64,000 bases of DNA from assembly GCA_039024555.1 (NCBI GenBank), contig JBCCQQ010000005.1, forward strand, positions 1 to 64,000, in the 5' to 3' direction. Numbering within the stretch: the stretch's first letter is position 1; each line of letters begins with the position of its first letter. This DNA comes from Cyanobacteria bacterium P01_D01_bin.156. Its GTDB lineage: Bacteria; Cyanobacteriota; Cyanobacteriia; Phormidesmidales; Phormidesmidaceae. The notes under the pieces are model-generated. The model worked only from the letters and a program-made list of their open reading frames with translations. It was not told the DNA's origin and searched no databases. This document shows, one piece after another, positions 1 through 64,000 of the stretch. The position numbers and the translations under genes are program-made.

Positions 1-174
1 ATGGATTCGAACCCATCATTCATCTGGTTGAGGGGACCTATGAGAAGGGCATTAAGGTACCGCCTGACGAGTTAGAACCGTACCAACAACAGTGGCAACG
101 ATCTGAGACATTACCCAAATGGGATATCAAAATTGTTCCAACCTGATGGGTATCTTATTTTTTAGCGAACCCCT
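1..174 (+). mobile_element. Right end of an ISAzo13-family insertion sequence (transposase C-terminus at 3..146 plus terminal repeat)
   Basis: Frame 3 reads GFEPIIHLVEGTYEKGIKVPPDELEPYQQQWQRSETLPKWDIKIVPT*, which resembles the DDE_Tnp_ISAZ013 C-terminus. It is followed by an end-like sequence GGTATCTTATTTTTTAGCGAACCCCT. Confidence 0.75.
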
Positions 175-175
175 T

Positions 176-379
176 ATGGAAGAATTGGCATTAGCGAGAG
201 ATATGGCGATAAGCTTGGGCGCTTCAATCACGGACAACGATGTTGGTTTTATTGCTTGCTTTGATTCTGAGGAAATAGCAAGCTCCTATGTGGAAAATGT
301 GAATGATACATGGGATGATGTTACGGCAGAAGATCAAGAAAAGTGCGCTGTTGTTGTGACAGTAGCTAGTCTTATGTAA
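176..379 (+). CDS. Small acidic hypothetical protein, possibly the 3' remnant of a gene interrupted by the IS
   Basis: Open frame directly after the IS end; no recognisable motif. Confidence 0.3.
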   Translation: MEELALARDMAISLGASITDNDVGFIACFDSEEIASSYVENVNDTWDDVTAEDQEKCAVVVTVASLM

Positions 380-667
380 CTGGACAGTGCGAAGTTTATC
401 TCCTCTTGGTCAAGTTCTTTCCTGTAGGAGTTCAGATAAGACCAAATGCCTTGCCCTACAAAGGGTATGCACGAATAGGAAATCTTTGAAGGAACTACCT
501 GATTGCCAGTTCAAGGTTGGTAGACAATGATTTTTAGTAAAACTATGACCTTTTGGTCGCTAGTTAATCTGGCTAAAATCAGGCTATTCTGCCAATCCTC
601 ACGAGGAATCAATGCATTCCTGGTATACCTCAAGATTTATCCGCAACAAGAACTTCGCACTGTCCAG
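380..667. mobile_element. 288-bp non-autonomous element (MITE)
   Basis: Perfect 17-bp terminal inverted repeats CTGGACAGTGCGAAGTT (380-396) / AACTTCGCACTGTCCAG (651-667). Perfect 8-bp flanking duplication TTATGTAA (372-379, 668-675). No long ORF inside. Confidence 0.85.
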
Positions 668-828
668 TTATGTAAATAGCATCAGGCAACTCATAACAAA
701 GCATACGAAGGAGCCTCTATAAGCAGCGAGATCGCACTCTAAACTTGCTGAAATGGCTAATGATCAGAGGGCTTAGGAGACTTAAAAAAGTGTTGGCGGG
801 CAGTGCCTACCTGGCTACGTTTACTGGG

Positions 829-1392
829 TTAAACATCAAAGCAAAATACTATCATTCGGCCTCGACGCTTCCAGTGTTTCTTGTCTTGAGGCATTGCTTT
901 TAAGGCATCGGCTTCTGATTTAAGAATGAATTGCATCTCTCCTGGAACGATAGTGCAATCGATGAATTCCCAAGAGCGGTCAATCCCAGCTGCCCGCTCT
1001 GCTTCAAAGTCAGTTAGGATTTCGCCGCATTTGATGGCACATCGGTGACGCAATATGGCTCTTTCCCAGGTTGCTGTGTAGTGGGGGTGTTTTTCGCTAT
1101 CTGCACCTAAACAGGTGGTTTGAAAAAATTTGGGTTGCTCGGTGGTGCCATGATTGAAGCCTAGAAATACGGTGACGACTTGAAAGTTACCGGCTGGGTC
1201 ATTGGCAACAAGTAAATTATTGCCGTCATTCATAAATGTGTGCCAGGTTGATTCGTCATTGCAGATGATAGGCTGCTGAGCTTGCAAGATATATCGCTGT
1301 AAATCTTTGGGATTATCTGACAATGCAGCCATAATCAGTGGTAGGGTGCGTGGCAACGCACCAACAACGTCATGCGCCATAAGGTTAGGCAT
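829..1392 (-). CDS. Hypothetical protein (true start probably downstream of the REP at ~1341-1362)
   Basis: 187-aa ORF with a VVTVFLGFNHG...PKFFQT...YTATWERA..RH motif. Confidence 0.55.
   Translation of the reverse strand: MPNLMAHDVVGALPRTLPLIMAALSDNPKDLQRYILQAQQPIICNDESTWHTFMNDGNNLLVANDPAGNFQVVTVFLGFNHGTTEQPKFFQTTCLGADSEKHPHYTATWERAILRHRCAIKCGEILTDFEAERAAGIDRSWEFIDCTIVPGEMQFILKSEADALKAMPQDKKHWKRRGRMIVFCFDV
1341..1362 (+). repeat. GTAG-type REP palindrome upstream of RAYT
   Basis: GTAG followed by the hairpin GGTGCGT-GGCA-ACGCACC. Confidence 0.75.
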
Positions 1393-1421
1393 TCTAGTCT
1401 AAATAATAAATCCAAATCAGG

Positions 1422-2073
1422 ATGCCTAACTACCGTCGTCCTTACATTCCTGGGGGTACATACTTTATCACTCAGGTTATGTATCAACGGGTGCCTTGGT
1501 TATGTCGTGATGTGGGACGTCAAGCACTCAGAGAAGCGATCATTACTGTCAAAAAGAGTCATCCATTTTCGGTGGATGCGATTGTTTTACTGCCGGAACA
1601 CTTTCATTGTTTGTTGACGCTACCTCCTGATGATGCGGATTTTTCAATTAGATTAAAGTTGATTAAAATCCATGTGACAAGGCATTATGGTTCGGTATTG
1701 AATATTAATTTGCCTGTTTCTCGATCACGACAAAAGCGAGGAGAACATAATCTTTGGCAACGACGGTATTGGGAACATTGGATTCGCGATGAGCGAGATT
1801 TTTCGACGCATTGTGATTATATTTAGCCGTTGCTGATTCAGAGCATATAGCGATCTGTCAATCCTGCTATGGAACGGTATTTTTCAGATAAACTCGTACC
1901 GAGGATCAGCAACGCCTATTTACCAAAATCCAGTACGTCATGGGTTGTGAGAGAAACCGCAGGATTGGAAGTATTCCAGTGTGCATCGATTTATTGCAGA
2001 GGGGATTTATCCTCCGAATTGGTGTCAAGAGGAGAGTCCGGTAGTTCCTCACGATGTTTGGGATAGGGTGTAG
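1422..2073 (+). pseudogene. REP-associated tyrosine transposase (RAYT, Y1 HUH), disrupted
   Basis: Shows MPNYRR..GGTYFIT, the HUH motif LPEHFHC and WQRRYWEHWIRDERD. The C-terminus YQNPVRHGL*EKPQDWKYSSVHRF..GIYP resumes at ~1921 after a 91-bp insertion and also contains an in-frame TGA. Confidence 0.9.
1826..1916. mobile_element. 91-bp MITE copy 1 (inside RAYT)
   Basis: Ends GCCGTTGCTGAT / ATCAGCAACGCC; flanked by TATTTA duplication (1820-1825, 1917-1922). Confidence 0.85.
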
Positions 2074-2161
2074 GGTGTGTGTAGCGAAGCGTAACGCACC
2101 GGGTTAGAGGATTTTGGAGTGGTTATAGCTCTTAGATGTGGCGCGTTGTCACGTCCCCTAC
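2070..2161. repeat. Inverted pair of GTAG-type REPs downstream of RAYT
   Basis: GTAGGGTGTGTGTAGCGAAGCGTAACGCACC (2070-2100) and, on the minus strand, GTAGGGGACGTGACAACGCGCC (2140-2161). Confidence 0.65.
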
Positions 2162-2168
2162 TGGCTCA

Positions 2169-5100
2169 TCACCTCCAATCACCTATTAAAACCCAAGTAG
2201 CCCAACTATTGGGATCAGGCCACTCTTCTATTGTTGCTAATTGTGCTAAACGGAGCGCTTCTAATTTTGTCATTTGTTGGGATGCTAATGATTCATAAAA
2301 TCTCGTCATGAGAAAGACTGTTCCTGCATCAGACACCTCTGATGCGCTTGCAATTACACGTCCAACGCCACTTTCAATCGAAGCACCAGCAAGTCCAAAT
2401 GGGTTACTTTTAGAATCTTCTGATGCTGCACAAGCGCTAAAAACTAGAAGATCAATGTTATCCCTAACATAATTACTATCTCTTAGAAACTCTATAAAAT
2501 CTTGAGCATAGAGAATTCCATCTGACGCAACCAGAAAGCCAGAACTGTAATCTTCCTGAAAAATACCATGAGTTGCTATGTGGACAATAGAACTTGGAAC
2601 TTCACTAAAAAACTGACGCAAAGAAGTTGTTGTAAAATCATTATTATAAAAAATATTAGAATTTGGCAAAAGGGCCTTAAGCGCACTTACCTCTTTTTCA
2701 ACGCCTAGGAGATTATCTAAGACTAACTGCCTCCCATCAAGATTATCAAATGATCTATCTTCAAAGCTAGAAATTGCAAAAATAGAAGCTGACAAGTCTG
2801 TTTCCTTTGGTGTGACAGCAGGCAAATATTGAAAATTTGGAAGTTGCGCTACTAAAAAATTCTCAATCAAATAAGTTCCTTCACTATCTTGTGCTGCAGC
2901 AAATGGTAAATGCCTTATATCTCCTAAAGAAGTAAAAATTAGTGTATCAACATAGGTTGGGAAATACTCTTCAACAGGTTTTATAAATAACTCATATATT
3001 AAAGGAGGAACTGGGTTTGATCTACCAACTTGTACTAGGCCGCCGGCCCGAGTACCTCCAGCAATAGCTCCTTGACTACTTTGGATTCTTATAATGTCTT
3101 CGGTTTTAGTCTCAGAACAATAAAATTTGATTTCGCCATCAGGGAAGCTGGCTATTACCGCAGTACTATTTTGCAAGACAATAGGATAAATAAATGCAGC
3201 TTTAGAGTCCCTTGAGTGTAGTTTTTCTAAATACCTCTTAAATGAATTGCCCTCCAATTCATTATCTATCTTGAAGGTTTGTATAGAATGTGTGAATTCA
3301 GCGCTTTCCATGCTTTTAAGAAATGCAAGCGCTGAAAAGACCTCTTCAGGCGATGCATTTTTACAGTTAGTGTTGGTGTTAATAAATTCTTTCTCAAAGA
3401 TAGATTGCTGAATAGTTTGTTCGGAAATATGCCTTTCTAAAGTAATCTTAATAGCCTCTTCAACGCTTTCTAAATCATCTTGAAGTTTACTCAAGCTATT
3501 AAAAGCATTTGCATAATGGGTTATGGATTCTGAATATAGTTTTTTTTGTCTAGCAATATCCCCCTTGACTGAAGAGGCATAAGCGACTAGAGCTTTCTCA
3601 TTTATTGATGGATTTTTAGAAAAAGCAAGCTTTTCAATTTCCTGAATTTCACGCTCTGCTTCTTGGCTATTGCCAAGTATCTCAAAGGCATAAGCTTTTT
3701 CTATGGTCAGTAGCTTTTTCTGGAGCTTTTTATCAGATATTTCAAAAGATAGCCCAACCTGTTCCCACACGCGGGATGATTGAGTACGAAATCCTTGCTC
3801 TAAGAGGATAGTTCCCATGTTGTTAAGCACAGATACCTGACCACTGACAGATTGAATATCCTCTAATTGGGCGGATGCTAATTCCAACGCTTGTTCAAAG
3901 AATTCAACTTGTCTTTTGGCTTCGTCAATTTCCTCTCTAGTGGCGGTTACGTTCTGTTCTGCTTCTGATAATCGGTTATTGGCCTCTGACAGATTTTTCT
4001 GAATTCCTTTGAATCGCTGATTTGCAGATTCTGCTTCTCGATTTGCTAGGTTTACTGCTCGGTTTGCGATCTCTGCTTTTTTGGAGGCTTCAGCTAATTC
4101 TTGGCGTTTTTCTTCTTGTTCTTGACGTGCTAGTTGTAAATCCTCATCTAGCTGTTTTTTTTCTTGAGTCAGTTTTTGTTTCTGATTTGCTAATTCATCC
4201 AACTCTTTCTGTGATTCTTTGATAAGAATAGAAGATTCTTCAATACGCTGCCTAGCAGCTCTTAATGCCTTTCCTGAAAAGATTGCAACACCTCCTAAAA
4301 CTGTAGAAAGTACCAAAGCCCCACTCAAAAATAGAGTACCACGACGTATTTTTTGCTGAGCTTGCTGATTAGCTTCTGCCTGAATCTGCTCTGCTGACTC
4401 CGCTGCCTCTCGGGCTGTCCGCTCCCATTCAAGTTCAGCTTCTTGCTCCCGTGCAGAAATTTCCTCTTCCCGAAGTTGGGTCCGACTAGCCGCCAGAAAC
4501 TCACGATCCTCCCCACTGAGGTTGATTTTCTCAGACGCCCATTCCTCAGCCTCTATCAGTGCTCTTCCCCGCAACAAACGAGAACTATCCGCCTTCCCAG
4601 ACACAACCCAGGCCCTAAAACTTTCTGCATAGGGTCGTAACTTCCTCAGCTCAGCATCAATCCAGGCTTCATCAAAAATAGCCCTATAGATCGGGTTATA
4701 CACCCGTAACTTGTTGCCTCGCTTCACCACCAAACCCGACAACTGTAACTCTCGTTCTTCAGGCTGATTGCTCGCCGCAATCTCTTCCGCCTGTCGAATC
4801 TGCCGATACAGCTCCAGCAAATACCCTGCTTTCCGCTCATCATCCAACAACCGTTGCCGAATCGTCTTTAAATGCTCCTGATGATCCTGAGTCTCCCAAC
4901 TATCAATCAGCCGTGCATTTACCAACCCATCAATCGCAACCGCTTTCCCACCTGCCGCAATCACCTCATCTGAGTCCACCACCAACTGACATAACCGCTG
5001 CGTCAAAAACGGCTGCCCCCCCGTCCATCGCAATATCTCTTGCAAAACCGTCTCTGGCTGCTCTGCTTTCCCCTGCAAACCAGCCGCTAGGGGCAACGCT

Positions 5101-5744
5101 TCCTCAAATGTAAACCCCTTTAAATCAATGCTTTCACCAACATTAAACGGAGTCCGCTTCGCATCCCCAATTAACTCCGACGGAGCCGCCACCCCCAACA
5201 ACGCAAAGGTCAGTTTCTGATAAGCAGGATTCTCCGCCCGTTTGTTATAACACCCCCGAATCAGCGCAAAAAAGTCATCAGTGAACGGCAAACTGAGGGT
5301 ACTATCAATTTCATCAATAAAAACAACAATCGGCTTCCCAATCCCTGGCAACAGAACAGTATCAATAAACTCTGCCAACCGCTCTACTGGAGCAATAAAA
5401 TCTCGCTCCTTTAGCCAGTTCCGAAACGCCTGCCGCTCCAGTAACCCAAACCGGCGATTTAACTGATTAATAATGCCGTCATACCATTGACCTGGCTTAT
5501 CAACCTGACTATCCTTCGCCGAAAAATCAATAATAATCCCAGCCCAACCATCTGCCTGTAGTTTAGCCAGGGTTCTCACCATCAGGCTGGTCTTCCCCAT
5601 CTGCCGAGAGTTCAGCACATAGCAAAACTCCCCCGCCTGCAGCGCCTCATACAGCTCAGTATCACTTTCCCGCGCTACATAGGACGGCACATCCTGCGGT
5701 AACGCCCCACCAACCTTATAAAACGGGGAATATGAACTACTCAT
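2169..5744 (-). CDS. AAA_35 (STAND-like P-loop NTPase) - TM helix - coiled coil - TPR-like helices - CHAT caspase-like protease
   Basis: N-terminus has YVARESD, Walker [10 protein letters not shown], Walker [16 protein letters not shown] and [10 protein letters not shown]. Middle has the hydrophobic span [20 protein letters not shown] and an E/Q/K heptad region. CHAT motifs are LPFAA, VHIATHG (His), LLVFSAC (Cys), VSDAGT..LMTRFY and [18 protein letters not shown]. Confidence 0.9.
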
Positions 5745-7282
5745 ACCGCCATCCTCAACCGCGAACGAAAATAAGGCCGATACAGAGGTTCATGACGCAG
5801 TATCACTCCATTACCCTGCAGATTCACCAACCCCATGCCATTGAGTTTAAAAGCCAGCATCGACTTCAGCTCCACCGGATGCTCAGACACAATCACTTGC
5901 TCAAATGCCTGGGCTAGCTCCGGGTGCTGCTGCAAATTCCACAGGTGCCGCCGCAAATGCTCCCCGTAAATCCCAGAATCCGTAGGCGCTTCTTTCAGCA
6001 ATTCTTCCAGCGTCAAATCCTGTTGCGCAATGTGATACAGCGCCAATCGCACCAGATAGGGATGTCCCCCCACCATAGCCATCAGGTCATCCACATCCGC
6101 TGCTGTCCAATTCAACCCATGCTTTTCCACCAGCTCCAACACCTGAGTCGCCGTAAACTCCGGTAGCTCCACCGCCAGACCCACATTAAACGGCGACACA
6201 TTGCTTTCTAAAACAATGTAAGACTCTGTCGAATGGGCAATGGCCAGCTTCAACTTGGCCCATGTAGCATCCACCTTCGCTTTCTCATTCCAGGACCGTA
6301 GCAGGGTTAAAAATTCCTTAGAGACTGTTTCATAGGGAAACAGACGATCTAATTCATCCAGACCCAAAAATAAGGATGTGTCAATCTTGGAGAGAATGTG
6401 CTCTTCAAAGTAGTCAGAGCAGTTTTCCTTCGGACCAAACAACTCCTCATCCCAAAACTCAGTTACCTTGCGGGGCGAGAACCCTAACTTTTTACTCACC
6501 AGCGCACACAGACGTTTCAAAAACAGGCTGGAGTCGGTAAACGTGCGCTCGTCTGTTTCTAAAAAATCTAGCGTCACCGTTCGATAGTTCAGTTCATCCG
6601 CCCGGTCTCGAATGCGAGCCAACAGTGACGTTTTACCCATCTGTCGCGGAGCCTTCACCCGCACCAGTCCGCCGCGATTTTCAATTTCTTGCAGACAACG
6701 GGTATCCCACGGTTCTCGCCGGATATAAAACGCAGACTCCAGCGGCATAGTGCCACCCGGCAGCTCCAGATCCGCCACAGGCAAAGGAGGACGCTGGTGT
6801 GCGGGAGGCGTCACTTCCTGCGGTTCATCATTTTCCACCGCTGCAGGTATCTGCCCAGAGCCAATTAGCGTCAGCATATTTTCCACCAGCTCGGGCGTAT
6901 CCGCAGACGTTTGCCACGACTTCTGTTGAATGGTCTGTAAAATGCTTCTCAACTCATAGTTAAGCGGGTCATCCAGGGGCAAGTTAAGTCGAATCGGCAA
7001 TATGGCAGGCTTACCCAGCTGATCCTTCAGTCGCTTAGCTGTGCGCACCTCCCCCGCCACCATGTCACTAGTCGCCGAGCGCTCCGACAGCAGCAGCACA
7101 AAGTAATCACACCGCTTCAGTTCTTGATCGATGCGGTCTACCCAGTTCTCGCCCCAGTCAAGACTTTCCGCCGCCATAAACACGGAATGCCCAGCAGTCG
7201 TCAAAGCTTGGTGCAATTCCTTAGCCAGATTCAAATCCGGTTCTGTAGTGCGATAGCTGATAAAAATCTGCCGCTTGACCAT
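5741..7282 (-). CDS. TIR domain - AAA_35 NTPase protein
   Basis: TIR part: IFISY..., [38 protein letters not shown]_35 part: [45 protein letters not shown]. Its stop overlaps the next start (ATGA). Confidence 0.9.
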
Positions 7283-7422
7283 AGGAGGGGGCTAGAACTT
7301 AGAAATAGCTTAGCTCTTCATGCTACAGCCCTAAGCAAGGGAAATACCCTTTTTTAAAGGATAAATTTGATTTTAGCTGTGAGAAATAACTTACTTACCC
7401 ACTTCCCTATGAAGCATATTTC

Positions 7423-8052
7423 TTACAAACTCCTCAGCCACTCCCTAAATTCCCTCACCAGCTCCAAATAATCTGTCTCCATCGCCCGCTGCAAAAACGT
7501 CTCTACAGCTTGAGCTTCTATCTGAGGAAACGCCAAACTGCGCTCCACCCGAACATAAGCCCCATCCTGCAACACCATTAACGTCAGACTTTGGCCATTA
7601 AACCGCCAAATTTCCGGTATCTTCAATGCACCATAGACCTGCTCCCGCTGCCGTGATCGGCTGGTAATATCAACTTCCACCACCAAATCTGGAGCTGGGT
7701 CTTGAGTTAAATCTATACGCTTTTTCCCACGTACTGCCGTTACCTTACTCACTGTCAGATAGAAACACTCATCCGGTTCCGAGCCGCTTTCTAAATCTTC
7801 TCGTTCTAACGTGGTTGACCCCAATGGATAAAGTGTTACTACAAATTCTTCTGCCAGAGTCTCTACAAAGCGACCCATTACTTTTTTAAAGTACTTATGC
7901 TCTGGCGAAGGAGCCATGATTTCCAGCACTCCTCGATGATATGTGAGCCTTAGGTTACGGTTGTCTAGTTCAGCCTTAATACGCTGATATGTGTCCCAAG
8001 TAATACCTGAGAGATTTACTCGCTGTTCTAGCTGTGGTGGTGCGCTAACCAT
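7423..8052 (-). CDS. Uma2 family putative restriction endonuclease
   Basis: ITWDTY, LEIMAPSPEH, EPDECFY, PDLVVEVDITS, YGALKIPEIWRF. Confidence 0.9.
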   Translation of the reverse strand: MVSAPPQLEQRVNLSGITWDTYQRIKAELDNRNLRLTYHRGVLEIMAPSPEHKYFKKVMGRFVETLAEEFVVTLYPLGSTTLEREDLESGSEPDECFYLTVSKVTAVRGKKRIDLTQDPAPDLVVEVDITSRSRQREQVYGALKIPEIWRFNGQSLTLMVLQDGAYVRVERSLAFPQIEAQAVETFLQRAMETDYLELVREFREWLRSL

Positions 8053-8176
8053 TAAATTTCCCGCCTATTGTGTCTTTCAGCTTCTTAAGTTTTGGACATA
8101 GTGAGAAAGCAACCTTCGAACTCGATTCTATTTGATAGGATGCTGCTCTAGCGAAACTGTAACAGTCCATAGGAAA

Positions 8177-9706
8177 TTATTTTTCAATGCGGGTAAAGCG
8201 TTCAATAGGTAACGGTTGAGCCATGGCTTTTTGGTAAGTGGCCTCCATGGCGGGCATCAGGCGTTCTGCCTGGCGATAGAGTTCTGCCCGTTCTGGTTCA
8301 TATTCCACTAGCAGGTCCTGTAATTCGCCCAGCAATGCTGATTCATCCACAGTCAGTACAGCGCCATCTTCCACCACCAGTTGACCATTGATAAACACCT
8401 TACGAATCGATGCTCCATGCTCGGCATAGACTAGGTGAATGGGCAAATCGCCGCGAGGGATAAAGCTTGTAGTATTGAGATCGTAGAGAACACAGTCGGC
8501 CTTAAACCCTGGCGCGATCGCACCTACCTGATCTTGCAACAGCGCTGACCGAGCCCCCCCATAGGTGCCCCACTTCAACACATCTCGAGCGCGGGGGTAG
8601 CGAGAATAATCAGGATGGGTAACAGAATGCACCTGTCCCGCCATCTTCAGAACATCAAACATATTGAAAGAATCATTAGAACTCATGCCATCGGACCCCA
8701 ATGCAATGTTCACACCCGCATCCATTAGCTGACGAATCGGGGCAATGCCGCTGCACAGACGGTGATTACTAACCACGTTATGGATTACAGTGGCTCCAGC
8801 CTCGGCAATCATCTCCACATCACGATCTGTTAACCAGATGCCATGGGCAATGGCGGTACGGTGAGTGAGAATGCCGTGTTTTTTGCCATAGCTCACCACT
8901 GACTCGCCAGGACCATAAAACTCAGGCCCCGTTACCGCCTGGGTTTTAGTTTCCAACATATGGGTGTGGATAGGAATATCGAGAGATTCTGACAGGTCTC
9001 CGATCTGATGCATTAAATCCGGCGTTACCCGTTGGGGTGCCGAGGGGGCCAAAGCAAGGGTCATCAGCCCTTCCTTACCGTGCCAATCGGCATAGAACGA
9101 TTTGAACATGGAGACCCAGGTGTCATCATCCAGCCCTGTTAGGGCATCGAGATCCTGGCGCACGTCGTCAGGCAAAAAGTCTTCCAGGTAGGGGATAGTT
9201 TTGTACAGGGGCAGATTGATCACATGGTGGGTGAGACTCACCCGGAGGCCAATGTCTATATAGGCCTGGGCCACCGCTGCAAAAATCTCTGGGGTAATGT
9301 AGGGCAGTTCAATCAGGTCATCCTGGATGGTGGTGGCACCGGACTTAACCATTTCCAACGCGCCCAGCATCGTACGCAGATAACACATGCGCGGACTGAG
9401 GTGCTTCTTCTTGAATGGAGGATAGGAATACAGCATCCAGGCTTCAAGCGGTAGCGCCTCGTAGCGCCCTTTCTCTAAAATCTCAACAGAATGGGCGTGG
9501 GCATTAACAAAACCAGGTATTAGCAAATGATCGTGGGCATCAATGATCTGCATGGGCTCTGGACCCAGGTCAATGTGATCGGCCACCTCAACAATCTGAT
9601 CGCCCACAATTAGCACATCTTGTACGCGCGTTTGTAAATCCAACGCCCCATCACTCAAGGTAAAGGGCATTACAGTCGCTTGTTTAATCAGATATCGGGT
9701 CGTCAT
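8177..9706 (-). CDS. Metal-dependent amidohydrolase (Atz/TriA/MTA-SAH deaminase-like)
   Basis: PGFVNAHAHS, IHTHMLET, AHGIWL, LGSDG, GAIAPGFKADCVL. Confidence 0.9.
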   Translation of the reverse strand: MTTRYLIKQATVMPFTLSDGALDLQTRVQDVLIVGDQIVEVADHIDLGPEPMQIIDAHDHLLIPGFVNAHAHSVEILEKGRYEALPLEAWMLYSYPPFKKKHLSPRMCYLRTMLGALEMVKSGATTIQDDLIELPYITPEIFAAVAQAYIDIGLRVSLTHHVINLPLYKTIPYLEDFLPDDVRQDLDALTGLDDDTWVSMFKSFYADWHGKEGLMTLALAPSAPQRVTPDLMHQIGDLSESLDIPIHTHMLETKTQAVTGPEFYGPGESVVSYGKKHGILTHRTAIAHGIWLTDRDVEMIAEAGATVIHNVVSNHRLCSGIAPIRQLMDAGVNIALGSDGMSSNDSFNMFDVLKMAGQVHSVTHPDYSRYPRARDVLKWGTYGGARSALLQDQVGAIAPGFKADCVLYDLNTTSFIPRGDLPIHLVYAEHGASIRKVFINGQLVVEDGAVLTVDESALLGELQDLLVEYEPERAELYRQAERLMPAMEATYQKAMAQPLPIERFTRIEK

Positions 9707-9756
9707 GGTAGATGTTTGGTTAATGTTTAGGGCGGGCACGGCCTGCCGGATTGTTA

Positions 9757-10575
9757 TTAACGAGATCGAGTTGGTCTATTCAACAGCGTAGGAATCAACA
9801 ATAATTCCACCCCCACCAACAAAAATATAGAGATCAAAAACACCAGGGTCCCCATGGCATTCAGAGACGGCGACAGGTTAGATCCTAAAAAGTTGTAGAT
9901 AGACACGGGCAGCGTCGGTTCAAACCCCGACACGAACCAGGCAATAACAAACTCATCAAAGGAGAAGGTAAACGCTAATAAAAACGCACCAGCAATCCCC
10001 GGAATCGACCAGGGTAAAACCACTCGCCAGAGGGCCTGCCATTCCGTTGCGCCTAAATTCCAGGCAGCTTGCTCAATGGCCTTAGGCATCTGCATGAGAC
10101 GTAGGGTAATAAGCGCGATCGCAGTGGGTAACAAAATCACCACATGGGTAATCAAAATACTATAGAGCTGTCCCTGCAGATTTACCCGAGACAACAACCC
10201 TAGAAACGCCACCCCCAAAATGAGCGGCGGCACTAAAATTGGCACAATCAACAAAATAGTCAGGGCCTGCTTACCAGGAAAATCAAAGCGATTCAGGGCA
10301 TAGGCCGCAAAGAAACCCAGGATGGTGGCAATGGCAGCCGCAAAGGGCGATACCAACAGACTCGCTTTTAGAGCCTGAATCAGGGTGCCATCGGTAAACA
10401 GTTCCTGATACCAGCTCCAGGTCCACCCCGTCCAGGGCAGGGTGGGAAAGCGAGAATTTTCAAAAGAAAAGATGACCAGGGTAAGAATCGGCAGCATGAG
10501 CAAACCGTAGCCCAGGATGAGATAAATCCAGCCGCCGAACGTTAGCACCCGAGTTGTCCAGGATTTAGCCACCAT
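9757..10575 (-). CDS. ABC transporter permease (PotC-like)
   Basis: TM helices; EQAAWNLGA EAA loop; FTFSFDEF..; TLPV.IY. Confidence 0.9.
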   Translation of the reverse strand: MVAKSWTTRVLTFGGWIYLILGYGLLMLPILTLVIFSFENSRFPTLPWTGWTWSWYQELFTDGTLIQALKASLLVSPFAAAIATILGFFAAYALNRFDFPGKQALTILLIVPILVPPLILGVAFLGLLSRVNLQGQLYSILITHVVILLPTAIALITLRLMQMPKAIEQAAWNLGATEWQALWRVVLPWSIPGIAGAFLLAFTFSFDEFVIAWFVSGFEPTLPVSIYNFLGSNLSPSLNAMGTLVFLISIFLLVGVELLLIPTLLNRPTRSR

Positions 10576-10579
10576 GCCC

Positions 10580-11494
10580 CTACTCCTCTATCGCTGAAAA
10601 CTGTAACCCTGCTGCCAGAATCACCACCATTATCCCAATCAGCAAGGTAGCCAGGGCCGAGGTGCGCGGCAGGTTGGTAGAGGCCGCATATTCGTTAAAA
10701 ATCACTGTCGAAAACAGCGGAAATGAGCCCAAAATTGACTTGCCTGTTCCACCGCCAAGAACAATGCCTGAAAGCACGTCTCCTAAACTAATGATGGAAC
10801 CAAAGACGGCACTGTACACTAGTCCTGGTTTACTCAGGGGCAACAGCACTCGCCAGAATGTTTGCCAGGTGGTAGCTCCTAGATTTTTAGACGCGTTGAG
10901 TAACGTTACATCAATGTTGCGCACCACTAGATACAAAATCAAAATCATGATGGGTGCCAGATAGTGAAGCAGTCCGATGCGGGTCCCCACCTGGGTAAAG
11001 ATGATCTGTAGAGGGGTTTCAATCCAACCCAGTTTTATCAATAACGTATTGAGTAACCCGTTGGTGTTGATTACCGTTTGCCAAGCATACAGCCGCAGAA
11101 TGTAGCTGGTCCAGAAGGGAGCAATGGCCAGTACCAGGGCAAAGCGCTGTAGGGCTGGCGGCACCACAAAGGCCAATGTTAGGGCAAAAGGATAGCACAG
11201 CAGTAGCCCCAGCACTGTTGTTGTGGCAGCCACCCAAAGAGATTGGGCAATGGCAAAGGCATATCGCGACCGGCTAAAAAACTGGCTAAAAATATCACTG
11301 TAGTTGGTCAGGGAGAATCCCGGCACCGACTGATAGTTTTCTACGGTCCAAAACCCAATCCACACCAAGAACAACAAAGGCAACAGAAAAAACAGGCTAT
11401 CGTAAATAACGACCGGAGCGAGGCACACATATTTCAACGGACTAGCCTCATCAGGAGTCCAGTTGCCCCTGGGGCGACTTAAGGGAAGACGCAT
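10580..11494 (-). CDS. ABC transporter permease (PotB-like)
   Basis: PFWTSYILRLYAW, ASKNLGA..WQTFWRVLLPLSKPG. Confidence 0.9.
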   Translation of the reverse strand: MRLPLSRPRGNWTPDEASPLKYVCLAPVVIYDSLFFLLPLLFLVWIGFWTVENYQSVPGFSLTNYSDIFSQFFSRSRYAFAIAQSLWVAATTTVLGLLLCYPFALTLAFVVPPALQRFALVLAIAPFWTSYILRLYAWQTVINTNGLLNTLLIKLGWIETPLQIIFTQVGTRIGLLHYLAPIMILILYLVVRNIDVTLLNASKNLGATTWQTFWRVLLPLSKPGLVYSAVFGSIISLGDVLSGIVLGGGTGKSILGSFPLFSTVIFNEYAASTNLPRTSALATLLIGIMVVILAAGLQFSAIEE

Positions 11495-11496
11495 GG

Positions 11497-12639
11497 CTAA
11501 CTCCGTTCTCCTAGTAGGACGGCATCCTGGGTGTGCCAAGAGAGATAGAGTTCTGCATCCATGGGAATATCCAAACTCTGGCTAAAGGCTTCCTGACGAA
11601 TAACCTGTACTTCATAGCCAGTGCCCGTTTCCAGTAGATAAATTAGCTGAGACCCAAGAAATTCTCGTCCTCGTAAGGTGGCTTGAATGGTGTTTCCTAA
11701 TGCCCCTGGCTGGACCGACAACGTAATGCGATCCGCTGGCACTACCACCGTAACGGTGTCTCCTAACCCATGGGGACGGTCCGAAATGGTCTGTATCTTA
11801 CCCTGAGGGCACTGGACCGTAACAACAGTGCCGTTAATCTCTGTTACCTGACCATCAAATAGGTTGTTGTTACCGACAAACTCTGCCACAAAGTGGGTGG
11901 CGGGTTGGTTGTAGATTTCTGCCGGGGTGCCCACCTGTTCAATGCGACCCCGGTTCATCACCACAATTCGATCCGCCATGGAAAAGGCTTCATTTTGGTT
12001 ATGGGTAACGTAGAAAAAAGAAATCCCCAAGGACTGCTGCAGCCGTTTTAGCTCGCCCTGCATTCTTACCCTTAGATGGGGATCGAGGGCACTCATGGGT
12101 TCATCTAATAGCAGGATGGGTGGGGCCGTAATTAGGGATCTCGCGATCGCAACCCGTTGTTTCTGCCCACCACTCAACTGGCTAATGCGCCGGTCCAGCA
12201 ATTCTTCGAGGTGCATCAAGGCCGCCATCCGTTGCACCTGTTGTCGCACCTCTGCTTTACGGTGCTTGCTCAGTGTAAGACCAAAGGCGATATTCTTTCG
12301 TACATTCAGGTGGGGAAATAGGGCAAAATTTTGCCACACCATGGGCGTATTGCGACGATTTACAGGGAGCTGGGTAATCTCCTGCCCTTGCAACACAATC
12401 GCCCCAGATGCAATGCCCTCCAGACCCGCAATAATCCGTAACAGCGTTGTCTTACCGCAGCCACTGGGTCCCATAATGGCGACAAATTCTCCCTGTTTAA
12501 CGGTCAGATTAATGTCGTGCAAAACCTGTTGCTGACCGTAAAACTTTGAAATCTGGCGTAGTTCCAGATCCTGGGAAGCCTCAGCTGCCGTGGCTGACTC
12601 GGGAGGGGCTATGGCCATGGAAGAGACCGGTTGATTCAT
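11497..12639 (-). CDS. ABC transporter ATP-binding protein (PotA-like, TOBE C-terminus)
   Basis: GPSGCGKT, LSGGQKQR, LLLDEP, YVTHNQ. Confidence 0.93.
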   Translation of the reverse strand: MNQPVSSMAIAPPESATAAEASQDLELRQISKFYGQQQVLHDINLTVKQGEFVAIMGPSGCGKTTLLRIIAGLEGIASGAIVLQGQEITQLPVNRRNTPMVWQNFALFPHLNVRKNIAFGLTLSKHRKAEVRQQVQRMAALMHLEELLDRRISQLSGGQKQRVAIARSLITAPPILLLDEPMSALDPHLRVRMQGELKRLQQSLGISFFYVTHNQNEAFSMADRIVVMNRGRIEQVGTPAEIYNQPATHFVAEFVGNNNLFDGQVTEINGTVVTVQCPQGKIQTISDRPHGLGDTVTVVVPADRITLSVQPGALGNTIQATLRGREFLGSQLIYLLETGTGYEVQVIRQEAFSQSLDIPMDAELYLSWHTQDAVLLGERS

Positions 12640-12698
12640 GAACCTGGAGAGATATTAGGGTGTTTTTTCGAAGTCATCGTAAAATTGCTTGTGGTTTT

Positions 12699-13095
12699 GC
12701 CCCCCTAAATCCCAAAATTCTGGCAGGGTTGTTTCATTGTCTGGACAGAAAATCTAAAGGCATTGAAAGCCTATTTCAGGAAAGGCATGCTCTACCTGAA
12801 GGTAGGCCAAACAACAATGCGATAACCTGATTAATCGACCCCGCCGTAACCCCTACTTTAATGCAATTGAGGACAACCTAGTAGGCTGGGTTCTAGGGCG
12901 GCCTCCCGGCCCTAGCCATGGGGGTTTGGGGAACTCGGAGGGACCCCAAGCAACCGATTTTGGCTCCCTCCGAATCATATCTCGATTCAGTATGAATGAA
13001 GTCATAAGCCTTAAAGATTTTCTCTGGTAAACACGAAACGACCTTGCCGAATTCTGGGGGACTTTAAGCAGGATCTCCTCAGAATTTGGGAAACC
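12699..13095. repeat. Nested degenerate small repeats/MITE remnants inside the operon
   Basis: A CCCCCTAAATCCC..AATTCTGG|GGGACTTT-type repeat is split by a segment with CAGGGTTGTTTCATTG / CAATGCGATAACCTG / ACGAAACGACCTTG inverted ends. Confidence 0.4.
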
Positions 13096-13229
13096 CCGGT
13101 ATGTCTAATTGGAAAAATACGGATGTTTCTAAAAAGGGGCCAATGTAGGATTTTAGGCTTCAGTTCGAGATGTATACATTCAGCCTCATTACCAAGGGGA
13201 ACCGACCCCATCAAGAAAGTGCATATCCC

Positions 13230-14447
13230 CTAACTGGTCTTAAACTCGTTATAAAAGTCCTGCCACGCCTGCTCAGGCTGCTGCACCGGCAATTGACGAG
13301 CACGAGTGCGCTCTAGCTGGACCTCCATAATGGTCTTGCCAGCATTGTCTGGATCAGGAATATACCCCAACAATTCTTTCTCCGCACCACTGAGGTGATC
13401 AATCGCCTTCAGGTTGGGGGCCAGTCCCTTATAGGCTTTAGCATTTGCCAGACGAGCCTGGACCTCAGGGGTGCTCATGTACTTAACCCACTCTAGGGCC
13501 AGGTCTGGATTCTTACTTTCGGCAGCCACTGTGGCCCCTTCGCTCCAGCGGATTGCCCCTTCCTTGGGCACAACAGCAGCGAATTGGGATTGACCATCTG
13601 CGATCGCATTTTGAATTAGCCAGTCACCCACCGGACCTGCTATGACGCTCTCATTGATAAAGGCATTGGTAATGTCCTGAATATTAGGAGTAATCAGCGC
13701 CACATTGGGCTTGAGCTTCACCATCCAATCCTTAACCTGCACCAATTGATCGTCAGTTAGGTCATAGGGATTGGGATTATCTGGGAACAGGGCCAGACTG
13801 GCGTTCCCCATATTTGGCAAGTACCAGTCAAAGAAAGCTAATTTACCCTGTAGATCTTCCCGTGCCAGTATTTCCCAACTGGTCACTTCTTCAGGCTTAA
13901 TAAACTTAGTGTTGAAGGCAATGCCGTAGTTACCAAAGCGGGTCCCCACGGCCATCAGCTGGTCTCCCTGGTAGAAACCGGGAAACTCTTTATAGACGGC
14001 GGTGTAGTCAGCCAGCGCATCGAAGTCAGCATCATTCAAGGGAGAGATGGCTCCTATTTCCACCAGCTTGACAACATATTCCCCGTCAGAAATGATGCCG
14101 TCAAAGGTACCCGGCGGAGACTGGTTAAAAAACTGGAGCATCTGCTCACCGCCAACGTAGGTCTTAAACTCGACTTTCACCCCCATCTTTTCTTCAAAGG
14201 GGCCAATAATTTCTGGTTCGTCGTATCCCGCCCAGGAAAGAATTCTCAGGGTTTTTCCACCATCACCAGCGCTGGCTGCAACGTCTGTACCGGTTTCTGC
14301 GGTCTCTGTTCCTGGGGCACAACTGGCCAATTTAGTCGCAGCTAAAGCACCAGCACCCAAAGATGCATAACGGATAAATCGTCTCCGAGTGAGGGCACGG
14401 AACGACATCTCTCGACTAGTAACCAAAGGGTTATAACGCTGGTTCAT
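13230..14447 (-). CDS. Periplasmic substrate-binding protein (PotD/PotF-like), Tat-type lipoprotein signal
   Basis: TRRRFI twin-arginine motif, LASC lipobox-like sequence, LRILSWAGY, VPKEGAIRW; GGAG ribosome-binding site upstream. Confidence 0.88.
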   Translation of the reverse strand: MNQRYNPLVTSREMSFRALTRRRFIRYASLGAGALAATKLASCAPGTETAETGTDVAASAGDGGKTLRILSWAGYDEPEIIGPFEEKMGVKVEFKTYVGGEQMLQFFNQSPPGTFDGIISDGEYVVKLVEIGAISPLNDADFDALADYTAVYKEFPGFYQGDQLMAVGTRFGNYGIAFNTKFIKPEEVTSWEILAREDLQGKLAFFDWYLPNMGNASLALFPDNPNPYDLTDDQLVQVKDWMVKLKPNVALITPNIQDITNAFINESVIAGPVGDWLIQNAIADGQSQFAAVVPKEGAIRWSEGATVAAESKNPDLALEWVKYMSTPEVQARLANAKAYKGLAPNLKAIDHLSGAEKELLGYIPDPDNAGKTIMEVQLERTRARQLPVQQPEQAWQDFYNEFKTS

Positions 14448-14489
14448 TAGATTCTCCAAAAGGGGCAAATACAAATAAATAAAAAAATC

Positions 14490-14582
14490 GGCGTTGCTGA
14501 TCCTCGGGATGATTGTTTAGCTGCCAAATCCAGGCAATTGATAGGTTCTACAGATCATTTCATCCCCTAAATCAGCAACGGG
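14490..14582. mobile_element. 91-bp-family MITE copy 2 (93 bp)
   Basis: GGCGTTGCTGATCCTCGG ... ATCAGCAACGGG; flanks AAAAAATC / AAAAAACC. Confidence 0.8.
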
Positions 14583-14662
14583 AAAAAACCTTGTAAAAAC
14601 TCTCTTGCCTACCACAAATGCAATGAAACCATGACAAAGTACAGAAAACTAGAATTAACAGG

Positions 14663-14704
14663 ATGTTAAGGAAAAGCATCAAACTAGAAAGTAAATTTCA
14701 ATAC
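14663..14704 (-). promoter_or_regulatory. NtcA class II promoter of the ABC/amidohydrolase operon
   Basis: Minus strand reads GTA-TTGAAATT-TAC (14704-14691), a 22-nt spacer, then TAACAT (14668-14663), matching GTA-N8-TAC-N22-TAN3T. Confidence 0.7.
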
Positions 14705-14790
14705 AAACTCCAGGTTTCAGGCCAATCTATTGAAATATAAAAGGATTAATGGCGTGTTAAGAATTCTCTACGTTGGGGTTACCATCTAGG

Positions 14791-15852
14791 TCAATCAGTA
14801 TCTGATGCATTGAACAAAATTTGCATCACTCGAGAACCCGGTTCGCTAAGAGCATCCCGAGCAATGGTAGCCACTTCGCCAGTAACAGCTGCCTGATATT
14901 CAGCAACAATGTCCCCAAAGGCATTACGCTGCAACGCAACGGTTTGTCCTGGAGTAACACTCTCTCCAACATCAACTAACAATTCGAGAAACCCACCTGT
15001 TGTCGAACGAATTGTTGAAAACTGATTTCCAAAGAAGGTGCCAACATCTTTAGCTGTACGCCCCATCGGCCCCTGAATAATTTGGTGATGCGTCAACACG
15101 TTCAAGGTACCTTCAACCGCCATGGCAATTTTTTGCGCATCAAAAACTCGTGGGCTGCCAAGTTCTACTGTAAGTGCTGGAATGCCTGCCTCTGAGAATG
15201 TGGTCTCTAAACAGCCTTTTTCTCCTTTATCATCTTTGATCTGCTCCACTGGAAAGAGCTTTGCCATCTGGTGAATCTGTGGGTTACTCAGATCGGCGTA
15301 AATAAACAGAGTGAAATCGCTACCGGTGGATACGGTATGAAAATCAATTGCTAAGTCAAGGTTGGGTTGGAACAGTCGCTGCCACAGTAGCCCTGCATGG
15401 CGGGTAGGAGGATTGTTGCCCATTTCGTCACCGGGCCAAACACGGTTGATATCAACAGAAGAGCCGCCACCATAGGCCATGGGCCATTGTGCTTGGGTAA
15501 ACTCTATGGCCGCACGGGAAAGTCCTAACACAGCAATAACAGTTCCTGCCATTTTATCAGGCTCCAGGTCTGCCATTACCCGCTGCACAGCATTCATCGA
15601 ACTCAATTCATCTCCATGCACTCCGGCTACAAGGCCAATGCATTTACCTTTTTGAGCGCCTTTGGCGACGATAATGGGCACATACCAGTGCTGCCCAGTG
15701 CCCATCTGCACTCCCTGAAAAAAGAAGCGATACTGTTTACCACTTTCTAGATCATCAATGTTTAACTGGCTAATGACAGGAATACCCTGAATGGTATCAC
15801 CGGTGTAAAGAGTTTCTCCTGAAGAGATTTGTAAGTTGTTAAGTGTTGCCAT
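14791..15852 (-). CDS. Succinylglutamate desuccinylase/aspartoacylase (M14) family protein
   Basis: AGVHGDE, DINRVWPG, IDFHT, LTVELG; C-terminal barrel-sandwich-like domain. Confidence 0.85.
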   Translation of the reverse strand: MATLNNLQISSGETLYTGDTIQGIPVISQLNIDDLESGKQYRFFFQGVQMGTGQHWYVPIIVAKGAQKGKCIGLVAGVHGDELSSMNAVQRVMADLEPDKMAGTVIAVLGLSRAAIEFTQAQWPMAYGGGSSVDINRVWPGDEMGNNPPTRHAGLLWQRLFQPNLDLAIDFHTVSTGSDFTLFIYADLSNPQIHQMAKLFPVEQIKDDKGEKGCLETTFSEAGIPALTVELGSPRVFDAQKIAMAVEGTLNVLTHHQIIQGPMGRTAKDVGTFFGNQFSTIRSTTGGFLELLVDVGESVTPGQTVALQRNAFGDIVAEYQAAVTGEVATIARDALSEPGSRVMQILFNASDTD

Positions 15853-16168
15853 AGTTTATTTACTTGCTGATGTAATGTTACGACATTGTTAGTAGCCCTA
15901 AGAGCTGTTACTCGACTGGCCAGCCAGAGAATAGATTCAGTCGAGAAGAGAATTAGGGTGTTTTGCTTGGCACATTTATCCAAAACTATTGCTTAATAAA
16001 GCGTTTCAGAGTTGAGTAACCCCTCAACCAACAGCGCTCAAAAAAGGCTTTTGTTTACCCTCAAGCAGCAGTCAGCTACTGGGAAATCTTTAATCAATCG
16101 TCTGGCGGTTAGCACACGCCTCGTGCGTATGGTTTAATATCGCCACCAGCAAAACGAGTTCGTCTGAG

Positions 16169-18394
16169 GTGGCTTTGAATCAGCAATTTGCGCAGCAAAA
16201 CGATCATCAGGACTTAGTGGGCTTCATCTGGAGTATTGCCGATAAGCTGAGGGGGCCTTACCGTCCACCCCAATATCGACGGGTGATGCTACCGCTGATC
16301 ATATTGCGCCGATTGGACTGTGTGCTGGAACCGACGAAGCAAGCGGTATTGAAGACAAAGGAAAAGTTTGAAGCAAAGGGGATCGAAGGGGTTGCCCTGG
16401 AGAAAGCGCTATCTAAGATTGCGATCGGAGCAGAGCGCACTCAACCCTTGTATAACACCAGCGAATTTACATTTCGCAAGTTGCTGGATGATGCACCGGG
16501 CATTGCCAGTAATTTGGTGTCCTATATCAATGGTTTTTCGCCCCGTGCCCGTGACATTTTTGAGAAGTTTGAATTTGAGAATGAAATTCAGAAGCTCGAC
16601 GAAAATAATCGCCTGTTTCTGATTATCAAGGAGTTTTGCAGCCCTCAGATTAATCTATCCCCTGAGAACCTTAGTTCGATGGATATGGGCTATGTCTTTG
16701 AGGAGCTGGTTCGTAAGTTTAATGAGCAAGCGAACGAAGAAGCGGGGGATCACTTTACGCCCCGTGAGGTGATTCGCCTGATGGTAAGTCTAATGTTTAG
16801 CGACGAGGACGAGGTCTTTCAGGCTGGCATCTATAAGAGTATTTACGATCCTGCCGTTGGCACTGGCGGTATGCTGTCAGAATCAGAGAGGCATATCAAG
16901 GCCCAGAACCCAGATGCCAATCTGGAGCTGTTCGGTCAGGAATATAATCCTGAAGCCTACGCCATCTGTTGTTCAGACCTACTGATCAAGGACGCCCCCA
17001 TCAACAATCTAATTTTTGGTGACACCCTGGGGTTAAAGGGGGCCAAAAATCGGGCTAATAACTTTGTGCCCCATGATGGCCATGGCGATAAGCAGTTTCA
17101 CTACATGCTTGCTAATCCACCGTTTGGGGTGGAATGGAAGCCTGAGAAGGATTTTGTCGAGGAAGAACATAAAGAGCAGGGCTTTAGCGGACGCTTTGGA
17201 GCTGGGTTACCCAGAATTAATGATGGGTCATTGCTGTTTCTGCAGCATATGATTTCAAAGATGCGTCCGGTGTCTGAGGACGGTGGGGAAGGTTCTAAAA
17301 TCGCCATCGTCTTTAACGGCTCACCTCTGTTTACGGGGGATGCAGGCAGTGGGGAAAGCAATATTCGCCGCTGGATCATTGAGAATGACTGGCTGGCTGC
17401 GGTGGTGGCTCTGCCCGACCAGATGTTTTACAACACGGGCATTTATACCTACATCTGGCTGGTAACCAACAAGAAGCCATCCCATCGTCAGGGCAAGGTG
17501 CAGCTGATTGACGGCACCCGCCATTTTCAAAAAATGAAAAAAAGTCTCGGGAATAAGCGCCATGAGTTATCTCCTGAGCATATTCAGGAACTGGTTAGTC
17601 TGTATGGAGAATGTCAGCACGATGCCACCAGTGAGGTGTTGGTAGAGGGCAAGAAGGAAACGCGCATCTGCTCAAAGGTCTTTGATAATCGGGAATTTGG
17701 CTTTTTGAAAATGACGGTGGATCGGCCTTTACGGCTTAATTTTCAGGCCAGCCCGGAGCGAATTGCCATCATCTGGGAGCAAACAGCCTTTGTGAATCTG
17801 GCGAAAAGCAAAAAGCGTAAGGATAAAAAGACGGCTGAAGCAGAAGTAAAAGCTGGCAAAGAACTGCAGCAGGCGATTATCCGTGTGCTTAAGTCACTGG
17901 ATGAGAGTCCGGTTTACAAAGCGCGACCCGACTTTCTGAAAGTGCTGGATGCTGCCGTCAAAAAGGCTGGTATTAAGCTGGCGGCTTCAGTCAAGAAGGC
18001 GGTTCTGGCTGCTTTGAGTGAAACAGATCCTACGGCTGAGATTTGTCGGGATAAACAGGGTAACCCCGAGCCGGATAGCAATTTGCGGGATACGGAAATT
18101 GTGCCGTTGCCGGAGGATATTGAGCTGCCGTTGCCGTTGGGGTATGACGGGGAAACGGGCCATGGTGATTTGCTGGCATTGGTGGAAGACCACTGTGAGG
18201 AGTATCTCAAGGTAGAAGTATTGCCCCATGTGCCCGATGCTTGGATGGACCATAGTAAGACCAAGGTGGGTTATGAGATACCGTTGAATCGTCATTTTTA
18301 TGTGTATCAGCCACCCCGACCGCTGAGCGACATTGAGGATGATATTAAGGCCCTGGAAAAGGACATTGTGAAAATGTTAGGGGACATTGTGTAG
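16169..18394 (+). CDS. hsdM: Type I restriction-modification methyltransferase subunit M
   Basis: IWSIADKLRG, AGDHFTPREV, YDPAVGTGGM, ANPPF (N6-adenine), KVGYEIPLNRHFY. Confidence 0.97.
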   Translation: MALNQQFAQQNDHQDLVGFIWSIADKLRGPYRPPQYRRVMLPLIILRRLDCVLEPTKQAVLKTKEKFEAKGIEGVALEKALSKIAIGAERTQPLYNTSEFTFRKLLDDAPGIASNLVSYINGFSPRARDIFEKFEFENEIQKLDENNRLFLIIKEFCSPQINLSPENLSSMDMGYVFEELVRKFNEQANEEAGDHFTPREVIRLMVSLMFSDEDEVFQAGIYKSIYDPAVGTGGMLSESERHIKAQNPDANLELFGQEYNPEAYAICCSDLLIKDAPINNLIFGDTLGLKGAKNRANNFVPHDGHGDKQFHYMLANPPFGVEWKPEKDFVEEEHKEQGFSGRFGAGLPRINDGSLLFLQHMISKMRPVSEDGGEGSKIAIVFNGSPLFTGDAGSGESNIRRWIIENDWLAAVVALPDQMFYNTGIYTYIWLVTNKKPSHRQGKVQLIDGTRHFQKMKKSLGNKRHELSPEHIQELVSLYGECQHDATSEVLVEGKKETRICSKVFDNREFGFLKMTVDRPLRLNFQASPERIAIIWEQTAFVNLAKSKKRKDKKTAEAEVKAGKELQQAIIRVLKSLDESPVYKARPDFLKVLDAAVKKAGIKLAASVKKAVLAALSETDPTAEICRDKQGNPEPDSNLRDTEIVPLPEDIELPLPLGYDGETGHGDLLALVEDHCEEYLKVEVLPHVPDAWMDHSKTKVGYEIPLNRHFYVYQPPRPLSDIEDDIKALEKDIVKMLGDIV

Positions 18395-19425
18395 TGAGTG
18401 AGAATCTCCCCGAATCAACAGCACTGATCAATGAGATTCGGCAGCTGATCAAAGAGGCTCGCTCTGCTGCCTATGCAGCCGTTAATGCAGGGTTGACAAT
18501 GCTTCATTGGCAGATAGGAAGACGCATTTGTACGGAAACGCTGAAGCAAGAACGTGCAGACTACGGTACTCAAATTGTTAAACGTTTGGCCGTTCAGCTG
18601 CAGCAAGAGTTTGGACGTGGATTTTCGGAAAAAAATCTGCGTCGCATGATTCAGTTTTATGAGGCTTTTCCTGAAGAGGCAATTGTCGTATCACTGATAC
18701 GACAATTAAGCTGGACCCATTTTATTGCGTTGATTCCTCTAAAACAGCCGCTACAGCGTGAGTTTTATGCGGAGATGTGTCGGGTGGAGCGGTGGAGCGT
18801 GCGGATGCTGCGCAAAAAGATTGATTCGATGCTGTACGAGCGGACGGCGCTATCGAAGCAGCCGGAGGAACTAGCCAAGGCGGAACTGCAGGCCCTGCGG
18901 GAAAACAATACCCTATCGCCCGACCTGGTTTTCAAAGATCCCTACGTGTTGGATTTTCTAGGATTAAAGGATCGTTACCTAGAAAAAGATCTTGAAGATG
19001 CCATTTTGCGCGAGATGGAGGCATTTTTGTTGGAGTTGGGGGATGGGTTTGCTTTCCTGGCCCGACAAAAGCGGATTCAGATTGATAGTGATGACTTTTA
19101 TATTGATCTGTTGTTTTACCATCGCAAGCTCAAGCGGTTGATTGCGGTTGATTTAAAGTTGGGAGACTTTAAGGCGGAGTACAAGGGGCAGATGGAGCTG
19201 TATCTGCGCTGGCTCAATCGCTATGACCGTCAGCCCGATGAGGAACCGCCGTTGGGGATTATTTTGTGTGCTGGCAAGAAACAGGAACAGATTGAACTGT
19301 TGGAGTTGGACCAGTCGGGGATTCATGTGGCGGAGTATTTGACGATATTGCCACCGAAGGAAGTGTTACAACAGAAGCTCCATGCGGCGATAGAGCAGGC
19401 TAAACAACGGTTAGGAGGTGAGTAA
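18394..19425 (+). CDS. YhcG/DUF1016 PD-(D/E)XK nuclease-domain protein
   Basis: FGRGFSEKNL, LSWTHF, KDPYVLDFL, FYIDLLFYHRKL, GQMELYL. Confidence 0.93.
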   Translation: MSENLPESTALINEIRQLIKEARSAAYAAVNAGLTMLHWQIGRRICTETLKQERADYGTQIVKRLAVQLQQEFGRGFSEKNLRRMIQFYEAFPEEAIVVSLIRQLSWTHFIALIPLKQPLQREFYAEMCRVERWSVRMLRKKIDSMLYERTALSKQPEELAKAELQALRENNTLSPDLVFKDPYVLDFLGLKDRYLEKDLEDAILREMEAFLLELGDGFAFLARQKRIQIDSDDFYIDLLFYHRKLKRLIAVDLKLGDFKAEYKGQMELYLRWLNRYDRQPDEEPPLGIILCAGKKQEQIELLELDQSGIHVAEYLTILPPKEVLQQKLHAAIEQAKQRLGGE

Positions 19426-19484
19426 TGGCGAGAGATTTAACAGCAGCAGCATTGGATCGGCAGAATATTCTTAATAATTGCTAG
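19425..19484 (+). pseudogene. 5' stub (19 aa) of a truncated cargo gene
   Basis: GGAGGTG RBS and TAATG coupling, then MARDLTAAALDRQNILNNC*. Confidence 0.5.
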
Positions 19485-19517
19485 CTTCTACAATAAATAT
19501 ATAGGAGTTAAACCAAT

Positions 19518-19808
19518 ATGGTCATGGATACTAACAGTCAGACCAAGCCCTTAGCTGTAAGCTTTACACTGGATGTGGTAAATATTTCTGATCAGTTGCA
19601 GGCAAAGGCACTGGCAAAGGCCCGAGAAGCCTATGTAATGGTTTTACTAGCAGACGGTGAAATTAGCAGTGGGAAAGCCGCCAGTTTATTAGGAATGTCT
19701 CGATTGGATATGCTCAATCACATGGAGGCATGGGGTATTTCTATCTTTGATGATTCTCTTAGCGCAGATGCATTACAACAGCAGGTTGAGCAGGCAAGTA
19801 ATCCTTGA
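19518..19808 (+). CDS. UPF0175 family protein (antitoxin-like)
   Basis: GEISSGKAASLLGMSR...GI. Confidence 0.8.
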   Translation: MVMDTNSQTKPLAVSFTLDVVNISDQLQAKALAKAREAYVMVLLADGEISSGKAASLLGMSRLDMLNHMEAWGISIFDDSLSADALQQQVEQASNP

Positions 19809-20070
19809 TGTGATGGCAGAACGGGCAGGTGGCCATATGAAGCTTATCAATCAGCAAGATGATAACTGTCTACCGGCGGACTACTAGGAGTTAAAGAATC
19901 GGCCAGCATTTACCGATGCCCCTGTGCCGTCTACGCTATCTGATGGCGATTGACATCAGGCCTGGGTATCACTCCAGGCAGAGTTTGGAGCCTATTATCA
20001 TGGAGGTGTTTAGACGATTAGCAAAGTGTTAGAGATATTTGTGAGATGGCTGTTGAGTTAGGAGGCTCAT

Positions 20071-20313
20071 ATGAATAGTCTGACTCTAGAAAGAATCACG
20101 ATAGATCCAGATATTTGTCATGGTAAGCCTTGCATTCGTGGGCTGCGCTATTCGGTGGAGTTTTTGTTAGAGCTGTTAAGTTCTGGGATGACCCATGCTG
20201 AGATTTTAGAAGATTATGATGATTTAGAAGAAGCTGATATTTTATCGGCATTGTTGTTTGCGGCTCAGCTTAGTCAGGTAAAAAGTGTATATAAACTGGC
20301 AATTGGCAAGTAA
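20071..20313 (+). CDS. DUF433 family protein (antitoxin-like)
   Basis: RITIDPDICHGKPCIRGLR...EILEDYDDL. Confidence 0.92.
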   Translation: MNSLTLERITIDPDICHGKPCIRGLRYSVEFLLELLSSGMTHAEILEDYDDLEEADILSALLFAAQLSQVKSVYKLAIGK

Positions 20314-20363
20314 CAGTCTTCTATCTTTATTGATGAGGTCGCACTGATGGGGGAGAGTATCTG

Positions 20364-21713
20364 ATGGGAGGATATTTAGCCTATACAGAATATAGGGATT
20401 CTGGAGTTGAGTGGTTGGGAGATATCCCTTCTCGCTGGAAAGCTATAAGACTAGCCTTTCTTACAGACAAGATTGGAGATGGTATTCATGCAACACCTAA
20501 ATATGTAGAAAAATCCTCCTATCACTTTATCAATGGCAATAATTTGGTCAATGGTCGTATTTATATTGATGAATCTACAAAATGTGTTGGCAAAAATGAG
20601 TTTGACGTATACAACCTGAAATTGAGTCAAAACACTTTACTTTTGTCCATCAACGGCACTATTGGAAACGTAGCTTACTATAACAACGAGAGCGTCGTAC
20701 TGGGGAAAAGTGCAGCATATATTAGTTGCAAGGTAGTTCTCTCAAGATTTTTTCTGTATTTTTTCCTAAATTCTTCATCAGCCAGAAACTATTTCTTTTT
20801 TGAAGTCACTGGAACAACAATTTTCAATCTGTCATTGAAATCACTCAAAAATCTATTTATTCCTCTTCCTACTCTCGCTGAACAACAACAAATCGCAGCC
20901 TTCCTCGACTACAAGACCGCCCAGATTGACGCGCTGATTGCAAAAAAAGAAGCCCTGCTCGAAAAGCTGGCAGAAAAGCGCACGGCCCTTATCAGTCAGG
21001 CCGTCACCAAAGGACTCGACCCCACCGTCCCCATGAAGGACTCCGGCATCGAGTGGCTAGACGAAATTCCCGAGCATTGGGAAATCAAAAGACAGCGATT
21101 CCTTTTCGAGATGACTGGAGGAAGCACTCCGAGTAAAAATAACCCTGACTTTTGGGACGGTGATATTCCTTGGGTTTCCCCAAAAGATATGAAGCGACCT
21201 AGATTAGATGGGTCTATTGATCGATTGTCGCAGGAAGCTCTTGAGCAAACATCAATTCATCTTCATTCTAGTGGCAAGGTTCTCATCGTTGTTCGGGGCA
21301 TGATTCTGGCACACACATTTCCAGTTGCAGTTAATGATGTTCAAGTGACTGTCAATCAGGATATGAAGGTTCTGGATACGACACTAAATCCAGAATATCT
21401 GGCAATTCTACTAAGAGGAATTTCAAGCCTTGTGCTTAGTATCGTCGAGGAATCTGCTCACGGAACTAAAGTACTTCGAACAGATCTATTCAAGAATATT
21501 TTTATCCCTGTTCCCCCTTTCCTTGAGCAAGAGAACATTGTCAAGTACGTCAAAGATGTCACTGATGAAACTGACAAGATGATCGGGTTTATCACAGCAG
21601 CGGTCAAACGTCTCAAGGAATATCGCACTGCCCTCGTTACTAACGCTGTCACCGGCAAAATTGACGTGCGTGACATCAAGCTCCCCGGAACTAAACCCGT
21701 CACAGTTAACTAG
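20364..21713 (+). CDS. hsdS: Type I RM specificity subunit S
   Basis: Repeated DSGVEWLGDIP / DSGIEWLDEIP, LPTLAEQQQI and PPFLEQENIV; two target-recognition domains. The stop position appears to be ~21711-21713. Confidence 0.96.
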   Translation: MGGYLAYTEYRDSGVEWLGDIPSRWKAIRLAFLTDKIGDGIHATPKYVEKSSYHFINGNNLVNGRIYIDESTKCVGKNEFDVYNLKLSQNTLLLSINGTIGNVAYYNNESVVLGKSAAYISCKVVLSRFFLYFFLNSSSARNYFFFEVTGTTIFNLSLKSLKNLFIPLPTLAEQQQIAAFLDYKTAQIDALIAKKEALLEKLAEKRTALISQAVTKGLDPTVPMKDSGIEWLDEIPEHWEIKRQRFLFEMTGGSTPSKNNPDFWDGDIPWVSPKDMKRPRLDGSIDRLSQEALEQTSIHLHSSGKVLIVVRGMILAHTFPVAVNDVQVTVNQDMKVLDTTLNPEYLAILLRGISSLVLSIVEESAHGTKVLRTDLFKNIFIPVPPFLEQENIVKYVKDVTDETDKMIGFITAAVKRLKEYRTALVTNAVTGKIDVRDIKLPGTKPVTVN

Positions 21714-21747
21714 GCATCTCATTCTTGAAATCTACTTAATATTCAAT

Positions 21748-22593
21748 ATGAAAAAAGCTATTGCCACTTTTTTTTCGCTAGGCGTGATTTCTATAGTAGT
21801 GCTCACTGCCTTAGGCTATTACTACTGTTGGGATTGGGTAGGTGTCAGCAACTACACGCCGCCTAAAACAAATCAAGTTCAAGAATGCCAGCGAACAAAA
21901 ACGTTGTGGGACTGGATGGAGCTTTTAATAGTTCCAGTCACTCTTTCTGGAGGTGCATGGCTTATCAGTGAGCGTCAGAAAGCAAGTGACGAAAAGCAGG
22001 CAAATGAGCGTAGAAAACAAGTAGACTATGAGTCATATTTATCAAGAATATCGAAAATTCTTGATAAATATCCTAATGCGAGAACGCTTGAAGAGTCTGG
22101 TTTTGATAAGTCTACAATAAGAGCCTGGACATTAGTTGTACTCAGGCGTCTGGACCCAGCAAGGAAAGGCGATATTATCCAGTATCTATATGAGACTGAT
22201 CTCATTTCTACAGATTATTGCCTTGTTGATCTTCAGGAAGCAGATTTGTCTGGTGCCGATCTGGAAAATCGTTTTCTACCAGGTATCGATTTAAGCCGAA
22301 GTATTTTGACGGGAGCTAATTTGAAAGGAGTCGTGCTTGGCGGGGAGTTTCTAATTGAGGGAGCTGAGCCAAGTGAACCGTTATCCAAAGGCAAATTAAA
22401 TAGTTCAAATCTCGCAGGAGTGGATTTGACTGAAGCAGACTTAACCGGTGCCAGATTGGGAGGTGTAAATCTCAAAAAAGTAGTCTGGAAGCAAGCTGTG
22501 CTCAAGGGCGCAAATCTCAAGGGTGCTCAGGTAGATGATGTGCAGGCACTCAAGAAAGAAGCAAAAGTTGACTGTAAAACTGTATTCCCCTAA
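21748..22593 (+). CDS. Membrane-anchored pentapeptide repeat protein
   Basis: N-terminal hydrophobic spans, KTLWDWMELLIVP, and C-terminal A(D/N)LXX repeats. Confidence 0.85.
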   Translation: MKKAIATFFSLGVISIVVLTALGYYYCWDWVGVSNYTPPKTNQVQECQRTKTLWDWMELLIVPVTLSGGAWLISERQKASDEKQANERRKQVDYESYLSRISKILDKYPNARTLEESGFDKSTIRAWTLVVLRRLDPARKGDIIQYLYETDLISTDYCLVDLQEADLSGADLENRFLPGIDLSRSILTGANLKGVVLGGEFLIEGAEPSEPLSKGKLNSSNLAGVDLTEADLTGARLGGVNLKKVVWKQAVLKGANLKGAQVDDVQALKKEAKVDCKTVFP

Positions 22594-23000
22594 TCGTGCT
22601 TCATCGTTTGTGGCTTACAAAGGTTGTTTACCTTAGATAAGAAAATCCATGTGTAAGGTTATCGACCTCAGCCTTACATGTGAGCAATCAACCAGCCGTT
22701 TCAGTCATGTTTAATGGACTAGCCTAGGATGCGCGTTAACACTACGGTTTATTTGATCAGCAAACGCCTCCAGCCTCTGAATTTATTGAAAGCCTTGTGA
22801 AGCAAGGATTCCCTATTTGATGGTTATTTGATCGAGGGGGCGATCACCTATGCTCTACTCCTGAACATGGCAGTTCTTTGGCAAAAGTTAAAGTTCCGGA
22901 AGGAACCTGAATTTAACTGGTAATGCCTGTAGGGGCATACATAAACTAAATTTGATGCAGCTAGAGCAGCGATTCAGGCCAGAAAGTCAGGAATGCCCCT

Positions 23001-26000
23001 ATGCATAAGGAAATCAACTTTGAAGATGCCATCGAGCAGGTGCTGACCTCCGAGGGGGGCTACACCCAGGGCAATCCTAACGACTACGATCCTGATTGCG
23101 CCCTCTTCCCCAGAGATGTCATCACCTTTGTCCAGGACACCCAGCCCAAATTCTGGCAGCGGTTAGTCGACCTCAACAAAGACAAGGCCGATACTGTCCT
23201 GCTCGATAGCCTGGTCAAAGAACTCCACAGCAAAGGCATGCTCACCGTGCTGCGCCAGGGCTTCAAATGCTTTGGCAAGACCGTAAAGATGGCCTATTTC
23301 GAGCCCAATACCGGCATGAACCCCGAGGCCTTTACCCGCTACGAGCAAAACCGCCTCACCATCACCCGCCAGGTCACCACCACCACCGGAGCCATCCCCG
23401 ACATCGTCCTGGCCATCAACGGCCTACCCATCGCCACCCTGGAACTCAAAAACGCCATGAGTAGCGAAACAACCTATAAAAATGCAGAAAAGCAATATCG
23501 GGATCGAGATCCCAAGGAGCTGCTGTTTGCCTTTAAACAGCGCTGCCTGGTCCACTTTGCAGTGGATACCGACCAAGTTTCCATGACCACCAAGCTCGAC
23601 GGCAAAAGCACCTATTTCCTCCCCTTTAACCGGGGCGACAACCACGGGGCAGGCAACCCAGCCGTTGACGGCGACTACCGCACCAGCTACCTGTGGAATG
23701 AAACCCTCAGCCGTCGAAGCCTGCTAGATATCCTGGCTCGATTCCTGCACCTGGAAATCAAGGAAAAGACCATCGCCACAGAAAAAGGACTCAAACGCAC
23801 CCGCAAAGAAACCCTGATCTTCCCTAGGTATCACCAGCTCGATGTGGTGCGTAAGCTAATTGACCACGCCTGGGCCAACAGTTCCGGTCACAATTATCTA
23901 ATCCAACATTCCGCCGGGTCCGGTAAATCCAACTCCATTGCCTGGCTCGCCCATCGTCTGGCCAACCTCCACGATGCGGAGGATACCAAGATTTTCCATT
24001 CTGTCATTGTTATCACCGACCGCCGCGTTCTCGATCAACAGCTGCAAAACACCATCTATCAATTCGAGCATAAACAGGGTGTAGTACAAAAAATTGACCA
24101 AGATACCCAGCAGTTGGCTAAGTCCCTATCCGATGGTGTACCCATCATCATCACTACCATCCAGAAATTTCCCTTTATTGCCCAGGCTATCCAAACCCTG
24201 GAGAAGAAAGGCCAAACTCTTGACCTATCTACGGCAGGTAAACGCTTTGCCGTCATCGTAGACGAGGCCCACAGTTCCCAAAGTGGAGAAACCGCCATGG
24301 AGCTGCGTAAAGTACTCAACAAAGACGGGATTGAAAGTGTTATTGCCTCCCAGCTCATCGACCTGGAAGACGAAGCCCTTAGCGACGAGGCTAAACAAAA
24401 CCTGATCCGCGAGCAGCAAAAGCGAGCCAAACAACCTAACCTCAGCTTCTTCGCCTTTACCGCCACACCCAAGTTCAAAACCAAAGTCTTTTTTGACGAA
24501 CCCGGCGAAGATGGCCAATCTCCATTCCACCTCTACAGCATGCGCCAGGCCATCGAAGAAAAATTCATCATGGACGTGCTGGAGAACTACACCTGCTACA
24601 AGCGCTACTACGAGCTTGTCCAGGCCGCTGTCAATGATCCAGAAGTGCCCCGTCGTAAAGCCGCCCGTGCCCTAGCCCGATTTGTTGATCTGCACCCCTA
24701 CAACATTGCCCAGAAGGTCGAAATTATGGTGGAGCACTTTCGTAAAAATACTTTCCACAAAATCGGCGGCAGGGCCAAGGCTATGGTGGTCACCAACTCC
24801 CGAGAACATGTGGTGCGCTATAAACTGGCCTTTGACAAATATATTCAAGAGAAAGGCTACAAAGACATTAAAACCCTGGTCGCCTTCACCGGAGACATCA
24901 CCCTTGAGGACCTACCCGACGAGAAATATACCGAAGTCGGCATGAACAGGGGCATCAAGGAAAAGGAACTGCCCAAAAAGTTTGATACCGAAGAATACCA
25001 AATCCTACTGGTGGCCGAAAAGTACCAAACCGGCTTCGATCAGCCCCTATTGCATACCATGTATGTCGATAAACGCCTCTCCGGTATCCAAGCTGTCCAA
25101 ACCCTGTCCCGTCTTAATCGCACCACCCCGGGCAAAACAGATACCTTTGTACTCGACTTCGTCAACGAACCGGAAGATATCTACGCCGCCTTTAAGCCCT
25201 ATTACGAAACCACCCCCATCGGTGAGCAATCAGACCCCCAACAGCTCAATGACCTCTCCCACCGTCTATTCCAATGGCAGGTCTTTTACCCAGAGGACAT
25301 CAACGACTGGTGCGAAGTCTGGTTCCGCAACCGCATGAGCCCCACCGGAGGCGAGCACAAGAAACTCAACAGCATTCTCGATCGGGTGGTCAATCGTTAC
25401 ACAGCCCTGGAAGAAGAAGAACAGGCCCTATTCAAAAGCCAGCTCGTCAGCTTTCGCAATCTGTATCTATTCCTTTCCCAAGTCATTCCCTATCAGGACT
25501 CTGACTTAGAAAAACTCTACACCTTTGGCCGTTATCTACTGACCAAGCTACCCCGCCATCAGGACAGCCCCACTGTCAGAATCGATGACGAAGTAGCCCT
25601 GAAATACTACCGCCTCGAAAAAATCAGTGAGGGCAGCATCAATCTAAAAACAGGCGAAGCTGAAGCCCTCTACGGTCCCCGCGAAGTCGGCACAGGACAA
25701 GCTGAAGACTCTGTCCAACTCTCTACCCTGGTGGAAAAGCTCAATGAACGCTTTGGCACTGAATTCACCCTGGCCGATCAGCTATTTTTTGATCAGGTGC
25801 GCGAAACCGCCGTCGCCAATGAGCAAATCCGTCAGGCCGCCACCGTCAATTCTGCCGAAAACTTCGAACCCGTCTTTGGCAAACTCCTAGAAAACCTCTT
25901 TATCGAGCGCATGGAAGGCAACGAGGAGATATTTACCCGACTAATGAACGATGATGACTTTCGTCAGGAAGCTGCCAACGCTCTGATGTGGGACGTTTAT

Positions 26001-26024
26001 AATCAGATCAGAAAAAACATTTAA
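23001..26024 (+). CDS. hsdR: Type I RM endonuclease subunit R
   Basis: PDIVLAINGLPIATLELKN, QHSAGSGKS, VDEAHSSQ, FTATPK, QTGFDQP, QTLSRLNR. Confidence 0.97.
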   Translation: MHKEINFEDAIEQVLTSEGGYTQGNPNDYDPDCALFPRDVITFVQDTQPKFWQRLVDLNKDKADTVLLDSLVKELHSKGMLTVLRQGFKCFGKTVKMAYFEPNTGMNPEAFTRYEQNRLTITRQVTTTTGAIPDIVLAINGLPIATLELKNAMSSETTYKNAEKQYRDRDPKELLFAFKQRCLVHFAVDTDQVSMTTKLDGKSTYFLPFNRGDNHGAGNPAVDGDYRTSYLWNETLSRRSLLDILARFLHLEIKEKTIATEKGLKRTRKETLIFPRYHQLDVVRKLIDHAWANSSGHNYLIQHSAGSGKSNSIAWLAHRLANLHDAEDTKIFHSVIVITDRRVLDQQLQNTIYQFEHKQGVVQKIDQDTQQLAKSLSDGVPIIITTIQKFPFIAQAIQTLEKKGQTLDLSTAGKRFAVIVDEAHSSQSGETAMELRKVLNKDGIESVIASQLIDLEDEALSDEAKQNLIREQQKRAKQPNLSFFAFTATPKFKTKVFFDEPGEDGQSPFHLYSMRQAIEEKFIMDVLENYTCYKRYYELVQAAVNDPEVPRRKAARALARFVDLHPYNIAQKVEIMVEHFRKNTFHKIGGRAKAMVVTNSREHVVRYKLAFDKYIQEKGYKDIKTLVAFTGDITLEDLPDEKYTEVGMNRGIKEKELPKKFDTEEYQILLVAEKYQTGFDQPLLHTMYVDKRLSGIQAVQTLSRLNRTTPGKTDTFVLDFVNEPEDIYAAFKPYYETTPIGEQSDPQQLNDLSHRLFQWQVFYPEDINDWCEVWFRNRMSPTGGEHKKLNSILDRVVNRYTALEEEEQALFKSQLVSFRNLYLFLSQVIPYQDSDLEKLYTFGRYLLTKLPRHQDSPTVRIDDEVALKYYRLEKISEGSINLKTGEAEALYGPREVGTGQAEDSVQLSTLVEKLNERFGTEFTLADQLFFDQVRETAVANEQIRQAATVNSAENFEPVFGKLLENLFIERMEGNEEIFTRLMNDDDFRQEAANALMWDVYNQIRKNI

Positions 26025-26103
26025 TAATGCTCATACGCGCTTGGATGTTTGTTATGTAGCCTTGCAAACAGACCAATACATTCAAGAAACCAAAATTTTG
26101 AAA

Positions 26104-26177
26104 TGGACGTACGCCGACTCGAACGGCGGACCTCATCGATGTCAACGATGCGCTCTAACCAACTGAGCTATACGTCC
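26104..26177 (-). tRNA. trnV: tRNA-Val(GAC)
   Basis: Reverse complement GGACGTATAGCTCAGTTGGTTAGAGCGCATCGTTGACATCGATGAGGTCCGCCGTTCGAGTCGGCGTACGTCCA folds as a cloverleaf with anticodon GAC; CCA is not encoded. Confidence 0.96.
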
Positions 26178-26329
26178 TTAATGGCTTATAAGCCTAACAC
26201 AGCAATTCCAGCGTAGCAATGTACTTTACAAAGATTGCGGAATAATGCTTCAGGCAAGGGCAGAAGACCGAATCCTGGTGTCCGCTAAATTCATTTACGA
26301 TAAATCAGGATGTAGATAGCGACGGATTT

Positions 26330-27091
26330 ATGAACTGGCGAGAGGTGGCGGGAAACTGGTTATTAATACCACCCAATCCAGTGGGGATTATTCATTTCTT
26401 AGGAGGGGCCTTTGTGGCAGCAGCCCCCAGTGTCACCTACGGGTGGCTACTGGAAAATCTTTATCAGTATGGCTACATAATCGTCGCTACACCATTTATC
26501 AATACCTTTGACCACGGCGCGATCGCAACCGAAGTGCTCACCACCTTCGACCAGGCCATGATCTACCTGCGGCGTCAGGTCATCGGCGATCGCTACCTGC
26601 CCATCTACGGCATGGGCCACAGCATGGGCTGCAAAGTACATCTGCTCATGGCCAGTTTGTACCGCTTAGACCGGGCGGGAAACATTCTCATGTCCTTTAA
26701 CAACTATCCAGCTCGTAAATCCATTCCCCTACTCGAACAGTTTGTCCAGTTTGCCCCCGACTTTGAAGTGGAGTTTACCCCTAGCCCTGAACGCACCCTG
26801 GACCTAGTTCGCGATCGCTACACCGTAGGCCGCAACCTACTGATCAAATTCCGCAAAGACACTATCGACCAAACCTACGACCTCAGCGATGTGCTCTATC
26901 AGCGCTTCCCGCAATACACCGCCATCCAAATTCTCAAAGGCACCCACACCACCCCCATCGCCCAGGATGTCCGCTGGCAAGCCGGGTCTTCATTTACAGC
27001 GTTTGATGCCATTGGCCAGTTTGTAAAGCAAGAATTTTATCGAGACCTAGGGCAGTTAAAAGACACCGTTGTGCAATGGCTAGGCGTCTAA
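26330..27091 (+). CDS. DUF1350 family alpha/beta hydrolase-like protein
   Basis: IHFLGGAFV..P, GHSMGCK, ISFNN-like MSFNNY, GTHTTP. Confidence 0.88.
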   Translation: MNWREVAGNWLLIPPNPVGIIHFLGGAFVAAAPSVTYGWLLENLYQYGYIIVATPFINTFDHGAIATEVLTTFDQAMIYLRRQVIGDRYLPIYGMGHSMGCKVHLLMASLYRLDRAGNILMSFNNYPARKSIPLLEQFVQFAPDFEVEFTPSPERTLDLVRDRYTVGRNLLIKFRKDTIDQTYDLSDVLYQRFPQYTAIQILKGTHTTPIAQDVRWQAGSSFTAFDAIGQFVKQEFYRDLGQLKDTVVQWLGV

Positions 27092-27095
27092 AGAC

Positions 27096-27177
27096 GGAAT
27101 TTTGAATTGGGAATTCGGAGTTCGGAATGTCTCCCATTTCCAACTTCCGAACTCCGAATTCTGACTTCCAACTTCCC
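27096..27177. repeat. Inverted block of 7-bp tandem repeats (STRR-like)
   Basis: GGAATTT/TGAATTG/GGAATTC/GGAGTTC/GGAATGT followed by the complementary TCCAACT/TCCGAAC/TCCGAAT/TCTGACT/TCCAACT. Confidence 0.65.
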
Positions 27178-27364
27178 CCAGCCAAAATTTCTCAGCTCAA
27201 GTTGTTAGCCATCCAGGGGGGCAACTAGATTTCCGCCTACTAAAGGACGACGGATTAAATATTTGCTGCTAGGGTATTTACGTTCTGGCATTAATTGCCC
27301 ACGGCACCTATTCACAGATAAGACCAATCATCTTTGATGGGAACTATGGGGCCGGGGTTGTGCA

Positions 27365-28783
27365 ATGCCTCACGATACTTATTCTCTGCTTCTCGCCATG
27401 CTGTTTCGCTTGCTGACCGTTGGAACTGCCTCATTGCTGATAATGCTAAGCCAGCCGGTCTGGGCTAATAGCCCGATTGCCCAAGCCGATGGAGAATCGG
27501 TCGAGGCTGCAGAAGACAATACTGAAACAACAGATTCTGACGAGGCGGCAGAGCAGCCCCTAGATGAAGTGGATCAGCTAATTCTAACGGCGCTGAGTCA
27601 ATACGATAGCCGTAACCTAGAGGCAGCACAGGCAACCTTAGAAAATGCCCTAGCAGCTGCCCGTAGCAATGAAAATCAGCCCCAAGAAGCCTTTGCGCTA
27701 ACCATGTTGGGGGTAATTACGGTTAATAAAGGGGACTATCCTGCTGCTGCTGACTATGGTGAGGCCGCTATTACGGCCCTTGAGGGGGTGGATGATCCTC
27801 AATCTCAAGTGGTCGCCCTCAATGTGCGAGCGCGGGCAGCCCAGGGGCAGGGGAATTTACCGGAAGCGCTGAACTATGGCCAAGCGGCCCTCCAGCTAGC
27901 AGAATCCATTGGGTTTGATTCGGGGCAGTTAAATTCTCTACATATTCTGGCCACTACCTTTACAGCAATTGAGCAATATCCCCTGGCACTGCAGGCGGCC
28001 CAGGAGGCTATTCCCCTGGCTCAATCAGAGCGGGATGGAGATATTTTACTGAGCTCCTTAAATGTAGCTAGCTCTGCGCTTTTAGCCCTAGAACAGTATG
28101 AATCAGCCCTCACCGCCGCGACCGATGCTCTGAATGTCGCAACTCAGCTGGAGAGTAAACGGGGACAGACGTTGGCACTGCACCATCAGGGCATTGCTAA
28201 CTACCGACTCTCAAATTTAGATAAGGCCATTGAAACCCAAACTGAGGCCCTCAAACTGGCCCAGGAACTGAACATTTTAGATGTACAGTTTACGGCGCTG
28301 TATGTGTTGGCCCTGTCATACTACGACAATGGTGATGTGAATAAGGCAATCGATCTGTACCAGCAGCGTCTAGAACTGAGCCAGAGTGAGGGAGCTCTGG
28401 GTGCTGAGCTGCAATCTCTGCTGTGGCTAGGATCTGCCTATCTAGACAGTGACCAGTATCAGGATGCGATCGCAGCTTTCAACACCCTCTTAACCCTATC
28501 GGAAGAACGGAGTCAGCCCCTGTTTACGCGCTGGGGACTATCGGGTCTGGGGTTTGCGAACTTCCAGCTAGAGGACTATCCGGTTGCTCAAGGTCATTTT
28601 GAACAGGCCCTAGAGCTCTCTAAATCCATTGGCGATCGTCGTTCAGAGCTAGAGTTCTTAGACATATTGACTGAGGTTCATGAGGCTCAAAACAACGGTG
28701 AACAGGCTGAAGCCTATGCCGCTGAAGCTGAGGCCCTGCGCTTGGAAGTAGACGCTGAAGAACCTGCGCCAGCTGGCGAATAG
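27365..28783 (+). CDS. Secreted tetratricopeptide repeat protein
   Basis: Signal-peptide-like N-terminus, an acidic linker, and many ~40-aa TPR-like units. Confidence 0.85.
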   Translation: MPHDTYSLLLAMLFRLLTVGTASLLIMLSQPVWANSPIAQADGESVEAAEDNTETTDSDEAAEQPLDEVDQLILTALSQYDSRNLEAAQATLENALAAARSNENQPQEAFALTMLGVITVNKGDYPAAADYGEAAITALEGVDDPQSQVVALNVRARAAQGQGNLPEALNYGQAALQLAESIGFDSGQLNSLHILATTFTAIEQYPLALQAAQEAIPLAQSERDGDILLSSLNVASSALLALEQYESALTAATDALNVATQLESKRGQTLALHHQGIANYRLSNLDKAIETQTEALKLAQELNILDVQFTALYVLALSYYDNGDVNKAIDLYQQRLELSQSEGALGAELQSLLWLGSAYLDSDQYQDAIAAFNTLLTLSEERSQPLFTRWGLSGLGFANFQLEDYPVAQGHFEQALELSKSIGDRRSELEFLDILTEVHEAQNNGEQAEAYAAEAEALRLEVDAEEPAPAGE

Positions 28784-28831
28784 TGGATATCGAATAAAAT
28801 AACTCCCAAACGTCTGGAAATAATATAAACA

Positions 28832-28871
28832 GCAACGGGGTGAGGAAGATTAATCTTCCTCACCCCGTTGC
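28832..28871. terminator. Perfect 40-bp palindrome between convergent genes
   Basis: GCAACGGGGTGAGGAAGATT|AATCTTCCTCACCCCGTTGC. Confidence 0.6.
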
Positions 28872-29115
28872 CATAGTAAGAGCCTAAGTCTTAAGTGACT
28901 ATGCCTAGAATAATGCGCCCTAGCGGGGCAAGTGGTTTAGAAATAAATCTTTCGTATACAAGTTCAATGTACCCACAGACATACTCAACAACCGTGCGTA
29001 GAATCACATATTTTTAAGTTTGATATCACAGTATCTATGCAAAGCATTGAGGAATGCTGATTCTACGCCTATTGGCTTACTTGCCACGACAAAAAATAGT
29101 GTCTGGCGATGGGCC

Positions 29116-29499
29116 TCACCCTTCATATAGCTCCAGAGGTAAACCATCTGGGTCTTGGAAAAAAGTGAACCGTTTGCCCGTGAGCTCATCCATACGCACG
29201 GGTTCCACCTCCACTGCATGGGTCTTTAGGTAATCAATACAGTCGTCTAAATCGTCCACTGCCAGTGCTAAATGGCGTAACCCGCAGGCTTCGGGTCGAG
29301 TGGGTCTAGGTGGGGGGGTAGGAAATGAAAATAACTCAAGCTGAGCGGTGCCAAGCTGCAAATCAAGCTTGTGGGAGCAACGCTGCTCACGCCAGGTTTC
29401 ACAGATGACGTTGGCACCTAGTAGGTCAACGTAAAAGTGTTTGGATCGCTCATAGTCAGAGCAAATGATGGCAATGTGGTGGATCGTTTTAATGTGCAT
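29116..29499 (-). CDS. VOC/glyoxalase family protein (YaeR/GloA2-like)
   Basis: HHIAIICSDY.RSK.FY, LELFSFP, EACGLRHLAL, FFQDPDGLPLELYE. Confidence 0.92.
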   Translation of the reverse strand: MHIKTIHHIAIICSDYERSKHFYVDLLGANVICETWREQRCSHKLDLQLGTAQLELFSFPTPPPRPTRPEACGLRHLALAVDDLDDCIDYLKTHAVEVEPVRMDELTGKRFTFFQDPDGLPLELYEG

Positions 29500-29712
29500 G
29501 GTTAACTGCGCTGACGTACAATTGCATGGTTTTGTCAACTCTGTTTCAGGGTTTATTGGCAAAAGCTGACTTTAAAAAACGCCTAGCTACGATGATTCGT
29601 ACTCGGACATTTTTTTTGTTGAATCGATACGTTACTTGAGAGTTTCCCCTGCTAATCTAGAGGTGGCTTATAAATGTCTGGTGCATAGCATTTACAATAA
29701 CTTGGCAAATTT

Positions 29713-29745
29713 CCCCGATCCACTGCGGTCGGGGTTTCACTTTTT
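29713..29745 (+). terminator. Intrinsic terminator-like hairpin
   Basis: CCCCGATC-CACTGC-GGTCGGGG followed by TTTCACTTTTT. Confidence 0.55.
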
Positions 29746-29777
29746 AGGTATTTTTATAAGCTGTTTCAGCGCAGCGT

Positions 29778-30890
29778 CTAGCAATACAGCTGCAGGGTAG
29801 CGTTGTTATCAATGCAGTGGGGCTGACCATCTGCGGTTAGTGCACTAAAACTTTGAACATATCGCTGAACGTTGATAGGCAATTCTGGAAAATCAAATAG
29901 GGCATCACCGCCTGCAATACCGGCCCAAAAATCTCTCAATGCGGGCGCGTATTGTTCGGCTTCCTCAGGGGATAGTTTGAGCGGGCTGCTGGTCAGTAGC
30001 TTCATCATAAAGGGAAGCGAGCGGTCTCCCATCCACTGTTGGGAGGTGGCTTGTAATGTGGGCCAATCGGGTACGGATTCAATGCGATGAGAAACAATAT
30101 TCAGCTGTTGCCCTCCCTCCTCATTAAGGTTCAGCTCGCAGATACGATAGGGATGAGGGTAGCTGACTAGGGAGCCGGTGGTAATTTCATAGAGCTGACC
30201 GGCTTGGGCGATATCCTGAACGTGGAGATGGCCAGTAAACATCAACGATACATTCGCTGCCTGCAGTCGCTGCACCAACTCGTTGGCATTTTTGACCATG
30301 TAGCGCTGCCCCATACGGCTACGGGACTGACGCGGGAGATGTTCTAACGCATTGTGATGCAGCATCACTAAAACCCGCTGCTCGGTTAGCTGAGCTAGCT
30401 GTTCATCCAGCCATAGCAGCTGTTCTGGATCGAGCCAGCCGGTATATAGGGGTTCTCCATCGGCTTGAAATCCGTTGGAGTTTAGGCCAATCAGGTGAAG
30501 GCCATTTTGCAGCTGATGGCGATAGTAGGGGCGATCGGTATCTCCATAGCCAAAGCCTTGGTATAGCTGCACAAATTCATCCAGGGATACGGTGCGATCG
30601 CAGCCGCCATACCTAACCACATCATGATTACCCGGCACAACGTATACCGGAAAAGGTAACTGTCCCAGTCGGTGAACTAACCATTGATGGTTCTGCCGCT
30701 CTCCATGCTGGACTAAATCCCCTGGCAGCAATAGAAAGTCAATATCTACCTGTTCCAGGTGGTCTAAAATTTGCTCAAATGCCGTAATACTCACCTCAAC
30801 CACGTGAAATCGACTGGGGGAATCCCACACAGTATGAGGCAGGGCAATGTGCAGATCGCTCACCACCGCAAAACGAGCCAAGGGAGCCAT
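29778..30890 (-). CDS. Calcineurin-like metallophosphoesterase
   Basis: SDLH, PGDL, PGNHD, MLHH, TGHLH. Confidence 0.92.
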   Translation of the reverse strand: MAPLARFAVVSDLHIALPHTVWDSPSRFHVVEVSITAFEQILDHLEQVDIDFLLLPGDLVQHGERQNHQWLVHRLGQLPFPVYVVPGNHDVVRYGGCDRTVSLDEFVQLYQGFGYGDTDRPYYRHQLQNGLHLIGLNSNGFQADGEPLYTGWLDPEQLLWLDEQLAQLTEQRVLVMLHHNALEHLPRQSRSRMGQRYMVKNANELVQRLQAANVSLMFTGHLHVQDIAQAGQLYEITTGSLVSYPHPYRICELNLNEEGGQQLNIVSHRIESVPDWPTLQATSQQWMGDRSLPFMMKLLTSSPLKLSPEEAEQYAPALRDFWAGIAGGDALFDFPELPINVQRYVQSFSALTADGQPHCIDNNATLQLYC

Positions 30891-30985
30891 AGGAGTTGAT
30901 CAGGTAGGTGGTCGTTGGATACTCTTATTTAGCCTAGCCCCATATTGGGCTTGGTGCCCATTGTTCAGCTATTGGCTTACCGACC

Positions 30986-31642
30986 ATGTCCCGTGTGCGT
31001 CAGCACGTTAACCCCCTAAATATCCGCTATAGTCAGCCCGTTGCCCCTCCCAAATGGGCAGATATTTTCGCCAAGCCAGACCAGCCGCTACATATCGATA
31101 TTGGCTGTGCCAAAGGTTACTTTATTCGCGACATGGCTCAGCTTTGTCCAGATTGGAACTTTTTAGGTTTAGAAATTCGAGAACCGCTTGTAGAACAAGC
31201 CTTAAAGCAGCTTGATGAACTAGGGTTAGACAACCTGCACATGTTGTTTTGCAATGCCAACAATTCCCTACGCCCGTTATTGGCTAGCCTGCACCGACCA
31301 CCCCAGCGGGTCAGTATTCAATTTCCTGACCCTTGGTTTAAAAAACGTCACCAAAAACGTCGCGTGGTTCAGCCTCAACTGGTGGCAGACCTAGCCGAGT
31401 TCATGCAAACAGGGGCTTGGATTTGGCTTCAGTCCGATGTGGAGACTGTTGCCGAAGATATGGTGAGTGCTTTTGCTGAAAATCCTGAATTCCAACGCTC
31501 TTTCACCCCACCCGTCCTGGCTCCCCCCAATGCCTCGGGACCGTGGCTCTCAGAGAACCCTCTCCCGGCAATGACCGATCGGGAAAGGGTCACGATAAAT
31601 CAGGGTAAACCGGTCTATCGAGCTTTGTTTATCAAAACGTAG
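30986..31642 (+). CDS. trmB: tRNA (guanine-N7)-methyltransferase
   Basis: RVRQHVNPL, DIGCAKG, GLEIR, QFPDPWFKKRHQKRR. Confidence 0.96.
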   Translation: MSRVRQHVNPLNIRYSQPVAPPKWADIFAKPDQPLHIDIGCAKGYFIRDMAQLCPDWNFLGLEIREPLVEQALKQLDELGLDNLHMLFCNANNSLRPLLASLHRPPQRVSIQFPDPWFKKRHQKRRVVQPQLVADLAEFMQTGAWIWLQSDVETVAEDMVSAFAENPEFQRSFTPPVLAPPNASGPWLSENPLPAMTDRERVTINQGKPVYRALFIKT

Positions 31643-31652
31643 TAGCTTTTCT

Positions 31653-32099
31653 TTACTCTGCGATGGTTAGGTTATAGCGGTGTCGACCTTCTTGATCAAA
31701 CGCACCGACCCATACGTTGTAAGTGCCTTTTGAAAAACCTCCCTGAACCAGGGCATCGCGATTTTGGCGACTTGCATTGTCGTTACACCGAATAGTGCCA
31801 GCGCCTTGCACCAGCAATGTGGTATCGGCACCACTGTCCACGGCTATGGTCAGCTGGGCAAAGTCTTGCTCTAGGGTAAAGGTGTGGTCGGGGGCGCGAT
31901 CCGCATACCCCAAGCAAAATTCACCAGTACTATCACGGCTGGCAATATTGGCCAGACCATAGGAACCGACAGTTTGTCCATTCATCTGGGCAGAAACAAA
32001 ACCTAAGGCGAGTTTCATATCATCCGCCGCTTGAGCTGCTACTGCTACTGCTAGGGGCAAAACTACCCCCCCTAATTTAAGGATTGTTGATTTCAACAT
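31653..32099 (-). CDS. Exported hypothetical protein (PPC-like beta domain)
   Basis: Signal peptide; CLGY...PDH, DTTLLVQG...CND, GTYNVWVG. Confidence 0.75.
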   Translation of the reverse strand: MLKSTILKLGGVVLPLAVAVAAQAADDMKLALGFVSAQMNGQTVGSYGLANIASRDSTGEFCLGYADRAPDHTFTLEQDFAQLTIAVDSGADTTLLVQGAGTIRCNDNASRQNRDALVQGGFSKGTYNVWVGAFDQEGRHRYNLTIAE

Positions 32100-32456
32100 A
32101 GTCGTACCTCAGGATCACACACAGGGACGATATTTCATCATAAACGTCCGTCGCAAATGCCAATTCAATGCGTTAGAACAGTTAAAAATAGACACAGTTC
32201 TAAGGTATTAATTTCGTTGCCCAGTAACGCACTGAAGATGACGCTTTACCTTACTGGTACATCTGTAGCGGCATCAGGACAAAAAGTCATCTTTTGCATC
32301 TAAAGTTCATCTTTTGAGAAAGGAGTAGGCAGTTTGCTGCTTAGGGAGTTCGCTAAGGAATAGAGCAGCTGTTAGAACGTTGATTCACCAGAGAATAGTC
32401 TGGCTGCCCATCCTCAGCTTCCCGACCTTACCTAGAGTTTTATGGTTAGGCATTGC

Positions 32457-33212
32457 TTAGGAGCGAAAGTTCTCTGCTTGGAAATGGGAAGGATACTCCT
32501 TCACGAGTTTTTTCTCCGGCATCCGATAGGTGAGCTGTTTGCTCGTTGTTTTACCAAGGCTCACTAAAGACTCAGCCATTTTGACGGCGGCAGCAACAGC
32601 ATCCACAACGGGCACCCCTAATCGGTCTTCTAACTGTTGTTCTAGACCACTCATACCTGCACAGCCCAGGCAGATGGCTTCGGCTCCGTCTTCCTGGATG
32701 GCCTGCTGACTCGCCGCTGTTAAAACGTCTAGCGTAGTGCCACGATCTTGTTCCGTATCCAGTACGGCTAGGCGGGTAGTGCGCACAGAAGCACAACGAC
32801 TGGTAAGGCCTGTTTTTTCGACCGTTTTTTCCACCATATCTCTCACCCGGTGCAATGTTGTTACCACGCTCCACTTAGCGGCCAACATATTAACCACATA
32901 AAGGCTGGCCTCAGCAATGCCAACCACGGGTCGGCGGGTAATTTCTCGGGCAGCTTCCAGCCCTGGGTCACCCCAACAGGCCAAAACAAAGGCATCGGAG
33001 TCAGTGTCTAAAATAATCTGTTCGAGAATACCGGGAATGGCTAGATATTCGTCATAAAAACTCTCAATGGATTCTGGCCCTGCGACCGGTTGTACGGTCA
33101 CAATCTCAGTGTGGGAAAATTTTGCGGCCTGGGCTGAAGCATTGATATTACCTGTCATGGGCTGACAGGTATTGCCGTTAATGATTTTGATACGACAGCT
33201 TGGTGAAACCAT
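32457..33212 (-). CDS. Asp/Glu/hydantoin (allantoin) racemase family protein
   Basis: IINGNT, GPESIE, LACWGDPGL, PVVGIAEA, ICLGCAGM. Confidence 0.9.
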   Translation of the reverse strand: MVSPSCRIKIINGNTCQPMTGNINASAQAAKFSHTEIVTVQPVAGPESIESFYDEYLAIPGILEQIILDTDSDAFVLACWGDPGLEAAREITRRPVVGIAEASLYVVNMLAAKWSVVTTLHRVRDMVEKTVEKTGLTSRCASVRTTRLAVLDTEQDRGTTLDVLTAASQQAIQEDGAEAICLGCAGMSGLEQQLEDRLGVPVVDAVAAAVKMAESLVSLGKTTSKQLTYRMPEKKLVKEYPSHFQAENFRS

Positions 33213-33337
33213 GGGTTTAGATAAACACGATAGCACCATAGTCCCATGACTTAGTTGGCTGGACACGCAGGTAGCGCATCTGTATGCTCAGAGGCGGGTA
33301 AGGTTCTTGTAATTCAGAATGTGCAGGGAATTCATCC

Positions 33338-33739
33338 ATGGCCCAATCCATCCTCCACGTTGTTGCCTATGCTGTTGTTGAGCAACAACGACTCTTGACT
33401 GTACGCAAAAGAAACACGCAAAAATTTATGTTTCCTGGGGGCAAATTTCAGCCTGGAGAAGATGCAGAAACGGCTATCTACCGTGAGGTGAGGGAAGAAC
33501 TCAGCTGTGGGATTGATCCTAAAACGTTTCAGTTCCTGGGAAAATTTATTACCACAGCTGCCAATGAAGCCAATACTCAGCTGGTAGCAACAGTATTTCA
33601 GGGTAGTTTGTTGGGTATCCCAACAGCATCCAATGAAATTGAGGAACTGCAGTGGATACCCATTATGGAGAAAAACAATACCCTTGAGTTAGCCCCGTTA
33701 CTGACTGACTGTATTTTGCCAAAGCTCAGACAGCAATAG
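33338..33739 (+). CDS. NUDIX hydrolase
   Basis: Nudix box GGKFQPGEDAETAIYREVREEL. Confidence 0.9.
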   Translation: MAQSILHVVAYAVVEQQRLLTVRKRNTQKFMFPGGKFQPGEDAETAIYREVREELSCGIDPKTFQFLGKFITTAANEANTQLVATVFQGSLLGIPTASNEIEELQWIPIMEKNNTLELAPLLTDCILPKLRQQ

Positions 33740-33772
33740 GGCTGATTTAAGAGATACTTATGTCTTCATTCA

Positions 33773-34852
33773 CTATTTACCAGCCTTGTAAAAAGGTCTC
33801 TTCACCACAGTGGCAGGTACAGTCTTTTGGCGAATTTGCACATTTACCACAGTATCTACTTTTGCCATCTCCGGTGGCACATAGGCCAAGGCTACTGGAT
33901 ATCCCAATGTGGGAGAAAGGGTACCACTGGTGACAATGCCAACGGTTTTTTCATTGTTAACAATGGGATAATCATGGCGGGCAATGTTACGACCCTCCAG
34001 CTGTAAACCTACCAAGCGCCGGGTAACACCATCAGCCTTTTGCTTAGCCAATACATCACGCCCGATAAATGTCGGTACCTTATCTAGATGCACTAGCCAG
34101 CCCAGTCCACCTTCGAGCGGGGTGGTTTCATCATTAATATCTTGACCATACAGGGCCATGGCAGCCTCCAGTCGTAGGGTATCCCGCGCCCCTAACCCAC
34201 AGGGTTCAGCCCCTCGTTCCTGTAATGCCTGCCAGATGGGTGCTGCAGCGGCAGTGTCCACCATGACTTCAAACCCATCTTCGCCGGTATAACCAGTGCG
34301 GGCTAGAAAGGCTGGGTGGCCTAGTACAGTGCCACGGGCGTGATTATAGCGGGGAATCGCCTTGAGATCGGTATCGGTGATCTGTTGCAGGGTTTCTACT
34401 GCCTTGGGTCCCTGAATTGCCATTAACCCCTGGAATCGGGAATTGTCCTGTAGCTCCACATCGCTAAGATGCTCTAACAACCAGGTTTTGTCTTTGTCAG
34501 TGGTGGCAGCATTAACAATCAAGCTAACCTGATTATTACCTTCGTCGTAGACAATCAGGTCGTCAATAATACCGCCCTGGGAATTCAGCAAGACCGTATA
34601 CTGGGCTTTTCCAGGAGCTAAGCGGCTGAGGTCAGAGGGGACGAGTTGCTGGAGCGATCGCAACACATTGTTACCCTGTAAAACAAACTTGCCCATGTGG
34701 GAAATATCAAAAATACCCACAGCGTTACGCACAGCTGCATGTTCCTGTTTAATGCCACTAAACTGTACCGGCATCTCCCACCCGGCGAATTCAGTCATAC
34801 GGGCATTAGCTTGAACACATAAATCATAGAGTGGAGTACGAAGCAGGCCCAT
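33773..34852 (-). CDS. gcvT: Glycine cleavage system aminomethyltransferase T
   Basis: RTPLY, FAGWEMP, FDISHMG, RTGYTGEDGFE, GLGARDTLRLEA. Confidence 0.97.
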   Translation of the reverse strand: MGLLRTPLYDLCVQANARMTEFAGWEMPVQFSGIKQEHAAVRNAVGIFDISHMGKFVLQGNNVLRSLQQLVPSDLSRLAPGKAQYTVLLNSQGGIIDDLIVYDEGNNQVSLIVNAATTDKDKTWLLEHLSDVELQDNSRFQGLMAIQGPKAVETLQQITDTDLKAIPRYNHARGTVLGHPAFLARTGYTGEDGFEVMVDTAAAAPIWQALQERGAEPCGLGARDTLRLEAAMALYGQDINDETTPLEGGLGWLVHLDKVPTFIGRDVLAKQKADGVTRRLVGLQLEGRNIARHDYPIVNNEKTVGIVTSGTLSPTLGYPVALAYVPPEMAKVDTVVNVQIRQKTVPATVVKRPFYKAGK

Positions 34853-35066
34853 GATAGAGATGTAGACAACGGCATACCCCATCCTACTCTCTTCACGAAC
34901 GTTGTTATCGCCATCACTGATTCCAATCATGAACTGTTTTAGTCATCTGCCATAGTTCAACCACAGTTGAACTACAGGCCTATTTTCTGTGGTCAATGCT
35001 TAGCGCCTATTTGCGGGAACACTGAGAAAACTCAGGGAAAAACGCTCAGAGTTAGGGATTCTGACT

Positions 35067-35840
35067 ATGCTATCTATCCGCTCTTCGTTTTGGTTTGCCC
35101 ATCGGTTGCAGTCGTTTATCAATCCGCATTATCTATCTGCCATGTCTCGACCAGCCCATCGTTTTGTTCTCTTTGGTGCGGACTTTAGTGGAGGACGTTT
35201 GGTCATTGATTTACTACGACGGGTGGCGGATGCTCGCTATGGTCCTCTGCCACCTACTTGGCAAGTCGAGTCCCTATTAAAACGACGTCACTTTTTTCCC
35301 CTACGGCATATTAAACAGCAACAGCTAGCCTGTTCAGACTATGCGTTTGGTTTCAAGCTTTCGGCATCGGATCTGATGTCCACTCATCACATGTCTGAAC
35401 CCCATCGATTTATGGAGCTGCTCCATAATCAGGGATATAAAGTGATTCGTTTGCAGCGACGAGACTTGATGCGGCATGGTCTCGCTATTTTGAAAGCCCA
35501 GCAGACCCAAAAGCGATCGATTCATCCGCCGGATCTAGTTGCCACATTCAAACAGTTAGATGAACAGCGCATTGCGGAGGCCGCCATTGTAGCCCAGGTC
35601 CCCCATTTGACCATCACCTATGAAACTGACCTGTTAGATCCCAATGTGCACAACACCACAGCCCAGCGGCTGTGCCATTTTCTCGGACTCAAACAGCGAC
35701 AGCGGGCCCAGTATCCAATGAAGCTGGTACACCAACAAATTTCAGATTTAATCGATAATTATGATGAGGTCCGGGTTGCTCTAGAAAAGTCAGAATATGC
35801 CTACGCATTAACTGAAGCGTCCGCAAAATTGGTGATTTAA
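35067..35840 (+). CDS. Sulfotransferase-fold (Stf0-like) protein, degenerate PAPS motif
   Basis: FGFKL, KVIRLQRRD, ITYETDL, LCHFLG, IDNYDEV. Confidence 0.6.
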   Translation: MLSIRSSFWFAHRLQSFINPHYLSAMSRPAHRFVLFGADFSGGRLVIDLLRRVADARYGPLPPTWQVESLLKRRHFFPLRHIKQQQLACSDYAFGFKLSASDLMSTHHMSEPHRFMELLHNQGYKVIRLQRRDLMRHGLAILKAQQTQKRSIHPPDLVATFKQLDEQRIAEAAIVAQVPHLTITYETDLLDPNVHNTTAQRLCHFLGLKQRQRAQYPMKLVHQQISDLIDNYDEVRVALEKSEYAYALTEASAKLVI

Positions 35841-36838
35841 GTTTGGGCAGGTTTCCCCTGCGAGTGCTCCAATACCGCTTTAGCATTGCGTCGCCACATA
35901 GCAGGTTTAATTCGCCTCAGGGCCGATGCCGGAAACCGTCGATCCCAATCTTCTTTAGTCAGGTTAGATAGCTCGTTTAGTTGGGGAGCCACATTGTCTG
36001 GATAAGGATCAAAGTCCTTTACATCAGTGGGCTGAGCAAACCGTTGATTCCAAGGGCATACGTCTTGACACACATCACAGCCTGCCACCCAGTTATCTAA
36101 GTGATCAACGATGGATTTTGGTAGTTGTTCCGTACGATTTTCAATGGTGTGGTAGGCAATACAGCGGTTCGCATCGATCACTCCCGGCGCTCTAATGGCC
36201 TGGGTGGGGCAAGCGTCTAAACAGCGAGTGCAGGTGCCGCAGTGGCTGGTGTGGGGAAATGAGGCAGGCAGCTCCACATTGGTTAGGATTTCCCCTAAAA
36301 ACACCCAAGAACCATAGTTTCGGGTAATCAAATTACCGTTTTTGGCGACCCAGCCCAATCCCGCTTGCTGGGCCCAAAATTTATCCTGAACCGGACCTGT
36401 ATCGGCATAGTATCTAGCCGCAATAAGTCCACCTTGGGGATGGGACTGGGATTGGAGCCATAGGCATAGCTGTTTGAGCTTTTTATGCATCACCCGATGG
36501 TAGTCGCGCCCCCAGCCATAGCGGGCAATCTTACCGTACTTCTCCCCCTCAGGGCGTTGGTGGGGGGTGTAGTAGTTAAGGGCCACACAGATTATCGAGC
36601 ATACGTCTGGCATGACGCGACGAATGTTTTCTCGCTTCGGATTGGCCATCCAATCCATATCAGCCTGATACCCCTGGTGTAGCCACTGACGCAGTCGAGT
36701 TTGCATAGTCTGCTCAGGCGCAGTGGGTTCAGGTGCTACTGCCACAACACCAAAGCGGTGAAATCCAACAGCCTGACTCTGCTGCTCCAGACGCTCAATC
36801 AATGGCGTGGACGTTAGGTTTTGGGAAGAATTTGGCAT
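35837..36838 (-). CDS. queG: Epoxyqueuosine reductase
   Basis: ARYGWGRDYH, DTGPV, GSWVFLGE, CGTCTRCLDACPT, GCDVCQDVCPWN. Confidence 0.96.
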   Translation of the reverse strand: MPNSSQNLTSTPLIERLEQQSQAVGFHRFGVVAVAPEPTAPEQTMQTRLRQWLHQGYQADMDWMANPKRENIRRVMPDVCSIICVALNYYTPHQRPEGEKYGKIARYGWGRDYHRVMHKKLKQLCLWLQSQSHPQGGLIAARYYADTGPVQDKFWAQQAGLGWVAKNGNLITRNYGSWVFLGEILTNVELPASFPHTSHCGTCTRCLDACPTQAIRAPGVIDANRCIAYHTIENRTEQLPKSIVDHLDNWVAGCDVCQDVCPWNQRFAQPTDVKDFDPYPDNVAPQLNELSNLTKEDWDRRFPASALRRIKPAMWRRNAKAVLEHSQGKPAQT

Positions 36839-37353
36839 TGCATTACCACACGCACCTGACGATTGAATCCATGGCGTTCTTCATGGTTCACAATGGCGCG
36901 GATGTCTGGAGTGTACTGGGCTGGAACAACAATTTCAAATCCCAGACGACGATAAAACGGAATCGTCCAGGGAACATAGCGAAACGTCGTCAACGTGACC
37001 TCAGCTAAGCGCTGTTGGCGCGCTTCTACTAATACCTGATTGACCAGGGCAGAACCAATACCTTGACGGCCATAGTCAGGAACCACATCCAACTCCACAA
37101 TAAAAAAACCGTTAGCTAGCCACTCCACAACGACAAAACCAACAGGCGCACCATATTGGGGTAATACTGCAACCCATAAATGCTGTTGACACTGAGCTTG
37201 ATGCAGAAAATCAATCGAAACAATGTTCTCTAAATGTTTTTGGGTCAGCCCCAACTGAGACAGATAAGGTCGATACTGTTGTGCCGCCGCCCTTTCAATG
37301 CCAGGCAGATGCCCAACGTCTGCGGTAGTGGCGACCCGAACTTGATAGTCCAT
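36814..37353 (-). CDS. GNAT family N-acetyltransferase
   Basis: VVPDYGRQGIGSAL, LTTFRYVPW..PFYRRLGF. Confidence 0.9.
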   Translation of the reverse strand: MDYQVRVATTADVGHLPGIERAAAQQYRPYLSQLGLTQKHLENIVSIDFLHQAQCQQHLWVAVLPQYGAPVGFVVVEWLANGFFIVELDVVPDYGRQGIGSALVNQVLVEARQQRLAEVTLTTFRYVPWTIPFYRRLGFEIVVPAQYTPDIRAIVNHEERHGFNRQVRVVMQCQILPKT

Positions 37354-37415
37354 AGATTTGAAACGAGCAGAGTGAGGGTCATAAGCTCTTTCTAAAGAGC
37401 TACAAAGTCACTTCA

Positions 37416-37772
37416 CTATTGCGTTTCCAGTAGATGCTGCACAGACGACAGCCACTGTTTTAGCAGCGTATCCAAACTGTCATCTTCAGGCTCAACATGC
37501 TCTACGGTTGCGACTACCTCCCCAAACCAGTCCAGAGCAGATATTTGCTGAGGTAGGGCTTCTCGAATGGGAGTTTCAGCAGGGTTAGTCAGTGCAGGCT
37601 CGATAGTCACTAACGACATCTGTTCGTCACTATCAATGGGATAGCCCGGTTTCATTCCAGATTCCGACAGGGTTGACGCCTTTGAAACACTTACACCAAA
37701 GCACAGGATACTAATGGTAACAACCAAGATAAATCTAATCCACCACCGGATGGGCTTATCTACTCGTTTCAT
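37416..37772 (-). CDS. Hypothetical exported protein
   Basis: 118-aa ORF with an N-terminal hydrophobic signal. Confidence 0.5.
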   Translation of the reverse strand: MKRVDKPIRWWIRFILVVTISILCFGVSVSKASTLSESGMKPGYPIDSDEQMSLVTIEPALTNPAETPIREALPQQISALDWFGEVVATVEHVEPEDDSLDTLLKQWLSSVQHLLETQ

Positions 37773-38171
37773 TTCCCTGATTTTACTTCTGCCAGATTCG
37801 GTTACATTTTTTACTGGAGATGAGTATTCAATCCCTTCTGTTTCTTTTCAAAGAGTAGATAACTATCTCCCTATCAATCATGATTTAAAGCTACTTTTTT
37901 CAACACATTGTTGCAAAGCATTTACCACATCTTTAAGATTGTTAACTCAACTCAAATTTCAAGAACAAATTTTAGGCCAATCTTTTCTTAAGAGACCGTC
38001 TAGATCCGATGTAGCAAGGAGATAGTAGCGTACTGAGACCCATGAAAAAATAGGTGGTAGTACCTGGAAGATAAGGTTTTAGCCCCTCAAAGTCAGATAA
38101 ATTTATCTGACTTTGGCTATGCCCATTTTTTTTAATGTTGAAAATTAACTTTGTTATCTTGTCTTATTTTT

Positions 38172-38185
38172 GTAACAAGTTATAC
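38172..38185 (+). promoter_or_regulatory. NtcA binding site upstream of the guanidine operon
   Basis: GTA-ACAAGTTA-TAC, with an imperfect -10 (AATACT) 22 nt downstream. Confidence 0.65.
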
Positions 38186-38227
38186 TTTTTCTGGATTGAC
38201 AAACTTGAATACTAGAGCCGACTACAA

Positions 38228-38345
38228 TATTAGGTTTCTAGGGTTCCGGTTTAGCCATCAATGAGCAAACTGTTCTGGATTAAATGTCTGGACCGAGAGA
38301 AATCGCCAGCTTTCTGGTACACGGCGGGATAAAAGCCCGGGAGAA
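38228..38345 (+). ncRNA. Guanidine-I (ykkC-yxkD) riboswitch
   Basis: TTTCTAGGGTTCCG...CTGGACCGAGAG...ACACGGCGGGATAAAAGCCCGGGAG consensus, located upstream of guanidine hydrolase. Confidence 0.95.
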
Positions 38346-38390
38346 GTCATTTAGCAGGGTATGTCTGCTATTAGATTCTCTCGGGCTTTT
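38335..38390 (+). terminator. Riboswitch expression-platform terminator
   Basis: AGCCCGGGAGAA pairs with TTCTCTCGGGCT, followed by TTT. Confidence 0.8.
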
Positions 38391-38452
38391 GGTATTTAGG
38401 TGTTTGCCGGCTGGTCCAGTAGTTTGCACTGTTATCGCTACCCATTGACATC

Positions 38453-39631
38453 ATGAGTGATACGCCCACATTTCGTAGTCCTGCTGATTCAGAGGCGAAT
38501 CGTGCCCTGGAACTTGAGGCCCAGTTACCCCTTACGGGCTGGCAACAGGAAGTGTCTCAGGGGTTAGAGTATGGCCTGGAGGCTGCTGAGAGTATTCGCG
38601 ATCGCAGCATTCCCACCTTCTCTCGTGGTGAACTCCCCCACTACGCAGGTATCAACACGTTTCTCAAAGCGCCCTACATTGAAGATGTGCGCAAAGTAGG
38701 AGAATACGATGTGGCCATTGTCGGCGTACCCCACGATTCGGGAACGACCTATCGGCCCGGTACCCGATTTGGTCCCCAAGGAATTCGACGCATTTCTGCC
38801 CTTTACACTCCCTACAATTTTGAAATGGGGATTGATCTGCGGGAACAGATTACCCTGTGTGATGTGGGCGACATTTTTACAATTCCGGCCAACAACGAAA
38901 AATCCTTTGACCAAATCTCTAAAGGGGTGGCCCACGTTTTTAGCTCCGGTGCCTTTCCCATTATTCTGGGCGGCGACCACTCCATTGGGTTTCCTACAGT
39001 GCGAGGCGTCTGCCGTCACCTAGGGGATAAAAAAGTAGGTATTATCCACTTTGACCGCCATGTGGATACCCAGGAAACAGATCTAGACGAGCGCATGCAC
39101 ACCTGCCCCTGGTTCCATGCCACCAATATGGCCAACGCTCCAGCGAAAAACCTTGTACAACTGGGTATTGGCGGTTGGCAAGTGCCGCGTCAGGGCGTCA
39201 AAGTGTGTCGCGAACGGGCCACGAATATTCTGACAGTCACCGACATCACCGAGATGGGCTTAGATGCAGCAGCTGATTTTGCCCTAGAGCGTGCCCTCGA
39301 CGGTACCGACTGTGTTTACATCAGTTTTGATATCGACTGTATTGATGCTGGATTTGTCCCCGGTACCGGTTGGCCAGAGCCTGGTGGTCTGTTGCCCCGC
39401 GAGGCTCTATATCTATTGGGCAAAATCATTCGCAGTGCCCCAGTGTGCGGTCTTGAGGTGGTAGAAGTGTCTCCCCCCTATGACATCAGCGACATGACCT
39501 CCCTCATGGCAACCCGGGTTATCTGCGATGCGATGGCTCACCTGGTGCAGTCTGGTCAGCTACCGCGCTCTGGCACCCCCGACTATATTCACGCCGAGGC
39601 CAACATGGGTGTCGGCAGCGATTGGCAGTAA
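38453..39631 (+). CDS. gdmH: Ni-dependent guanidine hydrolase (ureohydrolase family)
   Basis: GGDHSIG, HFDRHVD, SFDIDCID and GTGWPEPGG motifs, an N-terminal extension, and the riboswitch plus HypA/B context. Confidence 0.92.
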   Translation: MSDTPTFRSPADSEANRALELEAQLPLTGWQQEVSQGLEYGLEAAESIRDRSIPTFSRGELPHYAGINTFLKAPYIEDVRKVGEYDVAIVGVPHDSGTTYRPGTRFGPQGIRRISALYTPYNFEMGIDLREQITLCDVGDIFTIPANNEKSFDQISKGVAHVFSSGAFPIILGGDHSIGFPTVRGVCRHLGDKKVGIIHFDRHVDTQETDLDERMHTCPWFHATNMANAPAKNLVQLGIGGWQVPRQGVKVCRERATNILTVTDITEMGLDAAADFALERALDGTDCVYISFDIDCIDAGFVPGTGWPEPGGLLPREALYLLGKIIRSAPVCGLEVVEVSPPYDISDMTSLMATRVICDAMAHLVQSGQLPRSGTPDYIHAEANMGVGSDWQ

Positions 39632-39642
39632 GGGAGGTAATT

Positions 39643-39996
39643 ATGCATGAAACCGACATGACCAAAGCTTTAGTCGGCACCATTCGAGACTGGTGGGACT
39701 CCCAACCAGAGCGCCCCACGATTCAAAAAGTTCACCTAATTGTGGGAGCCTTTACTTGTGTAGAACCCGCCAGCCTTAAATTTGCCTTTGATGTACAGAC
39801 CCAAGGCACCTTTCTCGATGGGGCACAGTTAGTCATTAAAGACGTTCCGCTGGTGGCTCACTGCCATACTTGCCATACCGATTACCGTCCCGAGTTTGGT
39901 AGTCAATATGCTTGCCCCACCTGCAATAGTCCCATGGACGATATTCGTTCAGGTCGAGAGTTAAAAATCGACCGCTTGGAATGCGTTACAGCCTGA
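39643..39996 (+). CDS. hypA: HypA-like nickel metallochaperone (GhaA)
   Basis: MHE start, CHTC...CPTC, GRELKI. Confidence 0.92.
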   Translation: MHETDMTKALVGTIRDWWDSQPERPTIQKVHLIVGAFTCVEPASLKFAFDVQTQGTFLDGAQLVIKDVPLVAHCHTCHTDYRPEFGSQYACPTCNSPMDDIRSGRELKIDRLECVTA

Positions 39997-40107
39997 AATG
40001 CATTGCCATGGCTATCGATTGTTGGGTTGCATCGGTAGATGACTTTTAAAAAGAGACAAAGCCTACACGCTTTAACCCAACCGACTGCTGATTTACCCTT
40101 CCAAAAA

Positions 40108-40803
40108 ATGCACCAAACCTTTGACGCCGCCCTTGAAATGAACCTGCTCCATGCGAATCAGCAGGGTGCCGATCACAATCGCGCCCATTTTGATCAGTGG
40201 GGCATTACCTGCATCAACTTGATGAGTAGCCCCGGTGCCGGTAAAACTCAGCTATTAGAAGCCACCCTCAGAGACCTAGACAAACTTGAGGTGGCTGTTA
40301 TCGAAGGGGATATGACCACAGAGCTGGACGCCAATCGTTTACGACAGTATGGCGTTCCTGTGGTTGCCATTAATACAGGTCGGGCCTGCCATCTCGACTC
40401 AAAAATGGTAGCAGGTGGCATCCATCAGCTACAGCATGACTACACTCCAGCCACCATTGACTTGGTGGTTGTAGAAAATGTGGGCAATTTGGTCTGCCCT
40501 GCAGAATTTGAAGTGGGAGAGCACACCAAGGTAGCACTGCTTAGCGTTACAGAGGGAGAAGACAAGCCGCTTAAATATCCCGTAATGTTTCGAGAAGCGG
40601 ATTGCTTATTGATTACAAAAACAGATTTAGCCCCCTATCTAGACATTGATTTAGACCAAATTGAGGCAAATGTGCGACAAATTAATCCCAATGTCACCAT
40701 CATTCGTATCTCTGCCAAGACCGGAGAAGGTCTAACCACTTGGTTGGATTGGGTGCGTCAAACAGTAAATGAGCAAGCAAACCGTTTACAGCTCACAGTA
40801 TGA
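40108..40803 (+). CDS. hypB: HypB-like GTPase nickel chaperone (GhaB)
   Basis: [33 protein letters not shown]. Confidence 0.93.
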
Positions 40804-40873
40804 GCACCTAGGGTCCTGTAAAAACGGTATGATTGCTGACCTGCAAAAGGGTTAACGTGTAGTGAGGTACGAA

Positions 40874-41914
40874 ATGCGACGACAACAATTTATATCGACC
40901 TGTTTAGCATTCATCTTTGGGTTGGTAGTGGCCGTGGGCTGTAGGGGCAATGCTCCAAATACGGTCGCTGACCCTACTGAAACAGCAGCGCCTGAAACAG
41001 CGCCTTTAGTAATTGGTTACAGCAACTGGGCTGGTTGGTGGCCCTGGGCGATCGCAGAAAAAGAAGGTCTGTTTGAAACCAACGGGGCTAATGTGGAATT
41101 AAAGTGGTTTGATAGCTACATTGCTTCTATGGAGGCCTTAGCTGCTGGACAGTTGGATGGCAACTGTCAAACCCTTAATGACACTATTTCTTTTGCCGCT
41201 GATGCGGTTAATGGAGAGGTAGCCGTACTAGTAAACGACAACTCAGCCGGTAACGACAAAATTATTGTTACTGAGGATATCAACACCATCCAAGAGCTCA
41301 AAGGGAAAAAAGTTGCCATTGAAGAAGGTGTCGTTGATGACTTCTTATTGACCCTGGCTTTAGAAGAAAATGGCATGTCGCGAGATGATGTGGAAATTTT
41401 ACCCCTGGAAACAGGGGCTGCTGCTGCCGCATTTGCCGCTGGTCAAGCCGATGCAGTAGGGGCATTTCCTCCATTCTGGCTGACTGCCCTTGAACGGGAA
41501 GGTAGTAAGGAACTGATTACCTCCGCTGAGTACCCCGGAGCCATTCCCGACTTGTTAGTTGTGACTCAAAAGGTCATCGATGAACAACCGGAGCAGGTGC
41601 AGGCCTTGATTAATACCTGGTTTGATATTTTGGCCTTTATGGAAGAAAATCCCGAGCGCTCTGATGAAATCATGGCTGAGCGAGCTGGGGTCACCACGGA
41701 AGAGCTGCAGCTCTTTAAAGAAGGGACTCGCATGTTTACCCTGGAAGATAACCTAGAGGCCTTTAGCCCTGGCGATAGCATGAAGCACATGCCCTTTGCG
41801 GCGAAACAAATGGCTGACTTTATGGTGAATGTTGGGTTTATTCCAGAAGCGCCCGACCTGGATACTATTCTGGACGATCAGTTTGTGCGAGCCTACGCCG
41901 AATCAGCAAGCTAA
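40874..41914 (+). CDS. ABC substrate-binding lipoprotein, NMT1/SsuA type (putative guanidine importer)
   Basis: VAVGC lipobox, GYSNWAGWWPW, DNSAGNDKI; operon context. Confidence 0.9.
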   Translation: MRRQQFISTCLAFIFGLVVAVGCRGNAPNTVADPTETAAPETAPLVIGYSNWAGWWPWAIAEKEGLFETNGANVELKWFDSYIASMEALAAGQLDGNCQTLNDTISFAADAVNGEVAVLVNDNSAGNDKIIVTEDINTIQELKGKKVAIEEGVVDDFLLTLALEENGMSRDDVEILPLETGAAAAAFAAGQADAVGAFPPFWLTALEREGSKELITSAEYPGAIPDLLVVTQKVIDEQPEQVQALINTWFDILAFMEENPERSDEIMAERAGVTTEELQLFKEGTRMFTLEDNLEAFSPGDSMKHMPFAAKQMADFMVNVGFIPEAPDLDTILDDQFVRAYAESAS

Positions 41915-41929
41915 GCCAAACTTTTGTTG

Positions 41930-41963
41930 AAAGGAGCCCTAAAAGCCGAAAGGGGCTCCTTTT
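41930..41963 (+). terminator. Intercistronic hairpin
   Basis: AAAGGAGCCCT ... GGGGCTCCTTTT. Confidence 0.6.
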
Positions 41964-42000
41964 ATGTTGTTGCATTGCCCCCCATTACCGCCACACAGCC

Positions 42001-42837
42001 GTGACCTCTGTATCTAATAGTGAGACGTCATCCCCAGTAACCCAAAAACGAACGTCAATCTTCTGGCGATTAGCAGAGGATATTCCCCCTGGTCTGGACA
42101 CCGTACTGCGTCTAATTTCAGTCATTGTGCCCCTTGGCCTCTGGTGGTTAATTGCCAGTTTGGGGGTAGTTAATGCTAAGTTTCTGCCGTCTCCTGTAGA
42201 AGTTATCCAGTCTCTGTGGGTTTTCTGGGAGAAGGGCCTACTGGTGGAAGATACTTTAGCCAGCATTTTTCGAGTTACCACCGGGTTTTTGTTGGCAGCA
42301 ATTCTTTCCATACCTGTGGGTATCGCCATGGGGGCATTTGCCAGCATCCGGGCTCTGTTAGAACCGATTATGGGCATTGTGCGCTACATGCCTGCAACGG
42401 CATTTATCCCACTGTTGATTATCTATTTGGGTTTGGATGAGCCTCCTAAAATAGCTCTGATTTTTATTGGGGTAATTTTCTTCAACACCCTAATGATTAT
42501 GGATGCCGTTAAATTTGTTCCGAAAGACTTGTTGGAAACGACCTATACCTTAGGGGGCTCGAAGCGACAAACCCTATTTCGGGTAATTACCCCCTATGTG
42601 GTTCCCAATATTCTAGATACATTTCGGATTAATATGGCTGCCGCTTGGAACCTAGTCGTGGTAGCAGAGCTTCTCGCAGCTAATGAGGGATTAGGGAAGA
42701 GAATTCAACTGTCCCAAAAGTTTTTTAGGACAGACGATATCTTTGCCTATCTAATTATCCTGGGAATTATTGGATTTATCATTGATCTCTCACTGAGATT
42801 GATTTTACGGCGTACCTGTAAATGGGCGTTTGATTAG
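42001..42837 (+). CDS. ABC transporter permease (SsuC/TauC type)
   Basis: FLPSP, RYMPATAFIPL, AWNLVVVAEL. Confidence 0.92.
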   Translation: MTSVSNSETSSPVTQKRTSIFWRLAEDIPPGLDTVLRLISVIVPLGLWWLIASLGVVNAKFLPSPVEVIQSLWVFWEKGLLVEDTLASIFRVTTGFLLAAILSIPVGIAMGAFASIRALLEPIMGIVRYMPATAFIPLLIIYLGLDEPPKIALIFIGVIFFNTLMIMDAVKFVPKDLLETTYTLGGSKRQTLFRVITPYVVPNILDTFRINMAAAWNLVVVAELLAANEGLGKRIQLSQKFFRTDDIFAYLIILGIIGFIIDLSLRLILRRTCKWAFD

Positions 42838-42893
42838 AGATTTTCTACTGTTACAGGGTATGGGCAACAACAATCCAGACGTCTGAAATCATC

Positions 42894-43661
42894 ATGCATT
42901 TAGAAGTGTCTCAACTGCACAAGCAATTTATGACCGATCAGGGACCGCTTACGGCCCTGGAAAATATAAATTTGCATGTGGAAACAGGAGAATTGATTTG
43001 TGCAGTGGGAGCATCCGGTTCGGGAAAGTCTACGTTACTACGCCTAATTGCGGGGTTGGACTTTCCCACAGCAGGTGAAATTCGGGTAGATGGAGAATTG
43101 GTAACAGGTCCAGGGGCCGATCGGGGCATGGTGTTCCAGCGCTATACCCTCTACCCATGGATGTCGGTTCAAAAAAATGTGGAGTTTGGTCTTAAGCTGC
43201 GAGGTATTTCTAAGATAGAACGCCGAAAACAGGCGTCCTATTATTTGGATATGGTGGGGCTGGCTGACTTTGCTAGCTCGCTACCGAAACAGCTATCGGG
43301 AGGGATGAAACAGCGGGTTGCGATCGCACGAGCCCTAGCCAATCAACCCAAAATTCTGCTTCTTGACGAACCCTTTGGAGCTCTGGACGTACAAACCAAA
43401 GAAACCATGCAGCAGTTTTTGCTCGATCTATGGCAGCGAACAGGCGTCAGCATTTTAATGATCACCCATGATGTCGGTGAAGCCGTTTTTCTAGCCCAGC
43501 GCATCTATGTTATGACAGCTCGACCGGGCACCATTCAACAGGAAGTTCGGGTTAATTTACCCGTTCAGCGCGACTACACCATCAAACGCCAAACCCAATT
43601 TCGTACCTATCAAGATGACATCACCGATCTACTCAGGGACACAAACCCCATATCGCTGTAG
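42894..43661 (+). CDS. ABC transporter ATP-binding protein (SsuB/TauB type)
   Basis: GASGSGKS, LSGGMKQR, LLLDEPFGALD. Confidence 0.94.
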   Translation: MHLEVSQLHKQFMTDQGPLTALENINLHVETGELICAVGASGSGKSTLLRLIAGLDFPTAGEIRVDGELVTGPGADRGMVFQRYTLYPWMSVQKNVEFGLKLRGISKIERRKQASYYLDMVGLADFASSLPKQLSGGMKQRVAIARALANQPKILLLDEPFGALDVQTKETMQQFLLDLWQRTGVSILMITHDVGEAVFLAQRIYVMTARPGTIQQEVRVNLPVQRDYTIKRQTQFRTYQDDITDLLRDTNPISL

Positions 43662-43924
43662 CCAGCCCATGAGTATCTTGCTGAAGAGCTCAAAGGCTCG
43701 TAACACAAACGCTGCGGTATTCTAACTTGGTCACACAGTTAATTCTGGGAAAAATGGTCTCAATGGCAGGTTACCAGTACCAGTCTGTGATGCTCAGCTG
43801 AGACCCATAGCAAAACGGCCCAATGTATCAAGCGTAGCTTTTAGAATTTTTTCTAGGCCTTCTCAGCCAGGCTTCAGAAATAACCTGTAGTTTCGAGAAT
43901 GAAACCCATAAGGAGCAGTGAACG

Positions 43925-45352
43925 ATGGCAGTTGAGTACGATCTTGTTGTAATTGGGGGAGGTTCCGCCGGATTAGTCGCCGCCAGTGCCGGCGCTCAGC
44001 TCAATGCTCGAATTGCTCTAGTTGAAAAACATCTCCTCGGTGGAGACTGTCTGCACTATGGCTGTGTGCCCAGCAAGTCCCTCATCCATGCTGGTCAAGT
44101 AGCTCACCATGTACGCACAGGCTCCCAGTTTGGTATCTACACCTCCACACCCACAATCAAATTTGAAGAAGCCATCAACCACGTTCAAAACGTTATTGGT
44201 GTGATTCAAGAGCACGACTCGACCGAACGGTTTGAAGCATTAGGCGTAGATGTATTTTACGGCTCAGGCAAATTTACCGATGCGCGCACATTTGAGATTA
44301 ACGGAAAGCAGCTCAAAGGTCGCAATTTTTTAATTTCCACAGGTTCTCGTCCGGCAATTCCCCCTATTGAGGGCCTTAAAGAAGCTGGCTTTTTAACCAA
44401 TGAACAAGTTTTTTCCCTCAAAGAGCGTCCCGACTCTTTAGCCGTCATTGGAGCAGGTCCCATTGGTTGCGAGTTGGGGCAGTCCTTTGCTCGATTAGGA
44501 GCAGACGTAACCATTATTGCCAGCCGTAATCAAATTATGCCAAAGGAAGAATCCGAAGCGGCAGCCGTAGTGCAAAAGCAGCTGGAATCTGAAGGTATCC
44601 GAGTCCTTACCCAAAGCCGTGCCCAAAAAGTGGAGGTCATCGACGGCAAAAAGCACCTCTACGTGGGAGATCAAGTCGTGGTAGTCGATGAAATCTTGCT
44701 ATCCACCGGACGTATTCCAAATATAGAATCCCTGGGGCTTGATGCCGCAGGTGTTGACATTGGCAAAGCTGGGATTAAAGTCAATGAAAAACTCCAAACC
44801 AGCGTCAAGCATATCTATGGCGCAGGAGACGTCATTGGTGGCTATCAATTTACCCATGTAGCTGGTTATGAAGCCGCTGTAGTGATTCAAAATGCCCTTT
44901 TCTTACCCACCAAAAAAGCAGATTATCGCGTGATTCCCTGGGCCACCTTCACCGAACCAGAGTTAGCCCGCGTGGGGTTGACGGAAGATCAGGCACGAGA
45001 GCGCTATGGCGATGATATCGCCGTACTAAAGCACGACTTTAAAGATGTTGATCGGGCCTTAGCAGAAGCTGCGGGTTATGGATTTGCTAAGTTTATTACC
45101 CGTAAAAATGGAGAAATTCTAGGAGCTCATATTGTGGGTCCCCATGCTGGAGAACTCATTCATGAAGTTGTCCTAGCCATGAGCTACAAGATGAAGATTG
45201 GCGCTATTAAGAGCATCATCCACGTTTACCCCACACTATCAGAAGTAAATGCTAAGGCCGCTCTTCAGCTGACTAAACAGAGCTACGCTAAAAATGATCG
45301 ACTACAAAATATACTTCGCCGTTTCTTTAATTGGCGGCGTTCCTTAGTGTGA
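43925..45352 (+). CDS. Class I pyridine nucleotide-disulfide oxidoreductase (dihydrolipoyl dehydrogenase/MerA-like family)
   Basis: GGGSAG, GGDCLHYGCVPSK, GAGPIG, HVYPTLSE. Confidence 0.9.
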   Translation: MAVEYDLVVIGGGSAGLVAASAGAQLNARIALVEKHLLGGDCLHYGCVPSKSLIHAGQVAHHVRTGSQFGIYTSTPTIKFEEAINHVQNVIGVIQEHDSTERFEALGVDVFYGSGKFTDARTFEINGKQLKGRNFLISTGSRPAIPPIEGLKEAGFLTNEQVFSLKERPDSLAVIGAGPIGCELGQSFARLGADVTIIASRNQIMPKEESEAAAVVQKQLESEGIRVLTQSRAQKVEVIDGKKHLYVGDQVVVVDEILLSTGRIPNIESLGLDAAGVDIGKAGIKVNEKLQTSVKHIYGAGDVIGGYQFTHVAGYEAAVVIQNALFLPTKKADYRVIPWATFTEPELARVGLTEDQARERYGDDIAVLKHDFKDVDRALAEAAGYGFAKFITRKNGEILGAHIVGPHAGELIHEVVLAMSYKMKIGAIKSIIHVYPTLSEVNAKAALQLTKQSYAKNDRLQNILRRFFNWRRSLV

Positions 45353-45378
45353 ATAGTTAGCATAGATACAACACATTT

Positions 45379-45469
45379 GCTGCTGCTGATGTGTTGTATG
45401 AAACGATCTGTACAACCAGCCAGAGTTATGAATTTGGCAGATAAAATTATCCCCAGGATCAGCAATGCT
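45379..45469. mobile_element. 91-bp MITE copy 3
   Basis: GCTGCTGCTGAT...AGGATCAGCAATGCT; perfect 8-bp flanking duplication ACACATTT (45371-45378, 45470-45477). Confidence 0.85.
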
Positions 45470-45612
45470 ACACATTTTATTGGCTAGGCATGGGTAGCAT
45501 TGGCTCCTGTTGTCAGTGTGATCGCTGTCATGTGCGATGCAAATCAGTTGGGGTAGCATACGCAATATAGTTCCCTAGCAGCGCATCTACTGATTTTTAG
45601 GAGATTCACTCC

Positions 45613-45804
45613 ATGCCTTTTTTACCTTTGTTTGTCGTCATCGGTATCTTTTTAGCAGCGAGTAAAATTCTACAGCCCAAACAACAGCAGGCCGAGTCAA
45701 CGGTAAAAGAATACGACGAGCGTATGTTGAACCAGGCTCTAATTGACTACATTGCTCGCGAAGCTCGCCATCAGCCTAAGAGTAGCAAAGCCTCTAAAGT
45801 GTGA
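45613..45804 (+). CDS. Small membrane-anchored hypothetical protein
   Basis: AGGAG RBS; hydrophobic N-terminus. Confidence 0.55.
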   Translation: MPFLPLFVVIGIFLAASKILQPKQQQAESTVKEYDERMLNQALIDYIAREARHQPKSSKASKV

Positions 45805-46439
45805 GGCGCTATTTTTAGAGATTAACTGATATGCGTTTACAATCTGTGATGGCGCTATCCTAGTCTTTCTTCTAGGGCAGCGTCATCGTTCGGAAACAGC
45901 ATATCCCCTCACCTAGTATTCAGGCCCAATACAGCTTTATTCAGAACATAGGTGATTCCTAAACCTAGAGGATCATCAGCTTAGGTATTATGCTCAGGCA
46001 ACTACAATACCTTGGCGAAAATCTCATGCCTGCATAAGTATAACTACGGTTTTAGCCTTGCTCTAGAATGCTTTAGAAAGATAGAGGAATGTAGGTTTAA
46101 GAGTTCTAGCACTCTATAGCCCCTAGTCAGGCACAGATAACAACATTGTTGAAGTTTATCTTTAGTATCTCAAAACAGTTAGGAAATAAACGGTACCACC
46201 GATTTCCGGTATGGTCTCATCTGTTTTATCTAACTCTCTGATACATCAATAACTTTCATATCCTTTAAACCAACAACAGCATAGTCTTCTGCAGGAACCT
46301 TCCTAGCTCAGATAACCTGCATAAGGCTAACAATAGCAGCCGCTAGCTTTGGGTCTGAGATAACCTAAAAGACCAGCAATCCCTGACCACTCCTTAAACT
46401 ATTAGACCGCAGCATACCAATTCAATTCAAACAGTTCAT

Positions 46440-47168
46440 ATGGCATTCACTAATATTGCATTCAAATTAAGCTCTTTCTATTCCTATTCCCAATGGAGAC
46501 GCTATGGGATTTTAGGGATGGCTGTTGTATTGGGAGCACTTTCATTTCCTGTGGCTACTTTTGGTGCAGATGAAGACCAAGTGCGCCAAGGATTACCAGG
46601 ACGGCGAATTAGTGGAGCTTCACGACTACCCTCTAATGCCTGTATTCAAACAACAGAACCTTTAGTTGCTATTGTTCCTGAAACTAACTTAGGTAAAACT
46701 GCAGTAGCAGAACCAACACTTTGGTTGAGTGTCCCCGAGGTGAACACGGAAAAGCAATTAGAGTTCTATTTGTTTAATGCTCACAATCAGATTATTTATC
46801 AGACGAGCCTGATCGTAAAACCAACCTCAGATTTAGTCGGTTTAGATCTGAGTACTATGGTCAACGCACCTGAGTTAGAAATTGATCAGCGCTATCGTTG
46901 GGCAGCTTCAATCGTATGCAATCCCAATAACATTTCAGAAAATATTTCTGTAGAGGGATGGGTTGATCGAGTTGCCCCATCAACCCCAGAAAATCATGGA
47001 CTTTGGTACGACGACCTGGGGCTATTGGTGGAGCAGTTACAACACCAACCGCACAATCAAGATGTACTAAGCCAGTGGCAGAGACTCATGGCTTCAGCTA
47101 GATTAGACAGAATTGTTCCCACAGAAGTAGATGCTAATTCTGTAAGCATTAGCACTGCAGGTAATTAG
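46440..47168 (+). CDS. DUF928 domain protein
   Basis: PGRRISGASR..C, LVAIVP...GKT..EPTLW..VP, YRW...C, VEGWVDRV, GLWYD. Confidence 0.88.
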   Translation: MAFTNIAFKLSSFYSYSQWRRYGILGMAVVLGALSFPVATFGADEDQVRQGLPGRRISGASRLPSNACIQTTEPLVAIVPETNLGKTAVAEPTLWLSVPEVNTEKQLEFYLFNAHNQIIYQTSLIVKPTSDLVGLDLSTMVNAPELEIDQRYRWAASIVCNPNNISENISVEGWVDRVAPSTPENHGLWYDDLGLLVEQLQHQPHNQDVLSQWQRLMASARLDRIVPTEVDANSVSISTAGN

Positions 47169-47268
47169 TCTCACTAGCCGTATTTTGCCAAGTAAAGGTT
47201 AGAGCCCGGTGCATGGGGCCTTGGAAACAACTGAAAAGTCCTTGTCCAACCGAAATGTTTTGTTATGG

Positions 47269-47655
47269 TTACCGCTGATAGGCAGCCTTTCGTTGACTTA
47301 GTTTCCACAGTCGAAAAATCAGCCGTTCACACTCACGGTCAAGGTTTGCCATAAAAATACCGGCTTCAGGATTGGTATTTGTTCCAATCCAATGCCCTTT
47401 AAAAGTGACTTCAACACAGTCTTCATCTACCTTATCGATGGTGATTTCACTTGAGATATAGCTTCTCAGGGTATCTTCTAACCGTTTCACACCTGGCAAA
47501 GCAACATTTAATAGCAAAGACGCTTGCCCTCGCTCTAGACTTAAGCGCCCACCAGTACGAACAGCCAGCTTTGCTCGATCAGCGATCGCGATATCTGAGG
47601 GGGTATCAACCCATTCCAGCCACAAATCAAAACTAGTGCAATCTAACTTCAACAT
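47269..47655 (-). CDS. Alr0857-family conserved cyanobacterial protein
   Basis: MLKL...L.LE, LAVRTG, GHWI....EAGIF...L...E..IFRLW. Confidence 0.7.
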   Translation of the reverse strand: MLKLDCTSFDLWLEWVDTPSDIAIADRAKLAVRTGGRLSLERGQASLLLNVALPGVKRLEDTLRSYISSEITIDKVDEDCVEVTFKGHWIGTNTNPEAGIFMANLDRECERLIFRLWKLSQRKAAYQR

Positions 47656-48204
47656 TGCGGATAGCCTCCAGATACCTTCGCAGCAAAGGTGCCGTTGGCA
47701 ATGTAGGTATCTTTGCAGGAATGACAGTAAATAAACGTGGTAACTTGCTCTAGCAGCTTGGCTTGGCCAGTGAAAAATGCAACGATTAATTGCTTCAGAC
47801 TAATGCGCACCATGGCAAATAGTTATCAGACAGAATAACGACAGATCATGGGTTGGTTGATAATTTGGTATACGGTCGAGTTTTAGCGTTTAAGCTCTTT
47901 GCAGCCCATAAAGCCATCAAAATTGACCCGCTATCATCTCCATAAAGCGAGGGCAGTAAAAACTTAGAGGATAAAGGTGAGGGGATCAGCGACTGATGTT
48001 AAGCGCGATTTTCTAGGCTATGGTCTTATTTCATGAGATTTTCAGTGTTTTCTAGGTCAGATACTGTAGACCTACAAGTGAACTTTTTAGGCTGCTCACA
48101 ATTAGAAACACATGGCATTGCGATGATTCCAGACTAACCATCAAGCTTTGTTGATTAGTTGTGGTTAACAGTTTTCAACTTCTGAGAAAATCCGTGCATC
48201 TGAT

Positions 48205-48840
48205 TTAAGAATATGTCTGCTGCCGTTCACTCAAGTAAAAATGCCACAGTAGTCTGGCAGCGACCGCTCGCCAAGGGTGCCATTGTGCACTCATGATGGC
48301 TGCCTCTTCAGCGGTGGGACGTTTGGGTAAAGCTTTAACCGTTTGAATGGCTACTTGGAGCGCGAGATCTCCCTTTGGCCAAACATCAGGTCGCCTTAAA
48401 GCCATGAGTAGATAGGTATTGGCCGTCCACACGCCAATCCCCTTAATCCCCATTAAATGGTCTCGCACTGCTCCATCATTTAGGGTTTCTAATTGCCCCA
48501 AAGCCAACGTATTATCTAGTATTGATTGCGCTATAGCCCTACCATAGCCTGTTTTTTGACGACTAAATCCGATTTGTTTGAGGTCTGAGTCAGTTAATTG
48601 TAAAAAGTTTTGGGCCGTTAATGGACTGCAGCGCTTTAGTAGACGGTTATAGGCAGCCTGGGCAGACGCTAGGGAAACTTGCTGTTCGAGAATAATGTGG
48701 AGCAGTGTGGGGAATCCAGGTTCTCGTTGCCAAAATGGAGGCAGGCTGTAACGACTGACGATGGTTGCAAACATGCGATCGCGACTAATCAATTCCTCCA
48801 CAGCTTGTGCCATCATGGCAGGCGTTAATAAATCTGGCAT
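48205..48840 (-). CDS. DNA-3-methyladenine glycosylase II (AlkA/HhH-GPD) family
   Basis: ILEQQVS, GIKGIGVWTA, RPDVWPKGDL, WHPWR. Confidence 0.92.
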   Translation of the reverse strand: MPDLLTPAMMAQAVEELISRDRMFATIVSRYSLPPFWQREPGFPTLLHIILEQQVSLASAQAAYNRLLKRCSPLTAQNFLQLTDSDLKQIGFSRQKTGYGRAIAQSILDNTLALGQLETLNDGAVRDHLMGIKGIGVWTANTYLLMALRRPDVWPKGDLALQVAIQTVKALPKRPTAEEAAIMSAQWHPWRAVAARLLWHFYLSERQQTYS

Positions 48841-48976
48841 GGTTAACCCCAAAGCGACCAGCAACAATAAAGCCAACCGCTTCAGGAACGATTACTCTAC
48901 CGTGATAATTATCAGTGTCAGCCGGTTTCTCAGACTAGGATTAAACCGGTGAAGATTGGTCGCTTTGGATAATCCA

Positions 48977-50104
48977 TCAGTTGGAATACACATCATAATC
49001 AATCGCTCTGGCCGTTCTCACCGGAGGCTCAGGCTCATTTTGAATCGAAGTAATGGCTGTGTACCCCAATGGCAGAGATGCCAAAACACACATCACACCT
49101 GTACCCACTAGGGATAAACGCCTCACCGCTTTAGATGCCCGCAACGCATCCGGATATTGCCCTGTACGATAAAACCGTCTTACCTGACTAGCATAGAGTA
49201 ATGCTGTTACGCCCATCGGTGGAAATGTCACCAGCGCCGCTAATGCCGTTGGCCAATGGCACGGTGGGCAAGGCTGTCCCTTATACAGGTCGTAACCTTT
49301 TTCCCACTCGGGACCACGCACATTTCCGACGTAGCCTATCAACTTAAACTTAGTAAATTCTGAAAGTTCTAACGGCAACAACAGATCACGAATCTGGTCT
49401 GGCAAGCTAAAGTAGCTAATCCCTTCTCCAACCTGTCGTCTTATGGAAATTTCTAACGTCTGTCCCTGTTGTTTTACAGTCACTTCAAACGGCTGAAGAG
49501 ATTGTTGTAAGACATTTTTAACGGGGGCCAAGCCATCTGGCTGAGCTACGGTAGGCACGGCTAGGGCAAGGGAGGCATCATTGAGAGTTGCCAGATGCCA
49601 ATCCGCTTTAGCTCCTGCTAAATCGTTTAAGCTCTGCCGCACATATCCCCGCTGCAAGTAAGCATCGGCTCGATTGGGGTTAATGTCCAAAACCCGATTA
49701 AAATTGACCAGAGCTGCTGCATTGTCGCCCGTCTGTTTATGTAGTAAACCCAGCTGATAATGAGCATCCGTATAGTTTGGATTAGTTTCAATCGCCTGCT
49801 GCCACTGATTAAAAGCATTGGTCAGGTCACCCTGTTTGTAAGAGAGTTGACCTAACTGAAAACAAGCCACCGCTGGTTGCTTGGAACTTGCTGCTGTAAA
49901 GTCATGGTGAGCTTGGTCTAGCTGTTCTAACGCGCTATAGCTAAGACCACGGGAGATATAAACATCAGCTACATTTGGATGGCTATCCAGGGACTGGGTG
50001 AACAGTGCGATCGCAGGTTGGTGATTGCCTTGACGTGCTAGATTACATCCACGCCTGTAGACCAAACGAGCCTTTTGTTGTTCATACCAATTATGTTTAT
50101 CCAT
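48977..50104 (-). CDS. TPR protein with C-terminal CD225/dispanin-like membrane domain
   Basis: About 5 TPR units, then PPCHWPTALAALVTFPPMGVTALLYASQV...GQYPDALRAS.AVRR.S. Confidence 0.8.
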   Translation of the reverse strand: MDKHNWYEQQKARLVYRRGCNLARQGNHQPAIALFTQSLDSHPNVADVYISRGLSYSALEQLDQAHHDFTAASSKQPAVACFQLGQLSYKQGDLTNAFNQWQQAIETNPNYTDAHYQLGLLHKQTGDNAAALVNFNRVLDINPNRADAYLQRGYVRQSLNDLAGAKADWHLATLNDASLALAVPTVAQPDGLAPVKNVLQQSLQPFEVTVKQQGQTLEISIRRQVGEGISYFSLPDQIRDLLLPLELSEFTKFKLIGYVGNVRGPEWEKGYDLYKGQPCPPCHWPTALAALVTFPPMGVTALLYASQVRRFYRTGQYPDALRASKAVRRLSLVGTGVMCVLASLPLGYTAITSIQNEPEPPVRTARAIDYDVYSN

Positions 50105-50559
50105 ATAAATAAATATTCCTGCTGGTTGTAATCACTCTAGAAATCCGCAACCTACCTTCAGGCTCAACAGAAATCAGCGCAACAACAGCACCTCAGGTCC
50201 CAGAGAATTAAATAAATTTAGTGTTTACCACTACCGGATGAATATCAGTAATCCACCACGACTACCCCATCCTTCACATCAATTGTGCTTATTTCCTCAA
50301 GGAATTTCCAACAAAAAAAATTCCTTACAAAAAATCTGCGATATCAAGGGCTTAGCTCATATTGCCTAAACAGGCTAAACCAATGGCCGTAGCCACCCTT
50401 AGTCAATTTTGAATGCTGTGAAAGGACTATAAAGTCTAGCCTTCCCTATTCATCGTTAAATAAACCCTATGTGATGCCCACAACAGTCCATAGTCATCTC
50501 TAAATGAGCTGTGATAGCGTCAGTGAGAATACTGATACAGTGACGCTATCACACCAGCA

Positions 50560-51000
50560 ATGACGGCTATTGCACTAAGGACAGAGTTAGATGTGGCGGA
50601 ATTATTATTGGCAAAGGGCTGGTTACCTGAAGAAATCAATAGCATTCTTGAATTTCCTCTGCCCAAGGCTGCCTTTCATCATCTTCCTACTGCCCGTGCA
50701 ACCCATCAGCAACCAGCTGTTACAAAAGTTACCGCCACCCCTGTGCAATACGCCAGACAAATACTTCAGGCTGCCGGATGGCTGGAGCAAGAACTGGATT
50801 CTCTCTTAAAACCCTGTTTGCCCACCATCAATCCTTGGCTCAATCAGACAGTCCAAGCACAGTCGCCAACAGCCTGGCTAAAACTCGCTTCACCAGCAGT
50901 TTCTCTCCAACAGTATCGACGCACCATGGCGATCAAACGTCTCAGCAGCTTTAGCTGTGTAATTACTGGGATATGTCTGGCTGTGGCATTGGCCAGCTAG
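50560..51000 (+). CDS. Hypothetical protein with a duplicated helical motif and C-terminal TM
   Basis: LLLAKGWLPEEINSIL / ILQAAGWLEQELDSLL. Confidence 0.6.
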   Translation: MTAIALRTELDVAELLLAKGWLPEEINSILEFPLPKAAFHHLPTARATHQQPAVTKVTATPVQYARQILQAAGWLEQELDSLLKPCLPTINPWLNQTVQAQSPTAWLKLASPAVSLQQYRRTMAIKRLSSFSCVITGICLAVALAS

Positions 51001-51032
51001 CGATGCCAGCCGACCTGTAACTTGTCAAACTA

Positions 51033-51977
51033 TCAACTCAAAAATCTATCTGTAGCCTCCACCAAAGCACTTAAAATGCCAGGCTCAGTGGCAGAATGAC
51101 CAGCGTTGGGCACAACAATTAGTTCTGCCTCAGGCCAGGCTCGGTGTAGTTCCCATGCCGATTGCATAGGGCACACCACGTCATAGCGCCCTTGTACAAT
51201 CACTGCTGGAATATGGCGGATGGCAGAAACATTTTGCAATAGCTGATCGGCAGACTTAAAAAAGCCTCCATTCACAAAGTAGTGGCATTCAATTCGAGCG
51301 AAGGCATCGGCAAACGTATCATTGCTAAAGCGCTCGATAGTCTCCTGGTTTTGTATCAAATAGCTGGTACTGGCTTCCCAAATGGCCCAAGCTCGAGCAG
51401 CCTGCTGCCGTACCTGGGCATCAGGACTGGTAAGTCGTTGGTAATAGGCGGCTACCAAGTCGTGGCGTTCGTTCTCAGGAATGGGTTCTAAATAGTGCTC
51501 CCAGGCATCAGGAAAAATATAGCTGGCTCCTTCCTGGTAAAACCAACGAATCTCCTTAGGACGCAGCATAAAAATGCCCCGCAAAATCAGACCGGCACAG
51601 TACTGAGGGTAAGTTTGAGCATAAGCCAACGCCAAGGTGCTGCCCCAGCTACCACCAAATACGGTCCATTGCTCAATGTTTAAGTGGACCCGCAACCGTT
51701 CAATATCATCCACCAGATCCCAGGTGGTGTTTTCAAGGAGTTCAGCATGGGGCGTGCTTTGGCCACAGCCCCGCTGATCAAATAAAACAACACGCCAGCG
51801 GTCAGGATTAAAAAACTGTCGATAAAATGGAGTCGTCCCTCCACCAGGCCCACCGTGGAGAAATACTACCGGTTGCCCTTGGGGATTGCCCACCTCTTCA
51901 AAATGCAGCGTATGACGGTCAGAAACCGATAAGTTTCCTTGGTGGTAAGGCTCAATGGGCGGATAGGGCTGACGCAT
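51033..51977 (-). CDS. pip: Prolyl aminopeptidase (proline iminopeptidase)
   Basis: HGGPGGG, FDQRGCG, GGSWGS, GRYDVVCP, AGHS. Confidence 0.96.
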   Translation of the reverse strand: MRQPYPPIEPYHQGNLSVSDRHTLHFEEVGNPQGQPVVFLHGGPGGGTTPFYRQFFNPDRWRVVLFDQRGCGQSTPHAELLENTTWDLVDDIERLRVHLNIEQWTVFGGSWGSTLALAYAQTYPQYCAGLILRGIFMLRPKEIRWFYQEGASYIFPDAWEHYLEPIPENERHDLVAAYYQRLTSPDAQVRQQAARAWAIWEASTSYLIQNQETIERFSNDTFADAFARIECHYFVNGGFFKSADQLLQNVSAIRHIPAVIVQGRYDVVCPMQSAWELHRAWPEAELIVVPNAGHSATEPGILSALVEATDRFLS

Positions 51978-52054
51978 AGTGAGCGTGAAAAATAGCCATG
52001 CTATTGTCGCACCCAAACTCCAAATACTCCAGACATCCAACTAGAGTAAATTAT

Positions 52055-52145
52055 GCCGTTACTGATTTAGGGGATGAAACGATCTGTAGCCCCTAACCGT
52101 TGCCTGGATTTGACACATAAAATCATCCCAAGGATCAGCAAAGCC
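52055..52145. mobile_element. 91-bp MITE copy 4
   Basis: Closely matches the reverse complement of copy 2; flanks TAAATTAT / CAAATTAT. Confidence 0.85.
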
Positions 52146-52176
52146 CAAATTATCTAGGCAGCATTGACCTAAAAAT

Positions 52177-52380
52177 TTAGCTAGCAGATGAATACACTAA
52201 GCCATTGGGTTGGATCGCCACGGGCTTTGGCATGACCACATACCACCGACCCGTTTTGGGATCGCGGTACGCGTCAAATGGTTGTTGCTTCAATGGCTTA
52301 GTACAGACTTTCGGCACTGAATTAGCGATTTTCACGACTCTTTGTGAAGGATTATGGATAAAACGCTCAGCTGAATACAT
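52177..52380 (-). CDS. Small hypothetical protein
   Basis: PFDAYRDPKTGRWYVV motif resembles small conserved cyanobacterial proteins. Confidence 0.5.
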   Translation of the reverse strand: MYSAERFIHNPSQRVVKIANSVPKVCTKPLKQQPFDAYRDPKTGRWYVVMPKPVAIQPNGLVYSSAS

Positions 52381-52909
52381 TCATCAGACTGCGACCGTTG
52401 ACATTAACAATCGGTCCATCTATTGTGGCTTGCGGGCCTATGGAGTTTGGGTGACTAAATCAAAAGGACGATGTGATTTTTATCACAAAATATTAGGGAA
52501 ACCTGGTATCTTCCCTGACCGCAGGTTAGTCAGCTACAGACATCGTTCCGCTTAACGCATCGGTAATGTAGGGGGTTAGCCCTTACCCCTATAGATAACG
52601 CTTAAAAGCACCCCCCAGGGGGACAATGAGCACCCCCGTAGAAATAGCAATGATGACTTAATGCCCCAGGTAGAGCTTCGTGTCGAGGTTAAGAAAAGTA
52701 AGGCGTTTAATTCGAAAACTAGTTGGTCAAGTGGCGGTGGGATTAATCAACCAAAAAGCTTGCCAGGGGTCCCTGGACACTTCATTTATGCGTCATTTAT
52801 GCGTTACGAAACCATTTGAAGTACGGATGTCATTGCTGGATTTTGCTATGCTCATAGCAAAATATTTTGGTTTTAAAGTGATAGCGAAAAAAACAGGGGC
52901 CTTACCATA

Positions 52910-52947
52910 TAGAACAGCCTAGATAAGATAGAACAGCCTAGATAAGA
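52910..52947. repeat. 19-bp tandem duplication upstream of glgX
   Basis: TAGAACAGCCTAGATAAGA x2. Confidence 0.85.
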
Positions 52948-52967
52948 CAGTTTTGGTATCATCCACC

Positions 52968-55163
52968 ATGTCGGCAGCAGTATGGCCCGGTCGTTCTCAC
53001 CCGTTGGGAGCCACTTGGGACGGTCAGGGAACCAATTTTGCAATCTTTTCAGAAAATGCCACGGCCATGGAGCTGTGCCTTTTTGATGAAGAGGGCAATG
53101 AGCGCCGACTGGCATTACCGGAAATGACCAACCATGTGTGGCATGGCTACCTGCCAGGTGTGGGACCGGGGCAGCGCTACGGCTACCGGGTCTATGGTGC
53201 TTACAATCCCAAAGAGGGACAGCGGTTTAATCACCACAAGCTACTGCTGGACCCCTATGCCCGCGCCATTGGCGGGGATATGAAATTTAGCACAGCCATC
53301 TTTGGCTATCCCATGGATCGCTTTGCCGATAGCGATCGCGACCTGGAAAAATCCACCCTGGATGACCTCAACCAAGTTCCTAAGGCCATTGTCACGGACG
53401 ATGGATTTGATTGGGGAGAAGATTGCTATCCCGATACGCCGTGGCATGAAACCATCATTTATGAGGTACACGTCAAAGGATTTACTCGCAAACATCCCCA
53501 CATTCCTCCTGAAATCCAGGGTACCTATGCGGGATTGGGGCACCCTGCCGCCATTGAACACCTAAAAAAACTAGGGGTAACCGCCGTTGAGCTGCTCCCC
53601 GTGCACCACTACAATGCTTACCCCGGTCATCTGATAGCAGTAGGTCTGCACAACTATTGGGGTTACGACTCGATTAACTACTTTGCTCCCTATGCAGGCT
53701 ACAGCGCCGCTGGTGATACGGGGCAACAGGTCAAAGAATTTAAGGCCATGGTCAAGGCCCTGCACCAAGAGGGCATCGAGGTGATTTTGGATGTGGTGTA
53801 CAACCACACCGGTGAAGGCAATCACTTTGGTCCTACCCTTTCTTTGCGGGGTATTGACAATGAAGCCTACTATCGTTTAGTAGACGGCAATCCGCGCTAC
53901 TACATGGACTTTACCGGCTGTGGGAACTCCCTAAATGTGCGGCATCCCCAGGTGCTAAAGCTGATTATGGACAGTTTGCGCTACTGGGTATTAGAAATGC
54001 ATGTGGATGGCTTCCGGTTTGATTTAGCCTCAGCCCTGGCCCGAGAACTTTATGAGGTGGATAGTCTCGCCGCCTTTTTTGACATCATTCACCAGGATCC
54101 GGTGCTTTCCACTACTAAGTTAATTGCAGAACCGTGGGACCTAGGGGAGGGGGGGTACCAAGTGGGTAATTTCCCATTGTTATGGTCGGAGTGGAACGGC
54201 AAGTACCGCGATACCATGCGAGACTTTTGGCGCGACCACAACTGCCGTTTGGGAGAATTTGCCTTTCGGTTTACGGGGAGCTCAGACCTTTATCAGGCCA
54301 ATGGCAAACTGCCCCATGCCAGCGTTAACTTTATCACCGCCCACGATGGCTTCACCCTAAGAGACTTGGTGAGCTACAACGAGAAACATAATGAGGCTAA
54401 TGGTGAAGGTAACCGAGATGGGGAAAGTTACAATCGGTCCTGGAACTGTGGGGTGGAAGGAGAAACGGATAATGAGGCTATTTTAGCGTTGAGATCGCAA
54501 CAACAGCGAAACTTGCTTGCCACCCTATTTCTCTCCCAAGGGGTACCTATGATGCTGGGAGGGGACGAAATGGGACGTACCCAGCATGGTAACAATAACA
54601 GCTACTGTCAGGATAATGATGTTGCCTGGTTTGACTGGAGCTTTTGTGAACAAAATAAAGAACTACTCACCTTTACCCAACAGCTGATTAGTTTCCGTAA
54701 ACAGCATCCGATTTTCTGTCGTCGCCAGTGGTTCCTAGGCCGTGAAATTCATGGTTCTGGCGTTATTGACATTGGCTGGTTTAACCCCGATGGCACCATT
54801 ATTAGCGAAGAAGAATGGCAGGACGGTAGTTCCAAAACCATTAGCATCTTTCTCAATGGTGAAGAAATTCTCACCACCGATAAACGAGGACAGCGTGTCA
54901 TTGACGACAGTTTTTTGTTGTTTTTTAATGCCTATCCTGAACTACAAGAATTTTCCATTCCTACTTCCGTAGATCGAAAAGAATGGCGTGTCATTCTAGA
55001 CACTAAGCATCCCAGCGGCTTTGTGGACGATGGCAACATTTATAATCAGGCACAAAAGGTACCCGTGGCTGCCCGCTCGTTAGTTTTGTTGGCCTGTCCC
55101 CACTGTTTTGATACGTCCTCGGGGGCAGACGGAGCCACATGTACATTACCTAAGCGAGGGTAA
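52968..55163 (+). CDS. glgX: Glycogen debranching enzyme (isoamylase)
   Basis: YEVHVKG, NYWGY, DVVYNH, DGFRFDLA, IAEPWD, TAHDGF. Confidence 0.97.
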   Translation: MSAAVWPGRSHPLGATWDGQGTNFAIFSENATAMELCLFDEEGNERRLALPEMTNHVWHGYLPGVGPGQRYGYRVYGAYNPKEGQRFNHHKLLLDPYARAIGGDMKFSTAIFGYPMDRFADSDRDLEKSTLDDLNQVPKAIVTDDGFDWGEDCYPDTPWHETIIYEVHVKGFTRKHPHIPPEIQGTYAGLGHPAAIEHLKKLGVTAVELLPVHHYNAYPGHLIAVGLHNYWGYDSINYFAPYAGYSAAGDTGQQVKEFKAMVKALHQEGIEVILDVVYNHTGEGNHFGPTLSLRGIDNEAYYRLVDGNPRYYMDFTGCGNSLNVRHPQVLKLIMDSLRYWVLEMHVDGFRFDLASALARELYEVDSLAAFFDIIHQDPVLSTTKLIAEPWDLGEGGYQVGNFPLLWSEWNGKYRDTMRDFWRDHNCRLGEFAFRFTGSSDLYQANGKLPHASVNFITAHDGFTLRDLVSYNEKHNEANGEGNRDGESYNRSWNCGVEGETDNEAILALRSQQQRNLLATLFLSQGVPMMLGGDEMGRTQHGNNNSYCQDNDVAWFDWSFCEQNKELLTFTQQLISFRKQHPIFCRRQWFLGREIHGSGVIDIGWFNPDGTIISEEEWQDGSSKTISIFLNGEEILTTDKRGQRVIDDSFLLFFNAYPELQEFSIPTSVDRKEWRVILDTKHPSGFVDDGNIYNQAQKVPVAARSLVLLACPHCFDTSSGADGATCTLPKRG

Positions 55164-55164
55164 T

Positions 55165-55515
55165 ATGCCCAATAGCTATGAACGCATTTATGCTGTGGTT
55201 CGCCAGATTCCGGCAGGCACGGTCGCTACCTATGGTCAGGTAGCTGAACTGGCTGGACTAATTGGTAAACCTAGGGTGGTGGGCTATGCGCTCTATAAAG
55301 TAGCCCCCGACGATGATATTCCCTGGCAGCGGGTGATCAATGCTAAAGGAGAGATTTCTACATCCGCGTTTCGCGATGGTTCAGATGACCTGCAGCGCAT
55401 CCTTTTAGAAGAGGAAGGAATCAAGTTTGAAAAAAACAAAATTGATCTGACTAAATATCGCTGGCAGCCACCGCAGGAGGTGATCGAAGCCATTGAGTTT
55501 GACGAAGAGGAATAA
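55165..55515 (+). CDS. Alkyltransferase-like (ATL/MGMT family) protein
   Basis: IPAGTVATYGQVA; PWQRV with Trp in place of the catalytic Cys. Confidence 0.9.
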   Translation: MPNSYERIYAVVRQIPAGTVATYGQVAELAGLIGKPRVVGYALYKVAPDDDIPWQRVINAKGEISTSAFRDGSDDLQRILLEEEGIKFEKNKIDLTKYRWQPPQEVIEAIEFDEEE

Positions 55516-56125
55516 ACTTTCGACTCAGCTCAACACATCCATATTACACAAAAACCTGGTAGTCCTATACGAGTAAGGATTGGTGCTCAATCCATCGTGC
55601 AGTTCCCACCGCCAAAAGAAACAGCATATACCAGCTTAGCGAGAATCATGGCCTGTGCCAGTTGCAACGCTACAGAGCAGATTAGAGATAATAACATGGA
55701 CCATTGTAGTTTTCTGCAAAGTTAGCTCAACCCTATAATAACTAGCCGGTTTAGCTATTGAAAGGTCATGGCAGTAGGGTCATCAGCAACCGAATAGCCG
55801 CCTGTCCAAGGTCTTTTCACTATGCCACTTCAAAAGGCGTAACGTCACCATAAGGATTTTGAAAACAGCTCTTGTTACAGTCAACTCGTGAATCAGGTTG
55901 ATTATCATTCAACAGTCTGCATTAAGAGATTAGACCAAATGCCTGTAGGGATAGCAACTCTCTCTTAATGCATCTGTCCATTGTGGCTTCAGTCTTTTGT
56001 GCTTATAACCTTGTAGGATCTGAAGAACTTTTTTTTGGCAATTGTTTCAATTTTTTTTGCGTGAGAAGTAACAGATAGTGTCTCTAGAGATTTTTTTGTT
56101 TTTGATATCTTCACTGTATTGAACT

Positions 56126-57358
56126 ATGCGATATTTTCAAACAACAACGGCTTTACTGATTGCCTTGAGTATGGGTGCAGGTGCGATCGCACCGCTCGCC
56201 ACTCCCACGCCCGTCATTGCCCAAACCCAAATCCAATTTACCGATGTTTCCTCTAACTACTGGGCTAAGCAGTTTATCGTTAGCCTAGCTGAGAGAGGCA
56301 TTATTGCTGGTTTCCCCGATGGCTCATTTCGTCCTGATGAGCCTGTGACCCGTGCCCAGTATGCTGCCATGGTACGCAAGGCATTTAACATAAGCAATGT
56401 TCGCAGCTCCACCTCATTTGTCGATGTCTCCAGCAATTTTTGGGCAGCTGACGCTATTGATGAAGCCTATCGTATGGGCTTTTTATCCGGCTATCCTGAT
56501 AATGTGTTTCAGCCAAACCAAAATATTCCCCGTGCCCAGGTGCTAGTTTCCCTCGCAAATGGCCTTAACTATCAGGCAAGTACGATTGCCAGTGCTAACG
56601 TTTACCGCGATTCTGGGACTATCCCCAACTATGCGTTTGCCAGCATTGCCGCTGCCACTGAACAACGCCTGGTGGTTAACTATCCTGATGTGCAAGCACT
56701 GCGCCCCAATCAAACTGCAACACGGGCAGATGTAGCTGCTTTTATTTATCAGGCACTCGCCAGCCGCAACCAGGTGGCCACAGTTCAGTCCCCTTATATT
56801 GTCCAAATCAGACAAACAACGACGGCTCAGTCCTCAGTTTTATCTGGCACGAGCATTGCAGTCACCTATCCCGATAGTGACAAGATTGTTTTGTTGCCAG
56901 ATGAAACATTACCTTTAACACTACAGGTTGCTGAAACTGTTAGGGATAGTCAAGGTCAAATACTCATTCCTCGCAATAGTGAGATCATTGGTGAGTTACG
57001 CCCTGTCACTGTGAGGTCTCAGCAGGGCACTCAGTTTGTTGCTCAAACTCTGGTACTAGAGAGCGGTCGTCGAGTAGCTCTACAAGCTCAGTCCAATGTT
57101 GTAACTACCACTGAAACCATCCGTCGCGGTGCCAGTATTGGTGAGATATTTGCTGGTGCTGTCCTGGGGTCTGGCGCTGCTGCCGCTATTGGTTCGGTCA
57201 CTGGAGATGATGAGATTCAGACCTGGGAAGTGTTGACGGGTACTGTGGCTGGAGCGCTCGGTGGTTTGGTGTTAGGACGAGAGCGGGTGGAGGTTATTTC
57301 GGTTAATCCTGATAGCGATCTATCACTTGTCGTTAGTCAGTCTGTAGCTTTGAATTAA
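56126..57358 (+). CDS. S-layer homology (SLH) domain protein
   Basis: Three SLH repeats (FTDV...WA...GFPDGSFRP..VTRAQ) and a glycine-zipper C-terminus. Confidence 0.9.
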   Translation: MRYFQTTTALLIALSMGAGAIAPLATPTPVIAQTQIQFTDVSSNYWAKQFIVSLAERGIIAGFPDGSFRPDEPVTRAQYAAMVRKAFNISNVRSSTSFVDVSSNFWAADAIDEAYRMGFLSGYPDNVFQPNQNIPRAQVLVSLANGLNYQASTIASANVYRDSGTIPNYAFASIAAATEQRLVVNYPDVQALRPNQTATRADVAAFIYQALASRNQVATVQSPYIVQIRQTTTAQSSVLSGTSIAVTYPDSDKIVLLPDETLPLTLQVAETVRDSQGQILIPRNSEIIGELRPVTVRSQQGTQFVAQTLVLESGRRVALQAQSNVVTTTETIRRGASIGEIFAGAVLGSGAAAAIGSVTGDDEIQTWEVLTGTVAGALGGLVLGRERVEVISVNPDSDLSLVVSQSVALN

Positions 57359-57477
57359 TAAAGAGAGTGTTGCAAAGGCAATCGGAGATTGTACAGTAAT
57401 TTCCGATTATCCTCGACTCATATTTTTTTGAGCTGATGCCACTCGGATTCAATCAGATTCAACTTTGAACACTAATT

Positions 57478-58131
57478 TTAATAACCAGTCAGATCGATGC
57501 GAATTTCCTCAGTGTGTTCCCCTGCCTCGATCACGACGACATTGCCTTCCAACCACAGGTTTCGACTATCTCGGTTCCCTAACCCATAGCTCCCCATTCG
57601 TTTCATAATCAAACGCGGTCGGGGACCAGGACCATCTACATAGAAATATTCCGTATCCATCAAAAATCTAACAAACAACAGCGATGTAAATACACCACTA
57701 CCTCCAGTATTCTGCGTCACTCGAAGAATATGGAGCCCATTATCCAATTGCCCCAACCATCTGTAGCCAGTGGTATAGCTAATCTCTTCACCGAGCCAAG
57801 GTTCCCAAGTCGCCCTCACAGTGCCTATCGCTGTATTTTCCACTTCCGCCCAGTAGCGGTTAGTGTCGGCCATACTCCCTTCCACATCTAACGCAATGGA
57901 GCCTGGTTTCATATCCGATAGCCATGGAAGTAAATCCCCCACAGCCCGTGGGTTAATGGGCTCTCCCCGAAACATAAAGAATCTGTTGGCAGCTTCCAAT
58001 GACTCTAGGGGAGTCAAGGATAAATCTGTTGGTGGTTCTGCTGCAACAGAAACCAATGGAAGTAACAGTGGATTGCATAGAAGTGCAATACCGCCGAGCA
58101 TCACCATCCAACAACATTTACTATTTAACAT
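57478..58131 (-). CDS. Exported hypothetical protein
   Basis: Signal peptide; NTGGSGVF motif. Confidence 0.65.
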   Translation of the reverse strand: MLNSKCCWMVMLGGIALLCNPLLLPLVSVAAEPPTDLSLTPLESLEAANRFFMFRGEPINPRAVGDLLPWLSDMKPGSIALDVEGSMADTNRYWAEVENTAIGTVRATWEPWLGEEISYTTGYRWLGQLDNGLHILRVTQNTGGSGVFTSLLFVRFLMDTEYFYVDGPGPRPRLIMKRMGSYGLGNRDSRNLWLEGNVVVIEAGEHTEEIRIDLTGY

Positions 58132-58180
58132 TTGTCAACCTAATATTTATTCACCCTAACCAAGAGCAGCTATTTCCTAA

Positions 58181-59077
58181 TTACTGAATCGGCTTACCTG
58201 CTTCATTCAAATAGCCAGTTTCCATCAAAAATAATTTTAAAGCCGTTGGAAAATCACGGTGCTCCCCAACTTGTTCACCGTCCTCATAGATTTCTAATCC
58301 CCAACGAGGCTCTGGGTCGTAGTTGTCCAGCATAAACTGCCATGCAACTTCAAACTCTTCATTGAGCATGGCATGGTAGGCAACATAACTCGCTAACATG
58401 CTGTTGGAAACAATCTCATACTCACTCTGAACTTCAAAAAAAGTTGTCTTTACCGTTTCTGCCTGTTCCCGTAATTGTTCAGGAAACTGTCGAGTAATAT
58501 CAACCAGCTCATCACCGCGATAGGCAAAAATATTGGTGGGTGGAAAAGACTCTACATAGCTACCAAACCGATATAAAAAAGATTGATCCAGGATAGTTAC
58601 TTCTGCAGTACCATCTCCATCAATATCTTTTATCCATGCCCCCATGCCATCAATGTAGCCCGTTTCTGTAGTTACAAACTCTGTGCCACTCCAGCGATGA
58701 ATGGCCGTATTCGTACAGCAGTGGGCACCACCAGAATAATTGCGCGCAATTACCTCAGCAATACCGTCACCATCCAAATCTCGCAGTTCAAATTCTGCAA
58801 ATACAAAGGTTAGCTCATCCAGCTGCTGGCGATCTTCTTCCTGGTAGACCAGCTGGTACCGCAGGTTAGTGTCATCCGCTTCTGCCAAGTTATCGTACTG
58901 GTCGTAGCTTACACGTACACCAATATCGCCATCGGTTAGCTCTAGGTTTTCAAAAGATGATGTATCAGGACTTAACCGCAATATAGACTGGGCCTGGGCA
59001 GCCGTTGCCAGCAACGGTATCCCGGCCAAGCTTACCGTAAGGACTTTCAATAGCTGATTGACGGATGGCCTTAACAT
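58181..59077 (-). CDS. Exported hypothetical protein with DxDGDG Ca-binding-type motifs
   Basis: AQA signal cleavage site, DLDGDG, SGGAHCC, DIDGDG. Confidence 0.75.
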   Translation of the reverse strand: MLRPSVNQLLKVLTVSLAGIPLLATAAQAQSILRLSPDTSSFENLELTDGDIGVRVSYDQYDNLAEADDTNLRYQLVYQEEDRQQLDELTFVFAEFELRDLDGDGIAEVIARNYSGGAHCCTNTAIHRWSGTEFVTTETGYIDGMGAWIKDIDGDGTAEVTILDQSFLYRFGSYVESFPPTNIFAYRGDELVDITRQFPEQLREQAETVKTTFFEVQSEYEIVSNSMLASYVAYHAMLNEEFEVAWQFMLDNYDPEPRWGLEIYEDGEQVGEHRDFPTALKLFLMETGYLNEAGKPIQ

Positions 59078-59242
59078 GACTAACTCCCTGAACACCAAAT
59101 ATTTACCTCAAAGGTGAACTGCCTGCCTGTTTTCCTTTACTATGTGTCTTCCCATGATTCAGCTTAGATTCCTAATGGCTATTGCCATCCTTCAAGAATC
59201 GTTTAGGCTAGGCATAATCGCAGCTTGCCCGTTTTGTGCCCT

Positions 59243-60157
59243 ATGGCCTCACTTCCAGTTTTAGATCTTCGTGCGTTTCTCCAGGGTTCAGCCACTCAAC
59301 AGGAAGAGTTTGTCCAGACTTTAGGTCAGTCCTTGGAAACGGTGGGCTTTTTTGCCCTGGAACACCACGGTATTGCTCCCAGCCTGATCGCAGCTGCCTA
59401 CGGTGCCGCTGCAGACTTTTTTACCCTACCAGAGGCCATTAAACAACGCTATGAGCGGCCAGAACTTCATCAACAGCGGGGGTTTACACGCTTTGGTCAG
59501 GAACATGCCAAAGACAGCAATGCAGCGGATCTAAAAGAGTTTTGGCATGTCGGTCGGGAGACAGAACTGCCAAATCCCTGGCCTCAGGAAGTACCCCAGT
59601 TTCAGCCAGCCATGGTGGAACTGTATCAGCAGTTAGAGGAATGTGCAGCCCATCTGTTGCGCGCCTGTGCCTTATATCTAGATTTACCAGGTAGTTTCTT
59701 TGCAGCGGAAGCTACCGAGGGCAAAAGTATTCTACGCATCTTGCACTATCCGCCATTACCAGAGGGCATTCCCCCTAACAGTCTGAGGGCCGCTCCCCAC
59801 GAAGATATTAATTTGATTACGTTGCTATGTGAGGCGACAGAACCGGGACTAGAACTTCTACACAACAATGAATGGCTAACGGTTGAAGCCCTACCCGGTC
59901 AGATTATTGTGGATACAGGGGATATGCTGCAGGCACTAAGCAATGGACTGTTTAAGAGCACCACCCATAGAGTGGTAAATCATGATATTCAAAGCACTCG
60001 CAGGTTTTCCCTACCCTTCTTTATGCACCCACGCCCAGATTTTGACCTCACACCGCTACCGGGCTGTGTTGCGCGCACAAGGGGACAACCCAAGTTTCCA
60101 GCCCAGACCGCAGGACAGTATCTGCACCAGCGACTTCAGGAAATTGGCCTAGCTTAG
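59243..60157 (+). CDS. 2OG-Fe(II) oxygenase, isopenicillin N synthase family
   Basis: GFF...HG, DLKE, HEDIN, STTHRV, RFS.PFF. Confidence 0.93.
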   Translation: MASLPVLDLRAFLQGSATQQEEFVQTLGQSLETVGFFALEHHGIAPSLIAAAYGAAADFFTLPEAIKQRYERPELHQQRGFTRFGQEHAKDSNAADLKEFWHVGRETELPNPWPQEVPQFQPAMVELYQQLEECAAHLLRACALYLDLPGSFFAAEATEGKSILRILHYPPLPEGIPPNSLRAAPHEDINLITLLCEATEPGLELLHNNEWLTVEALPGQIIVDTGDMLQALSNGLFKSTTHRVVNHDIQSTRRFSLPFFMHPRPDFDLTPLPGCVARTRGQPKFPAQTAGQYLHQRLQEIGLA

Positions 60158-60289
60158 TTGTCCGTGTCCCTATTCAAAAGCGTAGGCTGCTACCATTCAA
60201 TGACAGATGCAGGTTTGCTAGTAAACGTATGTCCAATAATGCCCCTTAAAAATATCGGCCTCAGCAAACTTTCAGGCACTGTTACCTCA

Positions 60290-60830
60290 GCAGCGTATTA
60301 GCTTGCTAGTCCCACCTATCAAGCCGGTAAGCTAATGGTTTTGCGGACAGATCAGGGCAAGCTGAACGTTCACTGATATTGAGACCGATAACATTATTTC
60401 TCAAGGTTTATCAATGCCCCATTTCCCTCGTTGGTATCGAGATCACCTTTAGGTACTAGAGTCGGGTCAGGAGACTTTAGCAACGGTGGACTTAGCCAGT
60501 GGTCATTTGGATGCTGTGGCTTCCTGGATGTACTCGAGGTATTGACTTTGCAGGCCCATCTGCATTTATTGGCCTATCGTAAGTGAGAGAAAGCGTTGTT
60601 TTTAGTGGTTTACCCATAACGGAGCAGCTCAACGAGCGTGTCTGTGATGTTTGGATTATCAATATTGAAACTGGAAAAACTGTGGCGCAAATGCGATTTG
60701 AATCTGGCATGGAAGAGATTTTTGCAGTACTGGTGTTGCCTGGTATTTGTTTTCCTGAAATTTTGCCCTAGGACAATCCACTGTTGGAAATGTCCTACTC
60801 CCTACCGCCTGAGACCCTAGCTGAAATTAA
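60290..60830 (+). pseudogene. TIGR03032/DUF4915 family pseudogene
   Basis: Fragments TYQAGKLMVLR..GKLNVH*, PRWYRDHL*VLESG, TRGIDFAG..AFIGLS*VRESVVFSGLPI and EIFAV; contains stops, frameshifts and a large internal deletion. Confidence 0.75.
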
Positions 60831-60965
60831 GAGTGGTTAGCATATCGGGAAAGGACAACCCCACGGCATAATAATGTATATAAGCTGTGTGGCAAGTGTC
60901 CGTTGGCCACAAACCTTGCTCAGGGCAATTGCTCTCGTCTGCTGCATTTGTTTCTTTCCTACCCT

Positions 60966-61889
60966 ATGGATATTGCACCCATTATTCCCACCGCTGTTGT
61001 TACCCTACGGGAAGGTGTGGAAGCAGCATTGGTGGTGGGTATTGTACTGGCTTGCTTAAATAAAGCAGGGCAAACAGAACTCAACCGCTGGGTCCTGGGT
61101 GGGGTATTGGCGGGGGTATTAGGTAGTGCCTTAATTGGCTCCTTTTTGGGGTTAGGCATCCAACAGCTGCAATATGCTATGCCCAATGCTCAGCAATTGC
61201 TTAAACCCATATTGGGAATTTTATTTGGCAGTATCGCCATTGTGATGCTGAGTTGGATGTTGCTATGGATGACCCGTCAGGCTCGCTTGTTAAAGACAGA
61301 AATTGGCAATAGCGTCACAGATGCTCTTTCCAGTGAAGCGGCAGGACTCAGTATTTTTAGCTTGGTCTGCATTGCAGTGCTTCGAGAAGGATTCGAAGCA
61401 GTTTTATTTTTGTTTACCCAGCAATCCCAGCCCTTGGCAACTAGCTTACTAGGTGTTTTTGTAGGGCTCTTGGGTGCTGTTTTAGTTGGATTTAGTCTGT
61501 TTAGGTGGGGCGTTCGCATCGACTTAAAACTATTTTTTCAGGTGATGGGGGTGTTACTACTGCTAATTATTGCGGGGCTGGTGGTGTCAGTATGTCGAAA
61601 TTGTGATGTTACGTTTGCGGTACTCAGCAATATGACCACATTGGATCTGTGTGTTGGCTTTGGGCAGTCTTGCGTGCTGGGTCCTCTGGTATGGGATACC
61701 AGCAATATTTTGCCGGATAAGCAATTCCCTGGGGTAATTTTAAAAGTACTATTGGGGTATCGCGATCGCATCTATATCGTTCAACTGCTAGCCTACGTCC
61801 TGTTCTGGCTTGTCATTGGTAGCCGATACTTCCGCAGTCTTAACCACCCCCCCCAAAGCAAAACGATATCCACTGCTAAACCTCTCTAG
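60966..61889 (+). CDS. FTR1 family iron permease
   Basis: Two REGxE motifs (REGVEA, REGFEA) and multiple TM helices. Confidence 0.93.
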   Translation: MDIAPIIPTAVVTLREGVEAALVVGIVLACLNKAGQTELNRWVLGGVLAGVLGSALIGSFLGLGIQQLQYAMPNAQQLLKPILGILFGSIAIVMLSWMLLWMTRQARLLKTEIGNSVTDALSSEAAGLSIFSLVCIAVLREGFEAVLFLFTQQSQPLATSLLGVFVGLLGAVLVGFSLFRWGVRIDLKLFFQVMGVLLLLIIAGLVVSVCRNCDVTFAVLSNMTTLDLCVGFGQSCVLGPLVWDTSNILPDKQFPGVILKVLLGYRDRIYIVQLLAYVLFWLVIGSRYFRSLNHPPQSKTISTAKPL

Positions 61890-61914
61890 GCGTAGGTGTT
61901 TAGCCGATAAAGCA

Positions 61915-61963
61915 ATGCTGGCAATCGACTGATTACATACAGCCGATTGCCAGCATAAAAAAA
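61915..61963. terminator. Hairpin between convergent genes
   Basis: ATGCTGGCAATCG...CGATTGCCAGCAT followed by an A-run (a T-run on the minus strand). Confidence 0.65.
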
Positions 61964-61967
61964 GTTA

Positions 61968-62058
61968 AGCGTTGCCAATCCTCAGGATGGCTTCAGTGCT
62001 CAAATTCTGAACCTTGCAAAGTTCTGTGGGGCGTTTTGATTCCTAAATCAGCAACGGT
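61968..62058. mobile_element. 91-bp MITE copy 5 (degenerate)
   Basis: AGCGTTGCCAATCCTCAGGATG ... CCTAAATCAGCAACGGT; same length as the other copies; no clear target duplication. Confidence 0.7.
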
Positions 62059-62100
62059 AGCGCCGCAGGCTCTAGCGGTTAAACCAGCAGCAATCCGCTT

Positions 62101-62475
62101 TTAAGAGCTTTTGGTACTATCAGAGTCGCTTTGATCCAACAGGCGCTCAAAGCGATCCTTCGACCAACGGTCCGTGGCGTAGGAAATGGCACTAATTTCG
62201 GCTAATCGAATCAACCAAACTGTCCGCTGATAGGGATCATCGGGTAGCTCATCATCTTCGTAACCCTCAGCAACATCCACATCAACCACTTCCACATAAT
62301 CACTGTCTAAATAAATAGGGATGCCTACTAATCTTGTCCCTGGCATCCGAAACCAAACTTCACTACCGGTATGGAGTGCCTCTTCTAGTCGCTTATAGAG
62401 GCGTGTTGGTTTAGACGTTTTGTAAACGGTGGGCTCTGGTTCATGCTGGATGAGTGGTCGAGGGGTATCTTGCAT
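62101..62475 (-). CDS. Conserved hypothetical protein (Sm/LSm-like beta fold possible)
   Basis: GGAG RBS; W..IRL.EI.AI motif. Confidence 0.65.
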   Translation of the reverse strand: MQDTPRPLIQHEPEPTVYKTSKPTRLYKRLEEALHTGSEVWFRMPGTRLVGIPIYLDSDYVEVVDVDVAEGYEDDELPDDPYQRTVWLIRLAEISAISYATDRWSKDRFERLLDQSDSDSTKSS

Positions 62476-62897
62476 GCTTCTCTCCTTTTGCTCAATACAC
62501 AAGGCCATATATAAGGCCACCGATTTCACTAAACAAAGATGGCTCCGCTTAGTCCAAACCAGTGGTTTTAGAGCTGGATATTTGGCATCTATCTACCGAC
62601 GCAACACCTCCCAATCCATCGTTAACAACAGGTAAATAGAATCAGCCTAGGGTTTCTACACTGCTCTCCAATAGTTATAGACAGCCCAAAAAGCCACTGG
62701 AAAGCTACGTCTGTAACTTTTAGGTAAGTCTACACCATACTAATTTAGACGACCATTTAATAACCTTGTGGGATTCCCTAAATCCTTTAAGCAAAGTGCA
62801 CTAGGTCTAGTGCGCTTTGCTTAAATCTAAAAATTAGGCTTGAGACAACAAGTGGAGGTCCAATTTAGCAACGTTTTAGCTAATATCTCAAACAAAA

Positions 62898-63398
62898 CTA
62901 ACTCTGCTTAATGCGCATCAGGGGCTGGCCAAATTCTACAGGCTCAGCATTTTGTACCAGGATTTCCACCACTTCACCAGAGACTTCAGCCTCCAGCTCA
63001 TTCATTAGCTTCATGGCTTCGATAATGCAGACCGTTTGGCCCACCTTAATGCGATCGCCTGCATCTACAAACGGTGCTTCATCAGGAGCCGGGGACCGAT
63101 AAAACGTACCCACCATCGGAGAAGTAAGCTCATAAAGATCAGACGCTACCGCAGGAGGAGCCACAGGTTCTGATGTTGCAGCAGGCGCTGGCACCGCCGC
63201 CGCGACTGGGGCGGACATGGACGATACCGGTGCCGCCTGCATAGAAGACGCATCAGAAGCAACTACCACCGCCTGACTAGGGGCAGTTGCTTTACGCAAC
63301 GTCAGCTCGAACTGAGGATTTTTGAGCGTCAGCTCAGCAATATCTGTCTGGTCTAGGGCCGCGACTAGCTGACGAAGCTCGCTAAAATCCAAATCCAC
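62898..63398 (-). CDS. accB: Acetyl-CoA carboxylase biotin carboxyl carrier protein
   Basis: [17 protein letters not shown]. Confidence 0.97.
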
Positions 63399-63472
63399 TG
63401 TTTACAACTCCTAATGAACGATAAAGGCACCCCTGCAATATTGCCTGGATGCATAGGGGACTGAGTTTCGCC

Positions 63473-64000
63473 TTATTCTCGACCCAGGTAAGAATCGTTA
63501 CGGGTATCGATTTTAATTCTCTCGCCAATTGAGATAAATAAAGGCACCATTACCTGAGCGCCGGTCTCTACGGTGGCTGGCTTTGTTCCGCCTGTAGCCG
63601 TGTCTCCCTTAACACCGGGGTCGGTTTGAGTCACCTCTAGCACCACTGAGTTGGGTAGATCAACTTCTAAAACCTGGCCGTTCCAAGTTAGAACCGTTAC
63701 TTCCATCTCTTCTTTCAAGTACTTAACCTGAGGACCAATTTGCTCCGCTGTTAGGCGAGATTCCTCATAGGTTTCCATATCCATAAAGACATATTGCTCC
63801 GCCTCTCGATACGTATGCTGCTGCACGCTCTTCTCTAGAATTGCCTGGGGAACTGTTTCACCCGCTCGGAATGTACGCTCGACTACGCTGCCCGATTGTG
63901 CATTCTTCAGCTTAGTGCGAACAAATGCGGCTCCTTTTCCAGGTTTCACGTGAAGAAATTCCACAACTCGCCACACGGAACCATCAAGTTCAATGCTAGT
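63473..64000 (-). CDS. efp: Elongation factor P (5' end outside window)
   Basis: [23 protein letters not shown]; efp-accB synteny. Confidence 0.97.

Follow-up and report, generated by a model that had tools for sequence, protein, structure and literature searches.

Two overlapping genes in the window (the whole 64,000-nucleotide stretch of DNA analyzed) each encode a STAND-like NTPase, A behind a TIR domain and B ahead of a predicted membrane helix and a CHAT protease fold, raising the question of what the CHAT domain does. The initial annotation took it for a second effector, coupled to the TIR across the membrane. Our best reading is that it serves as input: we see about an even chance that A and B form a membrane-spanning, NLR-like sensor/helper pair in which the predicted outside CHAT of B receives the signal and the TIR of A delivers the output.

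Architecture and family of the gene pair

Table 1. Features of the A/B locus, in window coordinates
Feature	Position	Strand	Remarks
Gene A (P0002), 513 aa	5741..7282	-	TIR followed by a STAND-like NTPase (AAA_35 type A) that ends in a winged helix; predicted helper subunit giving the output
TIR domain of A, aa 6-121	6920..7267	-	Pfam TIR_2; Glu78 codon 7049-7051
AAA_35 domain of A, aa 175-506	5765..6760	-	[22 protein letters not shown] (R329), SPFNVG, GGHP
ATGA overlap, stop of A/start of B	5741..5744	-	Window letters TCAT, read from the minus strand as ATGA
Gene B (P0001), 1191 aa	2169..5744	-	AAA_35 type B-TM-coiled coil-TPR-like helices-CHAT; predicted membrane sensor subunit
AAA_35 domain of B, aa 13-358	4671..5708	-	[26 protein letters not shown]
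Predicted single transmembrane helix of B, aa 471-489	4278..4334	-	Hydropathy
Predicted coiled-coil stalk of B, aa 495-635	3840..4262	-	Heptad pattern
TPR-like helical head of B, about aa 640-845	3210..3827	-	Related to segment preceding GUN4 in relatives
CHAT domain of B, aa 916-1189	2178..2999	-	His1059 codon 2568-2570; Cys1105 codon 2430-2432
Interrupted Y1 (RAYT-type) transposase, ORF 1422-1826	1341..2100	+	Between GTAG-type hairpins
Uma2 gene	7423..8052	-	Flank; relatives do not keep it next to the pair

The coupling of the two genes and the presence of an AAA_35 NTPase in each were both borne out. The Pfam AAA_35 (PF14516) match of A reached 437.7 bits (E 2.7e-131) and that of B 113.4 bits (E 1.3e-32), both above the curated cut-off of 27 bits, and the CHAT domain of B was matched at E 1.5e-40. 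The two AAA_35 domains are 23% identical to each other, and their Walker B letters are LDELD and IDEID. The Walker A Lys and the Walker B Asp are present in all 54 A and all 54 B sequences, the Walker B Glu in 52 and 54 of them, respectively; in place of the first P-loop Gly, A has Ala and B mostly Asn. Besides this P-loop core with its Lys and Asp-Glu, the model of A displays the helical domain and C-terminal winged helix of STAND NTPases. Its best fold matches were RPP1, PAB2304, SSO1545, and Avs3, with TM scores (by target) of 0.62 and 0.61 to the archaeal ATPases PAB2304 (2qen) and SSO1545 (2fna), a comparison made with the model of A. A sequence search of solved structures returned TIR matches only and no NTPase relatives. 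The TIR of A is a putative NADase, since it keeps, as annotated, the catalytic-position Glu (E78 in VAGEV), which in an alignment matches the Glu of solved TIR structures; this position is Glu in 32 of 38 aligned relatives and has been lost in 6.

The pair probably belongs to the Npun2340/2341 family of MNS-clade STAND NTPases, for which Leipe et al. in 2004 is said to be the source. The family is named once in the accessible text of PMC8195603. A and B are one copy of a widespread, generic modular cassette: this genome holds six A/B pairs, and 221 of the 401 genomes searched in the class have a B-type match, with only two candidates scored per genome. In relatives, the N-terminal slot of A is occupied by CHAT, trypsin, cyclase, kinase, or HTH domains (128 end fragments scanned) and the C-terminal slot of B by GUN4, WD40, GAF, PBP, CHASE2, or CHAT. 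Within the close clade, the A slot carries TIR or intact CHAT, and the nearest relatives carry GUN4 in the B slot that holds CHAT here, with the same A partner. What is new here is the CHAT domain in the sensor slot of B, probably outside the cytoplasm. The remark that the pair matches no characterized system stands: PADLOC and NCBIfam gave no good NTPase match, their coverage being of the TIR or the coiled coil apart from one weak 59-aa P-loop hit, and a literature search returned no description of the pair, its slot grammar, its topology, or CHAT capture and no functional test of this large family. The terms "AAA_35," "pfam14516," and "Npun" were absent from the supplements of PMC13581612 that were searched, the largest tables of which lie outside that search and may class the clade. 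GenBank phages yielded no match, and IMG/VR yielded one contig.

Pairing and predicted membrane topology

Of the 70 loci with room for it, 56 have B no more than 1.5 kb behind A, A precedes B in 33 of 57 metagenome or viral loci with room, and the natural protein P0282 joins trypsin, TIR, A, and B in a single chain. The hetero-association of the two NTPases that the initial annotation proposed is also predicted by modeling: the A-B complex scored an ipSAE of 0.72 versus 0.01 for the best of three controls, which contained no A-A, B-B, or cross-paralog pairs, and close cousins pass such a test. At least 91% of the contacts agreed between runs, the partner pLDDT was 86, and the mark applied is reached by 116 of 157 solved pairs and 2 of 215 mismatched pairs. 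The predicted interface includes R329 and the SPFN loop of A and T52, D73, and D144 of B.

The annotated order of B was recovered as one strongly hydrophobic 19-mer (KD 2.20), heptads, and a model (pLDDT 78.5) in which helical hairpins precede the CHAT fold. A probable position of the CHAT domain beyond the membrane is supported by hydropathy, family charge bias, and slot partners, the topology being read from the first two. The hydrophobic helix is present in 97 of the 120 closest B relatives, and its N side is the more positive in 90 of those 97; the flanking charges are equal in this B (+2/+2). PBP and CHASE2 forms carry the helix, it is missing from 3 of the 4 GAF forms examined, and 30 of 39 stand-alone TPR-CHAT relatives have a signal-like start. 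GUN4, a porphyrin binder, has been described in the cytoplasm, which sits poorly with an outside position of the B tip.

The CHAT domain as input or protease

The dyad of this copy is intact, as annotated (H1059 in IATHG and C1105 in FSAC), but most related fusions have lost theirs. Among the B-CHAT fusions counted (28 of the 29 found, P0284 being left out because its CHAT is incomplete), both His and Cys are kept in 9 and His-Gly plus Cys in 4, and 19 lack His or Cys; only 2 of the 28 have a known upstream partner. The dyad is intact in all 39 stand-alone CHATs, all 33 other CHATs of this genome, and all 10 CHATs in the A slot, and the Fisher values (3e-10 and 2e-9) are overstated because the counted sequences share kinship. 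In a FastTree tree only, the fusions are spread over at least four subclades of CHAT, all of which include dyad losses, and the CHAT forms are not one clade in the NTPase tree (AU p 1e-5). Judged from these sequences, CHAT has been captured, and its dyad lost, in several lineages. No further CHAT-fusion loci were found in the metagenome scan or in the 401-genome search at two candidates per genome. Because a catalytic residue is lost in most related fusions, the CHAT domain is likely an outside sensor. The two-effector reading is not supported by these counts, with the A-slot CHATs all intact, or by the sensors that relatives carry in the CHAT slot of B.

The tip varies with its type. In GUN4-type pairs, likeness is 82% for the NTPase versus 30% for the last 300 aa (37 pairs), whereas the tips are conserved in GAF-type (NTPase 86% versus tip 90%; 15 pairs) and WD40-type (96.5% for both; 6 pairs) forms. 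DNA likeness to relatives stops, and GC3 drops, at the helix segment of B; downstream of it GC3 is 0.16 to 0.37, and low GC there is common to GUN4 relatives. Incongruence of the tip is shown, and its exchange would have come about through recombination past the TM-coding segment, which is conserved.

This particular CHAT may be an active protease, since the dyad is kept here and in 5 of the 7 fusions of its weakly supported subgroup; a ligand would then make the protein cut its own stalk in trans, as has been proposed for DdvA, or cut some target in the periplasm. Such cleavage would free the B NTPase or would itself be a second output, as in the two-effector device of the initial annotation. 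We consider this unlikely, given the dyad losses elsewhere, the use of GUN4 at this position by the nearest relatives, whose A partner is the same, and the branch of this CHAT, which is the longest of 67 (2.07). The fold search with the outer half returned Craspase Csx29 TPR-CHAT as the top matches and DdvA at rank 5, which speaks for protease activity; Csx29 is cytoplasmic and bound to Cas7-11. According to the available portion of PMC11506125, DdvA keeps its dyad, unlike most B-CHAT relatives, and is proposed to autoproteolyse, but no such self-cleavage was observed when cells were infected with Mx4.

In the same portion, DdvA-DdvS of Myxococcus xanthus is described as a single-pass protein whose periplasmic TPR-CHAT is proposed to turn on defense upon sensing a phage signal (PMC11506125). 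A similar layout is predicted for B, the TPR-CHAT by fold match and the single helix and outside position solely from hydropathy and the charge bias of the family. On the inner side DdvA carries a zinc anti-sigma domain, and it acts through transcription (PMC11506125, in part), whereas here there are a STAND NTPase pair, a TIR, and a coiled-coil stalk; the N terminus of B is AAA_35 rather than zinc anti-sigma, and its partner is TIR-AAA_35 rather than an ECF sigma factor.

Proposed mechanism, known systems, and surroundings

Under the sensor/helper reading that we prefer, B would be anchored N-in/C-out, with its stalk and TPR-CHAT head facing the periplasm or possibly the thylakoid lumen. The head, acting as a substrate trap or bait, would bind a variable protein ligand, cleavage being presumably dispensable in most members, and binding would cluster or tilt the coiled coil and helix and thereby release the B NTPase. 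A and B, whose contact is predicted, would assemble head to tail, perhaps into a larger ring, and the clustered TIRs would use NAD+ or make a nucleotide signal, leading to cell arrest or death that protects the filament, in line with the known behavior of TIR-NLRs. Plant paired NLRs consist of a linked sensor and helper, the sensor carrying a captured, often inactive host domain; they are cytoplasmic and of another STAND clade, and the likeness to A and B is one of analogy only. If true, a two-NTPase receptor would add a sensor/helper division of labor to bacterial immunity, and a host protease that has been captured and inactivated repeatedly would be a counterpart to the integrated decoys of plants. 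Only tentatively do we suggest the fuller picture, in which filamentous cyanobacteria possess membrane-spanning paired NLRs with integrated decoys: their own exported caspase-like proteases would be repeatedly grafted onto a sensor NTPase, and with a decaying active site they would become periplasmic bait for phage or competitor proteins, whose capture would fire the partner TIR in the cytoplasm.

In Thoeris, including its TIR-caspase type, a TIR-made signal activates a cytoplasmic effector; the ThsB/ThcB4 matches here were weak, TIR-only, and far below the cut-off, and such a signal could not reach a CHAT lying outside, as is predicted here. The nSTAND2 two-gene system is, in the accessible text of PMC8195603, a mobile operon whose two STAND modules are predicted to form a hetero-multimer, as here, but with one NTPase eroded and with GT4 or HEPN effectors. 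We rejected it for A and B, both of which keep Lys and Asp-Glu (Lys and Asp in 54 of 54 sequences each), one with a predicted membrane helix, and GT4 and HEPN are absent from the 128 end fragments and from this locus. The antiphage Avs/bNACHT STANDs share with the pair an effector-NTPase-sensor logic with TIR or caspase effectors, and the same work names GUN4 as a cyanobacterial sensor (PMC13581612 and 10.1101/2022.07.19.500537, both as far as accessible). They are single chains, and those tested sense phage proteins intracellularly in the accessible parts of these sources, whereas the present system has two genes, two NTPases, and a predicted outside sensor, no good PADLOC or NCBIfam NTPase model match, and no D[GAS]hDE Walker B signature of bNACHT, an assignment that we likewise rejected. 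A periplasm-reading, exchangeable, and fast-evolving tip would, if true, add a compartment to bacterial immunity.

We infer a defense role. Quite unlikely, in our judgment, is a general transmembrane signaling unit, serving kin recognition, development, or the state of the envelope, that reads exported TPR-CHAT or CHASE2 rather than phage, with the TIR as a maker of regulatory nucleotides or a mere adaptor. The GAF, HTH, cyclase, and CHASE2 versions do resemble ordinary signaling, PBP and kinase domains also occur, the B-type match is widespread in the class, and B-CHASE2 genes adjoin stand-alone CHAT genes in 4 of 81 metagenome or viral loci and in this genome. Neighboring ORFs (144 of 159 scanned, 26 closest loci) encode transposases, toxin-antitoxin systems, plasmid genes, and a few NLR-like genes, with no recurring defense system in a raw tally made without background comparison. 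However, this subfamily combines a hypervariable tip with shifting neighborhoods, its close-clade A-slot domains are TIR and intact CHAT, and kin recognition would use the same mechanism as the sensor/helper pair. A recent nonfunctional chimera with a decaying CHAT end in a transposase-rich spot is very improbable: the low GC3, the long CHAT branch, and broken copies in L022, L025, L027, L034, L035, and L039 are outweighed by the 1191-aa frame, which is open and has every motif, by 27 other complete fusions of several origins, and by the low GC of GUN4 relatives.

The tRNA-island setting proposed initially was not confirmed: the sole tRNA of the window, tRNA-Val at 26104, lies beside type I RM genes (16.2 to 26.0 kb), and an amidohydrolase/ABC-transporter block (8.2 to 15.9 kb) stands between these and the pair. 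The T-loop-like letters at window positions 1 to 15 fall within an open frame running into a multi-copy element, which we take to be a putative IS end. A conserved housekeeping locus was also rejected, as neighbors differ among relatives. Promoter and terminator scans were at or below chance, and no cas genes occur among the annotated flanking ORFs. The RAYT-type flank carries an inverted-repeat insert of about 100 bp at 1824 to 1926, and the flank piece also follows B in 6 relatives. Plasmid alpha of the laboratory strain Nostoc PCC 7120 carries an A/B pair (WP_010999744.1/WP_010999745.1) with the same 4-base overlap, which makes the family directly testable.

The gene pair and its flanks

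The genes, domains, and motifs of the initial annotation were all found as described, including the ATGA overlap between gene A (TIR and type A AAA_35 NTPase) and gene B (type B AAA_35 NTPase, predicted transmembrane helix at amino acids 471 to 489, coiled coil, TPR-like helices, and CHAT). The proposed tRNA-island context was not confirmed: the sole tRNA lies 19 kb away beside type I restriction-modification (RM) genes, with a transporter block between, and the actual tRNA-linked island is this RM region. The pair is in fact flanked by a Uma2 gene and by a Y1 transposase with hairpins; the transposase is interrupted by a ~100-bp element whose copies, about 75% alike, occur on many contigs. 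The closest relatives of the pair are from Leptothoe/Leptolyngbya-type filamentous cyanobacteria.

Features of the window and of related loci
Feature	Location	Strand	Remarks
Gene A (P0002)	window 5741-7282	-	513 aa
Gene B (P0001)	window 2169-5744	-	1191 aa
ORF	window 119-379	+	no Pfam or NCBIfam match
ORF	window 829-1392	-	no Pfam or NCBIfam match; copies on contigs C98 and C34
Y1 transposase	window 1341-2100		RAYT/IS200-type
~100-bp element	window 1824-1926		14-nt inverted ends; breaks Y1 transposase
Type I RM region	window 16169-26177		HsdM, HsdS, HsdR, YhcG/DUF1016 gene, pentapeptide membrane protein; adjoins tRNA-Val
Y1 transposase behind B	L014, L016, L020, L021, L023, L025, L027, L029, L035, L125, L127
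B-CHASE2 gene beside stand-alone TPR-CHAT gene	L138, L181, L182, L188; C50 (same genome) 14117-20100
Helical domain (~80 aa) before TIR on gene A	L017:513-791, L018, L019, L022, L024		no Pfam match
AAA_35 pair of Nostoc PCC 7120 (L118)	NC_003276.1 188717-193578		plasmid alpha; 4-base overlap

Domain slots, tip exchange, and loss of the CHAT dyad

A Pfam survey of 128 end fragments revealed two slots: the N terminus of A holds output domains (CHAT, trypsin, cyclase, kinase, and HTH), and the C terminus of B holds input domains, namely, GUN4 (13 loci), WD40, GAF, PBP, CHASE2, and CHAT (one). Among the 120 closest B relatives, C-terminal GUN4 was counted by eye in about 85 and CHAT in 2, and one locus (L020) has an intact CHAT on A plus a drifted CHAT on B. 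The CHAT of the window therefore sits in the sensor slot. The helical domain preceding the TIR in some A proteins resembles an effector-associated adaptor.

The tip of B, behind the helix, evolves fast and is swapped, as judged from sequence comparison. The window's B is 85 to 96% identical to its nearest relatives over amino acids 1 to 400 and under 40% (mostly 17 to 28%) after amino acid 500; DNA likeness ends at the helix, where GC3 drops from about 0.5 to 0.16 to 0.37. Among pairs whose NTPases were at least 75% identical, median identities of the NTPase and the last 300 amino acids were 82 and 30 in GUN4 forms (37 pairs; unequal tail lengths enlarge the drop), 86 and 90 in GAF forms (15 pairs), and 96.5 and 96.5 in WD40 forms (6 pairs, all very close). 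The NTPase tree places three CHAT forms at three positions, with GUN4 forms beside each; a single CHAT clade (p 1e-5) and a grouping of the window's form with that of L020 (p 0.002) were rejected. Directly behind B, in convergent orientation, 9 of the 26 closest loci and two metagenome loci have a Y1 transposase or its remnant, in many cases accompanied by GTAG-type hairpins; the whole 6.6-Mb genome has six matches to this transposase. It could provide the second arm of homology when tips are exchanged, or it could mark an insertion hot spot.

A profile search (best 150 matches) and the list of closest relatives yielded 28 B-CHAT fusions besides the window's copy; one was dropped for an incomplete CHAT, leaving 28 with that copy included. 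Among these, drawn from the best 150 matches, His and Cys are present in 9, His-Gly and Cys in 4, and the helix in 27 (one partial). The dyad is intact in all 39 stand-alone relatives (related sequences, retrieved with a dyad-intact query), in the 33 other CHATs of the same genome, and in all 10 A-slot CHATs. In a tree built with FastTree only, without the dyad columns, fusions fall into at least four subclades amid intact nonfusion CHATs, with losses in each. CHAT in the B slot thus appears usually to be a pseudoprotease, whereas the window's copy keeps the dyad (H1059 and C1105), as do five of seven in its weakly supported subgroup. This retention would suit an active or self-cleaving protease, a reading that the losses elsewhere in the slot make less likely. 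A decaying chimera is very improbable.

B-CHASE2 genes adjoin stand-alone TPR-CHAT genes at five loci; this is a possible route to the B-CHAT fusion and hints that an exported CHAT/CHASE2 system is what the pair senses.

Predicted association, topology, and possible function

The suggested hetero-association of the two NTPases holds as a prediction: the complex model scored 0.72 against 0.01 for the best control, in a control set without homodimer or cross-paralog pairs, with contact agreement of at least 91% and a partner pLDDT of 86. Of 157 solved pairs, 116 attained the mark, as did 2 of 215 mismatched ones. The predicted interface includes invariant R329 of A and P-loop and Walker B residues of B, which fits a head-to-tail AAA+ contact. 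In its predicted structure, A is similar to RPP1 and to two archaeal ATPases, PAB2304 and SSO1545.

The head of B is likely outside the cytoplasm, in the periplasm or thylakoid lumen, a sequence-based topology that leaves GUN4 placement unexplained. A hydrophobic helix occurs in 97 of the 120 closest B relatives, with mean net charges of +3.2 before and +0.5 after it (N side higher in 90 of 97); in the window's B, the flanking charges are equal. The helix is present in PBP and CHASE2 forms and missing from one WD40 form. Of the four GAF forms checked, three have scores below 1.6, and the fourth, with acidic flanks, scores 1.80. Stand-alone TPR-CHAT relatives carry a signal-like N-terminal segment in 30 of 39 cases.

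We propose, as the most likely reading and one with an even chance of being right, a membrane-spanning sensor/helper STAND pair: the CHAT head of B would be the input, as bait or substrate trap, and the TIR of A the output, with a ligand, a ring, TIR activity, and a defense role all presumed. The outer half of B has a predicted fold like those of Csx29 and DdvA. According to PMC11506125, DdvA is an anti-sigma factor that crosses the membrane once, and its TPR-CHAT, located in the periplasm, has been proposed to detect a phage signal on behalf of a CBASS-CRISPR island. DdvA retains the dyad, and its self-cleavage is proposed, not seen. The pair would work like DdvA and like paired NLRs, yet it is a member of neither type.

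Nonimmune signaling or kin recognition is unlikely; it would agree with the finding that no defense system recurs near the pair in 144 of 159 neighbor ORFs scanned at the 26 closest loci, a count without background control. Evidence for a defense role is thus far circumstantial. Neighborhoods vary among these loci and include toxin-antitoxin and other NLR-like genes, and plasmid or ICE genes lie near the pair in L019, L021, L030, and L033. Defense and NCBIfam library models matched essentially just the TIR and coiled coil of A and B.

The cassette family

The cassette is probably the Npun2340/2341 family, which PMC8195603 mentions (MNS clade). The pair is a variant within a known, uncharacterized family. 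No description of the pair was found in the literature searched, including the accessible parts of PMC7159879, PMC3501461, 10.1101/2023.09.22.558884, and 10.1101/2022.07.19.500537; subscription papers are thinly covered there, and the supplements of PMC13581612 may bear on novelty.

The genome has 13 AAA_35 matches, forming one fragment and six neighboring A/B pairs; A precedes B in four of the pairs and follows it in one, and the sixth is convergent. The NTPase of A is present in 78 of 79 loci fetched with gene A, and B lies at most 1.5 kb behind A in 56 of the 70 with enough room; when the search began from B, 57 loci offered enough room, and A preceded B in 33 of them. Distances within A and B are correlated (rho 0.74, 54 pairs), which common descent alone could produce. 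B-type matches occur in 67 plasmid records, and the Nostoc PCC 7120 pair offers a tractable test case. A single putatively viral IMG/VR contig (L199) carries TIR-A and B, and in P0282 a single chain combines A and B with trypsin and TIR domains. Several B proteins, among them P0120, P0121, P0122, P0134, and P0140, have two or three B-type NTPase modules in tandem or repeat parts of a module.
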